Below, piece after piece: positions 1-64,000 of a DNA stretch of 64,000 bases (positions are counted from its first letter, which is position 1; every line of letters begins with the position of its first letter). A program made the translations under genes and the position numbers. Under the pieces are notes generated by a model that saw only the letters and a program-made list of their open reading frames with translations, was not told the DNA's origin and ran no database searches. The stretch is from Terriglobia bacterium (lineage in GTDB: Bacteria; Acidobacteriota; Terriglobia; 20CM-2-55-15), in the NCBI GenBank assembly GCA_965198225.1, contig CBDAOY010000008.1, positions 64,001-128,000 of the forward strand, written 5' to 3'.

Positions 1-961
1 CATCCGTGAGGATGGGCCGCAGTCGCATCACTCCAAAGCCGGCACCCCCACGATGGGCGGCGTTCTGATTGTCGTTTCGATCGTCCTGTCCACCCTGCTG
101 TGGACCGATTTGAGCAACCCGTTCGGGTGGCTGCTGATCGGGTCCACACTGGCGTTCGGAGCGGTTGGCTTCGCTGACGACTACCTGAAGATCGTGCGGA
201 AACGTTCGCTCGGGTTGAGGGCTCGAGCCAAGATCGGCCTGCAGGTGCTGATCACGCTGCTCGTCGGCTACGTGCTGCTCGACCTGACCGGTCGAGGCGT
301 CTTCTCGACCCGTCTGACCGTACCTTTCTTCAAGACGTTTACACCCGATCTCGTGATGTCCGAGCTGGTGGCGGCACCGCTGTTCTTCTTCGGATTTCTG
401 CCTTTCCTCTTGTTTATCAGCCTCGTCATCGTCGGCTCTTCGAACGCCGTGAACCTCACCGACGGGCTCGACGGACTGGCGATCGGATCGGTCTTGATCG
501 CCTCCGGCGCGTTGACCGTGTTGACCTACGTGACGGGGCACGTCGTTTTCTCGGAATATCTCGACCTGCAGCATCTGCCCCGGGTCGGTGAAGTCACGAT
601 CTTCTGTGGCTCGATGGCTGGAGCGAGCATGGGTTTCCTCTGGTACAACGCCCACCCGGCCGACGTCTTCATGGGAGACGTGGGTTCATTGTCGCTGGGT
701 GGAGCGATCGGTACCGTTGCCGTCGTGATCAAACAGGAGTTGTTGTTGGTTTTTATTGGAGGAATCTTCGTTGTCGAGGCACTTTCGGTGATGGTCCAGG
801 TGTTTTCTTTCAAGGTGCGCGGGAAGCGCGTCTTCAAGATGGCCCCACTCCACCATCACTTCGAACTCCTGGGCTGGGACGAATCGAAGATCATCATCCG
901 ATTCTGGATTGCCGCGTTGTTGTTCGCGTTGGCGAGTCTGTCGACGCTGAAGCTGCGTTAG
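1..961 (+). CDS. mraY: Phospho-N-acetylmuramoyl-pentapeptide transferase (5' end outside window)
   Basis: Frame is open from position 2 ([20 protein letters not shown]). Motifs [28 protein letters not shown] and [10 protein letters not shown] are present. Confidence 0.98.
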
Positions 962-1256
962 GGCCCCTGCGGGGCCCTGGGCCCTTCGGGCCCCGTAGGA
1001 CGTTGTCCGTAGGCCGTTGGGGCCCTTCGGGCCCAGTAAGACGTTACCCGTAGGCCGTTGAAGAGGAGAAGAGAGACGAAGTGGCGAGTGACAAGTGACG
1101 AGTGAATAACGTGAGAATCAAGAGACAAACTTCCGGAATGGACGAGAAGTGCCGCACAACGGCCTACGGGCAACGGCCTACGCACAACGGTGCCGCCCAA
1201 CGGCCTACGGACAACGGCCTACTCCGAACGAGCGCAAGCGAGTTCGGAACGTAACG
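962..1256. repeat. Intergenic mosaic of GGGCCC-TTCG-GGCCC hairpins, CCGTAGGCCGTTG / CAACGGCCTACGG inverted units and RAGTGAC heptamers
   Basis: CCGTAGGCCGTTG at ~1007 and ~1048; its reverse complement CAACGGCCTAC four times at ~1157-1222; AGTGAC-type heptamers at 1080-1110. Confidence 0.8.
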
Positions 1257-2597
1257 ATGGTACTCGTCGTCGGCATGGCCCGAAGCGGTCTCGCAGTCTC
1301 ACGGCTTCTCCGCCACCAGGGCGTTTCCGTGTTCGCCACCGATTCGGACCGGAGTGGGTTGGAGCCGGAGTTCAACCTGCTCGGTGTGCCCTACGAGACA
1401 GGTCGGCACGACGTGAAGAAATTTATCGACGCCCGCGAGATCGTTGTCAGCCCCGGCGTGCCTCTCGACAGCGAGCCCCTCGTCGCGGCCCGCGAGAACG
1501 AGGTCCCCATCGTCAGCGAGTTAGAAGTGGCATCTCGTTACCTGAAAGGCGACATCGTTGCGATCACCGGCTCCAACGGAAAGACGACGACGACGAAACT
1601 CATCGGAGAAATACTGGCACTGGGTGACCGGCCGGTCCAAGTCGGTGGCAACATCGGGGTTGCGGCGTCCGACCTGGTTGCAGGCTCGAGCGATGAAACG
1701 GTGAATGTGCTCGAGGTCAGTAGCTTTCAACTGGATGCGATCGTCGATTTTCGTCCGGATGTTGCCCTCCTCCTGAACGTCACGCCCGACCACATGGATC
1801 GATACGCCGACTTCGCCGCCTACCGGGATGCGAAGTTCAACCTGTTCCGGAACCAATCGGATTCTGACTTTGCAGTTCTGAACGTTGATGATCCGGAGTG
1901 CTACCCGGCCCCGGAGTGGCTCGCAGCCCGCCAGTTCCTGTTCAGCAGCAGCCGCCGACTGGATTCAGGCGCCAGTCTGTCCGGAGACGATCTGTTCGTT
2001 CTCGGTCGGAGAATTCTTTCGCTCGGCGAGATCCCCCTCAGGGGGAGGCACAACGTCGACAACGTGCTGGCCGCGTGCCTCGTTGCCGATCTCCACGGGA
2101 TCACTCCGAACTCGATGGCTTCTACCATTCGTTCATTTGCCGGTGTCGAACATCGACTCGAGACTGCGGGCGCGATCGACGGCATCGAGTTCGTCAACGA
2201 TTCGAAGGCGACCAACGTCGATTCGGCTGTGAAAGCCGTCGAGAGCTTCGACGCCAACGTGATCGTCATCGTCGGTGGGACAGACAAGGGCGCGTCGTAT
2301 GAACCTCTGGTCAGCGCGATGGAAGGTCGGGTCAAGCGGGTGCTCCTGATAGGCGCCGCCGCCGACAAGCTGGAGGATGCAATCGGCGATCGCTTATCGG
2401 CTGTCCGTGTGGCTTCGATGGACGATGCAGTCGCACAGGCGCTGGATTCAGGACAAGCCGGAGACGTCGTCCTGCTCGCTCCCGCGTGTTCGAGTTTCGA
2501 CATGTTCGCGAATTACGAAGAACGGGGCAGGGCGTTCAAGAATGCAGTGCGTGCGCGTGCCGAAGTGACAAGTGAGGGGCCCTTTGGGCCCCAGTAG
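1257..2597 (+). CDS. murD: UDP-N-acetylmuramoyl-L-alanine--D-glutamate ligase
   Basis: VLVVGMARSG start, SPGVP, ITGSNGKTTT, EVSSFQL, DHMDRY, NDSKATN, LLAPACSSFDMF. Start moved to ATG 1257 because the upstream extension is repeat DNA. Confidence 0.97.
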   Translation: MVLVVGMARSGLAVSRLLRHQGVSVFATDSDRSGLEPEFNLLGVPYETGRHDVKKFIDAREIVVSPGVPLDSEPLVAARENEVPIVSELEVASRYLKGDIVAITGSNGKTTTTKLIGEILALGDRPVQVGGNIGVAASDLVAGSSDETVNVLEVSSFQLDAIVDFRPDVALLLNVTPDHMDRYADFAAYRDAKFNLFRNQSDSDFAVLNVDDPECYPAPEWLAARQFLFSSSRRLDSGASLSGDDLFVLGRRILSLGEIPLRGRHNVDNVLAACLVADLHGITPNSMASTIRSFAGVEHRLETAGAIDGIEFVNDSKATNVDSAVKAVESFDANVIVIVGGTDKGASYEPLVSAMEGRVKRVLLIGAAADKLEDAIGDRLSAVRVASMDDAVAQALDSGQAGDVVLLAPACSSFDMFANYEERGRAFKNAVRARAEVTSEGPFGPQ

Positions 2598-2847
2598 TCA
2601 GATGCCAGTAGTCAGTTGAAGAGAGAAGAAGTGCCAAGTGACGAGTAAGACAAGCGGCAGTGCGGTCGCACGGGGAAGTGCCAAGTGAGGGGCCCTTTGG
2701 GCCCAGTAGTCAGTTGCCAGTAGTCAGTAGTCAGTTGAAGAGAAGAGAAGTGACAAGTGACGAGTAAGACAATGACTGGTCAGTTTAGGCCCAAGCGATG
2801 TCGAGCAGGAGGTTCCGACTTGTCACTCTTCACTCGTCACTCGCACT
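2560..2847. repeat. Two ~90-97 bp direct repeats of hairpin plus AGTAGTC/AAGTGAC heptamers, followed by inverted heptamers
   Basis: Copies at ~2562-2652 and ~2676-2772; inverted TGTCACT/CGTCACT run at 2820-2847. Confidence 0.8.
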
Positions 2848-2884
2848 TGCATTTGAAAGAGTAGACGTTCGCTGAAGAACAAAC

Positions 2885-3976
2885 ATGGCTAGGAAGTTAA
2901 AGCCCGACTGGATCCTGTTCGTCACGACTCTGACGCTCGTGTTGATCGGCGTGCTCATGGTGTTCAGTTCGTCGGCCGTCTTGGCGAAGGAGTGGTACGG
3001 CGACCCCAACCGTTTCGCATTGAGGCACGTCGCCGCTGCGTCGCTCGGCTTGATTGCCATGTTCGCACTGATGAAGGTCGACTACCATCGCTACAGGCAC
3101 CCTGCGGTTGTGTTCTCGCTGCTCTCGGTAGTGATCGTGCTACTCGCGTTGGCGTTTCTCATGCCGACGTCGTCGAACACGCACCGCTGGATCCGTTTCG
3201 CGGGCTTGTCCTTCCAGCCTGCCGAGCTGGCCAAGCTGTCGCTCATCGTGTTCCTCGCATATTTCCTCGAGAAGCGAAAGGAGCGCGTGAACGACTTCAG
3301 CCTGACCTTGATTCCCATTGCGGTGATCAGCCTGCTCCTGGCAGGGCTGATCGTCTTGCAGCCCGACCTGGGAACCGCGATATCGATTCTTGCGGTCGTC
3401 TCGGTGTTGCTTTTCGTCGCTGGGCTGAACTTGAGATGGATCATCGTTGGCGCGATCGCGGCAGCACCGATTCTCTATGTTCTTGTGTATCAGGTTCCCT
3501 GGAGAAGGGAGCGTCTGCTTGCCTTCCTGGATCCCTGGGCCGACCCTCTGGGCAGCGGCTTTCAGATCATTCAGTCGTTGATATCGGTCGGGACAGGGGG
3601 CATCGCGGGCGTCGGCTTCATGGAAGGGCAGCAGAAGTTGTTTTACCTGCCCGAGCCCCACACCGACTTCATCTACGCGGTCGTGGGAGAAGAGCTCGGG
3701 CTGATCGGGACGGCGCTCGTGCTGGCGCTGTTCAGCGTATTCCTCTGGCGTGGCCTGCGCGGCGCAGCCAGAGCGCCCGACCCGTTTGGCTTCTACCTGG
3801 CGCTCGGGATCACGATGATGGTGGCGGTTCAGGCGTTCATCAATATGAGTGTGGTGCTGGGTCTGCTGCCGACGAAGGGAATCCCGTTGCCGTTTCTGAG
3901 CTACGGTGGCAGCTCTTTCCTGATCATGCTTGCGGGCGTCGGCGTCCTGATCAACGTGTCCCAACATGGGAGTTGA
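2885..3976 (+). CDS. ftsW: SEDS peptidoglycan polymerase FtsW
   Basis: RWIRFAGLSFQPAELAK, QPDLGT, LPEPHTDFI, LPTKGIPLPFLSYGGSS; dcw position. Confidence 0.97.
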   Translation: MARKLKPDWILFVTTLTLVLIGVLMVFSSSAVLAKEWYGDPNRFALRHVAAASLGLIAMFALMKVDYHRYRHPAVVFSLLSVVIVLLALAFLMPTSSNTHRWIRFAGLSFQPAELAKLSLIVFLAYFLEKRKERVNDFSLTLIPIAVISLLLAGLIVLQPDLGTAISILAVVSVLLFVAGLNLRWIIVGAIAAAPILYVLVYQVPWRRERLLAFLDPWADPLGSGFQIIQSLISVGTGGIAGVGFMEGQQKLFYLPEPHTDFIYAVVGEELGLIGTALVLALFSVFLWRGLRGAARAPDPFGFYLALGITMMVAVQAFINMSVVLGLLPTKGIPLPFLSYGGSSFLIMLAGVGVLINVSQHGS

Positions 3977-4071
3977 GGCAGCGGAATGGACGCGAAATCT
4001 TTGCACACAGGACTCGTATGTCTTTGTTTTTGAGGCGCGAAAAAAAGTTTGCCCGGTCCTGATCTGTCACT

Positions 4072-5148
4072 ATGAAGGCGATAATCGCAGGAGGTGGCAC
4101 AGGTGGTCACCTGTTCCCGGGAATCGCCGTTGCACGTGAGATTCTGCGACGCGAACCCGAAGCGGGGATCCTTTTCGCCGGCGCGGATCGTGGCATCGAG
4201 AAGCGAGTCGTTCCGCGGGAGGGCTTCAAACTGGAAACGTTGCCGATCGGAGGTATCAAGGGGACAGGTTTCGTCCGGGGCGCGAAGAACCTGTGTGCGA
4301 TGACGCTGGCGCTGGTGCGCGCCCTGGGCGTTCTGGGTCGCTTCGAGCCGGACGTCGTCGTCGGCGTCGGGGGTTACGCGTCGTTCCCCGTGGTCGGCGC
4401 GGCGATCCTGCGTGGAATACCGCGCGGCATAATGGAACAGAACGTTTCTCCCGGCCTCGCGAATCGGGTTTTGGGTTACCGGGTGGACTTTGCTGCGGTG
4501 ACCCACGAACGCACCGCGGCCTTCTTTCCGGGGAAAGCGGTGGTAACCGGCAATCCCGTACGTGCCGCGTTCAAGGAAATCGGACCAAAGGCAAGCCGGG
4601 AGCCGTTCACGATCTTGATCGTTGGGGGGAGCCAGGGGGCCGAGGCGATTAACCGGGCCGTGATGGATGCTCTGGACTCGCTGGAGGGCTTGCAGAGCAG
4701 GATCCGATTCGTCCATCAAAGCGGCGAGCGTCAGCTCGAGGAAATCCGAAGCTGCTACCGAGAACGAGGATTCGAGGCGCAAGTCGAGAGCTTTCTGGAT
4801 GACATCGCCCGTCAGTATGCAGCCTCTGACTTGATCATCTCACGAGCCGGTGGGACGACAGTCGCGGAAATAAAAGCGTCAGGCCGGGCGGCGATCCTGG
4901 TTCCGCTACCGTCGGCAGCGTTGGATCAACCCGGGAACGCAAAGGCGATGGTCGATGAGGCGGCCGCAGTGATGATAGGCAACGCTGAGTTGACAGGAGC
5001 GAGCCTGTCCGAGGAGATCATTCGCCTCCTCGAGGACACGGAAGCGTTGGCGCGCATGGAGAAGAACGCGAGAAAGATGGCCGTCCTGGACGCCGAGTCC
5101 CGGATCGTTGATCTGATCGAACAGGCTGTCGCAAGACGACGAAAATGA
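4072..5148 (+). CDS. murG: Undecaprenyl-PP-MurNAc-pentapeptide GlcNAc transferase
   Basis: AGGGTGGHLFP, GGYAS, EQN, GNPVR, GGSQGA, ISRAGG. Confidence 0.97.
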   Translation: MKAIIAGGGTGGHLFPGIAVAREILRREPEAGILFAGADRGIEKRVVPREGFKLETLPIGGIKGTGFVRGAKNLCAMTLALVRALGVLGRFEPDVVVGVGGYASFPVVGAAILRGIPRGIMEQNVSPGLANRVLGYRVDFAAVTHERTAAFFPGKAVVTGNPVRAAFKEIGPKASREPFTILIVGGSQGAEAINRAVMDALDSLEGLQSRIRFVHQSGERQLEEIRSCYRERGFEAQVESFLDDIARQYAASDLIISRAGGTTVAEIKASGRAAILVPLPSAALDQPGNAKAMVDEAAAVMIGNAELTGASLSEEIIRLLEDTEALARMEKNARKMAVLDAESRIVDLIEQAVARRRK

Positions 5149-5218
5149 TCAGTCCGCAGCAAGAGAGAATCGATTTGCGTCCGACAACGGCCTACGGCCT
5201 GCGGCCTACGACCTTCTA

Positions 5219-6613
5219 ATGTTCGAACGTATCAAACATGTGCACTTCGTGGGAATCGGAGGCTCCGGGATGAGCGGCATCGCCGAGGTCTTGTTGACGC
5301 TCGGCTACAAAGTGACCGGCTCCGATCTGCGAACCACACGGGTGACTAAGGCTCTGGAATCCGGGGGGGCCGCGGTGTTTCCGGCGCATGCGCCCGAGAA
5401 CCTCGGCGGTGCACACGTCGTGGTCCGCTCCTCGGCCGTACCGGCCGACAACGTCGAGCTCACGGAGGCCAGGTCCCGGAAGATACCGGTGATTTCCCGA
5501 GCTGAAATGCTGGCCGAGCTCGCCCGTCTCAAGTACACGGCGGCCGTGGCCGGCACACACGGCAAGACAACCACGACGTCCATGATCGCGACCATCCTGG
5601 ATCGGGCAGGGATGGATCCAACCTTTGTCGTCGGTGGGCGACTCAACACGGTCGGACGGAACGCCCGTCTCGGCAAGGGGGAATTCATCGTTCTCGAAGC
5701 CGACGAGAGTGACCGTTCTTTTTTGATGCTGTCGCCGACGATTGCCGTCGTCACGAACATCGAAGCCGATCACCTCGATCATTACGACGATCTCGAGGAC
5801 ATCCAGGACGCTTTCGTTTCTTTCGTCAACAAGGTGCCCTTCTACGGAGCCGTGATTGCGGACACGGATCAGCCGACTGTGAGGGCGATCCTCCCCCGAA
5901 TCAAGCGGCGGGTGATCAGCTTTGGGGCCGGCGAGAACGCCGACGTGGCGGTACTGGATTGTGCGCTCGATCCCTTGGGTTCGCGCTTTGTCGTTCGTTA
6001 CAACGGCGGCAAACGGCAGCAGTGTGTCTTGCAGATCCCCGGGTTGCACAACGTGCTCAACGCCGCGGCCGCGTTCACTGCAGCGCTCGAGATGGGCGTG
6101 GCCGCAGACACCATCGCTCTGGCTCTGGAAGAGTTTGGTGGAGTCGAGCGGCGGTTTGAAATCAAGTCCCGAACCGGTGTCGTCGTCATCGACGATTACG
6201 CGCACCATCCGACAGAGATCCGGGCAACGCTCGGCGCGGCGCGAGGTGCGGGGTTTCGCAGGATCTTGGCTGCGTTCCAGCCGCATCGCTACAGCCGCAC
6301 CCACCACCTGTTCGATGCCTTTGTCCATGCCTTCCACGATGCCGACGCCGTCCTGATCACCGACATCTATCCAGCCGGAGAGCCGCCGATCGACGGAGTG
6401 GACTCGGAACGGCTGGTTGAGAGTATGAAGGAAACAGGCAAGACCGAAGTCCGGCACGCGGCAGATTTCGGCGCCATTCGGTCCTACATGATGGAACACG
6501 CCAAGATGGGCGATGCCGTCGTCATCATGGGAGCGGGCAGCATCACGAAGTTGGCCGATGAACTGGCCGTTGACCTCCAACAGCGGGAGCCATTGCAGGT
6601 GGAGCATGAGTAG
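5219..6613 (+). CDS. murC: UDP-N-acetylmuramate--L-alanine ligase
   Basis: HFVGIGGSGMSGIA, AGTHGKTTTT, EADESDRSFL, DDYAHHPTEI, FQPHRYSR. Confidence 0.98.
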   Translation: MFERIKHVHFVGIGGSGMSGIAEVLLTLGYKVTGSDLRTTRVTKALESGGAAVFPAHAPENLGGAHVVVRSSAVPADNVELTEARSRKIPVISRAEMLAELARLKYTAAVAGTHGKTTTTSMIATILDRAGMDPTFVVGGRLNTVGRNARLGKGEFIVLEADESDRSFLMLSPTIAVVTNIEADHLDHYDDLEDIQDAFVSFVNKVPFYGAVIADTDQPTVRAILPRIKRRVISFGAGENADVAVLDCALDPLGSRFVVRYNGGKRQQCVLQIPGLHNVLNAAAAFTAALEMGVAADTIALALEEFGGVERRFEIKSRTGVVVIDDYAHHPTEIRATLGAARGAGFRRILAAFQPHRYSRTHHLFDAFVHAFHDADAVLITDIYPAGEPPIDGVDSERLVESMKETGKTEVRHAADFGAIRSYMMEHAKMGDAVVIMGAGSITKLADELAVDLQQREPLQVEHE

Positions 6614-7418
6614 GATGCACTCGGCGAAGTGGATTCGGTGGCTGCGGAAGAAGTCGCGCTCAGCACTGCTGCGCTACCTCTACATCAGCCTGTTCGCTCT
6701 GATGCTGCTCAGCTTTGGATGGGGACTCTACCGGGTCGCCAAATACACCGGGACGACGGAACGGCTCGAGATCCGTCAGGTGTCGGTGTCCGGACTGGAC
6801 CGTGTCTCGAAGAACGAAGTTCTTGCCCGCGCCGGGTATGCACCGGGTGCGAACATTCTTCGGGTCAGTCTCGACGAAACCCGCCGGGCGGTCGAAGAAA
6901 TCCTCTGGGTGCGTCATGCCACGGTGCAACGTGTATGGCCGGACGAGCTCGTCATTGTGATCGTCGAAAGGGAACCCATCGCGTTGGGACGGATCGGCGG
7001 CGAGATCTACCAGGTGGATGTCGACGGCGTCATCCTGTCGACCGACACCAGGACGGACACGAGCTTTCCCGTTCTCGACGGCCTGCGTCCCGGCGACATC
7101 GAAGGCAACAAAAGAAAGATCGAGGCGTACAGGGCTGCCCTCGAGGCAATCGGACAGAGCGAGCTTTCAGAAGTACGCGTCTCGGACATCGGAGAGATAT
7201 CCGTTGTGCCGATCCACAACCCGGTGCTGATCGACCTGGGATCGGCCAACCATCGTGAGCGTTGGGAAAAGTATGTTCAACTCCGGGTCAGAATCCGCGA
7301 GGACTATCCGAGCGCTTTCCACATCGATTTGCGATTTCAGGACCAGGTAATAATCCGAACTGAGGACAACGAACCTGCTGGGAAAATCATATGGGGCGAA
7401 GAGAAAAAACTATTGTAG
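6606..7418 (+). CDS. ftsQ: Cell division protein FtsQ/DivIB (TM + POTRA)
   Basis: Single TM helix, POTRA-like WVRHATVQRVWPDELVIVIVEREP, C-terminal IDLRFQDQV; lies between murC and ftsA; start ATG 6606 overlaps the murC end. Confidence 0.9.
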   Translation: MSRMHSAKWIRWLRKKSRSALLRYLYISLFALMLLSFGWGLYRVAKYTGTTERLEIRQVSVSGLDRVSKNEVLARAGYAPGANILRVSLDETRRAVEEILWVRHATVQRVWPDELVIVIVEREPIALGRIGGEIYQVDVDGVILSTDTRTDTSFPVLDGLRPGDIEGNKRKIEAYRAALEAIGQSELSEVRVSDIGEISVVPIHNPVLIDLGSANHRERWEKYVQLRVRIREDYPSAFHIDLRFQDQVIIRTEDNEPAGKIIWGEEKKLL

Positions 7419-8611
7419 GGCTCGACATCGGCTCGACGAAAGTCTGTACGCTCATTGCCGCCGCCCGTAACGGCGGCATGGAGACGATCGGGTTCGGTAT
7501 GGCCGAATCCAGGGGGCTGAAGAAGGGAGTCGTCGTCAACCTCGAGGCGACCGTCGAATCGATCAAGAAGAGTGTTGTGGAAGCGGAGATGATGGCCGGC
7601 ACGGAAGTAGACCGGGTGTTCGTGGGCCTGGCCGGCCCACACATCCGGAGCTTCAACAGCAAGGGTGCAATCCCCATCGCCACGCATTCCAGGGAAATCA
7701 ACCGCGAAGACGTCCGGCGCGTGATCGAGACCGCGCGAGCCGTCGCTCTGGCTCCGGACCGGGAGATCATCCACATCCTGCCCCAGGAGTTCGTTGTCGA
7801 CGACCAGGATGGTATAGGGGACCCGCTCGGTATGGTCGGCACGCGGCTCGAAGTCAATGTCCACATCGTGACCAGTTCCGTGACCGCTGCACAGAACATC
7901 GTTACTGCTGTCAACCGCAGCGGGCTCGAAGTCGGAGATACGGTTCTCGAACCCATCGCGGCCGGCGAGGCGACTCTTAGCGAAGACGAGAAGGAACTGG
8001 GTTGCGTGCTTCTGGACATCGGAGGCGGGAAGACCAACCTGGCCGTCTACCATCATGGCGCCGTCCGCCATACGGTGGTGCTTCCTATCGGGAGCGACCA
8101 TTTCACGAACGACATCGCAGTCGGGCTGCGCACCCCCATTCCCGAGGCTGAACGCCTGAAGAGGGAATTCGGCTGCGCCCTTTCGTCGATGGCTGACGAG
8201 GATGTGACCTTCGATTTCGCCGGCGTGGGCTCCAGGCAGACTCGTACGATCGGACAGCGAGTATTGAGCGATGTCCTTCAACCGCGCGCGGAAGAGATCA
8301 TTCACTTCGTCCGCGACGAAATCCGTGGAGCGGGCTACGAGCGTCAGGCCGGTGCGGGGGTGGTCCTCACCGGCGGTGGCGCGGTGCTCCGGGGCATTCC
8401 GGAGTTGGTGGAAGAGTTCCTGGACCTGCCGGTGAGACTTGGCGTAACCCAGGGGTTCAGCGACGCGCGCTTCGTCGAACCCGAATACGCCACCGTCGTC
8501 GGACTGGCAGTCTTTGGTGATCGACGTCGTCGGACACACGAGTTCCATGAGTACTCGGGTTCACCGTTCAAGCGCATGGTTTCCAAGCTCAGGGGGCTGG
8601 GGCTTTTTTGA
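7391..8611 (+). CDS. ftsA: Cell division protein FtsA
   Basis: [32 protein letters not shown]-terminal amphipathic helix. Confidence 0.97.
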
Positions 8612-8732
8612 CTGGCCCCGGACCGGATCAGGAATATCCGGTTTCGTCCGGACACCGGAGCATCATCAGCCGGAAACGATTCTCGGTTTGATACGCGGCG
8701 AGAGCTCCGGCGGGCGTAACAAGGGGGAGGCA

Positions 8733-9818
8733 GTGGTAGAGAACGTACAAATGGAAAACACAGTCAGGTTTCTCTTCGATGAGCGGCGTGACGATGGAGC
8801 ATCGATAAAAGTAATCGGCGTCGGCGGTGGCGGATCGAATGCCGTCAACCGCATGATCGAAGCCGGCGTCGATGGCGTCGAGTTTCTGGTCGCGAATACA
8901 GACCTTCAGGCCCTCAAACAGTCTCACGCCCCTGTCAAACTCCAGATCGGGGCCAGGCTGACAAAAGGGCTCGGGGCCGGTGCCAATCCTGAGATCGGTC
9001 GTGAGGCTGCCCTCGAGGATACCGATAAGATCATAGAGGCGCTGGAAGGTGCCGACATGATCTTTGTGACGACCGGTCTGGGCGGAGGCACGGGCACGGG
9101 CGCCGCGCCAATTGTCGCCAGCCTGGCGGCCGAGCTGGGGGGACTGACCGTCGCGGTCGTGACCAAGCCGTTCGCGTTCGAGGGAAAGAAAAGGATGACG
9201 CAGGCCGAACGCGGCCTGGGGGATCTAAAGGAGTGTGTCGATACAGTCATCACCATTCCGAACGAACAGTTGCTCGCGACGCTGGAGAAAGGAACAAGCC
9301 TCTTCGACGCTTTCCACATTGCCGATGACATCTTGCGACAGGCGGTCCAAGGCATTTCCGACCTGATCACGGTGCCGGGGCTGATCAACCTCGATTTCGC
9401 GGACGTGAAAACGGTCATGCACGGTATGGGCATGGCTCTGATGGGCACCGGGGTCGCTTCCGGCGAGAATCGCGCCGTCGAGGCAGCACGTCGCGCCATT
9501 TCTTCCAGGCTGCTCGAAGATGGTTCGATTCAGGGTGCCAAGGGCGTCCTGATCAACATCACCGGTGGCGGCGACCTACTGTTGCACGAGGTCAGCGAAG
9601 CGTCGGGCATCATCCATGAGGCAGCCGACGGCGAAGCCAACATCATTTTTGGAGCCGTTCTCGACGAGCGAATGAAGGACGAGGTCAAGATCACCGTGAT
9701 CGCGACCGGGTTTGAACGAACCGGCGCGGAGGCCGCGCTCCCGCAGATCGCACGCGGCGAAGTCGAAGGAACGGACTTGGAGATTCCGGCGTTCCTTAGA
9801 CGCGCCACAACGAACTAG
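8733..9818 (+). CDS. ftsZ: Cell division protein FtsZ
   Basis: [30 protein letters not shown]-terminal LEIPAFLRR; GTG 8733 follows a GGGGAGG RBS (ATG 8751 is an alternative). Confidence 0.98.
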
Positions 9819-9858
9819 GAACGATCCGCCCGCACGGTATCGATTTTTCGATCCGAAG

Positions 9859-9924
9859 GTGTATGTGCGCTCTATGAGCGCACATTGTTTCTGTCGCGTG
9901 TGCGCTCATAGAGCGCACCTACAC
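9859..9924. repeat. GTAG-type REP doublet (REPIN-like)
   Basis: Two inverted copies of GT(A)GGTGCGCTCTATGAGCGCAC. Confidence 0.88.
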
Positions 9925-9972
9925 TGACCCTCCAAGACTGCTGTTCTCCCGCAAACCCTCTATAATTATTCT

Positions 9973-10386
9973 ATGAACGGTGCCAGGATCATCGTAGCTC
10001 CCGGTATCCTCGAGGAGGTCATCGCGCATGCCCGCGGTTGCTTTCCGGAAGAGGGTTGCGGCTTCCTCGTGGGCCGGGAAGAGCGCGTCGAGCGGTTCGT
10101 CCCCGCCGAAAACGCGCTCGGAAGTAGGACAGCCTACAGTGTCGAACCCCGGTTCCTGTTCGAATTGTTCCGCGAACTCCGGGCGTCGGGCGAGAGTCTG
10201 GTGGCGATCTATCACTCCCACCCATCAGGCGAAGCGGCGCCGTCGTCGAGGGATATTGCCGAGGCGTACTATCCCGATAGCGCGCACCTCATCGTGTCGC
10301 TTCAAGACGAGAGTCAACCTGCGGTCCGGGCCTTCCGAGTCGTCGACGACAGCGTCACAGAAATCGAGCTTCATGCTATAGTCTAG
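9973..10386 (+). CDS. JAMM/MPN+ (Mov34, M67 family) metalloprotease
   Basis: EEGCG, YHSHP...PSSRD JAMM motif; TATAAT at 9961-9966 just upstream of the ATG. Confidence 0.92.
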   Translation: MNGARIIVAPGILEEVIAHARGCFPEEGCGFLVGREERVERFVPAENALGSRTAYSVEPRFLFELFRELRASGESLVAIYHSHPSGEAAPSSRDIAEAYYPDSAHLIVSLQDESQPAVRAFRVVDDSVTEIELHAIV

Positions 10387-10435
10387 TGGCCTGTAACAGG
10401 TCACTAAGTACTCAAAACGTCACAGGGAGACTCCG

Positions 10436-11080
10436 ATGCTTATCCTGCTGATCACCATGCTCTGGTCGGCCCCGATCATGCCTCAGGCCGCACAGGAAGT
10501 CGCTGCCGCGGTGCCGGACCCGGCGTCTAATTTCGCCATGAGAGCCCGCCCGAACTTGCTCTTTGGCCAAGGCGCCCAAAGCCGCCACGACTTCTACGAC
10601 GTCGTTATCACCCAGCGACCTGTCGAAGGCGTGTTGATCAAGCTCCCCTACACGAGAAAGGGTGGCAAGCTGACCTTCGACTTGCATCACCGCATTGCCA
10701 TGTCGGACGATTTCGGACTTCCCGCCGAGGTCATGACCGTCGTCGAACTGGTCACCGGCGGGACGAACCGACTCGGCAGCTACACGCTGCTCGACATGAT
10801 CAACGAGGGCGACAAGTTCGTAGAGGGGATCGAACGGACCAGTGATGCCGACATCGACAGGTTCGTCATGCCGATGGCGCGCAAGTCCATCACGATCAAG
10901 ACCCAGCCTGGTCCGCAGTCGATCAGCGTCATCGGTCGCGAAATGGTAATCACGCGCGGAGCCTCCGCCACGAGAGTCGACACGCCGGGCACCCGCATTG
11001 CAATGGTTTCCAACATCAGGTTCGAAGCCGTCAACGAAACCAACCCCCTCAAGAAGAGCGGCCCCGGCCCAGGAAACTAG
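10436..11080 (+). CDS. Hypothetical exported protein
   Basis: N-terminal signal-like hydrophobic segment, GGGAG RBS; its stop TAG is part of the CTAG flanking the IS5 end. Confidence 0.65.
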   Translation: MLILLITMLWSAPIMPQAAQEVAAAVPDPASNFAMRARPNLLFGQGAQSRHDFYDVVITQRPVEGVLIKLPYTRKGGKLTFDLHHRIAMSDDFGLPAEVMTVVELVTGGTNRLGSYTLLDMINEGDKFVEGIERTSDADIDRFVMPMARKSITIKTQPGPQSISVIGREMVITRGASATRVDTPGTRIAMVSNIRFEAVNETNPLKKSGPGPGN

Positions 11081-11185
11081 GGCGTGTTAACACTAACGTA
11101 GCGCCTCGACGATGAGAGCGAAGTGAAGGAAGGCGAGGAACATGACGTCGAGTTTATCGAAACGGGAGAAGATACGCCGGAAACC
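11081..11185 (-). mobile_element. IS5-family terminal remnant (105 bp, near-identical to 20750-20854)
   Basis: CTAG|GGCGTGTTAACACTAA... matches the end of the complete IS at 20750. Confidence 0.92.
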
Positions 11186-11552
11186 TCATCCCGCCTCGGC
11201 CGCCAGCCTCGAAGAAGGTTTCGACGAGCTGTTCACCATCAATCGGCTCGAGCTCTCGTCTTCGCTACGATTCTGCCTGGGGACGACGAACATCATCGAC
11301 AGTTCCCACTCCGGAATCCGTATCCGAACCCGTCGGGTCGGTCGATGGCGGAACGGCCAGATGGTGCTACGATGGGCCGCCTCGGCTTTCTTGGCTACCG
11401 AAAAGGGCTTCCGGCGAATCCACGGCTATCGTGATCTCTCGATGCTTCAGGCCAAGCTCAATGACGCGGTCACCGGCGACGACAAATCCAAGGTGGCTTA
11501 ACTGATGACCCGAACCGCCATCGAAAGTTTCAACTACGTTCGGGACAGCTTC
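11186..11552 (+). mobile_element. IS256-family transposase C-terminal fragment with right end
   Basis: HPASAASLEEGFDELFTINRL...TTNIIDS...RWAASAFLATEKGFRRIHGY; followed by AAGTTTCAAC...CGGGAC terminal-like sequence. Confidence 0.82.
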
Positions 11553-11900
11553 GTCCCGGAGCCGACCATGTGTTTCCTGGCTTTACGAATCTCAATAGGG
11601 GTCACTCCTCCATTGGTCGAAAATTGCACGTTAAGGAGTGCAGCGGGCTGTCCTGCCGGTCGATAAACTATCGTTTTCGGACATATCCATGTCACATGCC
11701 TAAACCCATGACACTAAGGGGCGCTTCACCCCTCGATTCCAGGGGTTTTTTGGGCCGGGGGCAAAAGCGCTTCGCGTCGGGCTCTACGCCCGCGTCTCAA
11801 CCTACGACAAGAAGACACTACCCATGCAGCTGTTTGCGATGCGGGACTTCTATCAACTCAGCGCCGGTTTCGGCCGTACGCTCAACAACCGACCACCTCA

Positions 11901-12444
11901 ATGAGCAAGTTACTGTACTTTGCCTATGGTTCGAATATGCTGACGGAGCGGCTTCGCAGAAAGGTGTCCGTCAGCGTGCCCGGTTGTAGCCGCATATGTC
12001 GACGATTTTGTTTTGGAGTTTTCAAAGAAAAGCAAGGACGGTTCAGGCAAGGCGACTCTCGTGCAGTCACGAGGGCAGCGTCAGGACGGTGTTCTTTTCG
12101 AGATAAAGACCTGCGAGCGGGAAAATCTGGACCTCGCCGAAGGGGTCGGATTCGGCTATGATCGAGATGACAGCTTCAGTGTGATATTGGCTGATACAGG
12201 CGTTTCCAAGACCGTTATAACCTACATCGCGCCCGTCCAGCATCCATGTTTGAAGCCATTCGACTGGTATCTGGCACTCGTCGTTGCTGGCGCCAAGCAG
12301 CATAACCTCCCCGAGAAAATCATCGCTTCTTACCGGGATACCGAATTCCGTGAGGACGAAAAGGAGGAGCGTAAACTAGAAGCGCGGAAGGTGCTTAAAG
12401 AGGCAGGATGGGGAAGCGTCGAGCAGGTATTGGAACTGAATTGA
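11901..12444 (+). pseudogene. Gamma-glutamylcyclotransferase-family gene, frameshifted
   Basis: LYFAYGSNM in one frame; FSKKSKDGSGKAT...GVLFEI...LDLAEG...YLALVVAGA in another frame from ~12013. Confidence 0.8.
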
Positions 12445-12536
12445 AAGCATCAATCATTACGGGAACATATTAGCCTCCTTGGTCGATATGATCCGACAGC
12501 CGCCATGAGACCAACGGAGAGGAATGGGAGGTAGGC

Positions 12537-14009
12537 ATGGGCATCTTAATCGCACAGTTTGTGGCTGATCGTCTCCCCCGAATTTCCGGCTGGGTGAAGC
12601 TAACCGCAATCGCCGGGCTGCTCTTGATCTTTGCGGCTCTGCAGTCCACGCCCGCCCCGCGCGCTCCCCAAGCGGGAACCGAACCCCTGGGGTGCGCGGA
12701 TAAATCCATTGTCGCCAGCGCGGTAAGCACAACGGAGGACGTTCAAGCGTTCGTCCAATGCGCCTATGAGTATGTCCAGGAAATGGGATTTGAGGAGGCC
12801 CGGCGGGCCTTTCACGAGGATACGCGTTGGAAGAGCGGAGCCATCTATGTCTTCGTCTCCGAAGCGACCCCGATGAGCGATCAGGCGCGACTGTTCGTTT
12901 GGGCGCCCGCTCCTCCAAGGGTAGGATCCTCGCTAGGACTCCTCATCGACGCCTTCGGCAACGACTACTACAAGGAACAGCATCGTATCGTGAGCGGCTT
13001 CGGTGAGGGCTGGCTCTATTACTCGTTCCCAAACCCCGCAACGGGCCGGGAGGAGCCGAAGGCGACCTACATCAAGGGCATCGACTGGGAGGGAAACCTG
13101 GCCGCGATCGGGGCGGGGGTCTACCGCCGTGACCTTCCCGTCACCTGCGAGGCGGAAGAAGTCCACGCCATGGGGCTTGAGGCTGCACCTTCCGTTGAGA
13201 GGTTGAAGGTGTTTGTCCGCTGCGCGGCAATGAAGCTGGAATCGAAAGGGTACTTTGCCACTCGTGCGCTGTCTACCGATCCACGTTGGAACAGTGGTTC
13301 GATCTACCTGTTCGGCCTGGATACCTACGGCTACACGTTATTCAGCGGCGATCCCGACAGCCAGACGCATGGCATCTTTTCCCCAGCTTCCGAGTTGAAC
13401 GCCCATCCGGACGGCCCCTTCGGGGGTCGGGATGTGGTGAGCGTTGCGGACGCTTTCGGGGAAACCTTACTGTACTACTCGACGCGCAATCCCTCTACCG
13501 GAATGCCGCAGAGCAAGGTGGCTTTCGTCAAGAGGGTCGTGACCAATGGTCTGCCGGTTCTGGTCGGCTCCGGCTATTATGAGCCCCTGTCGCTGCCGGC
13601 GCCGGACGCGCAATCGGTCTGGAGCTATCTCCAAAGCGCGACGTACACGGACTGGCCGCTGTTTCCCGAAACGAGCCGCTTCCAACCGGGGATGTCGCCC
13701 CATGGCGCCCTGCTCATCACCTACGTCAACGATACCGCGCGGAACGCATTGACGCGCGGAACAGGCCCGATTGCTCCTGGCCCGCTGCCGGCCGGCTCGA
13801 TCATCGTCAAGGAGAACTACATGCCGGATCGCACGCTGGCTGCGGTGACGGTCATGTACAAGAGCGCCGGCTACAACCCGGAACACGGGGACTGGTACTG
13901 GCTGAAGCGCGCAGCGAACGGAAACGTGGACGCTGAGGGCAAGATCGAAGGATGCCAGAACTGTCACAGCGCCGCCGCGCGCGACTACGTGCTGACGGAG
14001 GTCCAGTAG
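12537..14009 (+). CDS. Exported tandem single-Cache domain protein fused to a C-terminal cytochrome P460-family domain
   Basis: Two repeats of (R)W.SG.IY.F...D.FG...YY...NP.TG...K..(F/Y).K...G.G.Y; C-terminal HG..TYVN, LPAGSIIVKENY, VMYK, GDWYW, CQNCH, DYV. Confidence 0.82.
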   Translation: MGILIAQFVADRLPRISGWVKLTAIAGLLLIFAALQSTPAPRAPQAGTEPLGCADKSIVASAVSTTEDVQAFVQCAYEYVQEMGFEEARRAFHEDTRWKSGAIYVFVSEATPMSDQARLFVWAPAPPRVGSSLGLLIDAFGNDYYKEQHRIVSGFGEGWLYYSFPNPATGREEPKATYIKGIDWEGNLAAIGAGVYRRDLPVTCEAEEVHAMGLEAAPSVERLKVFVRCAAMKLESKGYFATRALSTDPRWNSGSIYLFGLDTYGYTLFSGDPDSQTHGIFSPASELNAHPDGPFGGRDVVSVADAFGETLLYYSTRNPSTGMPQSKVAFVKRVVTNGLPVLVGSGYYEPLSLPAPDAQSVWSYLQSATYTDWPLFPETSRFQPGMSPHGALLITYVNDTARNALTRGTGPIAPGPLPAGSIIVKENYMPDRTLAAVTVMYKSAGYNPEHGDWYWLKRAANGNVDAEGKIEGCQNCHSAAARDYVLTEVQ

Positions 14010-14204
14010 CGGGCTGTCCGGATGAGGCCGCGACCGGGTTGGTGCGACTCCGGTACTGGGACAGGTCCGGAGTCGCTCAGAATCGGCGTTCGGCCCTTCC
14101 CAGGCACTGGCGAGTTGAACGCGTCCGGGCGTCAGACAATTGGCTTTTCAGGTCGATCGGCCCGCTGCTTATGGCCACCGCTTTACCGCTAGGTTCCCTG
14201 CTAC

Positions 14205-14444
14205 TCATTCCAACCATTTGCGGCGCGGTCGATTCTTTAGCCGGTTGATCAACCAGCTTGCGCCCTCGACGGTCGACGGTTCGATATCGGCCAAATCATC
14301 CGCGTTGCGTTCCTTCTTGAGCCGCGCGATATGGGCCAGTTGCTTTTGAGTCGGGGGACTTGGCCCGGTACTCCGAAAGAACCACGCCAGCGAACCGACA
14401 ACGGCCACGACGAACACGACAGCCAGGAAGATCAGAAGTCCCAT
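14205..14444 (-). CDS. Small membrane-anchored hypothetical protein
   Basis: N-terminal TM helix then PPTQKQLAHIARL...ASWLINRL. Confidence 0.5.
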   Translation of the reverse strand: MGLLIFLAVVFVVAVVGSLAWFFRSTGPSPPTQKQLAHIARLKKERNADDLADIEPSTVEGASWLINRLKNRPRRKWLE

Positions 14445-14631
14445 AATTTACTCGCCCGCAGCCTTTGTTTCGGCCCCGGAATCTCGCCCTGGATCGCGTT
14501 TCAGAGGCGTCCCCAGAGGTGGAGAGCCCCGCTGACTGAAACAACCGCCTTCGCGAAGCGTTGCAACAGGCTTCTATCACAGCTTCATGGCTAAACACCG
14601 CTCGCTCGGCACGGTTGAGCGCCGCCCGTTA

Positions 14632-15436
14632 GTGCGCCAAGCGAAGCTTGGCGCTTCTTGCAGGGTGCGAGTCCCTGCGGAGAAAGGGTTAACTACCCAC
14701 TCCTACTGAGTGTTGCAACTGCGACTGCGGAGGTGAAAGCCGAACAAGTCAGTTGAAGCGTACACAGGGAAGCATGCAGGCCGCAGGAGGGACCGCGACC
14801 TCCAAGGCTTGATACAGCCCCGTCATGGCGTTTGATGCAGACGGCGACGGTGTTAACGGTACCGGAAGCCAACATAGACGAACCGTTGTGGTGAGGTTCG
14901 CGAGGGTCTGCCGGGGTCCACCTTAGAGCGTGGCATGTATGCAGAGAAGCGTCAGGAACTTGGGAGACCCTGCGGTTTCCCGAGCTGAGACGCGATCGGA
15001 AACGACAGATCGCAGGGCATACGGCTAGTGAGCCCACACACGGGGAAACCCAGACCCAGGTAGGCCGGAGCCTAAACGAACTGGACGCCTGATCGACGAC
15101 AGCCACGGGTAGACAGGCTCGACCAAACAAAGAGCCATCGATGATTCGCAGGGAGTCAGATCCGCTCATACTACTCGGAGACGGTAGCGCCGATCACATG
15201 GGGAAGGGGCGGACAGAAGTACGTAGCTGGTACAGGAAACATTGTCCGGCGACGAAGGGCCGGAACAAACAATGCCAACCTCACTGCTGGCGATAGCAAA
15301 GAAGGCTGAGGAAAGGAAACATCCCTTTCTTGGTGCTGGACGCGGAAGCGAGTACTTCTGAGGAGCCCGGTGCCGGAAAACGGCACGCCGGGATCTGCGC
15401 GGGGGCGGTTCGGGCAACTGGCCGTCCTACCGCGAT
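14632..15436 (+). mobile_element. Group II intron with near-complete deletion of the intron-encoded protein
   Basis: 5' GTGCG at 14632; domain V GAGCCCGGTGCCGGAAAACGGCACGCCGGGATCTG at ~15363-15397; domain VI ending ...CTACCGCGAT at 15436; EBS1-like loop TAACGG (14854-14859) is complementary to upstream exon CCGTTA (14626-14631); residual IEP start MPTSLLAIAKKA at 15271. Confidence 0.9.
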
Positions 15437-15484
15437 GATGCACAAAGCTTGTCCCTGCCAAGGAATCGGGCATAGCATGTAACT

Positions 15485-15594
15485 ATGAGTAAGCCCTTGG
15501 TTTCCACGTCGAGCGACGTCATGGGGGGGCCTGTTTTATCCGGAACACGTGTGCCCGTGCAGACCCTCTTCGAGTACTTGGAGCCTGGTCAAAG
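15485..15594 (+). pseudogene. DUF433-family antitoxin N-terminal fragment
   Basis: Manual translation MSKPLVSTSSDVMGGPVLSGTRVPVQTLFEYLEPGQS resembles DUF433 (MGG.PV..GTRVPV..L..YL), then similarity stops. Confidence 0.7.
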
Positions 15595-15756
15595 CCACGT
15601 ACTTCACATCGCCGTCGAGGACGTAGCCGAGCATGCACCCCACGGGTAGATTCTCCGAGTACTGCCCTGTAGTGAAACGAGAGAGTCCATCCATCACGTA
15701 CTTCTTCGCCAGCGACCTCCTGCCGTTGTCGCGGGGTACGTTCAGGCGCTTACCGC
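15594..15756 (-). pseudogene. Fragment of an uncharacterised, possibly nuclease-like protein
   Basis: KRLNV...RSLAKKYVMDGLSRFTTGQYS...GCMLGYVLDGD with no start or stop of its own. Confidence 0.4.
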
Positions 15757-15794
15757 GCCGCATTGTGCTAGGCTGCTCGGGAACGGGGGATCCC

Positions 15795-17351
15795 ATGAAG
15801 GCTACCATCTGTCTGATCGTCACGCTCCTGCTCGCGGCGCCCGCCGCCGCGCAATTCGCCGAGGTCGGGTCGCTCGACTTTCCGACGTCCGCGCGTTCGG
15901 AGGAGGCGCAGCGCCATTTCCTGCGGGGCGTCGCCATCCTGCACAGCTTCGGCTGGAAGCAGGCCATCGAGCAGTTCCAGGCCGCGCAGGCCATCGAGCC
16001 GGACTTCGTTCTCGCGTACTGGGGCGAGACGCTAAGCTACAACCACCCGCTGTTCGGCGGCGGGCCCGGCCTCGACGAGGAGAATCCCCGCGCGGTGCTC
16101 GCGCGGCTCGGTCCGACGCCGTCGGCGCGGGCCGCCAAGGCACCGACCGATCGCGAGAGGGGCTTCCTCGAAGCGGTCGAGGTCCTGTGGAGCGACGAGG
16201 GAATCTACAACGAGCGGCGGGTCGGCTACATGGAGGCGATGGAGCGGCTCTACGAGCGCTACCCCGACGACGACGAGGTGGCGACGTTCTACGCGCTCTC
16301 GATGCTGTCCGGATCCCGTGCACTCGGCGATCAGTCGTTGCGGCTTGAGGTGCGGGCCGGCACGATCGCGATGAAGGTGTTCAACGAGAACCGCGACCAT
16401 CCCGGAGCGGTGCACTACACCATTCACGCCTTCGACGATCCGATCCATGCCCCGCTGGCACTCGACGCGGCCCACCGCTACGCCGAGATAGCACCGGCGG
16501 TCTCGCACGCGCGGCACATGCCGACGCACATTTTCATCCAGCACGGCATGTGGGACCTCGTCTCGCAGCACAACCAGTTGGCGCACGACGCGGCCATCGC
16601 TCTGTGGGAGCCCGACGACAGCGTCAGCGACGCGGTCCATTCGCTCGACTGGGGTCAGTACGGCGATCTGCAGCGCGGGGACTACGACAAGGCCCGAGTC
16701 TGGATCGAAAGGCTGGAACGGCTCATCGCCGACAGCGACGGGCAGGCGCGAGCCGTCAGCGCGCTGCCCTTGGTCAACGCCCGCTACGTGGTGGAGACCG
16801 AGCAGTGGCGCGTCGAGCCGATCACGGACGACTCGTCGATGCACGAGCTGCTGGCCACGGGCCTGAGCGCGGTCCGCAGCGGCGACCTGGCCACGGCGCG
16901 CGAGGCCGAGGCGGCGCGGGCGGCGCGGGCCGAGAACGGGGGCGCACAAGATCGCATCGCCCACAAGGAGGTCACCGCCTCGATTCAGGCGGCCGAAGGC
17001 GAGGCCGAGGCGGCGATCGCCTCGATGGACGAGGCTATCGCCATCGTCGAGACGCTGCGTCTGCCGAACGGCGCGGCTAGCCCAGTCAAGCCGCCGTACG
17101 AGCTGTACGGCGAGATCCTGCTGCAGCTCGGGCGCTACGACGACGCGCTCGAGAAGTTCGAGACCTCGCTGCTCCGCATGACGAACCGTATGCGTTCGCT
17201 GCTCGGCGCGGCCCGCGCTGCCGCGGCCGTCGGGGATCGCGCCACCGCCCGCGAGCGCTACGCGACGCTCGCCGACTTCTGGATTGGCGCGGCCGACGAT
17301 CCGGGCTACGCCGAGGCGCGTGAGTTCATCGCCTCGACGAACGACAACTGA
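15795..17351 (+). CDS. Secreted TPR-repeat protein
   Basis: Signal peptide MKATICLIVTLLLAAPAAAQ; HFLRGVAILHSF, HPGAVHYTIHAFD, HARHMPTHIF; C-terminal TPRs; visibly GC-richer than its neighbours. Confidence 0.85.
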   Translation: MKATICLIVTLLLAAPAAAQFAEVGSLDFPTSARSEEAQRHFLRGVAILHSFGWKQAIEQFQAAQAIEPDFVLAYWGETLSYNHPLFGGGPGLDEENPRAVLARLGPTPSARAAKAPTDRERGFLEAVEVLWSDEGIYNERRVGYMEAMERLYERYPDDDEVATFYALSMLSGSRALGDQSLRLEVRAGTIAMKVFNENRDHPGAVHYTIHAFDDPIHAPLALDAAHRYAEIAPAVSHARHMPTHIFIQHGMWDLVSQHNQLAHDAAIALWEPDDSVSDAVHSLDWGQYGDLQRGDYDKARVWIERLERLIADSDGQARAVSALPLVNARYVVETEQWRVEPITDDSSMHELLATGLSAVRSGDLATAREAEAARAARAENGGAQDRIAHKEVTASIQAAEGEAEAAIASMDEAIAIVETLRLPNGAASPVKPPYELYGEILLQLGRYDDALEKFETSLLRMTNRMRSLLGAARAAAAVGDRATARERYATLADFWIGAADDPGYAEAREFIASTNDN

Positions 17352-17516
17352 CGTAGCCCGGAGCCCGTCGCGCCTTGCGGTCACGGGCTCCTGATCTTGC
17401 AGCGAAGCCGGCTTCGCGCCTCGTGCGCGGGGCCGGCAGACTAGTCTCGGCCCCCCTGACCTGCCTCAGCCCGAGACACCTCTAGGGCCAGTCGTGCCAC
17501 ATTCACAGCATCGAAC

Positions 17517-17799
17517 GTGAAGCTAGCCACTGAAGCGCACCACCACCGTGTCGCCGAAGCTGGCAAGCTGCAGCTCGAACGCGCCCTCGGCATCCGTCTG
17601 CCCGAGCGGGTGGCGACGCGCAAGAAGCGATTGGCCACGATCCAGGCGGCAATGAAGCGGCTCGAAGAGCGTCGGCTGCGGACCAGGAAGCGGGACGGGA
17701 ATCCGGAGACGACAAACCGGGCAGCGGAAAGAAAGGCCAGCCGTTCAAACGCCCCATGGGTGAGCCCAAGCCAAAAGCCCAGGACAACTTCACCGACCG
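17517..17799 (+). mobile_element. IS1182-like transposase fragment (frameshifted)
   Basis: RKKRLATIQAAMKRLEER followed in another frame by GQPFKRPMGEPKPKAQDNFTD. Confidence 0.6.
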
Positions 17800-18828
17800 C
17801 TCTACATCTTTTCGGGAGAGCATCTGCTATGCGCCCGGTTGCGGTGCTCCAATGTCGACGGTGCGGACGGCGCCGTCGAGGAATTGAACCGCATCATCGG
17901 CCAGATCCGGCAGAGCTGGCCGGAGGTGTCGATTATCATCCGGGCCGACTCGGGCTTTTGCCGGGATGAATTGCTGAGTTGGTGCGAGGCCCACCAGGTC
18001 GATTACGTGGTGGGTCTGGCCAAGAACGATCGGCTCAAGCGCGAGATCGCTGAATCGATGAGTCAGGCCGAAGCCGAGTTTAACGACACCGGGAAACCGG
18101 CGCGGGTGTTTAACGATTTCCGGTATCGCACTCGGAAGAGCTGGACCTGCGAACGACGCGTCATCGGCAAGGCCGAGTTCCTGGAGAAAGGCGCCAATCC
18201 TCGATTCGTTGTGACCTCACTGTCGCCGGAACGCCTGGACGCCCGCGCCCTCTATGAAGACTTTTACTGTGCGCGGGGCGACATGGAAAATCGCATCAAG
18301 GAACAGCAGTTGGATCTATTCGCCGACCGGACCAGCGCGGCAACCATGCGCGCCAATCAACTCCGGCTCTATCTGTCCTCGGCCGCCTACATGCTCCTGC
18401 ACGCGTTACGCCGTCTGGGACTGAAGAATACCGATCTGGCCCGCGCTCAGTGCCAGACGATCCGCTTGAAGCTCCTCAAGATCGGAGCTCAAGTCCGTCT
18501 GACGGTTCGCAACATCTGGATCTCCATGTCGGAAGCCTATCCCTACGCCGAGGTCTTTGCCCTCGTCCATCGAAACCTGCAGGCGCTTCCTCTGCGCTGC
18601 TGAGAACCGACCCGATCCCCTGCGCCAAAATCGACTCGCTCTTTTCGGCTCCGTCGAGGTTTGTCTCAGTGCGTTTCGTCACCCTCTTCTGAACCCGAAA
18701 ACGCAGCAACTCCCGCTTGTCGACACCGCCGAGTCACGCCACACATGCCCAATTCGAACCCAGATCCTCCCGAATCCGATTCTTACTGCCCAAATCCCCC
18801 TGATCGCCGGACTGGTGAAACATGCGGG
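17800..18828 (+). mobile_element. IS1380-family element, 5'-truncated (transposase C-terminal half ends at 18603)
   Basis: HLLCARLR.SN.DGA, IRADSGFCR, GLAKN, NPRFVVTSL, YCARGDMENRIKEQQ, ANQLRL; right-end-like GTGAAACATGCGGG at 18815-18828 followed by CTAG. Confidence 0.88.
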
Positions 18829-19015
18829 CTAGTAGGGGTTACGATAGCAACGGTGCAAAATCCAACGCTATGGGCTGCTGGACCTGAAGCGATCAGGCAG
18901 TGTCCGACTTGAAGGGTTCGTTGAAATGATTGGGCTGTGTCGTGATTCTTTGGGGTTTCTGTGAGCCCCAGAGTGCCCGATTTGATTGACCGATGAAATC
19001 GTACATAATGGCCGG

Positions 19016-19550
19016 GTGAACCTCCGAGCCATCGCCGTCTACCTCCGGGTATCCACGAGCCGTCAAGACCTCCGATCTCAGGAGCCCGAACTCCAGAGTT
19101 GGCTTCAGACCCACGCCGCTGACCGCCCTGTCGTCTGGTATTGAGATCGGCATACCGGTCGCTCCCTAGACCGTCCAGCTCTTGGGCGGCTCGAACGGGA
19201 CATCATCGCCGGCAAGGTAGGAACTGTCGTCGTCTGGCGCAACGACCGGATGGGTCGGCGCGCCCGCCAGCTACTGGTCTTCCTTGAGGACCTGGACGAG
19301 CGCAAGATCGACTACATCTCGGTACGAGACGGGCATCTGACGGGCGACAGTGCTTCAGCCAAGATATTCCGCCATATGCTGGTCGGCATGGCCGAGTATG
19401 AGAGTAACCTGATCTCGGAGCGTACCCGTGCGGGCCTGGCCGCAAAAAAGGCTCGGGGTGAGACGTGGGGCGGGCGAAAGAAGGGGCAGCGCTACCGGCT
19501 GACGCCGGAGAAGCTCCAGGCAGTCAAGGGACTCCTCGCCGAGGGGCTCT
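19016..19550 (+). pseudogene. Serine recombinase (resolvase) pseudogene
   Basis: GTG start, AVYLRVST...DRPAL...VVVWRNDRMGR...ISERTRAGL; in-frame TGA at 19142-19144; HTH end cut off by the Tn3-type IR at 19551. Confidence 0.85.
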
Positions 19551-19610
19551 GGGTGCAATTAAACAAAGGTACCAAATCCGTCATAGAAATCGGTCCGAAT
19601 TGCGAGGCTA

Positions 19611-20277
19611 CTAGGCACTCAGGTCGAGGGCTGGAAGCAGGAGCGGGGCACCTGGGTCAAATATCGGAATACGGTCCTTTCGCTGACAGCGAGTGCATTG
19701 ACGATCTCCGGGATCGTCAATCCTTGTTTTCTGAGCTGGGCCGCCCGGGTGGGCTTTGATTTGGTGGTCCCTTTCTGCCTGCCGCGATAGATCCCTTGAG
19801 TTTTGGCCACAGCGATTCCTGCGTGTTGACGCTCTCGGCGATACTCCAGTTCGATTTCTGCCAACCCGAACATGACGCTGGCTACCATCCGGCCCACCGG
19901 GACCGCTGAGGTCAATCTGTTGGGTGATCGAAACAACGCGCACGCCGCGCTCGCCCCAATCGGCGATCCGATTGATGCCGTCTTGAAGTCGACGCGAGAT
20001 TCGGTCGAGTTTCCAGACGATGACCGTCTTGATCGTGCCGTCGAATATCGCTTTTTCCATCTGTTCGAAAGCGACACGGTGGACAGTCTGTCCCGTTTCT
20101 TTGTCCTCGAACCAGGTCACCCTGGATGGGGAAATCCCGTGGGCTCGGAGCCACCGCGTGATTTCGGCCTTTTGGCTGTCGGTCTTCTGTCGCCGGGATG
20201 AGACGCGACAGTAGTTGCCGTAGTAGCCGTGAAAGAACCGTTTTGGCTGTCGGTCTTCTGTCGCAGCATGCGATCAT
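19611..20277 (-). pseudogene. Resolvase (TnpR-like) of the mini-transposon, frameshifted
   Basis: YCRVSS.RQKTDSQ, WFEDKETG, IVWKLDRISR, ERQHAGIAVAK..G.YRGR and a C-terminal HTH, spread over several frames; 24 bp duplication near the 5' end. Confidence 0.82.
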
Positions 20278-20476
20278 AACGACACTGCCCTTTCCAATGG
20301 GTTGAGGTGGTATCTCATACTGCCAAGTAGAGTATGGTCTAGTTGGCAGTAATCTCGAGCTGCTGAAAGCCCGGTTTTTCGCACTCAGTGTCGGCAGAAA
20401 TCTCTGGAAACCCTATTTGTCACCCTCAGACTGCCGAAACAGGATTCCCCCTGGCGCGTGCTCGGGTGGGTAGGGA

Positions 20477-20652
20477 ATGCCACGGATGAGCATTCTAACT
20501 GCGAACGAGAAGGAAGCCCTCGAGTCGCCTCCGGATCGGTCGTTGCCCGGCATCACATCAACCTGCACGGCAAGTACGATTTCGCGGCCGAGAAGCTGCA
20601 AGATTCGGTCGGTCTGGAGGTGCCCAAAATCCGTCAGCTCGAGGTGGGTTGA
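20477..20652 (+). pseudogene. Tn3-family transposase reduced to fused N- and C-termini
   Basis: MPRMSILTANEKEALESPP joined directly to GSVVARHHINLHGKYDFAAEKLQDSVGL. Confidence 0.75.
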
Positions 20653-20749
20653 AACTGGGAGTATAGATTTCGGCTCAAACGCTAGAGGCAACAAAGGTTA
20701 ACCGTGATCGCTATGACGGATTTGGTACCTTTGTTTAAATGCACCCTAG

Positions 20750-21561
20750 GGCGTGTTAACACTAACGTAGTGCCTCGACGATGAGCGCGAAGTGAAGGAA
20801 GGCGAGGAACATGACGTCGAGTTTATCGAAACGGGAGAAGATACGCCGGAAACCCTTGAGTCGGCGGAAGAGCCTCTCGACTTCGTTCCTGCGGCGGTAG
20901 AGCACGCGGTCGTATTCCCACGGCTCCAGGCGGTTGCGCTTGGGCGGCACGACGGGAATCCACCCAAAATCCAGAGCCAATTGGCGGGTCTGGTCGTCCT
21001 GGTAGGCACGGTCCATCAGCAGCGGCAGCGGCGCGGGCAATGGCCCCAGGCCGGCGAGCAGATCGCGGCCCTGCGGGGCGTCGTGCGCTTGGCCGGGCGA
21101 GAGCGCAAACGTTATCGCCGTTCGAGCATTCGCGGCAACCAGATGAATCTTGGTGGTCCATCCGCCGCGGGATTTGCCGATCGCTTGCGGACCGTTTTTT
21201 TTAACGCTCCCGTGCCGTCGGGATGCACCTTCACAATGGTTGAGTCCATCGAAACGGCTTCGACCCGGATGCGGACCAGTTGCTCGCGCTGGAGTTTCTC
21301 GAAGACGGCGTCGAGCACGCCGTTCTTGGACCAGCGGTTCATCCGGGTGTAGATGGTGTGCCAGTTGCCAAAGCGCTTGGGCAGACCGCGCCACTTGCAG
21401 CCCTGCTCAGCCACATACAAAATGGCGTTCAAGACCGTCAGGTTCGAAAGACTGACGTTGCCCCGCTGACGCGGCAGTTCCGGCTCGATGCGACAATACT
21501 GCTCCTGTGTGATCTCCATGCGTGATTATAAAACATTCATGCTCATTAGTGTTAACACGCC
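20750..21561 (-). mobile_element. Complete IS5-family element (IS427-like), 812 bp, two ORFs joined by a probable -1 frameshift
   Basis: 16 bp IRs GGCGTGTTAACACTAA flanked by CTAG on both sides; orfA 21519-21112 (GCKWRGLP..FGNWHTIY.R, SMDSTIVKVH); A8 run at ~21195-21202; orfB GKSRGGWTTKIH, DRAY, YRRRNEVERLF ending at 20762. Confidence 0.93.
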
Positions 21562-21576
21562 CTAGTCTCTCGGAAC

Positions 21577-21674
21577 CTTAACCACGGAGGCACAGAGGCA
21601 CGAAGGTAGGGCAGTCAGGCCTTTGTTTTTCCTGAAAAAATCCTATCTCTGCGCCTCCGAGCCTCCGTGGTTAA
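21577..21674. repeat. Inverted repeat built from CACGGAG/CACAGAG units
   Basis: CTTAACCACGGAGGCACAGAGGC ... GCCTCCGAGCCTCCGTGGTTAAG. Confidence 0.7.
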
Positions 21675-21715
21675 GACCTTCTTATTACCCTGGTCTGACT
21701 AAGCGGAAGAGTCGG

Positions 21716-22879
21716 TCAGGCGAGTTCGGCGCCTTTTGTGGGTTTCACGCTCTCCTCTTCCGCGGCCTTCCGGTAGATTTCCAACACCCTTTCGGCGGAA
21801 GATTTCCAGGAGAATTTTCGGACCTGCACCAGCCCCTTTTCAATCGCTTCCTGGCGTGCGACCTGATCGACGAGCAACAGTTTCATCGCGCGGGCGATCT
21901 CGAAGACATTCTCGGGGTTGACGAGAATGGCGGCATCGCCGAGGACCTCTGGGAGTGAAGAGGTGTTGGAGGCCACGACCGGTGTCCGGTTCGCCATCGC
22001 CTCCAGCGGTGACAGCCCGAAACCTTCGTAGAGGGAGGGTGAGGCATACATCACCGCGGCTTCGTAGAAGACCTGCAGGATCGGGTATGGTACGAACCCG
22101 AAGAACCGCACATCCTGCTGGACACCGCTGCGGACCACCATGAGCCTCAAGTATTGATGCTTGCTCAGCTCGTCGCCGATGATGATCAGTTTGAGTTTCT
22201 TGTACTTCTTGTTGTCGCCCAGCTGGTTCTTCAGGACCGCGAAGGCCTCGATCAACCGGTGAATGTTCTTATGGGGTTTGATCTGTCCGGAATAGAGAAT
22301 GAAGGGGTTCTTGAGCTGGTACCTCTCCAGGACCTGCTTCTGTTCCTGAGGGTCATGGCTGAGGGTGACACGCTCGTCCAGGGCGTTGTGAACCACCGAT
22401 ATCTTGCCCGGGTCCAGATCGAAGATGTTGACCAGGTCGTCACGGGTCGAACCCGAGACCGCCAGCACGGTATTCGCAGACTTCACGACTCTTTTCGTGT
22501 AAAGGTACCGACGGTAGTTGTCGAACTTCGAGGAGCCCTCCTGTGGGAACAGGAGGTGGACGCAGTCGTGGATAGTCACGACGAGCCGGCAGGGGACCAG
22601 AATCGGGGCCTCGTGGTGCGGCACGTGTAGTACGTCGATTGCCTTACGGCGAAGCCAGAGGGGCGTCTTCAGGTGAAAATCCCAGGCGCTGCCCTCCTCA
22701 GGCACATCGGCGGGTTCGAAGTTCGAGCCGAGCGGCCCGAGTTCCATGAAGTGACGGCGCGAACCGAGGAGGAAGTAATCGTTTTCGCGATCTATCTCGG
22801 ACAGGTTTCGGACGAGGTTCCAGATATGGGTGCCCAACCCGAATTTATGAACCTTTCGGATGTCGATGGCGATTCGCAT
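21716..22879 (-). CDS. Glycosyltransferase family 4 (GT-B)
   Basis: [45 protein letters not shown]. Confidence 0.95.
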
Positions 22880-22894
22880 GGTTTTCCGACGTCT

Positions 22895-23167
22895 AGCAGC
22901 CCGTGGCAGAAGTCTGATGGTTCGCGCGCACGGGTCTTCGGAGGCGGAGACGAGGCGCGAGGAGGAATTGATGCTGTTTCATCATGACGACGAGCAACAA
23001 AGTATCCGAACCGCAACCCCCGTGCGCGCGGAGGGTTACGGCGGCGTCACACACGGGCGTTGTTGCCGCGCGACATTTCTCCGGACCCGCAGGCCGGTCG
23101 GCCGGCGCCTAGCATCTGGCGCAACGCCGCCGTAACGCGAGCCATCAGACTTCTGCCACGGGCTACT
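22895..23167. mobile_element. 273 bp structured non-coding element with 32 bp terminal inverted repeats (copy 1)
   Basis: AGCAGCCCGTGGCAGAAGTCTGATGGTTCGCG ... CGCGAGCCATCAGACTTCTGCCACGGGCTACT; core shared with 38872-39145. Confidence 0.8.
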
Positions 23168-23312
23168 CGCATGACTGCTTTCGAAGGAATAGCACATCTG
23201 CATCGCCCTTTCAAATGGCACCGGCAGGCTCGATCCGGTTCGTACGTGGGCAACCGGGCGTCCGGATTCCCCTCCGGAGCTCGTTCGGCGACGACGTTCG
23301 GACTCGATCGTT

Positions 23313-23321
23313 TGCTATAAT
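23313..23321 (+). promoter_or_regulatory. Extended -10 promoter TGcTATAAT, probably driving a leaderless nfeD transcript
   Basis: Perfect TGnTATAAT 7 nt upstream of in-frame ATG 23329, with no SD sequence. Confidence 0.65.
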
Positions 23322-23328
23322 CATCATC

Positions 23329-24753
23329 ATGATTCGACGATACGTTGGACATTGTTCGAGCCTGTCGAGACAGACTCCGGGGGCAGGTGCGACCGCTCGG
23401 GCGCTGCCGTTTCGGCGTCGAATCCGATTGCGTCGCTCTGCGACCCGATTGCCCGTGCTCGCGGGCATCTCCGTGGTCGGGTTATTGGCCGGTCTTCACG
23501 CGTCGCTTCCGTCTCGAGCGCAAAGCCGGACTGTCGTCCAGATCGAGTTGGCCGACATCATCCATCCGATCACCGCAGACTACCTTTCCGAGGGACTCGC
23601 GCATGCTGCCGAGATCGAGGCCGATGCCGTAATCGTTCGGTTGGACACGCCCGGAGGGCTCGTCGACTCGATGCGCGGGATGGTCGAAGAAATCCTGGCG
23701 TCGGAAGTTCCGGTGATTGTCTGGGTCGGACCCAGCGGTGTCCGTGCGGCATCGGCAGGTTTCTTCATACTGCTGTCGGCCGATGTGGCCGTCATGGCTC
23801 CGGGGACGAACACCGGCGCGGCTCACCCGGTCTCGTCTCTGGGGGCGGAGATCGACGAAGTGATGGAGCAGAAGATTGTCAACGATGCGTCGGCTTTCCT
23901 GCGAAGCTACGCAGCCGAGCGGGGGCGCAATCCGGAGCTGGCGGAGACCGCCGTGACTGAAAGCGCCGCGTTCACGGCCGAAGAGGCGCTGGAGGCCAGC
24001 TTGATCGACGCCGTTGTCAAAGACATTGCAGAGTTGATTCAGACCTTCGACGGCCGGGAGATTACCCGGTTCGACGGCTCGTCGGTGACGCTCGAGATGG
24101 AGGGCGCGGCCATCGACCTGTTCGAGATGACGTCCCGACAGCGGTTGCTGTCGATGATCATGAACCCCAACATCGCCCTGGTGTTGGGGCTCCTGGGGAT
24201 GCTCGGTCTCTACCTGGAAATCACGAGTCCGGGCATGATTTTCCCGGGCGTGATCGGTGGAATCAGCCTCATCCTTGCTCTCTTCGCCTTCAACCTGCTT
24301 CCGATCAACCTCACCGGCGTCCTGTTGATTCTCCTTGCGATCGGACTGTTTGTCGTCGAGGCCACCGTGCCCAGTCACGGCGTCCTGGCCATGGGTGGCG
24401 TCGTCGCCATGATTGCCGGCGGCTTGATGCTGGTGGAGGGACCGATCCCCGAGCTGCAGATTCAACTTCCGACAGTGTTGTCGGTTGCCCTGCCGCTGGC
24501 ATTGATTACCGTTTTCCTGGTCCGCCTGATTTTTGTCTCTCATCGTAAGAAAGCCGTCACGGGCCGGTCTGGAATAGTTGGATCGGTGGGAACCGCTGCA
24601 ACCGAGATCTTCCGAGAAGGCAAAGTGCTCCTGCAGGGCGAGTACTGGCTGGCGCACTCCAGGAACCCGATTTCTCAGGGTTCCAAGGTTCGCGTTGTAC
24701 AAATCGACGGCCTCAATCTTGAAGTCGAAACCGAAAGCGAGGGACAGCAATGA
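23329..24753 (+). CDS. nfeD: NfeD-family membrane-bound ClpP-class serine protease
   Basis: [28 protein letters not shown] bundle, C-terminal OB fold ([11 protein letters not shown]); start uncertain. Confidence 0.93.
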
Positions 24754-25526
24754 CACCACTCAACCTGTGGATGATAGCGCTGGCGATCGTCCTGGTCTGG
24801 CTCTTTAATTCTTTGAACATCCTCCGCGAGTACGAGCGCGGTGTCATCTTTCGGCTCGGACGCCTGCTCGCCGAACCCAAAGGACCCGGCCTCATCTTCG
24901 TCTTCTGGCCGATCGACAAGATAGTGCGGGTGAGCCTGCGATTGATCACGATGGATGTGCCCTCGCAGGATGTGATCACCAAGGACAACGTGACCGTGAA
25001 GGTGAACGCCGTCGTGTATTTCCGGGTGGTGGACTCCTCTAGCGCGGTCGTCAAAGTCGAGAACTTCCTCTACGCAACGTCTCAGCTCGCGCAGACGACT
25101 CTCCGATCAGTCCTTGGCGAGGTGATTCTGGACGAGCTGCTGAGCGAGCGCGAGAAACTGAATCAGCGACTTCAGGAAATTCTGGACCAGCATACCGATC
25201 CGTGGGGGATCAAGGTTTCCCTGGTCGAAATCAAGGGAGTCGACCTGCCAGAGGTCATGCAGCGAGCCATGGCCAAACAGGCCGAAGCCGAGCGCGAGAA
25301 ACGTGCCAAGATCATTCACGCCCAGGGTGAATACGACGCTTCCGGACGGTTGGCGGATGCCGCCCGGAACATCGCCGCCGAGCCGGTCGCCCTCCAACTG
25401 CGTTACCTTCAGACGCTGACCGAGATCGGAATCGAGAAGAACACGACTGTCGTCTTCCCATTGCCCATCGACATCCTGAGCTACTTCAACGACATGGCGG
25501 CAAAGACCAAGGAGGACGGAGGGTAA
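24750..25526 (+). CDS. Stomatin/SPFH (slipin) family protein
   Basis: [49 protein letters not shown]; ATGA overlap with nfeD. Confidence 0.96.
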
Positions 25527-25529
25527 GAG

Positions 25530-26057
25530 GTGGACGAGCAGACTTCCTGGAGAGGACACAGCTTCACGCTGCTGATATTCGGTGGTGTCGTCATCCTCTG
25601 CTCGATTTTCTTCATTCTGGGTATGCTCGTCGGTCGTACCCAGGCTGAGGCGGTGGCCGGCGACCCCGTCGCCGAGGCGCTTCCCGAAGAAACGGACCCC
25701 GAAGAACTCGATCTGACCTTCTACGAGTCGGTCGATCAGAGTGAGCCCCCGCCACTGGAGCGGGTCCCTGCTTCCCAACCCGCTCCACCGCCGGTGCGGA
25801 CAGCCCCGCCACTAGCACGGACTGTCGACCGGGACGTGACTCTCCAGATCGCCGCGCTGAGCAACGCGGATCAGGCTGCCAAACTCCAGGAGGAGGTCCG
25901 GGCGATGGGATTTGCCGTGTTCGTGCTCCGGCCGGGCCCCGACGACACTTCCGGCCTCCATCGCGTCCAGGTCGGACCCCTGAGTGAAGCCGAGGTCGCA
26001 GATGTGCAGGCCCGGTTGGAGGCTGCCGGGTATAAGCCGATCGTCCGACGGCGATGA
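25530..26057 (+). CDS. Membrane-anchored SPOR-domain protein
   Basis: TM helix, LTFYE motif, Pro-rich linker, LQIAAL...HRVQVGP SPOR domain. Confidence 0.85.
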   Translation: MDEQTSWRGHSFTLLIFGGVVILCSIFFILGMLVGRTQAEAVAGDPVAEALPEETDPEELDLTFYESVDQSEPPPLERVPASQPAPPPVRTAPPLARTVDRDVTLQIAALSNADQAAKLQEEVRAMGFAVFVLRPGPDDTSGLHRVQVGPLSEAEVADVQARLEAAGYKPIVRRR

Positions 26058-27577
26058 ATGTCGAACGATTCCTGGCGGGCCTGCAGTTTCCGCTGAAGCT
26101 CACCGGGGCCGCAGTTTCGGGTCTGCTCCTCGTCGCCTCCCTGCCCAAGCCGGACCTCTATCCCCTCGGCTGGATCGCCCTGCTGCCGCTGCTGTTGTTG
26201 ATCTCATCGGAGCAGACCGCCTTCGGCGCGTTCGCGATCGGCTACGCCGCGGGTATGGCCTACTATTCGGGCACCTTCTACTGGATCGCGGCGACGATGT
26301 CTACCTACGGCGGCCTGTCGCCGATCCTGTCCTTCGGTGTCTTCGCGCTCTTCGTGGTCGTCTTCTCGCTTCACACAGCCCTGTTCGCCGTCATGCTCCG
26401 ACTCCTCATCGGCAGGCTCGGCCCTTTCGGCCTGCTGCTGGCGGGGCCTGCGTGGGTCGGGGTAGAGTTGCTACAGACCTACCTGATCTTCGGGGGGTTT
26501 CCGTGGATGCTCGTCGGATACGCGCTCGCGCCCTATTTCGGTATTCTCCAGCTTGTGACCTGGACAGGAATCTATGGCCTGTCGTTCCTGCTGGTCTCCG
26601 TCAATGCCGCAGCTGCTTTGGCACTCTGGCGCCGGGATTGGAAAATCGGGGCCGCGGCAGCCGTGCCCGTGCTCTTCGCCCTGCTGGTTCCGGCACCGGA
26701 AAGTTCGACGCCATCGGAAGCTCTTTCCGTCCGACTCGTGCAGACCAACATCGACATCGACCAGTCCTGGCAGTCGGGGGACGCGGCCCGGCTTCTCGAC
26801 GAACTGCACGCAGTTTCGACCGCCAGGGGCCCGGGGCCGGACCTCCTCGTATGGCCGGAAACGCCGGCCCCTTTTTACCTCGGGCGAGATCCAGAGCTGC
26901 GGAAACGCACTGCAGCCATCGCCGGAAAATTGGACGCTCACTTCCTGCTCGGCTACATCGGTCACTCCGCAGAAGGAGTCTCCAACAGCGCCGGCCTGCT
27001 CTCGCCGGTTGGAGAACAGGTTTCGCGCTATGACAAGCTCCACCTGGTCCCGTTCGGCGAGTACGTTCCCTTCAGACGCCTGCTGTTCTTCGCCGAATCG
27101 CTGGTGCGAAACGTCGGAGATTTCTCCCCTGGTACCGAATACACGCTCAGCACCATAGATGGTCACAGGATATCGACGACGATCTGCTATGAAGATGTCT
27201 TTCCGGGTCTGATGCGGCAGTTCACCAAGAAAGGTGCCGAGGTGATCGTCAATATCACCAATGATGGATGGTTCGGGTCGACCTCGGCCCCCTATCAGCA
27301 CCTGCGAATGGCTAGGGTGCGGGCAGTCGAGAATCGTCGCTACCTGGTGAAGGCGACGAACACTGGCATCACGGCGATCATCGATCCATTCGGTCGGATT
27401 CTGTCACGGACGGAGTTGGGCGAAAGGACCACTCTTGAAGGGGAGGTCGGCTACCGTAACGATCTGACATTTTACGTCCGGTACGGCGACGTGTTCGCCT
27501 ATGTCATGGCGATGATGACTGCCGCGGCGCTGGTCGTCAGTGGCCGCAGGCCGTCGCGCCCGGCGGGTACGGACTGA
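26054..27577 (+). CDS. lnt: Apolipoprotein N-acyltransferase
   Basis: GGFPW, VWPETP, YDKLHLVPFGEYVP, ICYEDVF, TNDGWFG, RAVENRR, NTGIT. Confidence 0.96.
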   Translation: MNVERFLAGLQFPLKLTGAAVSGLLLVASLPKPDLYPLGWIALLPLLLLISSEQTAFGAFAIGYAAGMAYYSGTFYWIAATMSTYGGLSPILSFGVFALFVVVFSLHTALFAVMLRLLIGRLGPFGLLLAGPAWVGVELLQTYLIFGGFPWMLVGYALAPYFGILQLVTWTGIYGLSFLLVSVNAAAALALWRRDWKIGAAAAVPVLFALLVPAPESSTPSEALSVRLVQTNIDIDQSWQSGDAARLLDELHAVSTARGPGPDLLVWPETPAPFYLGRDPELRKRTAAIAGKLDAHFLLGYIGHSAEGVSNSAGLLSPVGEQVSRYDKLHLVPFGEYVPFRRLLFFAESLVRNVGDFSPGTEYTLSTIDGHRISTTICYEDVFPGLMRQFTKKGAEVIVNITNDGWFGSTSAPYQHLRMARVRAVENRRYLVKATNTGITAIIDPFGRILSRTELGERTTLEGEVGYRNDLTFYVRYGDVFAYVMAMMTAAALVVSGRRPSRPAGTD

Positions 27578-27589
27578 GGAGATTTGCAG

Positions 27590-28697
27590 ATGAACGACGA
27601 ACTCGTAGAACAATTCGTACTCCTCAAGGACAGGAGCCACGAAGTACGGAGGTTTCTTTGACGTCTCGGGTAAACAGGAGCGGGTAGCGGACCTCGAGAA
27701 GCTGATAACGGCCCCGGACTTCTGGTCGGATCAGGAGCGCTCCAGCGAGGTGTTGCGCCAGAAAGCTCGCCTCGAAGAGAGCATCGAGATCGACCGCCTG
27801 ATCACCAGCCAGGTCTCCGACGCAGAAGCTCTCATCGAGCTGGCTCGGGAGGGGGAGGACATCGGCGAGGACCTGCCGCAGCTGTTGGGCGAGTTGGATG
27901 AGCTCGTCGACCGTGTCCAGTTCCAGATGCTGCTCGGCGGCGAAAACGACCGCCTGAATGCGATCGTCACGATCCACCCGGGCGCCGGGGGCACAGAAGC
28001 CCAGGACTGGGCTGCCATGCTCATGCGCATGTACATGCGTTGGGCGGAGAAGCAGGGCTACAAAACCCAGATACTGGACTATCAGGACGGTGACGAAGCG
28101 GGACTGAAATCGACGACTTTCACGGTCTCGGGCAACTACGCCTACGGCTACCTGTCGGCGGACACCGGGGTCCATCGGCTCGTTCGCATCTCTCCTTTCG
28201 ACGCCAACAAGCGCCGCCACACCTCATTCGCTTCGGTGTCCGTCTATCCGGAGATCGACGACAAGGTGGAGGTCGATATCGACGAGAAGGAGCTGAGGAT
28301 CGACACGTACCGTTCCAGCGGCGCCGGCGGTCAGCACGTCAACGTAACCGACTCGGCCGTTCGGATCACCCACATGCCGACCGGGATCGTCGTCCAATGC
28401 CAGAACGAGCGGTCACAGCACAAGAACCGCGACGTCGCGATGAAGATCCTTCGGGCCCGTCTCTACGAGCTCGAGATGGAGAAGAAGCGTGCCGAAGCCC
28501 AGGCCATCGAAGACACCAAGCTCGATATCGCCTGGGGAAGCCAGATCCGCTCCTACGTGCTTCAACCCTACCGCATGGTCAAGGACCATCGCACGAAAGT
28601 CGAAGTCGGCGATGTGGATCGTGTCCTGGACGGAGACCTGGAAGGCTTCATCAACGCATTCCTGGAGTGGAAGTCCGGTGCGGGGAGCAGGGAATAG
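27590..28697 (+). CDS. prfB: Peptide chain release factor 2, programmed +1 frameshift at CTT-TGA (27656-27661)
   Basis: 23-codon first ORF ending CGGAGG TTT CTT TGA C; +1 frame continues to SPF and GGQ motifs (RISPFD, GAGGQHVN). Confidence 0.97.
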
Positions 28698-28838
28698 TGG
28701 TCAGTGACCAGCACCACCCCATCGGCTCATCCACCCGACTCCCCTCCTTGGATAAGGAGGGGTGGCTGCACCGCAGGTGCGGACGGGGTGGTTGATCAAC
28801 CGACTACTGACTACTGACTACTGCCCCGAAGGGGCCCA
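28698..28838. repeat. CCCCTCC-GGAGGGG palindromic repeat plus GACTACT heptamers (copy 1)
   Basis: CTCCCCTCCTTGGATAAGGAGGGGTGGCTGCACCGCAGGTGCGGACGGGGTGGTT; inverted copy at ~37238-37293. Confidence 0.82.
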
Positions 28839-28840
28839 CC

Positions 28841-30928
28841 ATGCTGCAACTCGATTCGGATGTCCAGTTCGTCAAGGGTGTCGGCCCGAAACGAGCGGCA
28901 TTGCTCGGGTCCAAGGGGATCCACACGGTCACGGATCTGTTGCTTTGCTTCCCGCGGTGCTACCAGGATCGGGCGCACTTTGCGCCTTTGGACTCGCTCC
29001 AGCCTGGCGCAACCTACACCTGCCACGCCAAAGTGTACGGCGTCCACATGATTCCGACGCGTTCCCGTGGACGAATCATGGACGTCGTATTGACGGACGG
29101 CACCAGTTTCGTTCACGCCAAGTGGTTCAACGGGGACCATCTCTACCACAACAAGGTCTTCGTGCCGGGTCGCTCGGTGGTTTTTTTCGGTCGGGCGGAC
29201 ACCGACAATTACGATCACGGGCTCGTCTTCTTCAACCCGGAGTTCGAAGTCGTGCCGGACGCCGAAGATGTCAAGCCCGAGGACATGGGCCGGTACGTGG
29301 CCATCTACGCCGAAGGCGCCGGAATCACTTCCAGGCAGCTGCGCGGGATCATCGCGGCAGCTCTCGACGCGTTGTCCCCCCGTCTCCACGATCCGCTCCC
29401 GGCAGACATCCTCCGCCGCCACGGGTTTCCCGGGCTCCGTGTCGGTCTCGAACGCGTCCATCGTCCGACGCTCGAGGACGACATCGAGCAGCTGAACGCC
29501 CGGCGGTCACCCTACCATCGCCGTTTCATATTCGAGGAATTCCTCCTCGTCGAGCTCACAATAGCTCTGCGGCGTCACCGATTACGGGCAAGCGACGGGG
29601 TCCGTTTTCGAACGAGCGACAGTATTCGCGATCAACTCAAGAAAATCCTCCCGTTTCATCCCACTGCCGCGCAGAAGGGAGCCTTGAAGGAGATCGTTGA
29701 CGACCTGAAGGCTTCCTTTCCGATGAACCGGCTGCTTCAGGGCGATGTCGGGTGCGGCAAGACCATCGTGGCGTTCGAGGCGATCGTCATCGCTGTCGAG
29801 AACGGGTTTCAGGCGGTGATGATGGCGCCGACAGAGATCCTGGCCGAACAGCACCACATCAACGCCCGGCGCATCGTAGGTCCGCTGGGCTACTCCATCG
29901 GCCTCGTGAAGCGCACCCTCCGAAAGAGCGAGAAGAGCGAATTGCTCGAACGAATCCGCTCCGGGGAGATCCAGTTCGTAATCGGTACCCACGCTCTCCT
30001 GGAGGACGCGGCGGCGTTCGCCAGGCTTGGTCTGGTCATCGTCGACGAGCAGCATCGTTTCGGCGTGATGCAGCGGCTGCGCCTGATGGAGAAGGGTCAC
30101 CGCCCCAACACTCTCGTGATGACCGCCACGCCGATACCGAGAACGCTCGCGATGACCTATTACGGAGATTTGGATGCTTCCGTGATCGACGAGATGCCTC
30201 CCGGACGGACGCCGATCGAGACGACCCATGTCACCGAACGTTCCAGACAGAGCGTCTACCGCCTGCTTGGGGAGCAGACCGAGAGTGGGAAGCAGTGTTT
30301 CGTTGTTTACCCTCTGATTGAGGAGTCGGAGAAGCTCGATCTCCGTTCGGCGACCGAAGGTTGCGAGCGCCTGCGCCGGATCTTCCCAGAACGCCGGGTC
30401 GAACTGCTGCATGGCCGGATGAAGGGTGAAGAGAAGGAATCGATCATGGAGGATTTCGCGGCCGGCATGATCGACATGCTGGTGTCCACGACCGTCGTCG
30501 AGGTCGGGGTCGACGTCGCCAACGCCACCTTGATGCTGATAGAGCATGCGGAGAGATTCGGCATTGCCCAGCTCCACCAGCTTCGTGGGCGCGTCGGCAG
30601 GGGAAGCCACGCGTCGAAGTGTCTGTTGATCACCCCGAACAAGATTACCGACATCGCCCGTCAGAGGGTGGGCGCGGTTGCAGCAACCACCGATGGCTTC
30701 CGGCTTGCGGAGACGGACCTGCGAATTCGTGGCCCCGGCGAGCTTGCAGGGACGCGCCAGTCCGGCATTCCGGAGTTTCGTATCGCCGACCTTGTCGAGG
30801 ATGTCGACTTGCTTTCCCAGGCCAGGGACGAAGCGGAGCGGTGGGTAGAGGATGAAGAGAATCGCGACCGTCTGATCGAGGAACTCGGCCGGCGATGCGG
30901 CGCCGCCGGGCTCGCCACTGTCGGCTGA
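28841..30928 (+). CDS. recG: ATP-dependent DNA helicase RecG
   Basis: GVGPKRA, RLLQGDVGCGKT, DEQHRFGV, MTATPIPRTL, QLHQLRGRVGRG, RGPGEL.GTRQSG. Confidence 0.98.
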   Translation: MLQLDSDVQFVKGVGPKRAALLGSKGIHTVTDLLLCFPRCYQDRAHFAPLDSLQPGATYTCHAKVYGVHMIPTRSRGRIMDVVLTDGTSFVHAKWFNGDHLYHNKVFVPGRSVVFFGRADTDNYDHGLVFFNPEFEVVPDAEDVKPEDMGRYVAIYAEGAGITSRQLRGIIAAALDALSPRLHDPLPADILRRHGFPGLRVGLERVHRPTLEDDIEQLNARRSPYHRRFIFEEFLLVELTIALRRHRLRASDGVRFRTSDSIRDQLKKILPFHPTAAQKGALKEIVDDLKASFPMNRLLQGDVGCGKTIVAFEAIVIAVENGFQAVMMAPTEILAEQHHINARRIVGPLGYSIGLVKRTLRKSEKSELLERIRSGEIQFVIGTHALLEDAAAFARLGLVIVDEQHRFGVMQRLRLMEKGHRPNTLVMTATPIPRTLAMTYYGDLDASVIDEMPPGRTPIETTHVTERSRQSVYRLLGEQTESGKQCFVVYPLIEESEKLDLRSATEGCERLRRIFPERRVELLHGRMKGEEKESIMEDFAAGMIDMLVSTTVVEVGVDVANATLMLIEHAERFGIAQLHQLRGRVGRGSHASKCLLITPNKITDIARQRVGAVAATTDGFRLAETDLRIRGPGELAGTRQSGIPEFRIADLVEDVDLLSQARDEAERWVEDEENRDRLIEELGRRCGAAGLATVG

Positions 30929-30939
30929 GAAAGTCGTCC

Positions 30940-31500
30940 ATGCGGATCATCGCAGGTCAGTTCAGAAGTCGACGGTTGAGGGGCACTCCCCTGGAAGGTA
31001 TCCGGCCTACCAGCGACCGGCTTCGGGAAACGCTGTTTAACATTCTGAGCGATCGCGTAATAGAATCGGTATTTCTGGATGCGTACGCCGGAGTAGGCGG
31101 TGTCGGCCTGGAAGCGATAAGTCGCGGCGCATTGATGGTCTACTTCGTAGATCGGTCGACGAAGGCGTGTGGAATGATCCGATCGAACCTCGATACTCTG
31201 GCGGTTGAGGCCGGTTACAGAGTCCTCAATATGGATCTCGACGCCGCGGTTCGAACGTTTCGCGAGACGGACGTGCTATTCGACATTGCGTTCCTGGATC
31301 CACCGTACCATCGCGAGGACCTCTATGTCAGCGACCTCGAGAATTTTGGCTCCGGAACGTTACTCGCTTCCGACGGCCTGCTGATCGTGGAGCATTCCAG
31401 AAAAACGGATCTGCCCGAAGCTGTTGGCCGGATACGGAGAGTTCGGAATCTGAAGCAGGGAGACAGTGCGCTGACTTTCTACGCATCGGAGGGAGAGTGA
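30940..31500 (+). CDS. rsmD: 16S rRNA m2G966 methyltransferase
   Basis: MRIIAG, RPTSDRLRETLFNIL, EAISRGA, FLDPPY. Confidence 0.95.
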   Translation: MRIIAGQFRSRRLRGTPLEGIRPTSDRLRETLFNILSDRVIESVFLDAYAGVGGVGLEAISRGALMVYFVDRSTKACGMIRSNLDTLAVEAGYRVLNMDLDAAVRTFRETDVLFDIAFLDPPYHREDLYVSDLENFGSGTLLASDGLLIVEHSRKTDLPEAVGRIRRVRNLKQGDSALTFYASEGE

Positions 31501-31985
31501 AGAGAACAACTGCGATCTATCCCGGCACTTTCGATCCTGTGACCAACGGTCACCTGGACATCATCGCGCGCAGCAGCAGGCTCTTCGGGAATATCGTCGT
31601 GGCGATCTTGATCAACCCTCAGAAGGACCCCATCTTCTCCGTCGAGGAGCGCCAGGAGTTGATCCGGCAGGCCATCGGTTCCGACACATCCAATGTCGAG
31701 GTCGACGTCTTTCAGGGCTTGTTGGTCAACTACGCAAAGAAGCGCAAGGCGAACGTGATCATAAGGGGAATCCGAGCCGTTTCCGACTATGAATACGAAC
31801 TCCAGATGGCCCTGATGAACCGCCGGCTGGAGCCCGAGATCGAGACCTTTTTCATGCTGCCCGCGGAGAGCTATTCATACCTGAGCTCAGGTTTGATCCG
31901 TGATGTGGCCGAGCATGGCGGTTCGATATCGGGTTTGGTCCCGGACGCCGTCGAGCGGAAACTGTTGGATAAGTTTGGGAAGTGA
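31497..31985 (+). CDS. coaD: Phosphopantetheine adenylyltransferase
   Basis: YPGTFDPVTNGHLDI, IRGIRAVSDYEYE. Confidence 0.97.
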   Translation: MKRTTAIYPGTFDPVTNGHLDIIARSSRLFGNIVVAILINPQKDPIFSVEERQELIRQAIGSDTSNVEVDVFQGLLVNYAKKRKANVIIRGIRAVSDYEYELQMALMNRRLEPEIETFFMLPAESYSYLSSGLIRDVAEHGGSISGLVPDAVERKLLDKFGK

Positions 31986-31988
31986 CAA

Positions 31989-32061
31989 GTGTAGGTGCGG
32001 TCTATGACCGCACATCTCATGGTTCCGTGGGTATTTGTGCGCTCATAGAGCGCACCTACAC
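31989..32061. repeat. GTAG-type REP doublet
   Basis: GTGTAGGTGCGGTCTATGACCGCAC ... GTGCGCTCATAGAGCGCACCTACAC. Confidence 0.9.
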
Positions 32062-32120
32062 TATCCTCCGCGTGCGGAGATCACCTCTAAATACTCAATA
32101 ACGGAAGGTAGACTGAAATA

Positions 32121-33302
32121 ATGGAATTTCAACTAACCGACAAGATCGGACGTATCTCTGCTTCTCAAACGATGGCCGTGGCGGAAGCGGCCACCCGGCT
32201 CCGTGAGAAGGGCCTGGACGTCGTCGACTTTGGCCCCGGTGAGCCGGACTTTCCAACCCCCGATAACATCAAGCAGGCTGGAATTCGCGCGATCGAAGAG
32301 AACTTCAGCAAGTACACGGCCGCGGGCGGTATCAAGGAGCTGAAGCAGGCGATCATCGAAAAGCACGCCCGGGATCTGGGATCGGCTTACGACCTGAGCG
32401 AAGTGCTGGTCAACGTCGGTGGCAAACACTCCGTCTTCAGCATCTTTTCAGCTCTCGTCGATGACGGCGACGAGGTCATCATTCCGACGCCCTACTGGGT
32501 CAGTTTTGCCGACATCACGCGTTACGTCGGTGCGACACCGGTTTTCGTGGACACTCTCGAAGGAGACGGATTTCGGTTGACCGTCGACATGGTGGAAGCC
32601 TCGATCACCGCGAAGACACGGGTGCTGATCGTCAATTCCCCCAACAATCCCAGTGGCGCGGTGCTGGATGACGAGGAGTTCATTCGGATCGCGAAGCTGT
32701 GTCAGGACCGCGGTGTCATCCTGATGTCGGATGAGTGCTACGTGTTTTTCCTCTACGACGACCGGAAGCCTTTCTCGATCGCGTCACAGCCCGACCTGCG
32801 GGACACCATCGTCATCGCGGGCTCACTGTCCAAGACCTATGCCATGACCGGATGGCGCATCGGCTACGTCCTGGGCGACCAGTCTCTCATCAAGGGGATC
32901 GGAAAACTCCAGAGCCATTCGACCTCCAACCCGACGTCGATCGCTCAGAAAGCCGCGGTCGAGGCGCTGACCGGGTCCCAGGACTCCGTTGCCGGGATGC
33001 TGGCGGAGTACGCCAAACGCCGGCGCTACGTCGTCGATAGACTGCGCTCGATTCCCGGCGTTTCCTGTCCCGAGCCGGGCGGGGCCTTCTATGCCTATCC
33101 CAACGTGTCGGCCGCCTTCAACTCGGGCATCAAAGACATCGTCGACTGGTCCGTCCAGCTGCTCGAGAAGCACCAGGTGGCGGTCGTGCCGGGCGTTGCC
33201 TTTGGCACCAGGGAGCACGTCCGCATCTCTTATGCCGCGTCCATGGAGGACCTGAAAAAGGGCCTCGACCGCATCGAGACCTTCATGTCCGACCTAGGGT
33301 AA
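32121..33302 (+). CDS. PLP-dependent aminotransferase class I/II (aspartate aminotransferase-like)
   Basis: GEPDF, NSPNNPSG, SDECY, SLSKTYAMTGWRIGY, GAFY, RISYA. Confidence 0.95.
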   Translation: MEFQLTDKIGRISASQTMAVAEAATRLREKGLDVVDFGPGEPDFPTPDNIKQAGIRAIEENFSKYTAAGGIKELKQAIIEKHARDLGSAYDLSEVLVNVGGKHSVFSIFSALVDDGDEVIIPTPYWVSFADITRYVGATPVFVDTLEGDGFRLTVDMVEASITAKTRVLIVNSPNNPSGAVLDDEEFIRIAKLCQDRGVILMSDECYVFFLYDDRKPFSIASQPDLRDTIVIAGSLSKTYAMTGWRIGYVLGDQSLIKGIGKLQSHSTSNPTSIAQKAAVEALTGSQDSVAGMLAEYAKRRRYVVDRLRSIPGVSCPEPGGAFYAYPNVSAAFNSGIKDIVDWSVQLLEKHQVAVVPGVAFGTREHVRISYAASMEDLKKGLDRIETFMSDLG

Positions 33303-33336
33303 GATGTGCACTCCAATCCGATTAGGCGAGGTTTTA

Positions 33337-34143
33337 ATGAAACGTGTGGTAACAGGAATGTTGCTGGTTCTGCTAGCGGCATCGACCGGTCTGGCGCAGG
33401 TGCCGGACTCTGTCTTTCTCGAGGAATTTACGTGGGTTGAAGTCCGGGATCTGATCGCGGATGGATTCACGACGATCATCATCGCCACGGGAGGAACCGA
33501 GCAGAATGGACCGCACATGGTCCTGGGAAAGCACAATTTTGTGTTGAAGCAAACGACCGACAGGGTGGCGCGAGCGCTGGGGAAGACGCTGGTGGCTCCG
33601 ATATTGGCTTACGTTCCGGAAGGAGACTGGGATGAGCCCTCCGGTCACATGCGCTATGCCGGGACGATCTCGCTGCCGAACGATGTCTTCATGGAAGTCC
33701 TCGAGCACGCCGTCCGCAGCTTTCGCCCCGCCGGCTTCACCGACATCGTCCTGCTGGGCGATTCCGGAGGAAACCAGAACGGGATGCAGCAGGTGGCCGA
33801 CAAGGTCAACGCGGACTGGCAGGGCAGTGGCTACCGCGTCCATTTCGCCAGCGACTACTACCGCAAAGCGATGGACACTCAGCGCGCCTTCCTGATCGAC
33901 AACTACGGCGAGACGCTAGAATCGATCGGATCCCACGCGGGAATCCTGGATACGTCCGAGGTGCTTGCGGTGAACCCGCACCTGATCCGAAAGAGTGAGA
34001 TCGCCATCAACGGAGGGTACGAAGGCAGCGGGGTCACCGGCGATCCGACGCGGGCTTCGGTGGCCCGCGGCGAATTGTTTCTCGCTATCAAGGTCAACAG
34101 CGCAGTCGAACAGATCCGCAAGAGCATAGAGGGAGGGCAGTAA
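33337..34143 (+). CDS. Secreted creatininase-family protein (paralog 1)
   Basis: Signal peptide; LEEFTWVEV, GGTEQNGPH, DSGGN, HAG..DTS, GV.GDPTRAS. Confidence 0.88.
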   Translation: MKRVVTGMLLVLLAASTGLAQVPDSVFLEEFTWVEVRDLIADGFTTIIIATGGTEQNGPHMVLGKHNFVLKQTTDRVARALGKTLVAPILAYVPEGDWDEPSGHMRYAGTISLPNDVFMEVLEHAVRSFRPAGFTDIVLLGDSGGNQNGMQQVADKVNADWQGSGYRVHFASDYYRKAMDTQRAFLIDNYGETLESIGSHAGILDTSEVLAVNPHLIRKSEIAINGGYEGSGVTGDPTRASVARGELFLAIKVNSAVEQIRKSIEGGQ

Positions 34144-34144
34144 C

Positions 34145-35008
34145 GTGACCATCAATCGGAATCGGACGATCGCAGCCGCAGCCGTCCTCCTGGTGTCGAC
34201 CCTGAGCGTCGGCGCCCAGACCCCGGACACCGTGTTCCTGGAAGATCTGACGTGGGTCGAGGTGCGGGCGATGATCGACGACGGCAAGACCGTCGTGATC
34301 ATTCCGACCGGCGGGACGGAACAGAACGGTCCGCACATGCTCCTGGGCAAGCACAACTACATCATCCGCCACACCGCCGAGCAGATGGCGCGCCGGCTCG
34401 GCAACGCCCTGGTGGCGCCCGTCCTCCAGTACGTTCCCGAGGGTGATTACAACCGGGAGGGATTCGGCGACAAACCCGGTGTCATTACAAACCCAACGCC
34501 GACCTTCACGAAGGTCCTCGAATCGGCGGCGCACAGCCTCCAGGCTCACGGGTTCAAGGACATTCTGATCATCGGCGACAGCGGTGGCAACCAGGCGGGC
34601 ATGGAGGCCGCGGCCGACAACGTTAACGCAGAGTGGGCCGGGACCGATTCCCGCGTGTTCGCCCTGAGGGACTACTACGCTGTCGGTGCGGCCAACTACC
34701 GCGCCTGGATGCTCGCGCAGTTCGGGTACGGCCAGGAGACGATTGGCGGGCACGCCGGCATTTCCGACACCTCGCAGGTGCTGGCCGTCTATCCCGCGGG
34801 TATCCGTCTGGAGGAGCGGGCTCCGCTGGGCGGGTTCCCGGATGCGGGCGTTTCGGGCGATCCGACGAAAGCGACGGCTGACATCGGCCGTATGGGACTG
34901 GAGTTCAAGATAAACGCCGGTCTGGCCCAATACCGCGAGATGAAGAACCCTTCGCGTGGGAGGGATGGTCGTGGCGGTCGAGGTCGTGGTAGAGGGCCGG
35001 GCGGCTAG
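34145..35008 (+). CDS. Secreted creatininase-family protein (paralog 2) with Arg/Gly-rich tail
   Basis: Same motifs as paralog 1; ends RGRDGRGGRGRGRGPGG. Confidence 0.88.
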   Translation: MTINRNRTIAAAAVLLVSTLSVGAQTPDTVFLEDLTWVEVRAMIDDGKTVVIIPTGGTEQNGPHMLLGKHNYIIRHTAEQMARRLGNALVAPVLQYVPEGDYNREGFGDKPGVITNPTPTFTKVLESAAHSLQAHGFKDILIIGDSGGNQAGMEAAADNVNAEWAGTDSRVFALRDYYAVGAANYRAWMLAQFGYGQETIGGHAGISDTSQVLAVYPAGIRLEERAPLGGFPDAGVSGDPTKATADIGRMGLEFKINAGLAQYREMKNPSRGRDGRGGRGRGRGPGG

Positions 35009-35043
35009 TGAGGGGCTTTCCAGGCCGCTCATCGCGTATCCCG

Positions 35044-35113
35044 GTGTAGGTGCGGTCTATGACCGCACAGTCTTCGAGCCGAAACAATGTGCGCTCATAG
35101 AGCGCACCTACAC
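35044..35113. repeat. GTAG-type REP doublet overlapping the mutY stop codon
   Basis: Same two REP variants in inverted orientation; CTA at 35108-35110 is the mutY TAG. Confidence 0.9.
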
Positions 35114-36040
35114 CTTCCGGTCGGTAATCGCGTGAATCTTTCTGGTCAAAGAGGTAACCGGTAGATCTCCAAACGCGACTCGGCGATAGCCTCTCCTTCG
35201 TCCGAGCTTGCCTGTAAACACATCCACCGCGATCCGGTGGTGGGTGATCGTGTGGCGGCAGTTCCCGAGCTTCGCGAACGATCCGTGTGGCAGTTCGTCG
35301 AAGGTCGGGAATTCCCAGAAACCGCCCGACTCCCGCATCAGGAACCCCCGCTCGTTCCGGTCGACGACGGCGAAGAAACGGACGTGCACGGTCTTCCGAC
35401 GTTTTCGGGGCGCCGGGAGACTCTCCGGGCTTCCGCCGGCGAACGCCTTGCAGCGCGGACCAAGCGGGCACGACACACATTTTGGCGCCTTGAACGTGCA
35501 GACCGTCGCGCCCAACTCCATCAAAGCCTGGTTGACGATCCGCGGTTCGGCCGACTGGACCATCTCCGTGGCCGCATTCCAGAGGGACTTGGGATCCTCC
35601 ACAGCCCACCCGTTCAGGCGCGACAGCACGCGTCGCACGTTGCCGTCCACGATCGGGTACGGCTTGCTGAACGCGATGCTCATGATCGCCCCGGCCATGT
35701 AGCGACCGATCCCCGGTAGAGCCAGCAGGGCATCGTAGTCGTTCGGAATCGTTCCGTCGTGATCGTCGGCCACACGCCTTGCCGCCTCGTGGAAGTTTCT
35801 GGCGCGGCTGTAGTAGCCCAGCCCGGACCAGAGGCGAAGCACCTCCTCTAGATCGGCGGCTGCGAGGTCTTCGAGTCCCGGAAAGCGTTCGAGGAAGCGG
35901 TCGTAGTAAGGAAGTACCGTATCGACCTGGGTCTGCTGCAGCATCACCTCTGAGACCCAGACATGGTAGGGATCGTAGGATTCGCGCCAGGGAAGTGCCC
36001 GGTGGCTGGCTTCGAACCAGTCGACCAGAGCCTGAATCAT
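35108..36040 (-). CDS. mutY: A/G-specific adenine glycosylase
   Basis: LPWR, WVSEVMLQQTQV, WSGLGYYSRARN, LPGIGRY, VDGNVRRV, CxxxxxxCxxCxxxxxC Fe-S motif. Confidence 0.96.
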   Translation of the reverse strand: MIQALVDWFEASHRALPWRESYDPYHVWVSEVMLQQTQVDTVLPYYDRFLERFPGLEDLAAADLEEVLRLWSGLGYYSRARNFHEAARRVADDHDGTIPNDYDALLALPGIGRYMAGAIMSIAFSKPYPIVDGNVRRVLSRLNGWAVEDPKSLWNAATEMVQSAEPRIVNQALMELGATVCTFKAPKCVSCPLGPRCKAFAGGSPESLPAPRKRRKTVHVRFFAVVDRNERGFLMRESGGFWEFPTFDELPHGSFAKLGNCRHTITHHRIAVDVFTGKLGRRRGYRRVAFGDLPVTSLTRKIHAITDRKV

Positions 36041-36043
36041 CGT

Positions 36044-37189
36044 CTAACCGGCGGTGGACAGCTGGCCTTCGCGGATTTCGGCCGATTCACGCAGGTCCTG
36101 TTCGATCTTCTTGATCTGAACCAGGTGCTGAGGATTGAACGCGAGTGACGGGTAGTAGCAGTTGCTTTCGTGCGTGCAGAAGCAACCGTCGGCGACCTGC
36201 TCCCGCCTGGCATCCATTTTTGGGGAATACCAGAGCTTCGAAAAGTCCCAGTCGTAGTCGCGCAGGTTGCCGACGCCCTCCAGGATCTCGCAGCTGGAAA
36301 CCGTGCCTTCGTCGTAGATCACCCCTCCGGCGTCGCCGGCAAAGCATCGGAGCTGCGGACGGCCTTCCAGGGCGGTTTTCGCGATGAGCTCGTGCATGTA
36401 CACGTCGATGGCTGCCTTGAAGAAGCCGGCATCTCCTCCGTAGCTGTTCTTCAGGGCCGCGTGGGCCGAGTCCTGCCCGATTGATTCGGTCAACTTGTAG
36501 TAGCGGGAGATATCGATGTCGAGCTCCTTGGGGACGGCGGAAGGAGGCCGGATGTAGTTGACGTTCACCTTGTCGGGCTTCAGGTCGTTCTTCAGGAAAT
36601 CGTACCACTCGAAAATCCGGTCCTGGTTGCTGTTCATGAAGCAGGTGCAGGTCTGGATGTCGAGCTGCGGGTGATCTTTCTTGATTCCCTGGAGCTGCCG
36701 CGCCGTGTCGATGACCCGATCCCAGCTTCCCGGCTTCTGCCGGATCTTGTCGTGCTCTTCGGCGAGGCCGTCGATTCCGAGAGCCACAGTGACGTTCAGC
36801 TTTGGACACTCCTCGAGTATTCGACTGACATCGGGCAGGACCCTTTGCTGGATCTGGCCGTTCGACATCAAATAGATCGACTCAAGGCGGTTGTTTTCGT
36901 GGAACGCCCGCGCGATCTCGGGAAGATCCTTGCGGGTAAACGGTTCGCCGCCGGCGATGACCAGGACCCCGAGGTTCGCCCCGAGCGTCTCGCTGATGCG
37001 CGCGATCTCGTGGGTCTTCATCTGCAGCTTCTTGCGGGGCTTGTCGTCCAATTCGTCGGTGAAGAAACAGTGCACGCACCGCATGTCACACACCGAGGTA
37101 ACGAGGATGTTCAGCAGGATCGGCGCAAACGGGCGTCCCGTAACCATCCGAGCGTACCGTTTCAGTATTTCTTTATTGTGAAAGTCCAT
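36044..37189 (-). CDS. Radical SAM protein with twitch/SPASM-like C-terminus, function unknown
   Basis: CDMRCVHC, AGGEPF, CFAG...G.VSSCE, CFCTHESNC. Confidence 0.88.
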   Translation of the reverse strand: MDFHNKEILKRYARMVTGRPFAPILLNILVTSVCDMRCVHCFFTDELDDKPRKKLQMKTHEIARISETLGANLGVLVIAGGEPFTRKDLPEIARAFHENNRLESIYLMSNGQIQQRVLPDVSRILEECPKLNVTVALGIDGLAEEHDKIRQKPGSWDRVIDTARQLQGIKKDHPQLDIQTCTCFMNSNQDRIFEWYDFLKNDLKPDKVNVNYIRPPSAVPKELDIDISRYYKLTESIGQDSAHAALKNSYGGDAGFFKAAIDVYMHELIAKTALEGRPQLRCFAGDAGGVIYDEGTVSSCEILEGVGNLRDYDWDFSKLWYSPKMDARREQVADGCFCTHESNCYYPSLAFNPQHLVQIKKIEQDLRESAEIREGQLSTAG

Positions 37190-37293
37190 GGGGGCTTTGC
37201 CAGTAGTCAGTTGTCAGTAGTCGGTAGTCAGTTATCGAACCACCCCGTCTGCACCTGCGGTGCAGCCACCCCTCCTTATCCAAGGAGGGGAGT
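37190..37293. repeat. Inverted copy of the heptamer + CCCCTCC-GGAGGGG repeat (copy 2)
   Basis: CAGTAGT heptamers then AACCACCCCGTCTGCACCTGCGGTGCAGCCACCCCTCCTTATCCAAGGAGGGGAG. Confidence 0.82.
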
Positions 37294-37320
37294 TTTCGCG
37301 CCTCTCTTGCTGGTGACTCC

Positions 37321-38862
37321 TCAAGAGACCGAGTATACAGTTTTTCCACCCAGGATCGTCATCAGAACATCCAGGTTGTGGATGTTGTCGGTGTCGAACG
37401 GATCTTCGGAAACCACGACCATGTCGGCGAGCTTGCCGACGTCAATCGATCCCTTGCCGTTCTCCTCCCCGGAGGCGTACGCACCGCCGATTGTGAAAGC
37501 CTGGAGCACCTCGCGAAGTGACAGGGCCTCTTCGGTGAAGAAATCCTGGCCGCCGAGGGAGCGCCGGTTCCGGGCGACTTCGATCGACGGCAGCACGGCG
37601 GGGGACTCGACCGGGCAGTCCGATCCGAATGCCAGCTTCATCCCCGCCTCTCTCAGGCTCTTGAACGCGTACGCATATCGGCTGCGCCCACCCCAGTATT
37701 CGTGCGCGATTTCCGCGTCGGAGCTCATGTGGATCGGCTGGACCGACGCGATGAGGTTGAGGGCACCGAGACGGCTGAGGTCGTCGGGGTCGATCAACTG
37801 GACGTGCTCGATGCGGTGGCGTAGGCTCGAGCTCGGGACGCGCTCGAAATGATCGATCGCGCGCCGGACCGCCTTGTCGCCGATCGCGTGCATCGCCACC
37901 GAGATTCCGGACTCTGTCGCGCGATCGACGAGGGAGGCGAGTTCCTCATCCCTCGTGTAGGTGATGCCGCAACTGCCGGAGCGCTCGAAGGGCTGGAGCA
38001 TCTCGGCGGTCTGTGACCCGAGGGTTCCGTCGAGAAATATCTTCAGCGGACCGACGCGCAGGAACTCGTCGCCGAAACCGGTCCTGATCCCATTGTCAGT
38101 GAACTCGTCGAGGTTCGTCTTCGCGATCAATGTATGGAATCGAAGCCCCAGCCCCTCGGTCTGGTTCAGGTAGGACAGGGTTTTGAATTCGTCGAGTCCC
38201 TCCATCGTGTGGACGGAGGTGATCCCGAAGCGATGAAAGTCGGGTGTTGCGGCACGGACCGAATCGATCCAATCCTGGCGGGACGGCGGCGGGATGAGGT
38301 TGCGGAACTCCTCCATCGCCCTTTCCCGAATGACGCCCGTCAGTTCGCCGGTAACGGGATCGCGATCGATCCGGCCCCCTTGAGGGTCCGGAGTGTGAGG
38401 TCCCCACCCGACCGCTTCCAGCGCACGGGTGTTTACCCAGAACAGGTGAACATCCTTGCGTGTGAGAACAACCGGGTTGTCCGGAGCGACTTCGTCCAGG
38501 TCCTGCCGCGTCGGCCAGCGGTCCCAGAGGTTCTGATTCCAGCCAATTCCCCGAATCCATTCGCCCGCGGGTTTCTTCGAGACAAACTGCCGGACGCACT
38601 CGACCGCTTCTTCGATCGGAGCCACTCGGTCGAGGTCGATTCCCGACAGGCTCAGGCCGTAGTAGCAGAAGTGGGTGTGGGAGTCGATAAAGCCGGGGAC
38701 CACCGTTCGACCCCCGAGATCGATGACCTCTGTCTTGGGACCCCGACTGACATCCCCCACTTCCGCGATGCGGCCGGCCAGTACCGAGACCGAGGAGACA
38801 GTACGGTCAAAAGAGGAGCCGACGTAGATCCTTCCGTTGGTCAGGACGACATCGGGTTCCAT
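37321..38862 (-). CDS. Amidohydrolase 3 (YtcJ-like) metal-dependent hydrolase
   Basis: DLGGRTVVPGFIDSHTH, KIFLDGTLG, HAIGDKAV, RHRIEHVQ, FGSDCPV, GKLADMVV; start placed at ATG 38862 because further upstream is the repeat element. Confidence 0.93.
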   Translation of the reverse strand: MEPDVVLTNGRIYVGSSFDRTVSSVSVLAGRIAEVGDVSRGPKTEVIDLGGRTVVPGFIDSHTHFCYYGLSLSGIDLDRVAPIEEAVECVRQFVSKKPAGEWIRGIGWNQNLWDRWPTRQDLDEVAPDNPVVLTRKDVHLFWVNTRALEAVGWGPHTPDPQGGRIDRDPVTGELTGVIRERAMEEFRNLIPPPSRQDWIDSVRAATPDFHRFGITSVHTMEGLDEFKTLSYLNQTEGLGLRFHTLIAKTNLDEFTDNGIRTGFGDEFLRVGPLKIFLDGTLGSQTAEMLQPFERSGSCGITYTRDEELASLVDRATESGISVAMHAIGDKAVRRAIDHFERVPSSSLRHRIEHVQLIDPDDLSRLGALNLIASVQPIHMSSDAEIAHEYWGGRSRYAYAFKSLREAGMKLAFGSDCPVESPAVLPSIEVARNRRSLGGQDFFTEEALSLREVLQAFTIGGAYASGEENGKGSIDVGKLADMVVVSEDPFDTDNIHNLDVLMTILGGKTVYSVS

Positions 38863-38871
38863 TCGGTGGCT

Positions 38872-39145
38872 AGTGGCCTGCAACGGAGATATCGGCACCA
38901 TCGCCGATGGGTCTTGCCAGTCGAGGTCGAGGAGAGAGGAGGAATTGATGCGGTTTCATCATGACGACGAACGACAAAGAGATCGACGGCAACCCCCATC
39001 GGCCCGGAGGGTTGCGGCGGAACGGTGGGGTCTTCGTTGCCGCTACCATTTCATTGTAAGACCCGCTTCTCACGGGTTGTCGGCTCCTAGAATCCGGCGC
39101 CGTTCCACCGCAACGCTGGTACCGATATCTCCGTTACAGGCCACT
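38872..39145. mobile_element. 274 bp structured non-coding element with 29 bp terminal inverted repeats (copy 2)
   Basis: AGTGGCCTGCAACGGAGATATCGGCACCA ... TGGTACCGATATCTCCGTTACAGGCCACT; core shared with 22895-23167. Confidence 0.8.
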
Positions 39146-39147
39146 CG

Positions 39148-40113
39148 TTACCGATTCTGCGCAGTCGGCTTGCCGTCAGGCGCGCGGTAGCCTGGCTTGG
39201 TCCGAACCGACATCTTCGGGAATCCACGCGGGGCGTTCACCTTGACTTCGACGTCGCGCCAGGTTCCGTCGAGATTCCTGTTGGACGGGTTGTATCCGAT
39301 CGTGTAGTGGTTGCGGAGGTCATGCGCGATCTGGCGGCACAGCTCCTCGACCTCTGCGAGACTTTTCGGGAAGAAGGCTTCGCCGCCGGTCGTTTCGGCG
39401 ATCTCTTCGAGCGCCTTCTTCGCCTTCTGTGACGGAGACTTCCGGAAGAGTCCGCCCCGCTGATCGTTCTCCTCCAGCAGACCGATCGCGTAGACGGTCA
39501 CGTTGGCGTCGCGGAGCCTCTCGATCACCTCGTCGAACGTGTAGCTGCTCTTGTTGTCTTCGCCGTCCGTGATCACGAGCAGCGCTTTCTTGTCCATCCG
39601 CCCATCCGTTTCGACATGCTCGGTGGACAGATACACTGCATCGTTGAACGCCGTCTCTCCGCGGGTGTCGATGTTGTCCAGCGTGTCCATCAGGTTGCCG
39701 ATACTGCCGGTGAAATTCTGTTCCAGGTAGGCGGAATCGTCGAAGTTCACGATGAATGTTTCGTCCTCGGGATTGCTCTCCCGGACGAAGGTTAGAGCCG
39801 CGCTGTTCACCCGCTCGCGCCTGTTCCGCATGCTGCCGCTGTTGTCGATGACCAGCCCGACGCTGATGGGAACGTCCTCGTGTTTGAAGAGCGCGATCTG
39901 TTGCGGAACCCTGTCCTCGAGCACCTGAAAATGTGCTTGCTCCAGGCCGAGAACAGGCTGTCCATCCCGGTCGACGACCGACACGGGAAGCTGGACCAGC
40001 TGCACATCGACACTGATCTGAAAATCCTTACCTGGTTCTTTCTGGAGTTGCTGGGCCCCGGCGAGCGTTGCCGGAATGATCAGGAGGGCGATTGCGATGA
40101 GACGTCGGTACAC
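39148..40113 (-). CDS. Secreted VWA-domain protein (acidobacterial VWFA-related type)
   Basis: Signal peptide, VDVQLVQLPVSV.D, MIDAS DNSGSM, ITDGEDN, TGG.AFFP, Y.IGY.P. Confidence 0.9.
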   Translation of the reverse strand: MYRRLIAIALLIIPATLAGAQQLQKEPGKDFQISVDVQLVQLPVSVVDRDGQPVLGLEQAHFQVLEDRVPQQIALFKHEDVPISVGLVIDNSGSMRNRRERVNSAALTFVRESNPEDETFIVNFDDSAYLEQNFTGSIGNLMDTLDNIDTRGETAFNDAVYLSTEHVETDGRMDKKALLVITDGEDNKSSYTFDEVIERLRDANVTVYAIGLLEENDQRGGLFRKSPSQKAKKALEEIAETTGGEAFFPKSLAEVEELCRQIAHDLRNHYTIGYNPSNRNLDGTWRDVEVKVNAPRGFPKMSVRTKPGYRAPDGKPTAQNR

Positions 40114-40144
40114 TTCAACTCAGGCTGTCCATCCGGAGGCGGTG

Positions 40145-41071
40145 CTACTGAACCGGTCCGTAGTAACCTTGTTTGGCCCGAACGGTGAGGCGCGGGAGAC
40201 CGCGCGGAGGGTTGACCTTGACCTGAACCTTACGCCACTTACCGTCCTTGCCCTCGTTTGTAGAAAAGTATCCGATGACGTACTGGTTCTTCAGCTCCAC
40301 GGCGATCTTCGTCGTAATGTCTTCGAGCTCGTAGACCGAGTTCGGGAAAAAGGATCGACCGCCGGTGACCTCGGACAGTTCCTCGATCAACGCGCGGCCC
40401 GTCCGCCCCATCGCCAGTTGCGAGTTCCAGTTGTTGACGATCCCGATCGAGTAGATCTGGACGTCGGACTCCTTGACGAACTCCCGGACGTTGCCGAAGG
40501 TGTAGCGGCTGCGGTTGTCCTCGCCGTCGGTGATCATCAGCAGCGCTTTCTTCGGGTTCGAACCTTCGTCGACTTTTTCCAGCGCGAGGTAAACGGCGTC
40601 GTAGAGCGCCGTCATGCCCTTGGCCGGTGTGAAGATCAACTGGTTCTGCAGTCGGGAAATGTCGGTCGTGAAGTCCTGGGCGATCGATGGCTTGGCGCTG
40701 AACTCGGCCAGAAAGTACTCGTCTTCGGGGCTACCTGTCTTGAGGAACGTCACCGCGGCGTCGCGTGCGATGGACAGCTTGTCCTTCATGCTTCCGCTGA
40801 CGTCGAATACGATGCCGAGGCTGAGTGCAACGTCCTCTGCTGAAAAGTACTGGAGTTCCTGCTCGACGCGGTCTTCGAAGATCTCGAAATGCTCGCCTTC
40901 CAGACCCGTGACGTAACGATTCTGAGGGTCCGTTACGGTCGCGTTGATCAGCACGAGATCGACGTCGACCTTGAGGGTCTGGTTCAGCGCCTGCCGCATG
41001 TCCTGCGAATATGCGACCACCGCAACCAGCATGAAGGCAGATATGGTTAGAACCCACTTCTTACCCTTCAT
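40145..41071 (-). CDS. Secreted VWA-domain protein (paralog)
   Basis: DVSGSM, TALYDAV, ITDGEDN, TGGRSFFP, QYVIGY; ATG 41071 follows an AAGGGAG RBS. Confidence 0.9.
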   Translation of the reverse strand: MKGKKWVLTISAFMLVAVVAYSQDMRQALNQTLKVDVDLVLINATVTDPQNRYVTGLEGEHFEIFEDRVEQELQYFSAEDVALSLGIVFDVSGSMKDKLSIARDAAVTFLKTGSPEDEYFLAEFSAKPSIAQDFTTDISRLQNQLIFTPAKGMTALYDAVYLALEKVDEGSNPKKALLMITDGEDNRSRYTFGNVREFVKESDVQIYSIGIVNNWNSQLAMGRTGRALIEELSEVTGGRSFFPNSVYELEDITTKIAVELKNQYVIGYFSTNEGKDGKWRKVQVKVNPPRGLPRLTVRAKQGYYGPVQ

Positions 41072-41346
41072 CGGCAACACTCCCTTTGCCGGCCCTCTCT
41101 AGAGCCCCTAAATAGAGTAAGTTGAACAAGTTGTCAGACTTGTTTGACCCGATTATAGTCATTCGTCATTCCCAGCGCAAGTCCGGATTCCCACACGACC
41201 TTTGTATGCTTAGAGTTAGGTCAAAACTGGTCCCGTCGACTACTTTTCTTTTCCGTCCTAAAGCTCCCAATCCGCTCCTGACGGTGTGCTATAGTCACCG
41301 TTGGATTTACAGAGATACGACCACCCGTTACGGGTTTTCGGTCTTG

Positions 41347-42066
41347 ATGAACGCTAACGGCTCAATCGCGATCATACCTGCACGCTACCAGTCGAGCCGT
41401 CTCCCCGGTAAACCTCTCAGAGAAATCAACGGTCGCACCCTGATCGAACACGTCTACCGCAGGGTCGAGCTGGCGCGCGGTCTGGACCGAATTCTCGTCG
41501 CGACCGACGACGATCGGATCCAGGAGGCCGTCAAGAGTTTCGGCGGAGACGCCGTCCTGACACGGACCGATCACGAAAGCGGAACCGACCGGCTGGCCGA
41601 GGCAGCAGCCGACCTGCCGGACGACACGATCGTCGTTAACGTCCAGGGTGACGAGCCGCTGATCGAGCCCGAAGTCATCGAGAAAGCTCTCGATGCCGCG
41701 CGAACTCGGGAGGGAGACGTCGTCACATTGATGACGACGCTCGGCGACCCCTCGGCCATTGCCGATCCCAACCGCGTCAAGGTTGTTGTCGACCGCGCCG
41801 GATACGCGTTGTATTTCTCGCGGTCCCCGATTCCCTCATCGGGGGACTGCTTCCTCCATCTTGGACTCTACGCATACCGGGTTGGTTTTATTAAATTCTT
41901 TACTACGTTGGAACAGACACCGCTCGAACGAGCCGAGCGGCTGGAACAGTTGAGGATGGTTGAGCACGGGTTCAAGATCCGTGTGGTTGAAGTCCAGAGT
42001 CAGTCGTGGGGAATCGACACCCCGGCCGATCTGGAAGAATTTCAGAAGCTGTTGGGGCGTAATTAA
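41347..42066 (+). CDS. kdsB: 3-deoxy-manno-octulosonate cytidylyltransferase
   Basis: [41 protein letters not shown]. Confidence 0.96.
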
Positions 42067-43697
42067 TGGACAAGAAGTTCATATTCGTAACTGGAGGCGT
42101 CGTTTCGTCCCTTGGCAAAGGGCTGGCGTCGGCCTCGATCGGGTGCCTGCTGGAGAGCCGCGGATTTCGGGTCAGCATTCTCAAATTCGACCCGTACCTC
42201 AACGTCGATCCGGGGACGATGAGTCCCTACCAGCATGGTGAAGTCTACGTGACCGATGACGGGGCCGAGACGGACCTGGATCTGGGTCACTACGAACGGT
42301 ACACGCACGCGGAACTCACGCGCAGGAACAACGTCACGGCCGGACGAATCTACGAGACCATCGTCCAGAAGGAGCGGCGGGGCGATTACCTTGGAAACAC
42401 GGTCCAGGTGATTCCCCACGTCACCAACGAGATCAAGGCGGCCGTGCACCGCGTCGCCGAGAAGACCGACATCACGATCGTGGAAGTCGGCGGCACGGTC
42501 GGCGACATCGAGTCTCTTCCGTTTCTCGAGGCGATCCGGCAGTTTCGGCACGGAATCGGCCGTGGCAACGCAATATTCATTCACCTCACCCTGGTGCCGT
42601 TCATCTCGACAGCCGGCGAACTCAAGACCAAGCCGACACAGCACAGCGTGAAGGAACTGCGCGAGATAGGTATTCAGCCCGACATTCTCCTCTGTCGGAC
42701 GGACCGCTACCTGTCGAACGACTTGAAGGCTAAAGTCGCGTTGTTCTGCAACGTAAACGAAGAGGCCGTCATCACGGCCAAGGACGTCGAGAGTATCTAT
42801 GAGGTGCCGCTCGTCCTGAGCGGGGAGGGGCTGGACGACCAGATCGTGAACCTCCTGGATCTGCCCGAATCCGAGAGAAAGATGGACAGGTGGGAGGGTT
42901 TGATCCAGCGGCTTCATGATCTTGGCGACGAGGTGAAGATCGGTGTCGTCGGGAAGTACGTCGAGCTCGAAGACGCGTACAAGAGCCTGCGCGAGGCGTT
43001 GATTCATGGCGGCATCGCTCACGGGCTTCGGACCCGCATCGAGTGGGTCGAGGCTGAGCGTCTCGAAGGTCGCAACGACGTTCCGGAGTTACACGAGTTT
43101 GACGGCATCCTGGTGCCCGGGGGCTTCGGGAAGCGTGGGATCCTCGGGATGGTTCGTGCGATCCAGTTCGCCAGGGAGTCGCGTGTTCCTTACTTCGGTA
43201 TCTGTCTCGGGATGCAGTGCGCCGTCATCGAGTACGCACGCAATGTTGCGGGATTGGAGAAGGCCGACAGCACCGAGTTCGACATCAACACATCCAACCC
43301 GGTGATCTACAAGTTGAGGGATCTGCTCGGCGTCGATACGATCGGCGGAACCATGAGACTGGGTGCGTATCCGTGCGAGCTGGCGCCGCGATCGTTGGTC
43401 AACAGAATCTACGAGCAGTCGGTCATTTCCGAGCGGCACCGGCACCGGTATGAGTTCAACCGTGGTTTCGAGGACATCCTGAGGGATGCGGGCCTGGTGA
43501 TTTCCGGTGTTTCCCCCGATAAGAATTTCGTCGAAGTCGTTGAACTTCAGGACCATCCATGGTTCCTGGGATGCCAGTTCCATCCGGAGTTCAAGTCCAG
43601 GCCGTTGGAACCTCACCCCCTGTTCGTGTCATTCCTCGGCGCGGCCTACGAACACCAGAAGCTGCGGCAGCAGGCAGACCAGGTTGTCGCCAAATAG
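42066..43697 (+). CDS. pyrG: CTP synthase
   Basis: [45 protein letters not shown]. Confidence 0.99.
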
Positions 43698-43713
43698 ACC
43701 GGCTGCTCGCGCC

Positions 43714-44532
43714 ATGACCGCCAGCTACGGCATTTCCGATTACGACCTTTCGCGCGATTTCTTCCTGATCGGCGGGCCCTGCGTTGTCGAAAGCGCGGAC
43801 CACGCGAAGTTCATGGCCACCGAGATCAGGAAGATCACTTCCGACCTGGGTCTGCCCTTCATATTCAAGGCGTCTTACGACAAGGCGAACCGGACATCGG
43901 TTCGCTCCTACCGCGGTCCGGGCCTGGAGAAAGGTCTGGAGATCCTGTCCGAGGTCCGGGAAGAGGTCGGTGTTCCCGTTCTTTCGGACATTCATGAGCC
44001 ATCCCACGCTGCAGCGGCTGGGGAAGTACTCGACATCCTCCAGATTCCGGCGTTTCTGTGTCGGCAGACCGATCTGATCGTGGCGGCGGCCGAGACGGGC
44101 AGGATCGTCAACATCAAGAAAGGGCAGTTCGTCGGGCCGCACGACATGGAGCATGCGGTAGAGAAAGCCCGGCAGGCGGGCAACGAGCGGGTCATCTTGA
44201 CCGAGCGTGGAAGTTCCTTCGGCTACAACAACCTCGTGGTGGACTTCCGGTCGTTTTCGATCATGCAGAGTATGGGCTGTCCCGTGGTTTTCGACATCAC
44301 GCACAGCCTGCAACTCCCAGGAGGGCAGGGAAGCGCTTCGGGGGGACAACCGGAGTTTATCCCGAACCTGGCCCGGGCCGGCGTCGCGGCAGGAGTCGAC
44401 GGCGTGTTCATGGAGATCCACGACGATCCCTCGAAAGCCCTGTCCGATGGTCCGAATGCCTTGAACCTCTCCCTGTTGCCGGATCTGCTGGAAGAGCTGC
44501 TTTCCATTCGCCGATGTCTCAAGAAGAACTGA
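43714..44532 (+). CDS. kdsA: KDO 8-phosphate synthase
   Basis: GPCVVE, KASYDKANRTS, QIPAFLCRQTD, KKGQF, ERGSSFGY, ALSDGPN. Confidence 0.97.
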   Translation: MTASYGISDYDLSRDFFLIGGPCVVESADHAKFMATEIRKITSDLGLPFIFKASYDKANRTSVRSYRGPGLEKGLEILSEVREEVGVPVLSDIHEPSHAAAAGEVLDILQIPAFLCRQTDLIVAAAETGRIVNIKKGQFVGPHDMEHAVEKARQAGNERVILTERGSSFGYNNLVVDFRSFSIMQSMGCPVVFDITHSLQLPGGQGSASGGQPEFIPNLARAGVAAGVDGVFMEIHDDPSKALSDGPNALNLSLLPDLLEELLSIRRCLKKN

Positions 44533-45053
44533 CGGACCTGGTCCGCGACATCGAGCTCATCCTGATGGATGTCGATGGCGTCCTGACCGACGGCAAGCTC
44601 TCGTTCGTGCCGAACGGGGAGGAACTCGTCGAGGTGAAGTCCTTCAGCGTCCTGGACGGGGCCGGAATAGCTCTGGCCCACCGCGCAGGGTTGAAGACGG
44701 GCTGGGTGTCGGCAAGAGGCTCGCCGGTCGTCAAGAAGCGGGCGGCGGAGCTATCGGTCGAGTTCGTTTATCTAGAAGTGCGCGACAAGCGTTCGGCACT
44801 CGACGAGATTCTTGCCGACAGCGGCATCGCGTCCGAACGTGTCTGCTTCATCGGAGACGAAGTCGTCGACCTCCCGGCGATGACGCGCGTCCGGTTCCCC
44901 GTCGCGGTGGCGAACGCGGCTTCCGAGGTCAAGGCGCGTGCGGCCTACCTGACCCGCGCGTCGGGCGGGAACGGTGCCGTCCGGGAGACGATCGAGTTGA
45001 TCCTGAAGGCACAGGGAAAGTGGGACGCCGCGATCGCCGAGTTTCTCGCCTGA
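44514..45053 (+). CDS. kdsC: KDO 8-phosphate phosphatase (HAD)
   Basis: MDVDGVLTDG, F.VLDG.GI, IGDEVVD, GG.GAVRE. Confidence 0.93.
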   Translation: MSQEELTDLVRDIELILMDVDGVLTDGKLSFVPNGEELVEVKSFSVLDGAGIALAHRAGLKTGWVSARGSPVVKKRAAELSVEFVYLEVRDKRSALDEILADSGIASERVCFIGDEVVDLPAMTRVRFPVAVANAASEVKARAAYLTRASGGNGAVRETIELILKAQGKWDAAIAEFLA

Positions 45054-45090
45054 GCGTCGTACGAACGGTTCTGCTTACGCAACCGCTCAA

Positions 45091-45827
45091 GCAAAACTCC
45101 GGGATCGAGTGTAGGTGCGCTCTATGAGCGCACAGAGTTTCAGTTCGAAGAATGTGCGGTCATAGACCGCCCCTACACCGGCGTGTGGAGTTGGGCTCCT
45201 CCAAAACCCACTCCCCTCACGCAAAACTCCGGGATCGAGTGTAGGTGCGCTCTATGAGCGCACAGAGTTTCGGTTCGAAGAATGTGCGGTCATAGACCGC
45301 CCCTACACCGGCGTGTGGAGTTGGGCTCCTCCAAGACCCACTCCCCTCACGCAAAACTCCGGGATCGAGTGTAGGTGCGCTCTATGAGCGCACAGAGTTT
45401 CGGTTCGAAGAATGTGCGGTCATAGACCGCCCCTACACCGGCGTGTGGAGTTGGGCTCCTCCAAGATCCACTCCCCTCAAGCGAACTCCCGGATCGAGTG
45501 TAGGTGCGCTCTATGAGCGCACAGAGTTTCAGTTCGAAGAATGTGCGGTCATAGACCGCCCCTACACCGCCGTGTGGAGTTGGGCTCGTCCAAAATCCAC
45601 TCCCCTCACGCAAAACTCCGGGATCGAGTGTAGGTGCGCTCTATGAGCGCACAGAGTTTCGGTTCGAAGAATGTGCGGTCATAGACCGCCCCTACACCGC
45701 CGTGTGGAGTTGGGCTCCTCCAAAACCCACTCCCCTCAAGCGAACTCCAGGATCGAGTGTAGGTGGGCTCTATGAGCGCACAGAGTTTGGGTTCGAAGAA
45801 TGTGCGGTCATAGACCGCCCCTACACC
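45091..45827. repeat. Tandem array of six ~130 bp units, each a REP doublet plus linker hairpin (BIME-like)
   Basis: Units start at 45091, 45221, 45351, 45481, 45610 and 45740; each has GTAGGTGCGCTCTATGAGCGCAC and inverted GTGCGGTCATAGACCGCCCCTAC; linkers near-identical. Confidence 0.93.
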
Positions 45828-45967
45828 ACGTTCTTCAATTGTTTCCCCCCATTCCGACGCGTAACATAACTCCAGACTCCTTAACGATTACTCGGGTGCT
45901 GGGGCGGCGACTGTTTTGCCCTGGCAGGGCCAAAGAGACTCCAATAAAGTGAGTTCTCATTGACAGT

Positions 45968-47797
45968 ATGCTGCGCGCGCCACTGATTCTTGTTCTTCTG
46001 GCTGCCCTTGCGGGCGGGGACGATCCTTACTGTCCCGCCTATCCCAAACCGGTGCGTCAAGCCCACCTGGCCCGGCTTGAAATGGAGCGTTCGGCCCAGG
46101 CTCTGTCGACCAACCTCGTCGAGCCGGTCGTGAACTGGTCCGGCCCCAGGAACATACCGACCCTGGCCGGAAACAACTTCATCGACGACTACATCTTCGC
46201 CAAGATGGAGAGCGGAGGAGTCGAACCTGCCCCGCTGACGACCGATACCGACATCCTCCGGCGCATGTCTCTCGACCTGACGGGCCGGATTCCCGCGATC
46301 GAACAGGTGCAAAGCTTCGTCGCCGACCCGGACCCGGCCAAGCGCGCCAAGTTGATCGAACAGCTGATCAACTCCCCGGCTTTCGTCGACTACTGGACAG
46401 CGTTCTTTGCGAATCATTTCGAGGTCACGAGCGAGTACTACTATTTCATCGGTATTCCGGGTCGCAACCTCTTCTACAACTACCTGCGTGATTTCGTCGC
46501 CAGCGATCGCTCTTACAGGGATGTCGTCAACGAGTTGATTTCATCCAGCGGGGACTCGCTGGAGCGGGGAGAGCTGAACTTCCTGGTGCGAGGTGTCCAG
46601 CAGGGGGATCCCATCCAGGACACCTGGGATGTCGTGACCGATCGGATCACGACGAAGTTCCTCGGCGTCCAGACGGAGTGCGTGTCCTGTCACCACGGAT
46701 CGAATCACCTGGAAGAGATCAATCTCTACCTGGCGGAGCGGACCCGGGAGGAATTCTGGGGCCTCTCCGCATTCCTGTCGCGGACCAATTTCATTCAACT
46801 GGCCGCCGACGCGTTCGATGAGCAGTCGCACTTTCTGATCAACGACCGTTCAAGGGGCGCCTACACCGGTTCGGTTGACCCAAACAATCCGGGTCCTCGC
46901 CCTTTCCGAACCAGTACCGCCGTGACGCCGGCCTACATGTTCGGCGGTGAGGCGCTCGGGTCGGGAGCCTGGAGGTCGGAGCTGGCCCGCATGGTTGTTT
47001 CGGATCGGCAATTCGCCCGTGCGACGGTGAATTACCTGTGGGCCCATTTCTTCGGGTCCGGGATCGTGGACCCCGTCGACGGTTGGGATCTGTCGCGCAT
47101 CGATCCGGCCAACCCGCCGCCGGCACCCTGGGCGTTGCAGCCGACGCACCCGAGGCTGATCGAAGCCCTGGCTGACGAGTTCATCCGCAGTGACTACAGC
47201 ATCCGGAGCGTGGTTCGACTGATCGTCCAGTCGCGGACGTACCAGCTGTCGAGCAGCTACCCCGGCGACTGGCGGCCGGAATACGAACTCTATTTCGGCA
47301 AGCACCAACCCCGCCGCCTGAAGCCCGAGGAAATCTACGACGCCCTCACTACGGCGACGATGACCGAGACCCCGATGTACGTCGAAGGATTCGATAACCC
47401 GCTGTATTACGCGATGCAGTTGCCCGACCCCAGCGAGCCTCGGAGTAACTACCAGATCATGGACTTCCTGGACAAGCTAGGCCGGGGGGATTGGTGGCAG
47501 AGGCCCCCGAGCCAAGATTCCACCGTCCTTCAGGCATTGCTGCTGATGAACGACTACACCCTCAACTCCCGGGCGTTCGCCAACCGCGGCGTTTTGACGA
47601 ATGTCACCCGTGTGGCGCAGGCCGGCCTGGGCGATCGGGAGGCGATCGATCGACTGTTTCTGTCCACGCTGGGCCGATGGTCCACGGACGAGGAATTCGA
47701 GATTCTGCTCAGTACAAAGACTGCCAACTATGAGCGATGGCTCGCGGACTGCCAGTGGGCCCTGCTGAACAAGCTCTATTTTATTTTCAACTACTGA
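45968..47797 (+). CDS. DUF1549/DUF1553 (PSD1-like) exported protein
   Basis: NFIDDYI, LRRMSLDLTGRIP, FLGVQTECVSCH, FARATVNYLWAHFFGSGIVDPVD, PTHP.L..LA.EF, SRTYQLSS. Confidence 0.9.
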   Translation: MLRAPLILVLLAALAGGDDPYCPAYPKPVRQAHLARLEMERSAQALSTNLVEPVVNWSGPRNIPTLAGNNFIDDYIFAKMESGGVEPAPLTTDTDILRRMSLDLTGRIPAIEQVQSFVADPDPAKRAKLIEQLINSPAFVDYWTAFFANHFEVTSEYYYFIGIPGRNLFYNYLRDFVASDRSYRDVVNELISSSGDSLERGELNFLVRGVQQGDPIQDTWDVVTDRITTKFLGVQTECVSCHHGSNHLEEINLYLAERTREEFWGLSAFLSRTNFIQLAADAFDEQSHFLINDRSRGAYTGSVDPNNPGPRPFRTSTAVTPAYMFGGEALGSGAWRSELARMVVSDRQFARATVNYLWAHFFGSGIVDPVDGWDLSRIDPANPPPAPWALQPTHPRLIEALADEFIRSDYSIRSVVRLIVQSRTYQLSSSYPGDWRPEYELYFGKHQPRRLKPEEIYDALTTATMTETPMYVEGFDNPLYYAMQLPDPSEPRSNYQIMDFLDKLGRGDWWQRPPSQDSTVLQALLLMNDYTLNSRAFANRGVLTNVTRVAQAGLGDREAIDRLFLSTLGRWSTDEEFEILLSTKTANYERWLADCQWALLNKLYFIFNY

Positions 47798-47838
47798 TCG
47801 GAGATCAGTGGTTGAAGTAGTCGGTAGTCAGTAAAGAG

Positions 47839-49179
47839 ATGAAAGACTGTACCAGCTGCAACAAGATGACGCGTCGTGAGTGGATGAAGCAGGCCGCTTC
47901 GTGGGCGGCTTTCACGGCGCTGGCCCGGCGGGGCGATGCCCAGGTTGTCACCGGCAATGCCCAGGTCCGCGGGACGGCTCGCTCCTGCATTCTCGTCTAC
48001 CTGAACGGTGCCCCGTCCCAGCTGGACACGTTCGACGTCAAAGACAACTCCTGGAATCCCGCCGACATCGACATCCAGCAGCACGGCGATATCGCGCTGT
48101 CGAACACCCTGTTCCCCAAGTTCTCCTCGCTCACCGATGATCTGTGCATCCTGCGCTCGGTCCGAAGCTGGGAAGCCATTCATGAGCGCGGTGTCTTCTA
48201 CATGCAGACCGCCCATCCGGCGAACCCAGCGTTCCTGGTCGAAACGCCCCACATGGGAGCGATCATCGCGACGGAGTTGGGCGGTGCCGGCCCGATGCCG
48301 CCGTTTCTCTCGCTGAATCAGCAAGGGACCGTCCAGGGTTCGACGTTTCTCGGCGGGTCCGTGGCGCCCCTGGCCGCCCCCACCGAAGGGGACGGGCTTT
48401 CGGTAATCCGGCACGACTATTTCGGCGAGGACAGCGAGGCCCGCTTTGCCGAGCGCTCCAGCCTGCTGGACCGGCTTGACGCGCGACTTCGCAATGCCCC
48501 GTTTTCGCAAGCGATGGCCGATCACGCGGCGCACTACGAATCGGCGAAGAGGATGATGTTCGACGAGTCGATCGCCTCGGTGTTCCGGCTTTCCGAGGAG
48601 GAGAACGCGCGCTACGGCGACACGTCGCTCGGGAGAGCTGCCCGAGTCGCGCGAAACGCCATTCGCGCGAAGAACGGAACGGTGTTCGCCGCCCTGACAC
48701 ACTCGGGTTGGGACACGCACCAGAGGATGTTCGACCGCAACAACGACCCGAACATGTACACCCTGTGCAACGAACTGGACAGCGCTATCGGCTCGCTTGT
48801 GGAGGACCTCAAGGCGTCTGGCGATTTCGATCAGACCCTTATCGTCATGCTCGGGGAATTCGGTCGCACACCGGGAGCGCTGAACCTTCAGGGCGGTCGC
48901 GACCATCACAGGGACGCGATGAGCGTTGTCATGATGGGCGGAGGCATCGCCGGGGGGCGCGTCATCGGTGCGACCGATCCCAATGGAGCCGCCATGACGG
49001 AGCCGGGCTGGAGCAGAGGGCGTGCCATCGTGATGGAGGATCTCGCTGCAACGATCTATTCAGCGCTCGGTATCGACTGGACCAAGAGCCTCCTGGACAC
49101 GCCCTCGGGCCGGAAGTTCGAATACGTGCCCAGTGGTCTGAGCGGCGTCTACACGTCGGTCGAGGAAGTATTCAGATGA
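47839..49179 (+). CDS. DUF1501-family protein with Tat signal
   Basis: TRREWMK Tat-like motif, GAPSQLDTFD.K, GWDTH, GEFGRTP, GRDH, GGG..GGRVIGATD. Confidence 0.92.
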   Translation: MKDCTSCNKMTRREWMKQAASWAAFTALARRGDAQVVTGNAQVRGTARSCILVYLNGAPSQLDTFDVKDNSWNPADIDIQQHGDIALSNTLFPKFSSLTDDLCILRSVRSWEAIHERGVFYMQTAHPANPAFLVETPHMGAIIATELGGAGPMPPFLSLNQQGTVQGSTFLGGSVAPLAAPTEGDGLSVIRHDYFGEDSEARFAERSSLLDRLDARLRNAPFSQAMADHAAHYESAKRMMFDESIASVFRLSEEENARYGDTSLGRAARVARNAIRAKNGTVFAALTHSGWDTHQRMFDRNNDPNMYTLCNELDSAIGSLVEDLKASGDFDQTLIVMLGEFGRTPGALNLQGGRDHHRDAMSVVMMGGGIAGGRVIGATDPNGAAMTEPGWSRGRAIVMEDLAATIYSALGIDWTKSLLDTPSGRKFEYVPSGLSGVYTSVEEVFR

Positions 49180-51974
49180 GAAGCGTTCGCCATCTGATCC
49201 TGCTCGGCCTGATCCTGGTATCGCACCAGAACGCGCACGCGCAGTTCGAAGCGCGCAGTATCGTCGTCAGTGCGCCGAAGACGACCATAGTTGCCGGCGA
49301 GCGGGTTTCCCTGTTTGCCGTGGCGCGGGACGAGAACGGCGCCACGCGCTCCGATGGTTTCCGGTGGGAGTCGGACGATGAAGGAATCCTTACGGTCGAT
49401 CAGCAGGGCATGGTGACCGCTCGGCGAGTCGGCACAACGAACGTCAACGTCAACATCGATGGTGCGTGGACTTTCCTGTCCTTGGTCGTGGTACCGCTGC
49501 GGGTCGACGTAGGGACGAACGCTTCTGAGGTGTTCGTCGGAGACGCCGTTCAGTTCACTGCAACAGCCCGCGACATCAACGGTGCACCGATACCGGACAC
49601 CGAGTTCTACTGGGCTGTGTCGGGTCCGAACGGCTACTACACGCAAACGGCGTCGATCAGCCAGTCGGGGCTGATGCAGGCTCGGGAGGCCGGACAGGTC
49701 ACAGTCAAAGCGACGCTCGAATTCTTTGGGCAGCCGGGCCAGCCGGAGAGGTTTATCGCTTTCACCGATGTCGTCATCACGCGCAGAGCCGAGTTCCGAC
49801 TCTCACGAGTGCTGGCAACCAATCCCGTCGAAGGTCCGTTTGCGATCCGGCAGATCGACTGGTTCGGTCTGGCCGGTAACGATGCCGGACAATTCGGTTT
49901 CGTTTCGTTGCTCGGGGGGGTGACCAGCGGAATCGTTCTCTACAACAACCCCACGCTGGACCTGCTTGCGTCAGCGGGAACTCCAGGAGCCTTTCCACGA
50001 AGTGTCCTGTGGTCGTTCGGGGGAGTGGCCCTGAACAACGAGGGACAGGTCCTGTCGACTGCCGGCACCCGGGGTGCCCCGGGAAGCCTCGTTTTGTCAT
50101 CGGTGAGAGGCACATCTGTCGTCCTGGTAGAGAACCAGACGCAGGGCAGCTTTCAACAGATTCGGAATTTCCAAATCACCCGGTACTCGTTGAACGACAG
50201 CGGCGACATCGTGTTTCGCGGCCAGTACGACCTGTCGGGCGGCCCGGAGGAAAACGGAATATTCAAACTGTCAGGCGGGAACCTCCGTGCGGTCTGGGGG
50301 ACCACGCTGCCTCTTGCGGACTTTCCGGATGGATTCCAGTTTTTCCAGGAGTTTGGCATCGATGGAAACGGAGTGACTTTTTTCACCGTTCAGGATGGAG
50401 CAGCGCGGGCGATCTTTCGCGCGGACGGACTGTCTGCGCCGCAGAAGCTCGTCTCGACCGGCGATTCCCTAGGCGGATCGACGATTGAGTACCTTGCGAA
50501 CATGGCCATCTCGCCGAACGGAACGATCGCCTTCGATGCGGTCCTGACGAACGGCAGGCAGGGCCCGGCCAGGTATGACAGCGCCGGCAACATCGTCATG
50601 ATGGAGGTCGACAACTTCTACCGGACTCATTCGGTCAACGATCGGGGAGAGGTCGCCTTCACCGGCGATGCGGGAGATAACTTCGGCTTCTATCGCTGGG
50701 ACGGGAACAAGGCGACTGCCCTCCTCGTCTGGGGAGATCCGGTCGGCGGTGGAGGCGCCGGACCGTTCAACGACGCCTATATCACTTCTTCCGGCACGGT
50801 TTACGGCCTCATCGGAACGACTGAAGACAACAATGTAGTTGTCGAAGCCGAGTCCAGGCGCGTCCTCTTCAAGGACGGTGATCTTGTGAACGCCAGCGCT
50901 ACCCTGAGCTTCCTGGGTTTTGTTCCCGGAGCCCAGTCCGGTTTCCCATACGTCTACACCGGAGGACAGATACCGAGTATCTTCGAGGTTGCTCCGGCAG
51001 GTCTGGTACCGGTCTGGATGGAAGGGGAACGGCCGGGGGGAGAGACTTCGGACCGCAGCCTGAACACCGCTGCCCGGAACCCGAGGGGTGACCTCTATCT
51101 GGCTCCTGGAGACGGCGTGTTCCGACATACCGGTTCTCTGGAAACGCTTGTCGATTACTCCGAAAGCATTTCAATCAACCCGTTTCAGTCCATCACCCTG
51201 GACTGGACCAATGGTTGGTACGAGGGGGCGAATGAACTCGCGGCCAACGACGCCGGAACGCTCGTCTGGCGAGCCCAGTCCGACTCCTTCAGCCGGCTGC
51301 TTTCATTCGAGAACGGACGCGTGACGGTGTTGGCCAACTTCGGCGGAGACGATCAGACTCCAGCCCCTGGCGGTGGCGTCTTCGAAGACTTGTTCGGAAC
51401 CGGCCGCACTGCCAGTTCGATCGCGATGGACGACCTCGGTCGCGTGATGGTGAGTGCGCAGGTTCGAGACGGCCCCGACGGCGTCTATCTCCATGAGAAC
51501 GGCCAGTGGCAGACGGCGGCCTTGTTCGACCAGACGGTGATCGGGGGTACCGCTGTCAACCGCGTCAACATGTTCCGTGCTGCCGGGGAAAGATTCTTCG
51601 CGGTGTTCAACCGACCATCAAGCGGGCCGGTTCTGGCGGAGTACGTCAAACAGCAGTGGGTGCCGGTAATCCAGACACGCGATACGATGCCCAACGGTGC
51701 CGACATCTATTGGGTGAACGACACGTTCGACGTAAACCGGCGTGGAGACATCGCTCTCTCCCTCAGCGTAACCGGGGGAAGCGCGTTGTTCCTGCGCACC
51801 TCCGATGGAACGATGCACACCGTCTACCGGACCAGTGAGGAGACTGATCAGGGCGATCGGTTCTGGCAATGGCAGGACTTCGATCTCGACCTCCGCGACG
51901 ACGGAAGCCTCTATTTCATCGGAATCGATCTGCTCGACCGCCACGTCATATACCTGGCCGAACCGCTTTTCTGA
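49176..51974 (+). CDS. Large secreted protein: two Ig-like (Big_2-type) domains followed by repeated beta-propeller-like blades
   Basis: Signal peptide; W.S.D..I.TVD..G.VTA Ig repeats; recurring (L/V)ND.G.(I/V)(A/V)F blades; ATGA overlap with the DUF1501 gene. Confidence 0.78.
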   Translation: MRSVRHLILLGLILVSHQNAHAQFEARSIVVSAPKTTIVAGERVSLFAVARDENGATRSDGFRWESDDEGILTVDQQGMVTARRVGTTNVNVNIDGAWTFLSLVVVPLRVDVGTNASEVFVGDAVQFTATARDINGAPIPDTEFYWAVSGPNGYYTQTASISQSGLMQAREAGQVTVKATLEFFGQPGQPERFIAFTDVVITRRAEFRLSRVLATNPVEGPFAIRQIDWFGLAGNDAGQFGFVSLLGGVTSGIVLYNNPTLDLLASAGTPGAFPRSVLWSFGGVALNNEGQVLSTAGTRGAPGSLVLSSVRGTSVVLVENQTQGSFQQIRNFQITRYSLNDSGDIVFRGQYDLSGGPEENGIFKLSGGNLRAVWGTTLPLADFPDGFQFFQEFGIDGNGVTFFTVQDGAARAIFRADGLSAPQKLVSTGDSLGGSTIEYLANMAISPNGTIAFDAVLTNGRQGPARYDSAGNIVMMEVDNFYRTHSVNDRGEVAFTGDAGDNFGFYRWDGNKATALLVWGDPVGGGGAGPFNDAYITSSGTVYGLIGTTEDNNVVVEAESRRVLFKDGDLVNASATLSFLGFVPGAQSGFPYVYTGGQIPSIFEVAPAGLVPVWMEGERPGGETSDRSLNTAARNPRGDLYLAPGDGVFRHTGSLETLVDYSESISINPFQSITLDWTNGWYEGANELAANDAGTLVWRAQSDSFSRLLSFENGRVTVLANFGGDDQTPAPGGGVFEDLFGTGRTASSIAMDDLGRVMVSAQVRDGPDGVYLHENGQWQTAALFDQTVIGGTAVNRVNMFRAAGERFFAVFNRPSSGPVLAEYVKQQWVPVIQTRDTMPNGADIYWVNDTFDVNRRGDIALSLSVTGGSALFLRTSDGTMHTVYRTSEETDQGDRFWQWQDFDLDLRDDGSLYFIGIDLLDRHVIYLAEPLF

Positions 51975-51977
51975 GCC

Positions 51978-52177
51978 GTGTACGTGCGGTCTAAGACCGC
52001 ACGTTTCCTCTGGCCGCGACGATGTGCGCTCATAGAGCGCCCCTACACCCGGGCGAGAGACAAGTGTACGCGCGGTCTACGACCGCACGTTTCTACTGGC
52101 CGCGACGATGTGAGCTCATAGAGCGCCCCTACACCCTGGCGATAGATGAAGTGTAGGAATGGTCTATGACCGCACAT
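51978..52177. repeat. Degenerate GTAG REP cluster (two doublets plus a single)
   Basis: Variants of GTGCGGTCTATGACCGCAC and GTGCGCTCATAGAGCGCCCCTACAC between convergent genes. Confidence 0.85.
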
Positions 52178-52179
52178 CC

Positions 52180-53109
52180 TCATTCCCCCTCACTCACAAC
52201 CGGCCGCGTCGGCTTCTCATTCACGTGCAACTGGAACACATCCGGCCGCGCATAATGCCCCACCACGTCGAAATCGTATTTCCCCCGCGCAATCTCTCCC
52301 AGATCGATCTCAGCGGTTAGAATCCCGTCCTCGTTGTACAACGGGCCAGCCAGGACTTTCCCGAGCGGGCTGATGATTGCGCTTCCACCACGCATGATGA
52401 CGGTTTCCGGATCGTCACCCTGTATAGCCGGGTAGTCTTCGGGGCAGTCTCCTCGCCTCAGATGCTGGCAGCAGGAAAAGACGTAGCACCGCCCTTCCAG
52501 CGCCACGTGAATCATCGAGGAATGCCAGCTGTCGCGGTCATCGGCGGTTGGCGCGCAGTAGAGTTGAATCCCTTTCCCATACATCGCCGTCCGCATCAGC
52601 GGCATGTAGTTCTCCCAGCAGATGACGGCGCCCAGCTTACCGAGCGGCGTGTCGTAGATCGGTAGCGTTGAACCGTCGCCGAAACCCCAGATGATACGTT
52701 CCATGCCGGTCGGCATGAGCTTGCGGTGTTTGCCCAGGTAGTTGCCGCTGTCGTCGAAAAAGACCGCGGTGCAGTAGAGTGTCCCGTTGTCCCGCTCGAT
52801 GACGCCGACGACCAGGTAGACTCCGGCTTCGCCCGCGATCGTCGCCAGCCGGTCGATCCCCGCCCCCGGAATGTCGACGGCACTCTCCCAATACCGCTTG
52901 AAGTACTCCCGTCCCTCGGGAGACCGGCCTCCGACGCGCGCGCCAAAGTCGAGTCCCTTGGGGTAGGACGAGACGAACGCTTCAGGAAAGACGACCAACT
53001 TCGCTCCCTGGCGTGCGGCATCGGCCGTCAGGTCCCCGATCTTGTCGAGCGTGCGCTCGCAGTCGAAAACGACCGGTGAGGCCTGAACGACGGCGGCAGT
53101 GAAAGACAT
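52180..53109 (-). CDS. Nitrilase (carbon-nitrogen hydrolase family)
   Basis: VFPEAF, KHRKLMPT, ICWENYMPL catalytic E-K-C triad, FDVVGHYARPDVF; ATG 53109 follows GAAGGAG. Confidence 0.95.
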   Translation of the reverse strand: MSFTAAVVQASPVVFDCERTLDKIGDLTADAARQGAKLVVFPEAFVSSYPKGLDFGARVGGRSPEGREYFKRYWESAVDIPGAGIDRLATIAGEAGVYLVVGVIERDNGTLYCTAVFFDDSGNYLGKHRKLMPTGMERIIWGFGDGSTLPIYDTPLGKLGAVICWENYMPLMRTAMYGKGIQLYCAPTADDRDSWHSSMIHVALEGRCYVFSCCQHLRRGDCPEDYPAIQGDDPETVIMRGGSAIISPLGKVLAGPLYNEDGILTAEIDLGEIARGKYDFDVVGHYARPDVFQLHVNEKPTRPVVSEGE

Positions 53110-53161
53110 CGTGGGTTCTCCTTCGTGGTAGCTGACGTTCAGCGCGCCATTGTACATCTCC

Positions 53162-53317
53162 AAGCGCCTTTCGCTGGAAGCTGACGCCCGTGGGAACCTG
53201 GTGCCGGACGCGTGGTTCGCAGCTCTGGCTGTCGAGTCCGGCTGCGAACGGATCACCCTGGATCGTGATTACGCCAGGTTCGAGGGACTGAAATGGAGCC
53301 TTCCACGACTCGCCTGA
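53162..53317 (+). pseudogene. VapC/PIN-domain toxin C-terminal fragment
   Basis: Manual translation KRLSLEADARGNLVPDAWFAALAVESGCERITLDRDYARFEGLKW...stop; N-terminal half and antitoxin absent. Confidence 0.75.
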
Positions 53318-53360
53318 CTCGTTGCGTCCGCACCCACGGAGCTAACATCCGGAACTAAGG

Positions 53361-54182
53361 TCAAGAATTTGCAGCCTTGTAGCGGCCGTGTTGAGGACCA
53401 AAATACTCGCCGAGATCGGTACCCATATGCGACGCGTCGGAGAACATCCACGCATTAACGTCTGCACCAACCCGCATCGCCGCGTGCTCCCGAACCGCGT
53501 GCGTCTTCGTCCAGTCCCGATGGAGCGTTGCGCGCTTCCACTCGGCACGCGACTCCGAGGCGTGCCACATCATCGAGTTGTACAGCAGGCAATCTCCCGG
53601 TTCGAGAACGACGTTCATCGCACCAGGCATCCCCGCGCACATGTTTGGGTCGACAGCAGCGTAGACATCGAAGGGCGCTACCAACCCCTCCACACCGAGC
53701 GCCTCGAACTTGGCAGCGTGAGCGGCCTCGTCTGCGCGGTTGACCCGGATATGACTGCCGGGCACGATCCAGAGGCTGCGATCCGGATACAGCGCGCAGT
53801 TGCTGAAGGCGAACATCTGCGGATCCTGGATCATATCCGCCATGACGAAATAGGGTTCCTCGAAGTCACGATGCCAGCGGCATGCTGTATGGCCATCCGA
53901 ACCCAGGAAGGCAGACATCCCGCCGCAGGCAAGATCGCTGGTCCCCAGTACCTCCGCTGCCGCGTCGTTCAGCTTGGCCACGTTGAGGTAGTCGATCAGG
54001 CAGCGGTGGAAAGTCTTTGGACTCAAAAGCGCCTGTTGGCGTGTGTAGTGGTCTGTCTCGCCCCGGTCCCGCAGCGTGTAGAGATATTCAAAGTGCTCGC
54101 GAAGGCGCCGAATCAAATCGGCGTCGATCGCGTCGCGCACGATGACCCATCCATCCCTCACGAACTGGTCACGACTATGCAT
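53361..54182 (-). CDS. PhyH-family 2OG-Fe(II) dioxygenase
   Basis: F.RDGWVIVRDAI, WHRD, LWIVPGSH, LEPGDCLLYN..WH, R.TLH. Confidence 0.85.
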   Translation of the reverse strand: MHSRDQFVRDGWVIVRDAIDADLIRRLREHFEYLYTLRDRGETDHYTRQQALLSPKTFHRCLIDYLNVAKLNDAAAEVLGTSDLACGGMSAFLGSDGHTACRWHRDFEEPYFVMADMIQDPQMFAFSNCALYPDRSLWIVPGSHIRVNRADEAAHAAKFEALGVEGLVAPFDVYAAVDPNMCAGMPGAMNVVLEPGDCLLYNSMMWHASESRAEWKRATLHRDWTKTHAVREHAAMRVGADVNAWMFSDASHMGTDLGEYFGPQHGRYKAANS

Positions 54183-54210
54183 CCGTGCAACACTACAGTA
54201 CCCTCAGCGC

Positions 54211-54867
54211 ATGTCGCAACAGCCTGAAATCGACCGTTCGGTTGAGCCCACACTGATCGAATTCGGGGCCCAAGGTGGTGTCGTGGTGTTCGACGGGTTC
54301 TTTGCCAACCCCCACGAATTACGCGCCCTTGCGCTCGAGCAGCGATTCGAGCCGGTCGCTGAAACGCTGTTCCCCGGGGAGCGCGTCGAGGTGCCCTTCG
54401 ACCATCGTCATATCATCGAGCATCTCAGCGCGTTCGTGGATTGGGACATTTCCACATTTACTTCCGAATGTCATTTCAACATCTTCACGCTCAAGGACGC
54501 GGACCGGTCGCCTTCTCAACGTGTGCCGCACGTCGACACGATCAAACGGCGGGTTCTCGTGGCGCTGACCTACCTCAACCTGCCCGATCAGTGCCGGGGA
54601 GGCACAAGCTTTTTCAGACATCTTCCCACCGGCCTGGAACGCGTCGCGCCAACCTGCCCCGAGACACTGATCGCCGACCTATACCATCCGCCTGAACCGG
54701 CGGAGTGGGAGCGCGTCTGCACCATCGAAATGCGTTTCAATCGCGTCGTGGTTTACCGCGGCAATCTCTTTCATTCCGCGACGGTCTCAGACGAGGATTT
54801 CGGAGCTGCACCTGAGGCACGCAGGCTAACCATGAACCTGGTTATGGAGTCTGAAATAACCCTGTGA
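54211..54867 (+). CDS. 2OG-Fe(II) oxygenase (DUF6445-like)
   Basis: VFDGFFANP, PHVD, LTYLN, GGTSFFRH, FNRVVVYRGNLFHS, RLTMN. Confidence 0.82.
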   Translation: MSQQPEIDRSVEPTLIEFGAQGGVVVFDGFFANPHELRALALEQRFEPVAETLFPGERVEVPFDHRHIIEHLSAFVDWDISTFTSECHFNIFTLKDADRSPSQRVPHVDTIKRRVLVALTYLNLPDQCRGGTSFFRHLPTGLERVAPTCPETLIADLYHPPEPAEWERVCTIEMRFNRVVVYRGNLFHSATVSDEDFGAAPEARRLTMNLVMESEITL

Positions 54868-54980
54868 TCCGAACCATGTTGTCGACCGGAGGCCAGAGTT
54901 GACGGTGCCGTGTCATCTGTGTGATAACTGAGCCCGTCAGAATTTCCGCAGCCTATCAGTTCACAATCGGGGAGAGAATC

Positions 54981-55316
54981 ATGTCAGAAAAAGCGCTTGG
55001 CGAGTTCATCAATAAGATCAACGGTTCGGCGGATCTCTCGAAGCAGGTTGAAGGTCTCATCTCCGGCCAGCGCGATTGGGCCGGATTTATAGCCCTCGGC
55101 AGGGACAATGGCTTTGAGTTCACCCATGACGAGCTACAGGCCAACCTGGACGCGATCCGTAGCTTGGGCGGCGGGGCAGATGGTGAGCTGAGCCAGGCAG
55201 ACCTCGAAATGGCTGCTGGTGGCGCGGGGATAAGCGGGCCCGGAAAGATCTCGGGTATCGGTGGTGTTGACATCCCGACGACCGAATCCGCGATAAAGTG
55301 GGCGCGCTGCTGGTAA
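54981..55316 (+). CDS. Nif11-like leader RiPP precursor peptide (111 aa; predicted 30 aa core)
   Basis: MSEKALGEFINKI...L...FIALGRDNGFEFTHDEL Nif11 leader; ELSQADLEMAAGG double-glycine motif; GGGGAG RBS. Confidence 0.9.
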   Translation: MSEKALGEFINKINGSADLSKQVEGLISGQRDWAGFIALGRDNGFEFTHDELQANLDAIRSLGGGADGELSQADLEMAAGGAGISGPGKISGIGGVDIPTTESAIKWARCW

Positions 55317-55335
55317 CGCGCGCCGCGCGTCACAC

Positions 55336-56919
55336 GTGAAGATTCTGCTCGTCTACCCCCCGATGCTCAATGTGCACGGGGCGATAGCGCCACCTCTCGG
55401 TATCCTCAACATTGCCGCGGTTCTCGAGAAGAACGGTTACACCGTCCAGGTCGCGGATTTCGTTTTCGAGCTGGCGAACGGCACGACTGAGGCGGGGCCC
55501 AACGTCTACGACGACGTTGCCCGAAGGATCATCGCCTTTGAAGCCGATGTCATTGGCTTCTCGACTCTCTGTGCCTCCTACCCGGGCGCCATCCAGCTTT
55601 CAGACCGTGTGAAGGCGGCCCGACCGAACACCAAGATAGTGTTCGGCGGCATGAACGCTGCGTTTGTCGCCGTAGAGACCCTCGAAGCGTTCGAATCTAT
55701 CGACGTGGTGTGCCGCGGCGAGGGTGAACTCGCCTTTCTGGACATTGTGCAGGCTCTCGAAGGCGACAAGCCGATCTCCCGGGTGCCGGGAATCGCATAC
55801 CGCGACGGATCTCGCGTGGAGGTCACCCCCGACCGGCCGCAGATCCGCAATCTCGACGATCTCCCACTGCCCGCGTATCATCTTGCGCCTTCGTTCGCGG
55901 ACTACGCAGAGTGCAATGTGGGTTTCGGACGCACCGAGGCCCTGGTCGAAGCTGGGCGAGGTTGTTCGTTCAATTGCATGTTCTGCTCGATCTGCGGTTT
56001 CTACGAGGAAAAGGCCCGCCACTACTCTCCCGAGCGCGTCGTCGAGGAAATCGAACTGGTGACCGGCCTCGGCGCGGACTCGATCTACTTTACCTACGAT
56101 ATCCTCACCGAAGACGCGCCCTATGTTCGCCGAATCTGCGAGCTGCTGAAGGAACGCGATATACGCGTGCCGTGGGTGTCGCGGTCACGTCTCGATCTCG
56201 TCGACTATGATCTCATCGACACGATGGTGGAGGCCGGTTGCCGTGAGATGTTCTTTGGCATGGAGTCCGGATCTAAGAAGATCCTCGCCTCATTGCACGG
56301 CAAGAACATCGGGGAAGAGCACAAGATCGACTATGCACGCGAAAACGGCGTGCAGGTTTCGCTCAGTTTCACCATCGGCTATCTCCAGGAGAACCAGGAC
56401 GAAGTCAACGCAACTTTGATGTGCTGCGTCGAATACGCGGCGCGTGGTGTGTTCTGCACGCCCCTGCTTATCTCCGTTCTGCCGGGCACCAAGCTGTATC
56501 ACGCCTATAAGGACCGCCTGGTACAGACGATCACGCCCAAGTTCTCATTCGGCATCGAGTACGATGACGGCCGCAAGTTGGCGAGCGACCAAGCCATGAT
56601 TGCCCGCTACCCACACATATTTTCGTCCTTCTACAATATCCAGCCGAGCCACCTTGACCTGACTCTGCTCGGCCACATCAACTACTACGGGGGCGACGTG
56701 ATGCTGCGTCACAACGCGTTGATGAGAGACATCGTGGCAAAGACCGGGCGGACACCCTACGAGCTCTTTGGTGACTTCTTTCGGTGGGCGGAGCATCAGG
56801 GCATGGCATTGGATCGTCTACAGTTCACGCCGTTACGAGTCGCCGACACCTTCGTTCAGTTCGCAGATCAGGGCGCCGTCGACAACCTTGAAGGCGTAAG
56901 CAGCAGGAGAGCACCGTGA
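55336..56919 (+). CDS. Cobalamin-dependent (class B) radical SAM enzyme
   Basis: N-terminal B12-binding domain (KILLVYPP, PPLGIL.IAA, IVFGG, GEGE), GRGCSFNCMFC, FGMESGS, LPGTKLY. Confidence 0.92.
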   Translation: MKILLVYPPMLNVHGAIAPPLGILNIAAVLEKNGYTVQVADFVFELANGTTEAGPNVYDDVARRIIAFEADVIGFSTLCASYPGAIQLSDRVKAARPNTKIVFGGMNAAFVAVETLEAFESIDVVCRGEGELAFLDIVQALEGDKPISRVPGIAYRDGSRVEVTPDRPQIRNLDDLPLPAYHLAPSFADYAECNVGFGRTEALVEAGRGCSFNCMFCSICGFYEEKARHYSPERVVEEIELVTGLGADSIYFTYDILTEDAPYVRRICELLKERDIRVPWVSRSRLDLVDYDLIDTMVEAGCREMFFGMESGSKKILASLHGKNIGEEHKIDYARENGVQVSLSFTIGYLQENQDEVNATLMCCVEYAARGVFCTPLLISVLPGTKLYHAYKDRLVQTITPKFSFGIEYDDGRKLASDQAMIARYPHIFSSFYNIQPSHLDLTLLGHINYYGGDVMLRHNALMRDIVAKTGRTPYELFGDFFRWAEHQGMALDRLQFTPLRVADTFVQFADQGAVDNLEGVSSRRAP

Positions 56920-58313
56920 CTGAGTTGACTAAGTATTTCAAGGGCAAGAATATGCGGCGCATCGAGAGAATCGTGGAGCATCGCTTCGACGATGCGACCG
57001 TATTGCTCAATCCTTACAACCTGGAGACGATCGAAGTGCCCGAGGAGGCGGTTGCGACCCTCAACTCGCTTGCCGCCGCCCGGACCGAGGAAGAGTTTCG
57101 AGCAGCCAACAATGGAAATGCAGTGGACGAAGAACTGTTCCAGAAGGGCTTCATTGTTCCTGATTCCTATGAGGAACGGGCGATTACCAAGGCTATGGGC
57201 GACGCTCTCGCTCGGCCCACAGAAGTATCGACTTTGTTTGTAGTGCCCACAATGGGCTGCAATCTGAACTGCAGCTATTGCTTCGTCTACCAGAACGGGC
57301 GCGATTTCGAAAAACAAACCCTGGCCTGGCCCGTCTATGAGCGCGGCGTCGAAGCGTATCTTCGCTCCTTCGACAAGACCCAACCCGGCCTCAACAAGAT
57401 CGTCTTCTACGGCGGCGAGCCCCTGATGCGCCCGGCCTTCGTGAAGGACGTCATTGAAGACATCCAGGGCAAGATCGAGGAGGGACGGTTCGGCAAGCGC
57501 GATGTGATTTTTGGCATGACGACGAACGGCACCCAGATCAACGACGAAGTCGCCACGTGGATGGCTGAGAACCAGGTGCACACTTTCGTGTCACTCGACG
57601 GTGACTTCACCGCCAACAGCCGCCGGTTGACCCTCGCCAACGCCAGCGCCAGTTTCGACGCCGCCGTCAACGGCATCAGACTTCTGGAAGCACACGGATT
57701 GAATCCGAGCATCTCCGTGGTCATCGGCAAACACAACATCGACCGCTTCGAAAGCGGCCTCGATTGGCTCGCCGACAATTTCAGAACGCGGACGATCAGC
57801 ATTTGCTTCGTCAACAACAAGCCCGACGGCTCGGAGCGCGACGAGGGCCTACCGCTCGATGCGAGTCAAATTGAAGCGATCTACCGTACCGCCTATGCGA
57901 AAGGGTTCGCCGAGAAGAGCGTGGAATCCTACAGGCAGACCATCGAGCATCGGAGCTTGTCCGCGCCACATTGCGGCGCCGTCGGCGGACACATGATTTT
58001 GCGACCGGACGGCAAGACCTCGCTCTGCCCTTTGCTGATCGACGGGGACGAAACCGCCGTCGAGGTCGAAGAAGAGACGATCGTATCCGAACAGGCGATC
58101 TGGCTGGAGTGGACCCAGCGCCGCCCGCTTAACCCCAGGATGAAGAAGTGCAACGAGAGTTGCGAATACCTGACGGTTTGCACGGGCGGATGTTCCTACG
58201 AGTCACCCGCACGCTACGGGAGCATCTGGGAGGTCAACCCAGAGGAATGTGACAAGCAGCAGGGCGCGATCAACGTCGCCCTCGAACACATCGTCGTCGA
58301 CCGACGGACCTAG
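56916..58313 (+). CDS. Radical SAM/SPASM peptide maturase
   Basis: ~90 aa RRE-like N-terminus, CNLNCSYC, FYGGEPL, TTNGT, VSLDG, SPASM cysteines CGA...CP...CNESCEYLTVCTGGC...C; GTGA overlap. Confidence 0.9.
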   Translation: MTELTKYFKGKNMRRIERIVEHRFDDATVLLNPYNLETIEVPEEAVATLNSLAAARTEEEFRAANNGNAVDEELFQKGFIVPDSYEERAITKAMGDALARPTEVSTLFVVPTMGCNLNCSYCFVYQNGRDFEKQTLAWPVYERGVEAYLRSFDKTQPGLNKIVFYGGEPLMRPAFVKDVIEDIQGKIEEGRFGKRDVIFGMTTNGTQINDEVATWMAENQVHTFVSLDGDFTANSRRLTLANASASFDAAVNGIRLLEAHGLNPSISVVIGKHNIDRFESGLDWLADNFRTRTISICFVNNKPDGSERDEGLPLDASQIEAIYRTAYAKGFAEKSVESYRQTIEHRSLSAPHCGAVGGHMILRPDGKTSLCPLLIDGDETAVEVEEETIVSEQAIWLEWTQRRPLNPRMKKCNESCEYLTVCTGGCSYESPARYGSIWEVNPEECDKQQGAINVALEHIVVDRRT

Positions 58314-58351
58314 CAGCCACGGGCTGCTAAACGCTGAAACCGACCCGTTCG

Positions 58352-60250
58352 ATGAGCCAACCCACATTGCAGCTGGTGTCGATGCCGTGGGCCTCTCCGG
58401 CTTCGTCTTCCATCCAGATCGGGTGTCTCAAGGCTTACGCGGACCAGGTGTTCGCCGGCCGGTTGGATATTACCGCTCACTCCGGATTCTTCAGCATCCT
58501 CGATGTGCTCTTTGAATCCCCGTTTGAAGGCTATGACGCGCTTTCGGGATACCAGGAATATCCCTACTTTCTGCTCTATGCTCGACGCTACCTGGACGCC
58601 GAAGTCGACATTGACGATCTCATCGACCGGCTCAACACGTCTCAACACACGTCCGGGGTCCTCACACCGGAGCTACTGGACCGCCTCGAAACGGCGACGA
58701 TTGCTGATCTCGACTCTTCGATCGTACCGCGTCTCACCGGTCGCGATGTCATTGGTTTCACCCTGAACTTTTTCCAGGTATACGCGTCGCTCTTTGCAGC
58801 CCGACATCTGCAGGACGTGTGCGGCGCAGATGGGCCGCTCTTTCTTCTCGGTGGTTCGAGCGTGAACTTCCCGGAAGTCGCTCAAGTGGTCCGGCGCACC
58901 GGCATCCCCGGCCTCGGCGTCATTGGAGAGGGCGAGAGAAAGCTCGAGTTGATTGTCGGTTCATGGCTGGAGGACTCCGCTACCGTCCAGATTGCCAGCG
59001 ACATTCCCGGTGTCTACGAGCTCGGCGACAAAGCGGCAGGCCTGTTCGAGCGCAACGTCGCCAACTACAAGACGCAGTTCGCAGCGATGGACGAATTACC
59101 GATCCCTGATTTCGACGAATACTTCGATCGGGTACGGAAAGCCTGTTCTGCGGAAGTGGTCGAGAAGACCATCGCTTTTCCAATGGAAGGTAGCCGGGGT
59201 TGCTTTGCACATTGCGACTTCTGTGGTGACAATGTCATCTGGAACGGCTTCCGCAGTCGAGCGTCGAAGCGCGTCTTTGAACAGGCGATGACGCTCACCG
59301 AACGGTACGGTCACCATTCTTCACATTTCGTCGACAACGTTTGCGACAGCTGGGCCGAGTCATTTGCCGACGACTTGATTCGACGTGGTCAGACCCATGC
59401 GACACGCATGGAGATGCGCGTTCATCATCCGGAACGATTCTGGACCAAGCTGGCCCTCGCCGGTGTCTGGGCCGTACAAACAGGCATCGAAGCGCTATCC
59501 GAGCCGCTCCTCCAGGGTATGAACAAGGGGACGACGGTGATGCAGAACTTGATGGCTCACAAGTACCTGTGCGAACTGGGCGTGCAATCGCGCGCGAACC
59601 TGATCATCAATCACCCCAAATCGACACTCGCAGACATCGACGAAACGCGGCGTGTCATCGAACACATCCGGCACATGGGGCGCCTTCGCCTTTCCGACTT
59701 CTCGTTGACCATCGGAAGCCCACTCTACGATGCGCTGAAGCCGGAGGAGCGCCGCAACCTGAAGCAATGGACGTGGGCCACTCTCCCCGAGCACCTCGCA
59801 CCCCACTTTGTGTCTCTTTACGTTCGAATGCCAGACGGCCATGAGCTCGATCCGGAGGTCCGCCGCGGCTGGTATGGATTCGGTCAATGGTATGAAGATC
59901 TGGTTGCGACCTCCGATGTAGATCCCTTCGAGCTCTCCGCGACGCAGATCACGAATACGGCGACGCACATCCGGGGATCGAATATCGACCAGCGAATCGA
60001 AGGGAACGAGCACCACGTCTACGCCCTGGCACACCGGCCACGCACAGTCGAGGCCCTTGCCGCCAAGGCGTGTCTGCCGCCGGGCGGTGTCGCAGTGATC
60101 GTTGCTCAGTTCGTCACCGATCGACTGATGATCCGGGTCGGTGACGAGTACTTGTCTCTGGCATTGCGGCCTCGCTCGGAACTGGTCGCTCGCTATGAGG
60201 GGAAGCAGGCACAGCCGGCGACAGGATCGGTTTCGCGAGTTCTTTCGTGA
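58352..60250 (+). CDS. RiPP-maturation B12 radical SAM C-methyltransferase-like protein (TIGR03975-like)
   Basis: LVSMPWA...SIQIGCLKA start, GEGE, PDFDEYF, SRGCFAHCDFC, VDN, Q.GIEALS..L..M.KG.T..QN, C-terminal winged-helix-like region ending YLSLAL. Confidence 0.85.
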   Translation: MSQPTLQLVSMPWASPASSSIQIGCLKAYADQVFAGRLDITAHSGFFSILDVLFESPFEGYDALSGYQEYPYFLLYARRYLDAEVDIDDLIDRLNTSQHTSGVLTPELLDRLETATIADLDSSIVPRLTGRDVIGFTLNFFQVYASLFAARHLQDVCGADGPLFLLGGSSVNFPEVAQVVRRTGIPGLGVIGEGERKLELIVGSWLEDSATVQIASDIPGVYELGDKAAGLFERNVANYKTQFAAMDELPIPDFDEYFDRVRKACSAEVVEKTIAFPMEGSRGCFAHCDFCGDNVIWNGFRSRASKRVFEQAMTLTERYGHHSSHFVDNVCDSWAESFADDLIRRGQTHATRMEMRVHHPERFWTKLALAGVWAVQTGIEALSEPLLQGMNKGTTVMQNLMAHKYLCELGVQSRANLIINHPKSTLADIDETRRVIEHIRHMGRLRLSDFSLTIGSPLYDALKPEERRNLKQWTWATLPEHLAPHFVSLYVRMPDGHELDPEVRRGWYGFGQWYEDLVATSDVDPFELSATQITNTATHIRGSNIDQRIEGNEHHVYALAHRPRTVEALAAKACLPPGGVAVIVAQFVTDRLMIRVGDEYLSLALRPRSELVARYEGKQAQPATGSVSRVLS

Positions 60251-61095
60251 CGGTGGGGATCGTTCGCCGGAAGCTGCCGGTCATCCTCAATAAGCACCCG
60301 CTCGCCTTCGTCGACGTGAACGACGTCCGGAAGCACTTCGTTTACAGTCTTGAAGTCAATGCGGTCGATCACTGCAACTTGCGTTGCAGACAGTGCACTC
60401 ACATGTCACCGGCTTACCGGGAGGCGTTTCGCACCCCCGAGGAACTGTACCGTGTCCTGAGTCGGACGGCCGAAGCCGTGTACGCCAACACGCTCTCGGT
60501 TCTGGGTGGAGAACCGCTGCTGCACCCCAACCTGACGGAAGTACTCGACGCGTGCCGCGCGTCGGGGATCAGCCGCCACATTTACGTAACGACCAACGGC
60601 GTCCTGGCCAGGGAGCAGCCGAAATCGTTGTGGAAGCACATGGACTTTGTGGTCATCAGCGTCCATGGCGGCGGTCTGTCGCTAAAAGAGGCGCAAGGGC
60701 TCGCGGATGAATTATCCCCTTACGTGATCGCACGCGTCGTCAAAGACGCGTTTCGGCAGATTTTTCTGCCGCACGCGTTAAGCGACAACGACACGGACTA
60801 CGTGTGGCGCACATGCGCGCAGGCCCATGAAATGCGCTGCCACTTTGTCCACGCCGGCAAGTACTACCGGTGCCCGCCACAACGCTTTATTCACGAACGA
60901 TTGGCAGATGCGACCGGAGTGGAGATCCAGGATGATGGTCTCGACCTGTCAGGTCCGAACCTCTTTGACCGCCTCACCCGATACCTCCAGCGCACCGACG
61001 CTCTTGAAGCGTGTCGCTACTGCCTGGGCAGCAGCGGCGGGCGTATCCTTCGGCACGACACGAGAAAAGGCCAGCCGTGGAGGCTGTTCGAGTGA
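60247..61095 (+). CDS. Small radical SAM protein with C-terminal Cys cluster
   Basis: HCNLRCRQCTH.SP, LGGEPLLHP, TTNG, C......C.....GKYYRCP...ACRYC; GTGA overlap. Confidence 0.85.
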   Translation: MTVGIVRRKLPVILNKHPLAFVDVNDVRKHFVYSLEVNAVDHCNLRCRQCTHMSPAYREAFRTPEELYRVLSRTAEAVYANTLSVLGGEPLLHPNLTEVLDACRASGISRHIYVTTNGVLAREQPKSLWKHMDFVVISVHGGGLSLKEAQGLADELSPYVIARVVKDAFRQIFLPHALSDNDTDYVWRTCAQAHEMRCHFVHAGKYYRCPPQRFIHERLADATGVEIQDDGLDLSGPNLFDRLTRYLQRTDALEACRYCLGSSGGRILRHDTRKGQPWRLFE

Positions 61096-62309
61096 TCCGG
61101 ACGGTCGGCGTTCTAACCCATGAGCGCCCTGATGTTCTCGAGCGGTGCCTCGACTCCCTGCAGGACAACCTGAAACGCCACGGGCGCGATGCGGTAGAGA
61201 TTCTTGTCGTAGACGACTCCAAGCCACCCAACGCACGTCTGAATCGGAGCCTGGTTGAGAGCCGGGAATGTGCTCGATACTTCGGAGCAGATGACAAGCA
61301 ACGGATGATCGAGCATATCGGAGCAGAGACCGGCGGAGCCCGCGAGCTGTTGGAGTTCGCGTTCCTTCCAGCCGGAGATGATCTCTTCTGTGCGGGCGCC
61401 AATCGCAACGTACTGCTGGCCCTCGGTTCCGGCCAGCGCTTCATTACCGCCGACGACGACAGCCTGGCCGAGTCGCGGCGCAGGGGTGATCCGGAGCCAA
61501 CCCGCTATCTGGACGCGCCGGAGCGCCGACCCTATGCGGAGGGACGGGATCTGTTCGAATCCGTTGAAGCGCTTGATGCAGCGTATCCCGAGGTTGATGT
61601 CGATCTCGTCGGCGCCCACGAAGAGTGGTTGGGCTCGAACGGTGTCCGCGTCACCCAATCACGAATCGCGGGTGCCCCCGACATGCCGGGTGACGCCCTC
61701 TTACAGATGTATGTCCAGTCCAGGAACCCCGCGTTGCTCGAGGGCATCGTTCCCTTCGTGGAAATAGACAAGGCTCGGGGCGCCGAGATCGTTACAGGAG
61801 GCGACGTTTGCTACCATGTGTGCGGCCTCGACCACACAGAGATCCTCTGGCCCAACCTGCCTTGCTACGAGGATGAGGATCTGATTTTCGCGCGCATACA
61901 CAGAGAACTGGCGGCACCGTTCATCACGATGAAGCTCCCCGTCAATCACTGGCACGACAAGGGAAACTTCGGCGACCCGGTCGCAGACGCCGTCCGTTAT
62001 TTTCCTGCTCGTTTTTGTCGCGATGTTGCCGATGCCATCGCGGCCCCATCGATCGAGGAGATTTGCTCGCGGGTGCAGGCACTCAAAGGGCCACGGGACC
62101 GTTTTGACGAGGCGCGTGAGCTTTTCGGTGGTTTCGTGGCAGCGGCACCAAACTTCTCCGTACAACTCGCTCCGTTTCTGCAACGCGACTCATACGAGGT
62201 CTACGCAAACCAGACTTTCACGGAGGTCCTCGCAGTCTACAATCGCTGGGCCGACGTGCTGCTTGTCTGGGATTCCTGGATGCAAGCGATGAGGAGTTTT
62301 CGTCGGTGA
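61092..62309 (+). CDS. GT-A fold (GT2-like) glycosyltransferase-like protein
   Basis: VGVLTHERPDVLERCLDSL, ILVVDDS, GANRN, FITADDD (DxD-like), EDEDL; GTGA overlap. Confidence 0.7.
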   Translation: MIRTVGVLTHERPDVLERCLDSLQDNLKRHGRDAVEILVVDDSKPPNARLNRSLVESRECARYFGADDKQRMIEHIGAETGGARELLEFAFLPAGDDLFCAGANRNVLLALGSGQRFITADDDSLAESRRRGDPEPTRYLDAPERRPYAEGRDLFESVEALDAAYPEVDVDLVGAHEEWLGSNGVRVTQSRIAGAPDMPGDALLQMYVQSRNPALLEGIVPFVEIDKARGAEIVTGGDVCYHVCGLDHTEILWPNLPCYEDEDLIFARIHRELAAPFITMKLPVNHWHDKGNFGDPVADAVRYFPARFCRDVADAIAAPSIEEICSRVQALKGPRDRFDEARELFGGFVAAAPNFSVQLAPFLQRDSYEVYANQTFTEVLAVYNRWADVLLVWDSWMQAMRSFRR

Positions 62310-62369
62310 GACGCAGGTCTGGCGGAAAGGAATCCGAGCGCATTCCGCCACCGAACTCGAAAGCGAAGA

Positions 62370-62399
62370 TTGACTTCAGGAGTTTAGGGTCATGATAAT
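62370..62399 (+). promoter_or_regulatory. Probable sigma70 promoter for tRNA-Gly
   Basis: TTGACT-N18-GATAAT 19 nt upstream of the tRNA. Confidence 0.5.
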
Positions 62400-62418
62400 G
62401 TTGACGGATCCGAACTAA

Positions 62419-62490
<72 letters not shown>

Positions 62491-62548
62491 CTTTAGTTTC
62501 AACCACTTGGAAGGTAGGCTGAAAAGTTATACCGCATTTATACCGCGT

Positions 62549-63692
62549 TTAGTTCACAAACGCCGATTCGAGCATCTCCGCCGCTTCAAGCCGACGTTCC
62601 AGCGAAGACTGGTTGTAGACCTCCATGTGTACCCCCAATCCGTGGCCTTGTTGATCGCTGATGACCTTAGGATCGGCTCCCAGGTTATTCATCAAGGTTG
62701 CGTGGGTTCTGCGCATTACGTGAAAATCCACCCACCCTAGACCTACCTCCCTGAGTGCTGGACGAATGTAGCGACGCATCGCGTTGTTTTTTGCTAGGGG
62801 CGTTCCTACAGCTTCGGAAGCGAATAGCCACCCATTTGGACCAGTGTCGGGAGAGCCTGCCAACCAGGAATCCATATCACGAACGACCATAGTTGAAAGT
62901 GCTACCAGACGCTTCGACCTCCGTGTTTTAGGTGTTCCGAGTTTGCCGCGATAAAGGCGCTCTTGCACGTCCACTGCATTCTCAGCGACCCGCCCGCGAC
63001 GCAATGCAAAGATCTCGCCGGGACGCATCCCGCCCAGAATCGCTAGTTTGACGATCAGACGTTCCCTAAGCGGTTGGATGGCGGCGGCGATCTTTACGTC
63101 CGCCAGGGTCATGCACCGACGCTCCGGCTTCGAGCATTCCGCTGGCGTAAATAACGACCTTGCGGCGTTCCGATCCGTGACTCGTTCCTCCTGAGCCAAC
63201 CCGAGAATCTGTCGAAGGTCCCAGCGAAGATGATCTGTTGTGCTGAATGACAGGCCGGATCTCGAATCGAGAAAGTCCTGAAGTTCGTCCCTCGTGAGTG
63301 TCCGTATCTGGCGATCACCGAGGCCGGCCACTATCTCTCGATCCACCCTGTCCCTGTTCGTCATGTAAGTCGATGCTTTCCATTTGCGCCGGTAGAAGGG
63401 AAGGTACACCTCTTCGATGAACTCCCTGACGGTACAATCTGGCGACACATCCACACGGGTATTGATCGGTTTCAAAATCGATGAACTCCCTGACGGTACA
63501 ATCTGGCCGGGTATTGATCGGTTTCAAAATGTCCGCTAGCTTGTCCCGTGCTTCCGACTTCGTGATCTTGTTCCCGCCCTTGCACGCACCGAGCAGTTTC
63601 GTCTTGTGGTTGCCTTCTTCTCTGTACTTACCGACCCAGTAGCGTCCGTCGCCGGACTTCGTTACCGAGCCTTTTTGATACCGTTTCCGCAT
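62549..63692 (-). pseudogene. Tyrosine recombinase/phage integrase, frameshifted by a 52 bp internal duplication
   Basis: N-terminus MRKRYQKGSV...WVGKYRE in one frame; GMRPGEIFAL, TPKT, FHVMRRTHAT, QQGH...Y in another; duplicated segment 63479-63530; converges on the tRNA 3' end. Confidence 0.85.
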
Positions 63693-63866
63693 GTGCACCA
63701 CCTCGAGGCCACGGTCCATGGTGATAGCGGCGTCGCAACTTACTACACAACCGGGACAACAAGGTACCCGGATGGGACAATCCTGCAGGGCATCTTTCGG
63801 GCTTCAATAGTGGCGATAAGGCAGGGAAACCAGTGGAAGTGGGCACACCTCCATGCCCAGCTCTAA
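63690..63866 (+). pseudogene. NTF2/SnoaL-like protein C-terminal fragment
   Basis: VHHLEATVHGDSGVATYYTTG...RASIVAIRQGNQWKWAHLH abuts the integrase start with no N-terminus. Confidence 0.5.
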
Positions 63867-64000
63867 ACACAACAAGTTTCGCGGAAATCATTCGCCGACT
63901 CACGAGACCCCTCCACGCTTCGTCTCCGGCGTAGAGTCTTGTGGCGCCGGGCTTCGGCAGTTTTTCGCCGGGCTGTCCTACTGCGACTAGGGGTCCGATT

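What the first reader, a model, noticed from the sequence alone, without database searches (positions are those of the whole stretch)
53361..62309. Candidate new RiPP system: one Nif11 precursor with four radical SAM enzymes, two 2OG oxygenases and a GT-A protein
Seen: a Nif11-leader peptide with a double-Gly site, followed by a co-oriented run (three GTGA overlaps) of class B B12-rSAM, rSAM/SPASM, TIGR03975-like B12-rSAM, small rSAM and GT2-like genes, preceded by DUF6445-like and PhyH oxygenases. Established: Nif11 leaders mark RiPP precursors; B12-rSAMs such as PoyB/PoyC C-methylate peptides; SPASM enzymes cross-link or epimerise; 2OG oxygenases hydroxylate. No LanM/LanB, YcaO or lasso cyclase is present, so the class-defining chemistry would be radical. 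I do not recognise this seven-enzyme combination as a described class. Inference: a cross-linked, methylated, hydroxylated and possibly glycosylated 30-mer.
Basis: partly seen in the sequence, partly recalled or inferred. Interest (0 to 1): 0.92.

Follow-up and report, generated by a model that had tools for sequence, protein, structure and literature searches.

The report
Radical-SAM-rich Nif11 peptide gene cluster
A planctomycete-type chromosome carries a compact operon in which one ribosomal precursor peptide is followed by four radical-SAM enzymes and a sugar-transferase-like protein, an uncommon but recognisable kind of peptide natural-product pathway whose product is unknown.

Summary
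At 53361-62309 there is a Nif11-leader precursor, above the TIGR03798 cut-off and ending its leader in Gly-Gly. It is followed by a B12-binding rSAM, a 7-Cys rSAM/SPASM, a divergent TIGR03975-like rSAM, a small rSAM and a GT-A-fold protein. Three GTGA start/stop overlaps join these genes. A DUF6445 gene lies upstream and a PhyH gene lies divergent from it.

New findings:
- The small rSAM is a clear homologue of SpeY, a twitch rSAM that dehydrogenates a sugar (E 2.3e-39).
- The GT-like protein belongs to a large unnamed GT-A family of 3,636 representatives. Most members carry an N-terminal extension that in the one member tested looks PqqD/RRE-like.
- Members of the 90% clusters of all eight genes come from two other assemblies. 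Their precursors differ only around the leader/core junction.
- One distant metagenome contig shares four genes: B12-rSAM, TIGR03975-like rSAM, SpeY-like rSAM and GT-A.
- No orthologous cluster was found in 59 relatives or in one scan of the species-genome collection.

Verdict: a real RiPP cluster resembling proteusin pathways, with an unusual SpeY-like rSAM plus GT-A pair. I rate it a new variant of a known kind. The chemistry is inferred, not shown.

The parts
53361..54182 (-). PhyH-family Fe(II)/2OG-oxygenase-like gene (273 aa), divergent from the operon; membership in the cluster is by adjacency only
   Evidence: Pfam PF05721 35.4 bits, cut-off 22. H104-x-D106 present. No NCBIfam hit and no PDB sequence relative at E<=0.1.
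54211..54867 (+). DUF6445 protein (218 aa), probable Fe(II)/2OG oxygenase, co-oriented, 113 bp upstream of the precursor
   Evidence: Pfam PF20043 120.2 bits. HVD at 130-132 of the 241-aa frame and a later His. Nearest named Atlas clusters carry 2OG-FeII_Oxy_3 at score 0.90, a lead only. The 218-aa form is the one on record.
54981..55316 (+). Precursor peptide (111 aa). Nif11-type leader, residues 1-81 (54981-55223), ends in Gly-Gly. Core, residues 82-111 (55224-55313), is AGISGPGKISGIGGVDIPTTESAIKWARCW.
   Evidence: TIGR03798 37.8 bits over cut-off 32.3, aligned 1-81 to model positions 1-68 of 68. Pfam Nif11 27.3 bits. Two natural variants are known.
55336..56919 (+). Class-B (B12-binding) radical SAM enzyme, 527 aa; closest named family is ApyD
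   Evidence: Pfam B12-binding 74.8 and Radical_SAM 59.3 bits. NF050148 ApyD 227 bits, cut-off 750. Best PDB sequence hit is TokK 7kdx, E 4.3e-17. CSFNCMFC at residue 210.
56916..58313 (+). Radical SAM/SPASM peptide maturase, 465 aa, with about 100 residues before the rSAM motif
   Evidence: Radical_SAM 65.8 bits. 67 NCBIfam families matched, none over its cut-off; best of the 25 listed is PapB at 117 bits, cut-off 340. PDB 5wgg E 3.4e-15 and 8vpo E 1e-12. Seven C-terminal Cys. GTGA overlap with the upstream gene.
58352..60250 (+). Divergent TIGR03975-like radical SAM enzyme, 632 aa
   Evidence: TIGR03975 183.8 bits, below cut-off 281.85, aligned 8-605 to 3-606 of 606. Pfam finds Radical_SAM only. 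Family of relatives at 34-43% identity over 72-100% of the query. CFAHCDFC at residue 284, invariant in the family.
60247..61095 (+). SpeY-like twitch radical SAM enzyme, 282 aa
   Evidence: PDB 7wzv_A E 2.3e-39, residues 33-279 against 34-283. Entry title 'Twitch Radical SAM Dehydrogenase SpeY'. Cys 190, 209, 256 and 259 align with Cys of SpeY. GTGA overlap.
61092..62309 (+). GT-A-fold glycosyltransferase-like protein, 405 aa, lacking the N-terminal extension that most family members carry
   Evidence: AF2 model pLDDT 86.9. Foldseek PDB top hits are MtdL, PcManGT, TarP, GlfT2 and SpsA. D121-D122-D123, D41 and N104-R105-N106 conserved. 3,636 family representatives. GTGA overlap.
62419..62491 (+). 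tRNA-Gly(CCC); marks the downstream boundary and is not part of the pathway
   Evidence: ARAGORN. A tyrosine-recombinase gene follows at 62549-63475 on the minus strand.

Best explanation
This is a functional RiPP biosynthetic operon.

Shown:
- A 111-residue precursor has a Nif11-type leader and a Gly-Gly site.
- It is encoded directly upstream of five co-oriented genes, of which the last four are linked by three overlaps or a 38-base gap. These encode a B12-binding rSAM, an rSAM/SPASM, a TIGR03975-like rSAM, a SpeY-like twitch rSAM and a GT-A-fold protein.
- One co-oriented and one divergent oxygenase-like gene lie next to them.

Inferred, in decreasing order of confidence:
1. The leader recruits the maturases.
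2. The SPASM enzyme makes one cross-link in the invariant C-terminal KWARCW stretch. This would be either a thioether from the single Cys or a carbon-carbon link from a Trp.
3. The B12-rSAM, and perhaps the TIGR03975-like enzyme, C-methylate unactivated carbons. Because the nearest named relative ApyD makes beta-methyltyrosine next to a C-terminus, a beta-methylated Trp is a reasonable guess.
4. The GT-A protein glycosylates the peptide on one of the invariant Thr, Ser or Cys residues. Its translationally coupled SpeY-like partner then oxidises or epimerises a sugar carbon by radical chemistry.
5. DUF6445 and PhyH hydroxylate side chains.
6. The leader is removed at Gly-Gly and the product exported in trans. 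The cluster has no protease or transporter, while the genome encodes one C39 peptidase/permease and an NHLP-type ABC exporter subunit elsewhere.
For: Precursor:
- It scores over the curated cut-off and the leader model ends at G80-G81.
- There are three natural variants. Against the 47,359-nt assembly, residues 1-64 and the C-terminal blocks are identical, and all 10 of 111 differences fall in residues 65-102.
- That assembly's full-length enzymes are 95.7-99.2% identical to the window's.

Operon:
- Three GTGA overlaps.
- Members of the 90% clusters of 8 of 8 genes come from a 47,359-nt assembly, and of 7 of 8 from a 63,548-nt assembly. That each set lies on one contig is inferred from equal contig lengths.

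Peptide link of the unusual enzymes:
- The distant contig L033 has the B12-rSAM (59% identity), the TIGR03975-like rSAM (43%), the SpeY-like rSAM (52%) and the GT-A (36-41%) together. It also holds a paralogue that passes the TIGR03975 cut-off at 288.9 bits.
- Relatives of the 632-aa rSAM in L037 and L039 sit next to short peptides with a KVKGG leader end. One of these matches TIGR04149 at 23.9 bits, just under its cut-off of 25.
- Most of the 150 listed GT-A family members are about 590 aa with an N-terminal extension. The extension of P0131 superposes on PqqD-family chaperones at TM 0.64-0.75 by query.

Function:
- SpeY homology.
- GT-A fold with a DDD motif.
- The ApyD reaction (passages of PMC10635010).

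Leader removal and export in trans:
- A C39 domain scores 132.7 bits at G000:C5:290345.
- TIGR03797 scores 920 bits next to the genome's second Nif11 precursor.
Against: - No modification has been observed, and no RNA run is on record for this stretch.
- Every enzyme scores below the curated cut-off of its nearest named family, so no reaction can be transferred with confidence.
- The TIGR03975-like protein shows no Pfam B12 domain.
- L033 shows no precursor and no SPASM, DUF6445 or PhyH gene in the half of the contig I could hold. Its module abuts GT2, GT4 and PIG-L genes.
- SpeY's known substrate is an aminoglycoside intermediate, not a glycopeptide. This is my recollection of the SpeY work; only the PDB title was seen.
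- GT-A family members also occur alone and fused behind a carrier-protein domain in an NRPS.
- This GT-A lacks the N-terminal extension.
- The one C39 protein in the genome has no ATPase domain.
Confidence: 0.65

Rival explanations
1. Two units lie side by side. A small RiPP unit (precursor, B12-rSAM, SPASM) is followed by a separate module (TIGR03975-like rSAM, SpeY-like rSAM, GT-A) that works on a non-peptide substrate such as a sugar-bearing small molecule or a surface glycan.
For: - In L033 the module stands beside GT2, GT4 and PIG-L genes. No precursor, SPASM, DUF6445 or PhyH gene is in the held half.
- The nearest solved relative of the small rSAM is an enzyme of aminoglycoside biosynthesis.
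- The GT-A family also occurs outside rSAM contexts.
- SpeY-like homologues in 3 myxobacterial loci have no other cluster gene nearby.
Against: - The L033 module includes the ApyD-like B12-rSAM and a paralogue over the TIGR03975 RiPP cut-off.
- Relatives of the 632-aa rSAM sit next to Gly-Gly-leader peptides.
- The one tested N-terminal extension of the wider GT-A family looks PqqD/RRE-like.
- The genes overlap by GTGA or are 38 bp apart, in one direction, directly behind the precursor.
Confidence: 0.15
2. All enzymes act on the peptide, but no sugar is involved. The SpeY-like rSAM epimerises or dehydrogenates an amino-acid residue, and the GT-A-fold protein transfers something other than a sugar or only serves as a scaffold.
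For: - By my recollection, SpeY was proposed to descend from an epimerase, and rSAM epimerases are typical of proteusin pathways (PoyD; passages of PMC9505594).
- The Pfam GT2 score is below its cut-off.
- Structural similarity to glycosyltransferases is moderate: TM 0.47/0.51 and 13% identity.
Against: - The DDD motif, D41 and NRN are conserved across the family as in nucleotide-sugar GT-A enzymes.
- All of the best listed Foldseek hits are glycosyltransferases or mannosyl-phosphoglycerate synthase, apart from one unnamed mycobacterial protein.
- Identity to SpeY is about 40% over nearly its whole length, including four aligned Cys.
Confidence: 0.12
3. The cluster is a silent or decaying relic that makes no product.
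For: - No dedicated protease or exporter lies in the cluster.
- The cluster is not found in the three same-genus genomes.
- In the 47,359-nt assembly the PhyH and B12-rSAM entries are shorter: 221 against 273 aa and 478 against 527 aa.
Against: - All eight frames are intact here.
- Catalytic motifs are present.
- The operon is kept at 90-99% protein identity in two other assemblies, with the precursor's leader and C-terminal blocks conserved.
Confidence: 0.08

Closest known systems
Proteusin pathways (polytheonamide poy; pythonamide ere)
   Same: A long-leader ribosomal precursor is modified by cobalamin-type rSAM C-methyltransferases, a further rSAM enzyme and Fe(II)/2OG hydroxylases (passages of PMC9505594).
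   Different: - The leader here is Nif11-type, not NHLP. Only TIGR03798 matched.
- The second rSAM is a 7-Cys SPASM enzyme nearest to PapB/CteB-type cross-linkers, and no PoyD-type epimerase was identified.
- No N-methyltransferase or LanM-like dehydratase is present.
- A SpeY-like rSAM and a GT-A protein are added.
ApyD of aminopyruvatide biosynthesis (NF050148)
   Same: It is the best-scoring named family for the first rSAM: 227 bits, with the next family at 134.6. ApyD is a B12-rSAM that C-methylates the beta carbon of an aromatic residue next to the C-terminus of a RiPP (passages of PMC10635010).
   Different: - The score is far below the 750-bit cut-off.
- Only model positions 22-436 of 645 align.
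- The apy cluster has MNIO, P450 and methyltransferase partners that are absent here.
PapB/CteB-type rSAM/SPASM thioether synthases (ranthipeptides, sactipeptides)
   Same: They share an rSAM core plus a seven-Cys SPASM domain and an N-terminal extension. They are the best NCBIfam and PDB hits.
   Different: - The score is 117 against a cut-off of 340.
- The core has a single Cys instead of several.
- Cyclophane-forming and darobactin-type families score only 37-46 bits lower, at 71-80 bits, so the bond formed cannot be told.
SpeY, twitch rSAM dehydrogenase (PDB 7wzv)
   Same: About 40% identity over residues 33-279, the CX3CX2C motif and four further aligned Cys. The PDB title was seen.
   Different: By my recollection SpeY acts in spectinomycin (aminoglycoside) biosynthesis. 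Here the gene sits in a peptide operon and overlaps a GT-A gene.
TIGR03975 RiPP maturation rSAM C-methyltransferases and TIGR04149 Gly-Gly rSAM target peptides
   Same: The 632-aa protein aligns full-length to TIGR03975. Relatives of it at about 40% identity lie next to short Gly-Gly-leader peptides.
   Different: - It scores below the cut-off: 183.8 against 281.85.
- No Pfam B12 domain is found.
- Its own substrate has a Nif11 leader, not a short leader.
Peptide glycosyltransferases of glycocins (SunS-type GT2; recalled, not tested)
   Same: A GT-A-fold enzyme encoded in a RiPP operon that could glycosylate Cys, Ser or Thr.
   Different: No sequence comparison was made here. This protein belongs to an unnamed family without a Pfam or NCBIfam model.

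Membership tests
Nif11-leader RiPP precursor (TIGR03798 / PF07862) | Score over the curated cut-offs | tested here: met
   TIGR03798 37.8 against 32.3 bits. PF07862 27.3 against 23.8 bits.
Nif11-leader RiPP precursor (TIGR03798 / PF07862) | Leader ends in a Gly-Gly type cleavage motif followed by a core | tested here: met
   The model end (position 68 of 68) aligns to residue 81, which is G80-G81. Thirty residues follow.
Nif11-leader RiPP precursor (TIGR03798 / PF07862) | C39-peptidase ABC exporter available for cleavage and export | tested here: inconclusive
   None is in the cluster. One C39 domain lies elsewhere, in a 464-aa peptidase/permease without an ATPase domain. A TIGR03797 subunit is at the second Nif11 locus.
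Proteusins | Nitrile-hydratase-like leader peptide (the class-defining feature according to PMC9505594) | tested here: not met
   Only the Nif11 leader family matched at E<=0.01. No NHLP family appeared.
Proteusins | PoyD-type rSAM epimerase | tested here: inconclusive
   None of the listed NCBIfam hits of the four rSAMs is an epimerase family. Only 25 of 67 and 25 of 49 hits were shown for two of them. No PoyD sequence was compared.
Proteusins | Cobalamin rSAM C-methyltransferase and Fe/2OG hydroxylase partners | tested here: met
   B12-binding plus Radical_SAM domains, and PhyH and DUF6445 genes. These are domains only; activities were not tested.
PapB-family ranthipeptide maturase (NF047865) | Score over the cut-off of 340 bits | tested here: not met
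   117 bits.
PapB-family ranthipeptide maturase (NF047865) | SPASM domain with seven Cys | tested here: met
   Cys 353, 371, 412, 416, 422, 426 and 445.
PapB-family ranthipeptide maturase (NF047865) | Cys-rich core peptide | tested here: not met
   There is one Cys in the precursor, at residue 110.
TIGR03975 RiPP maturation rSAM C-methyltransferase | Score over the cut-off of 281.85 bits | tested here: not met
   183.8 bits with a full-length alignment. A paralogue in L033 passes at 288.9 bits.
TIGR03975 RiPP maturation rSAM C-methyltransferase | B12-binding domain | tested here: inconclusive
   Pfam PF02310 is not reported for this protein, but it is found in the L033 paralogue at 36.6 bits.
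ApyD (NF050148) | Equivalog score over 750 bits | tested here: not met
   227 bits, model positions 22-436 of 645.
SpeY-like twitch rSAM | Sequence homology over the whole enzyme, including rSAM and auxiliary-cluster Cys | tested here: met
   E 2.3e-39, residues 33-279 against 34-283. CX3CX2C is present, and Cys 190, 209, 256 and 259 align with Cys in 7wzv.
SpeY-like twitch rSAM | Acts on a sugar hydroxyl carbon | not testable with these tools
   Needs a biochemical assay.
GT-A glycosyltransferases | GT-A fold | tested here: met
   Model pLDDT 86.9. Foldseek probability 1.00 to MtdL, PcManGT, TarP, GlfT2 and SpsA, with best TM 0.47/0.51.
GT-A glycosyltransferases | DxD metal/nucleotide-sugar motif | tested here: met
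   D121-D122-D123 is invariant in 6 of 6 sequences. In 80 sequences D122 is invariant and D121 and D123 are at least 90% conserved.
GT-A glycosyltransferases | Pfam Glycos_transf_2 score over its cut-off | tested here: not met
   21.1 against 23.3 bits, covering residues 32-74 of the 432-aa frame only.

The most novel reading that the evidence does not exclude
The operon makes a ribosomal glycopeptide. A member of a large, unnamed GT-A family, most of whose members carry an RRE-like extension, installs the sugar. A SpeY-like twitch radical SAM enzyme then remodels that sugar. This would be radical-SAM sugar tailoring inside a RiPP pathway, combined with C-methylation and a cross-link in a C-terminal KWARCW motif. 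It would also give a first function to the GT-A family of about 3,600 sequence clusters.
Probability: 0.25. Interest if true: 0.8.

Novelty: new variant of a known kind. Interest (0 to 1): 0.6.

Why it matters
- RiPP pathways with several radical SAM enzymes are a main source of new peptide chemistry.
- This pathway is compact at about 9 kb. It sits in a genome assembled into nine contigs and has three natural precursor variants, so it is practical to express.
- It joins two things not described together in the papers I could search: a sugar-type twitch rSAM and a GT-A protein behind a Nif11 precursor.
- It points to a very large unnamed family that joins an RRE-like extension to a GT-A domain, whose substrates are unknown.
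- If the sugar reading is right, it opens radical sugar tailoring on ribosomal peptides.
- If the sugar reading is wrong, the cluster is still a useful new member of the proteusin-like, rSAM-modified peptides from a phylum with few characterised RiPPs.

Tried and rejected
- **Complex prediction** of the 632-aa rSAM with the precursor: no verdict. The score was 0.01 against a mark of 0.32, and the controls were not run.
- **AF2 model of the small rSAM** from a two-row alignment: poor, pLDDT 40.7. I used its Foldseek run only to read the title of PDB entry 7wzv. The homology claim rests on the sequence search.
- **Hairpins** after the precursor stop and after the last gene: no better than shuffles, z +1.05 and -0.33.
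- **Promoter and terminator scan:** 2 promoter-like sites against 2.7 expected, and 14 terminator-like sites against 8.3 +/- 3.3. No use was made of it.
- **Expression:** no RNA holder listed.
- **Laid contigs** of four runs: X2 and X4 each span the 9.1 kb, with 0 and 2-3 differences (two places in its table 3, three letters in its table 8). They may include the source sample and add nothing on variation.
- **Synteny:** the nitrilase gene is kept at 83-84% identity in three same-genus genomes. In the 14 kb fetched beside it from two of them, nothing else of window 44000-64000 aligns and no cluster gene is present.
- **RRE in the SPASM N-terminus and the 632-aa rSAM C-terminus:** Pfam at E<=10 gave nothing, or only sub-threshold winged-helix-type hits such as DUF742 at 17.3 bits. 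Not shown.
- **DUF6445 and PhyH against the PDB by sequence:** nothing meaningful.
- **Precursor in related loci:** phmmer of the precursor against 3,421 ORFs of the 69 metagenome loci gave no hit at E<=10.
- **GT-A relatives in the phylum:** 2 of 400 other genomes, in unrelated contexts.
- **SpeY-like relatives:** 4 of 401 genomes of the phylum of G060. The three contexts fetched hold no other cluster gene.
- **Literature:** 'DUF6445' 0 papers. 'TIGR03975' 3 papers, 2 listed, metagenome surveys by title and abstract start, not opened. Nif11 + cobalamin + radical SAM + Planctomycetes 0. '7WZV' 0. SpeY searches found nothing relevant. Nif11 + glycosyltransferase + radical SAM + C-methyltransferase 0. 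Supplements were not consulted. The library lacks most subscription journals, so 'not described' is limited to these searches.
- **Not run:** antiSMASH, RODEO and MIBiG comparisons were not available.

Full report
**What is there**

The window is G000:C8:64001-128000 of a 6.4-Mb, nine-contig genome. Genes for DUF1549/DUF1553 and DUF1501 proteins lie just upstream. By my recollection these are typical of planctomycetes.

Between a nitrilase gene (52180-53256, minus strand) and a tRNA-Gly(CCC) gene (62419-62491) lie eight genes:
- PhyH-like, 53361-54182, minus strand.
- DUF6445, 54211-54867.
- A 111-aa precursor, 54981-55316.
- A 527-aa B12-binding rSAM, 55336-56919.
- A 465-aa rSAM/SPASM, 56916-58313.
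- A 632-aa TIGR03975-like rSAM, 58352-60250.
- A 282-aa small rSAM, 60247-61095.
- A 405-aa GT-like protein, 61092-62309.

Pfam and NCBIfam confirm each assignment. All four rSAMs have CX3CX2C, and the SPASM protein has seven C-terminal cysteines.

The precursor passes the curated TIGR03798 cut-off (37.8 against 32.3 bits). The leader model ends at G80-G81, which leaves the 30-residue core AGISGPGKISGIGGVDIPTTESAIKWARCW.

- PhyH is divergent, not co-oriented.
- The TIGR03975-like protein is below its family cut-off (183.8 against 281.85 bits) and shows no Pfam B12 domain.
- The Pfam GT2 hit is below its cut-off (21.1 against 23.3 bits).

**How widespread it is**

- Among 59 other genomes of the genus, family and class, none has an orthologue of the 632-aa rSAM. 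The best match is 32% identity over residues 132-418.
- A pattern-based scan of the species-genome collection gave 10 loci, the best at 30-32% identity.
- In the 5.8-billion-protein collection this rSAM has a 99% twin, then a family at 34-43% identity over 72-100% of the query, full-length for most. In all, 167 proteins reached E<=1e-3, of which 120 are listed.
- The precursor has only one relative outside its own cluster (91%, P0122). Two proteins passed among 7 candidates.
- Exact look-ups show that members of the 90% clusters of all eight proteins come from an assembly of 47,359 nt, and of seven of the eight from one of 63,548 nt. That each set sits on one contig is inferred from equal contig lengths.
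- Protein identities to the window are 95.7-99.2% (47,359 nt) and 90.1-97.0% (63,548 nt) for the full-length enzymes.
- Contigs of public runs from three studies hold all or about half of the stretch nearly unchanged. Two span it whole and one covers about half. One of them may be the source.

**The precursor behaves like a precursor**

Against the 47,359-nt variant, residues 1-64 are identical, as are the C-terminal blocks. All 10 of the 111 differences fall in residues 65-102, and they include loss of the Glu at core position 21. The neighbouring 632-aa rSAM differs at only 5 of 632 residues.

The third variant changes that Glu to Asp. The parts conserved in all three are therefore the leader, the block ending in DIPTT, and SAIKWARCW. 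The Glu is unlikely to be a modification site.

**A distant relative of part of the cluster**

A metagenome scan with a family profile returned 69 loci. A tblastn of nine window proteins against them showed further cluster genes in just one, L033. Its matches are:
- B12-rSAM, 59% identity, divergent orientation.
- The 632-aa rSAM, 43%.
- The small rSAM, 52%.
- The GT-like protein, 36-41%.

L033 also holds a paralogue that passes the TIGR03975 cut-off (288.9 bits) and has a B12 domain.

No SPASM, Nif11, DUF6445 or PhyH gene is in the held half (15,112 of 30,404 bases). GT2, GT4 and PIG-L genes follow, oriented towards the module.

The other relatives at about 40% identity stand without the remaining cluster genes. 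In L037 and L039 they sit next to short peptides with a KVKGG leader end. One of these matches TIGR04149 at 23.9 bits, just under its cut-off of 25. This ties the rSAM family to peptide substrates.

**The last two genes**

The small rSAM matches PDB 7wzv at E 2.3e-39 over residues 33-279, with four additional aligned cysteines. The entry title is 'Twitch Radical SAM Dehydrogenase SpeY'. The model used for that structure search was poor, so only the title is taken from it.

The GT-like protein has few close relatives: 5 hits by word search. A profile search finds 3,636 representatives at E<=1e-3, and 1,711 at E<=1e-30. Most of the 150 listed are about 590 aa, with roughly 100 extra N-terminal residues. 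Ten members that I scanned have no Pfam or NCBIfam family over a cut-off for this domain.

An AF2 model (pLDDT 86.9) matches GT-A glycosyltransferases such as MtdL, PcManGT, TarP, GlfT2 and SpsA, with best TM 0.47/0.51. D121-D122-D123, D41 and N104-R105-N106 are conserved.

The N-terminal extension of family member P0131 superposes on PqqD-family peptide chaperones and on RRE-bearing enzymes at TM 0.64-0.75 by query. Its nearest clusters by features are MftB chaperones at 0.81. Both are leads only. The window's protein lacks this extension.

Family members also occur alone, and fused behind a carrier-protein domain in an NRPS. These are the 2 of 400 other genomes of the phylum that carry one.

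**Mechanism**

The best reading is a single RiPP pathway. The leader recruits the maturases, followed by these steps:
- The SPASM enzyme makes one cross-link in the invariant KWARCW stretch.
- The ApyD-like B12-rSAM C-methylates. ApyD itself makes beta-methyltyrosine next to a C-terminus (passages of PMC10635010).
- The GT-A protein glycosylates, and the SpeY-like enzyme tailors the sugar.
- The two oxygenase-like proteins hydroxylate.
- Cleavage and export occur in trans. The genome has one C39 peptidase/permease without an ATPase domain. It also has a TIGR03797 exporter subunit beside a second Nif11 precursor.

Only the gene content, motifs, homologies and conservation are shown. Every reaction is inferred.

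The rivals are two juxtaposed units, no sugar chemistry, or a silent relic. None is excluded.

**Comparison and novelty**

The closest described logic is that of the proteusin pathways: B12-rSAM C-methylation, an rSAM epimerase and an Fe/2OG hydroxylase on a long-leader peptide (passages of PMC9505594). This cluster differs in three ways:
- It has a Nif11 rather than an NHLP leader.
- It has a SPASM cross-linker type instead of a recognised epimerase.
- It adds a SpeY-like rSAM and a GT-A pair.

All enzymes fail the curated cut-offs of their nearest named families. My searches found no paper describing such a combination, within the limits of the held library.

I rate it a new variant of a known kind, with interest 0.6. 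The first-stage score of 0.92 overstates what is shown, because a 'new class' cannot be claimed without the product.

Noticed in passing
G000:C5:659353-659613 (L001; L004 about 10353-10613, minus strand) and neighbours: A second Nif11-leader precursor scores 43.3 bits on TIGR03798. It lies next to a DUF7005 protein (451 bits) and an NHLP-type ABC exporter subunit (TIGR03797, 920 bits), with DDE transposase genes nearby. This may be a second, different RiPP locus.
   Followed up: partly
G000:C5:290202-291596 (L118 4202-5596): This is the only C39 peptidase domain found in the genome. It lies in a 464-aa protein that matches the peptidase and permease parts of bacteriocin ABC exporters but has no ATPase domain. 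No ATPase ORF follows it on the same strand.
   Followed up: partly
window 62549-63719, minus strand: The tyrosine-recombinase gene downstream of tRNA-Gly is split into two overlapping ORFs (62549-63475 and 63315-63719). Exact direct repeats of 30 nt (63414 and 63478) and 23 nt (63456 and 63508) lie at the junction. This looks like an integrase disrupted by a short internal duplication at a tRNA-linked island border.
   Followed up: partly
proteins P0127-P0275; G154:C2:5178-8969 (L108): A very large unnamed protein family (3,636 representatives at 50% identity) joins a GT-A-like domain to an N-terminal extension that looks PqqD/RRE-like in the one member tested. In one planctomycete-phylum genome the GT-A-like domain is fused behind a phosphopantetheine-carrier domain, next to an NRPS module.
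   Followed up: partly
L037 1904-2053 (+); L039 2752-2913 (+): Short peptides with a KVKGG leader end and a similar Cys-containing core lie between tandem copies (two and three copies) of rSAMs about 40% identical to the 632-aa enzyme. This looks like a separate, apparently uncharacterised rSAM-peptide family.
   Followed up: partly
window 52180-53256, minus strand: This nitrilase resembles the Nit6803 family (218.7 bits, cut-off 502.6). It is conserved at 83-84% identity in three same-genus genomes, but none of window 44000-64000 beside it aligns in the two of them examined. Its Pfam 'Thionin' hit (26.5 bits) is probably spurious.
   Followed up: partly
relatives, e.g. G048:C6:64170-70803 and G013:C66:6630-14203: Several related genomes carry runs of three or four adjacent B12/rSAM-type genes that match the 632-aa rSAM weakly, at 22-30% identity. 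Their contexts were not examined.
   Followed up: no
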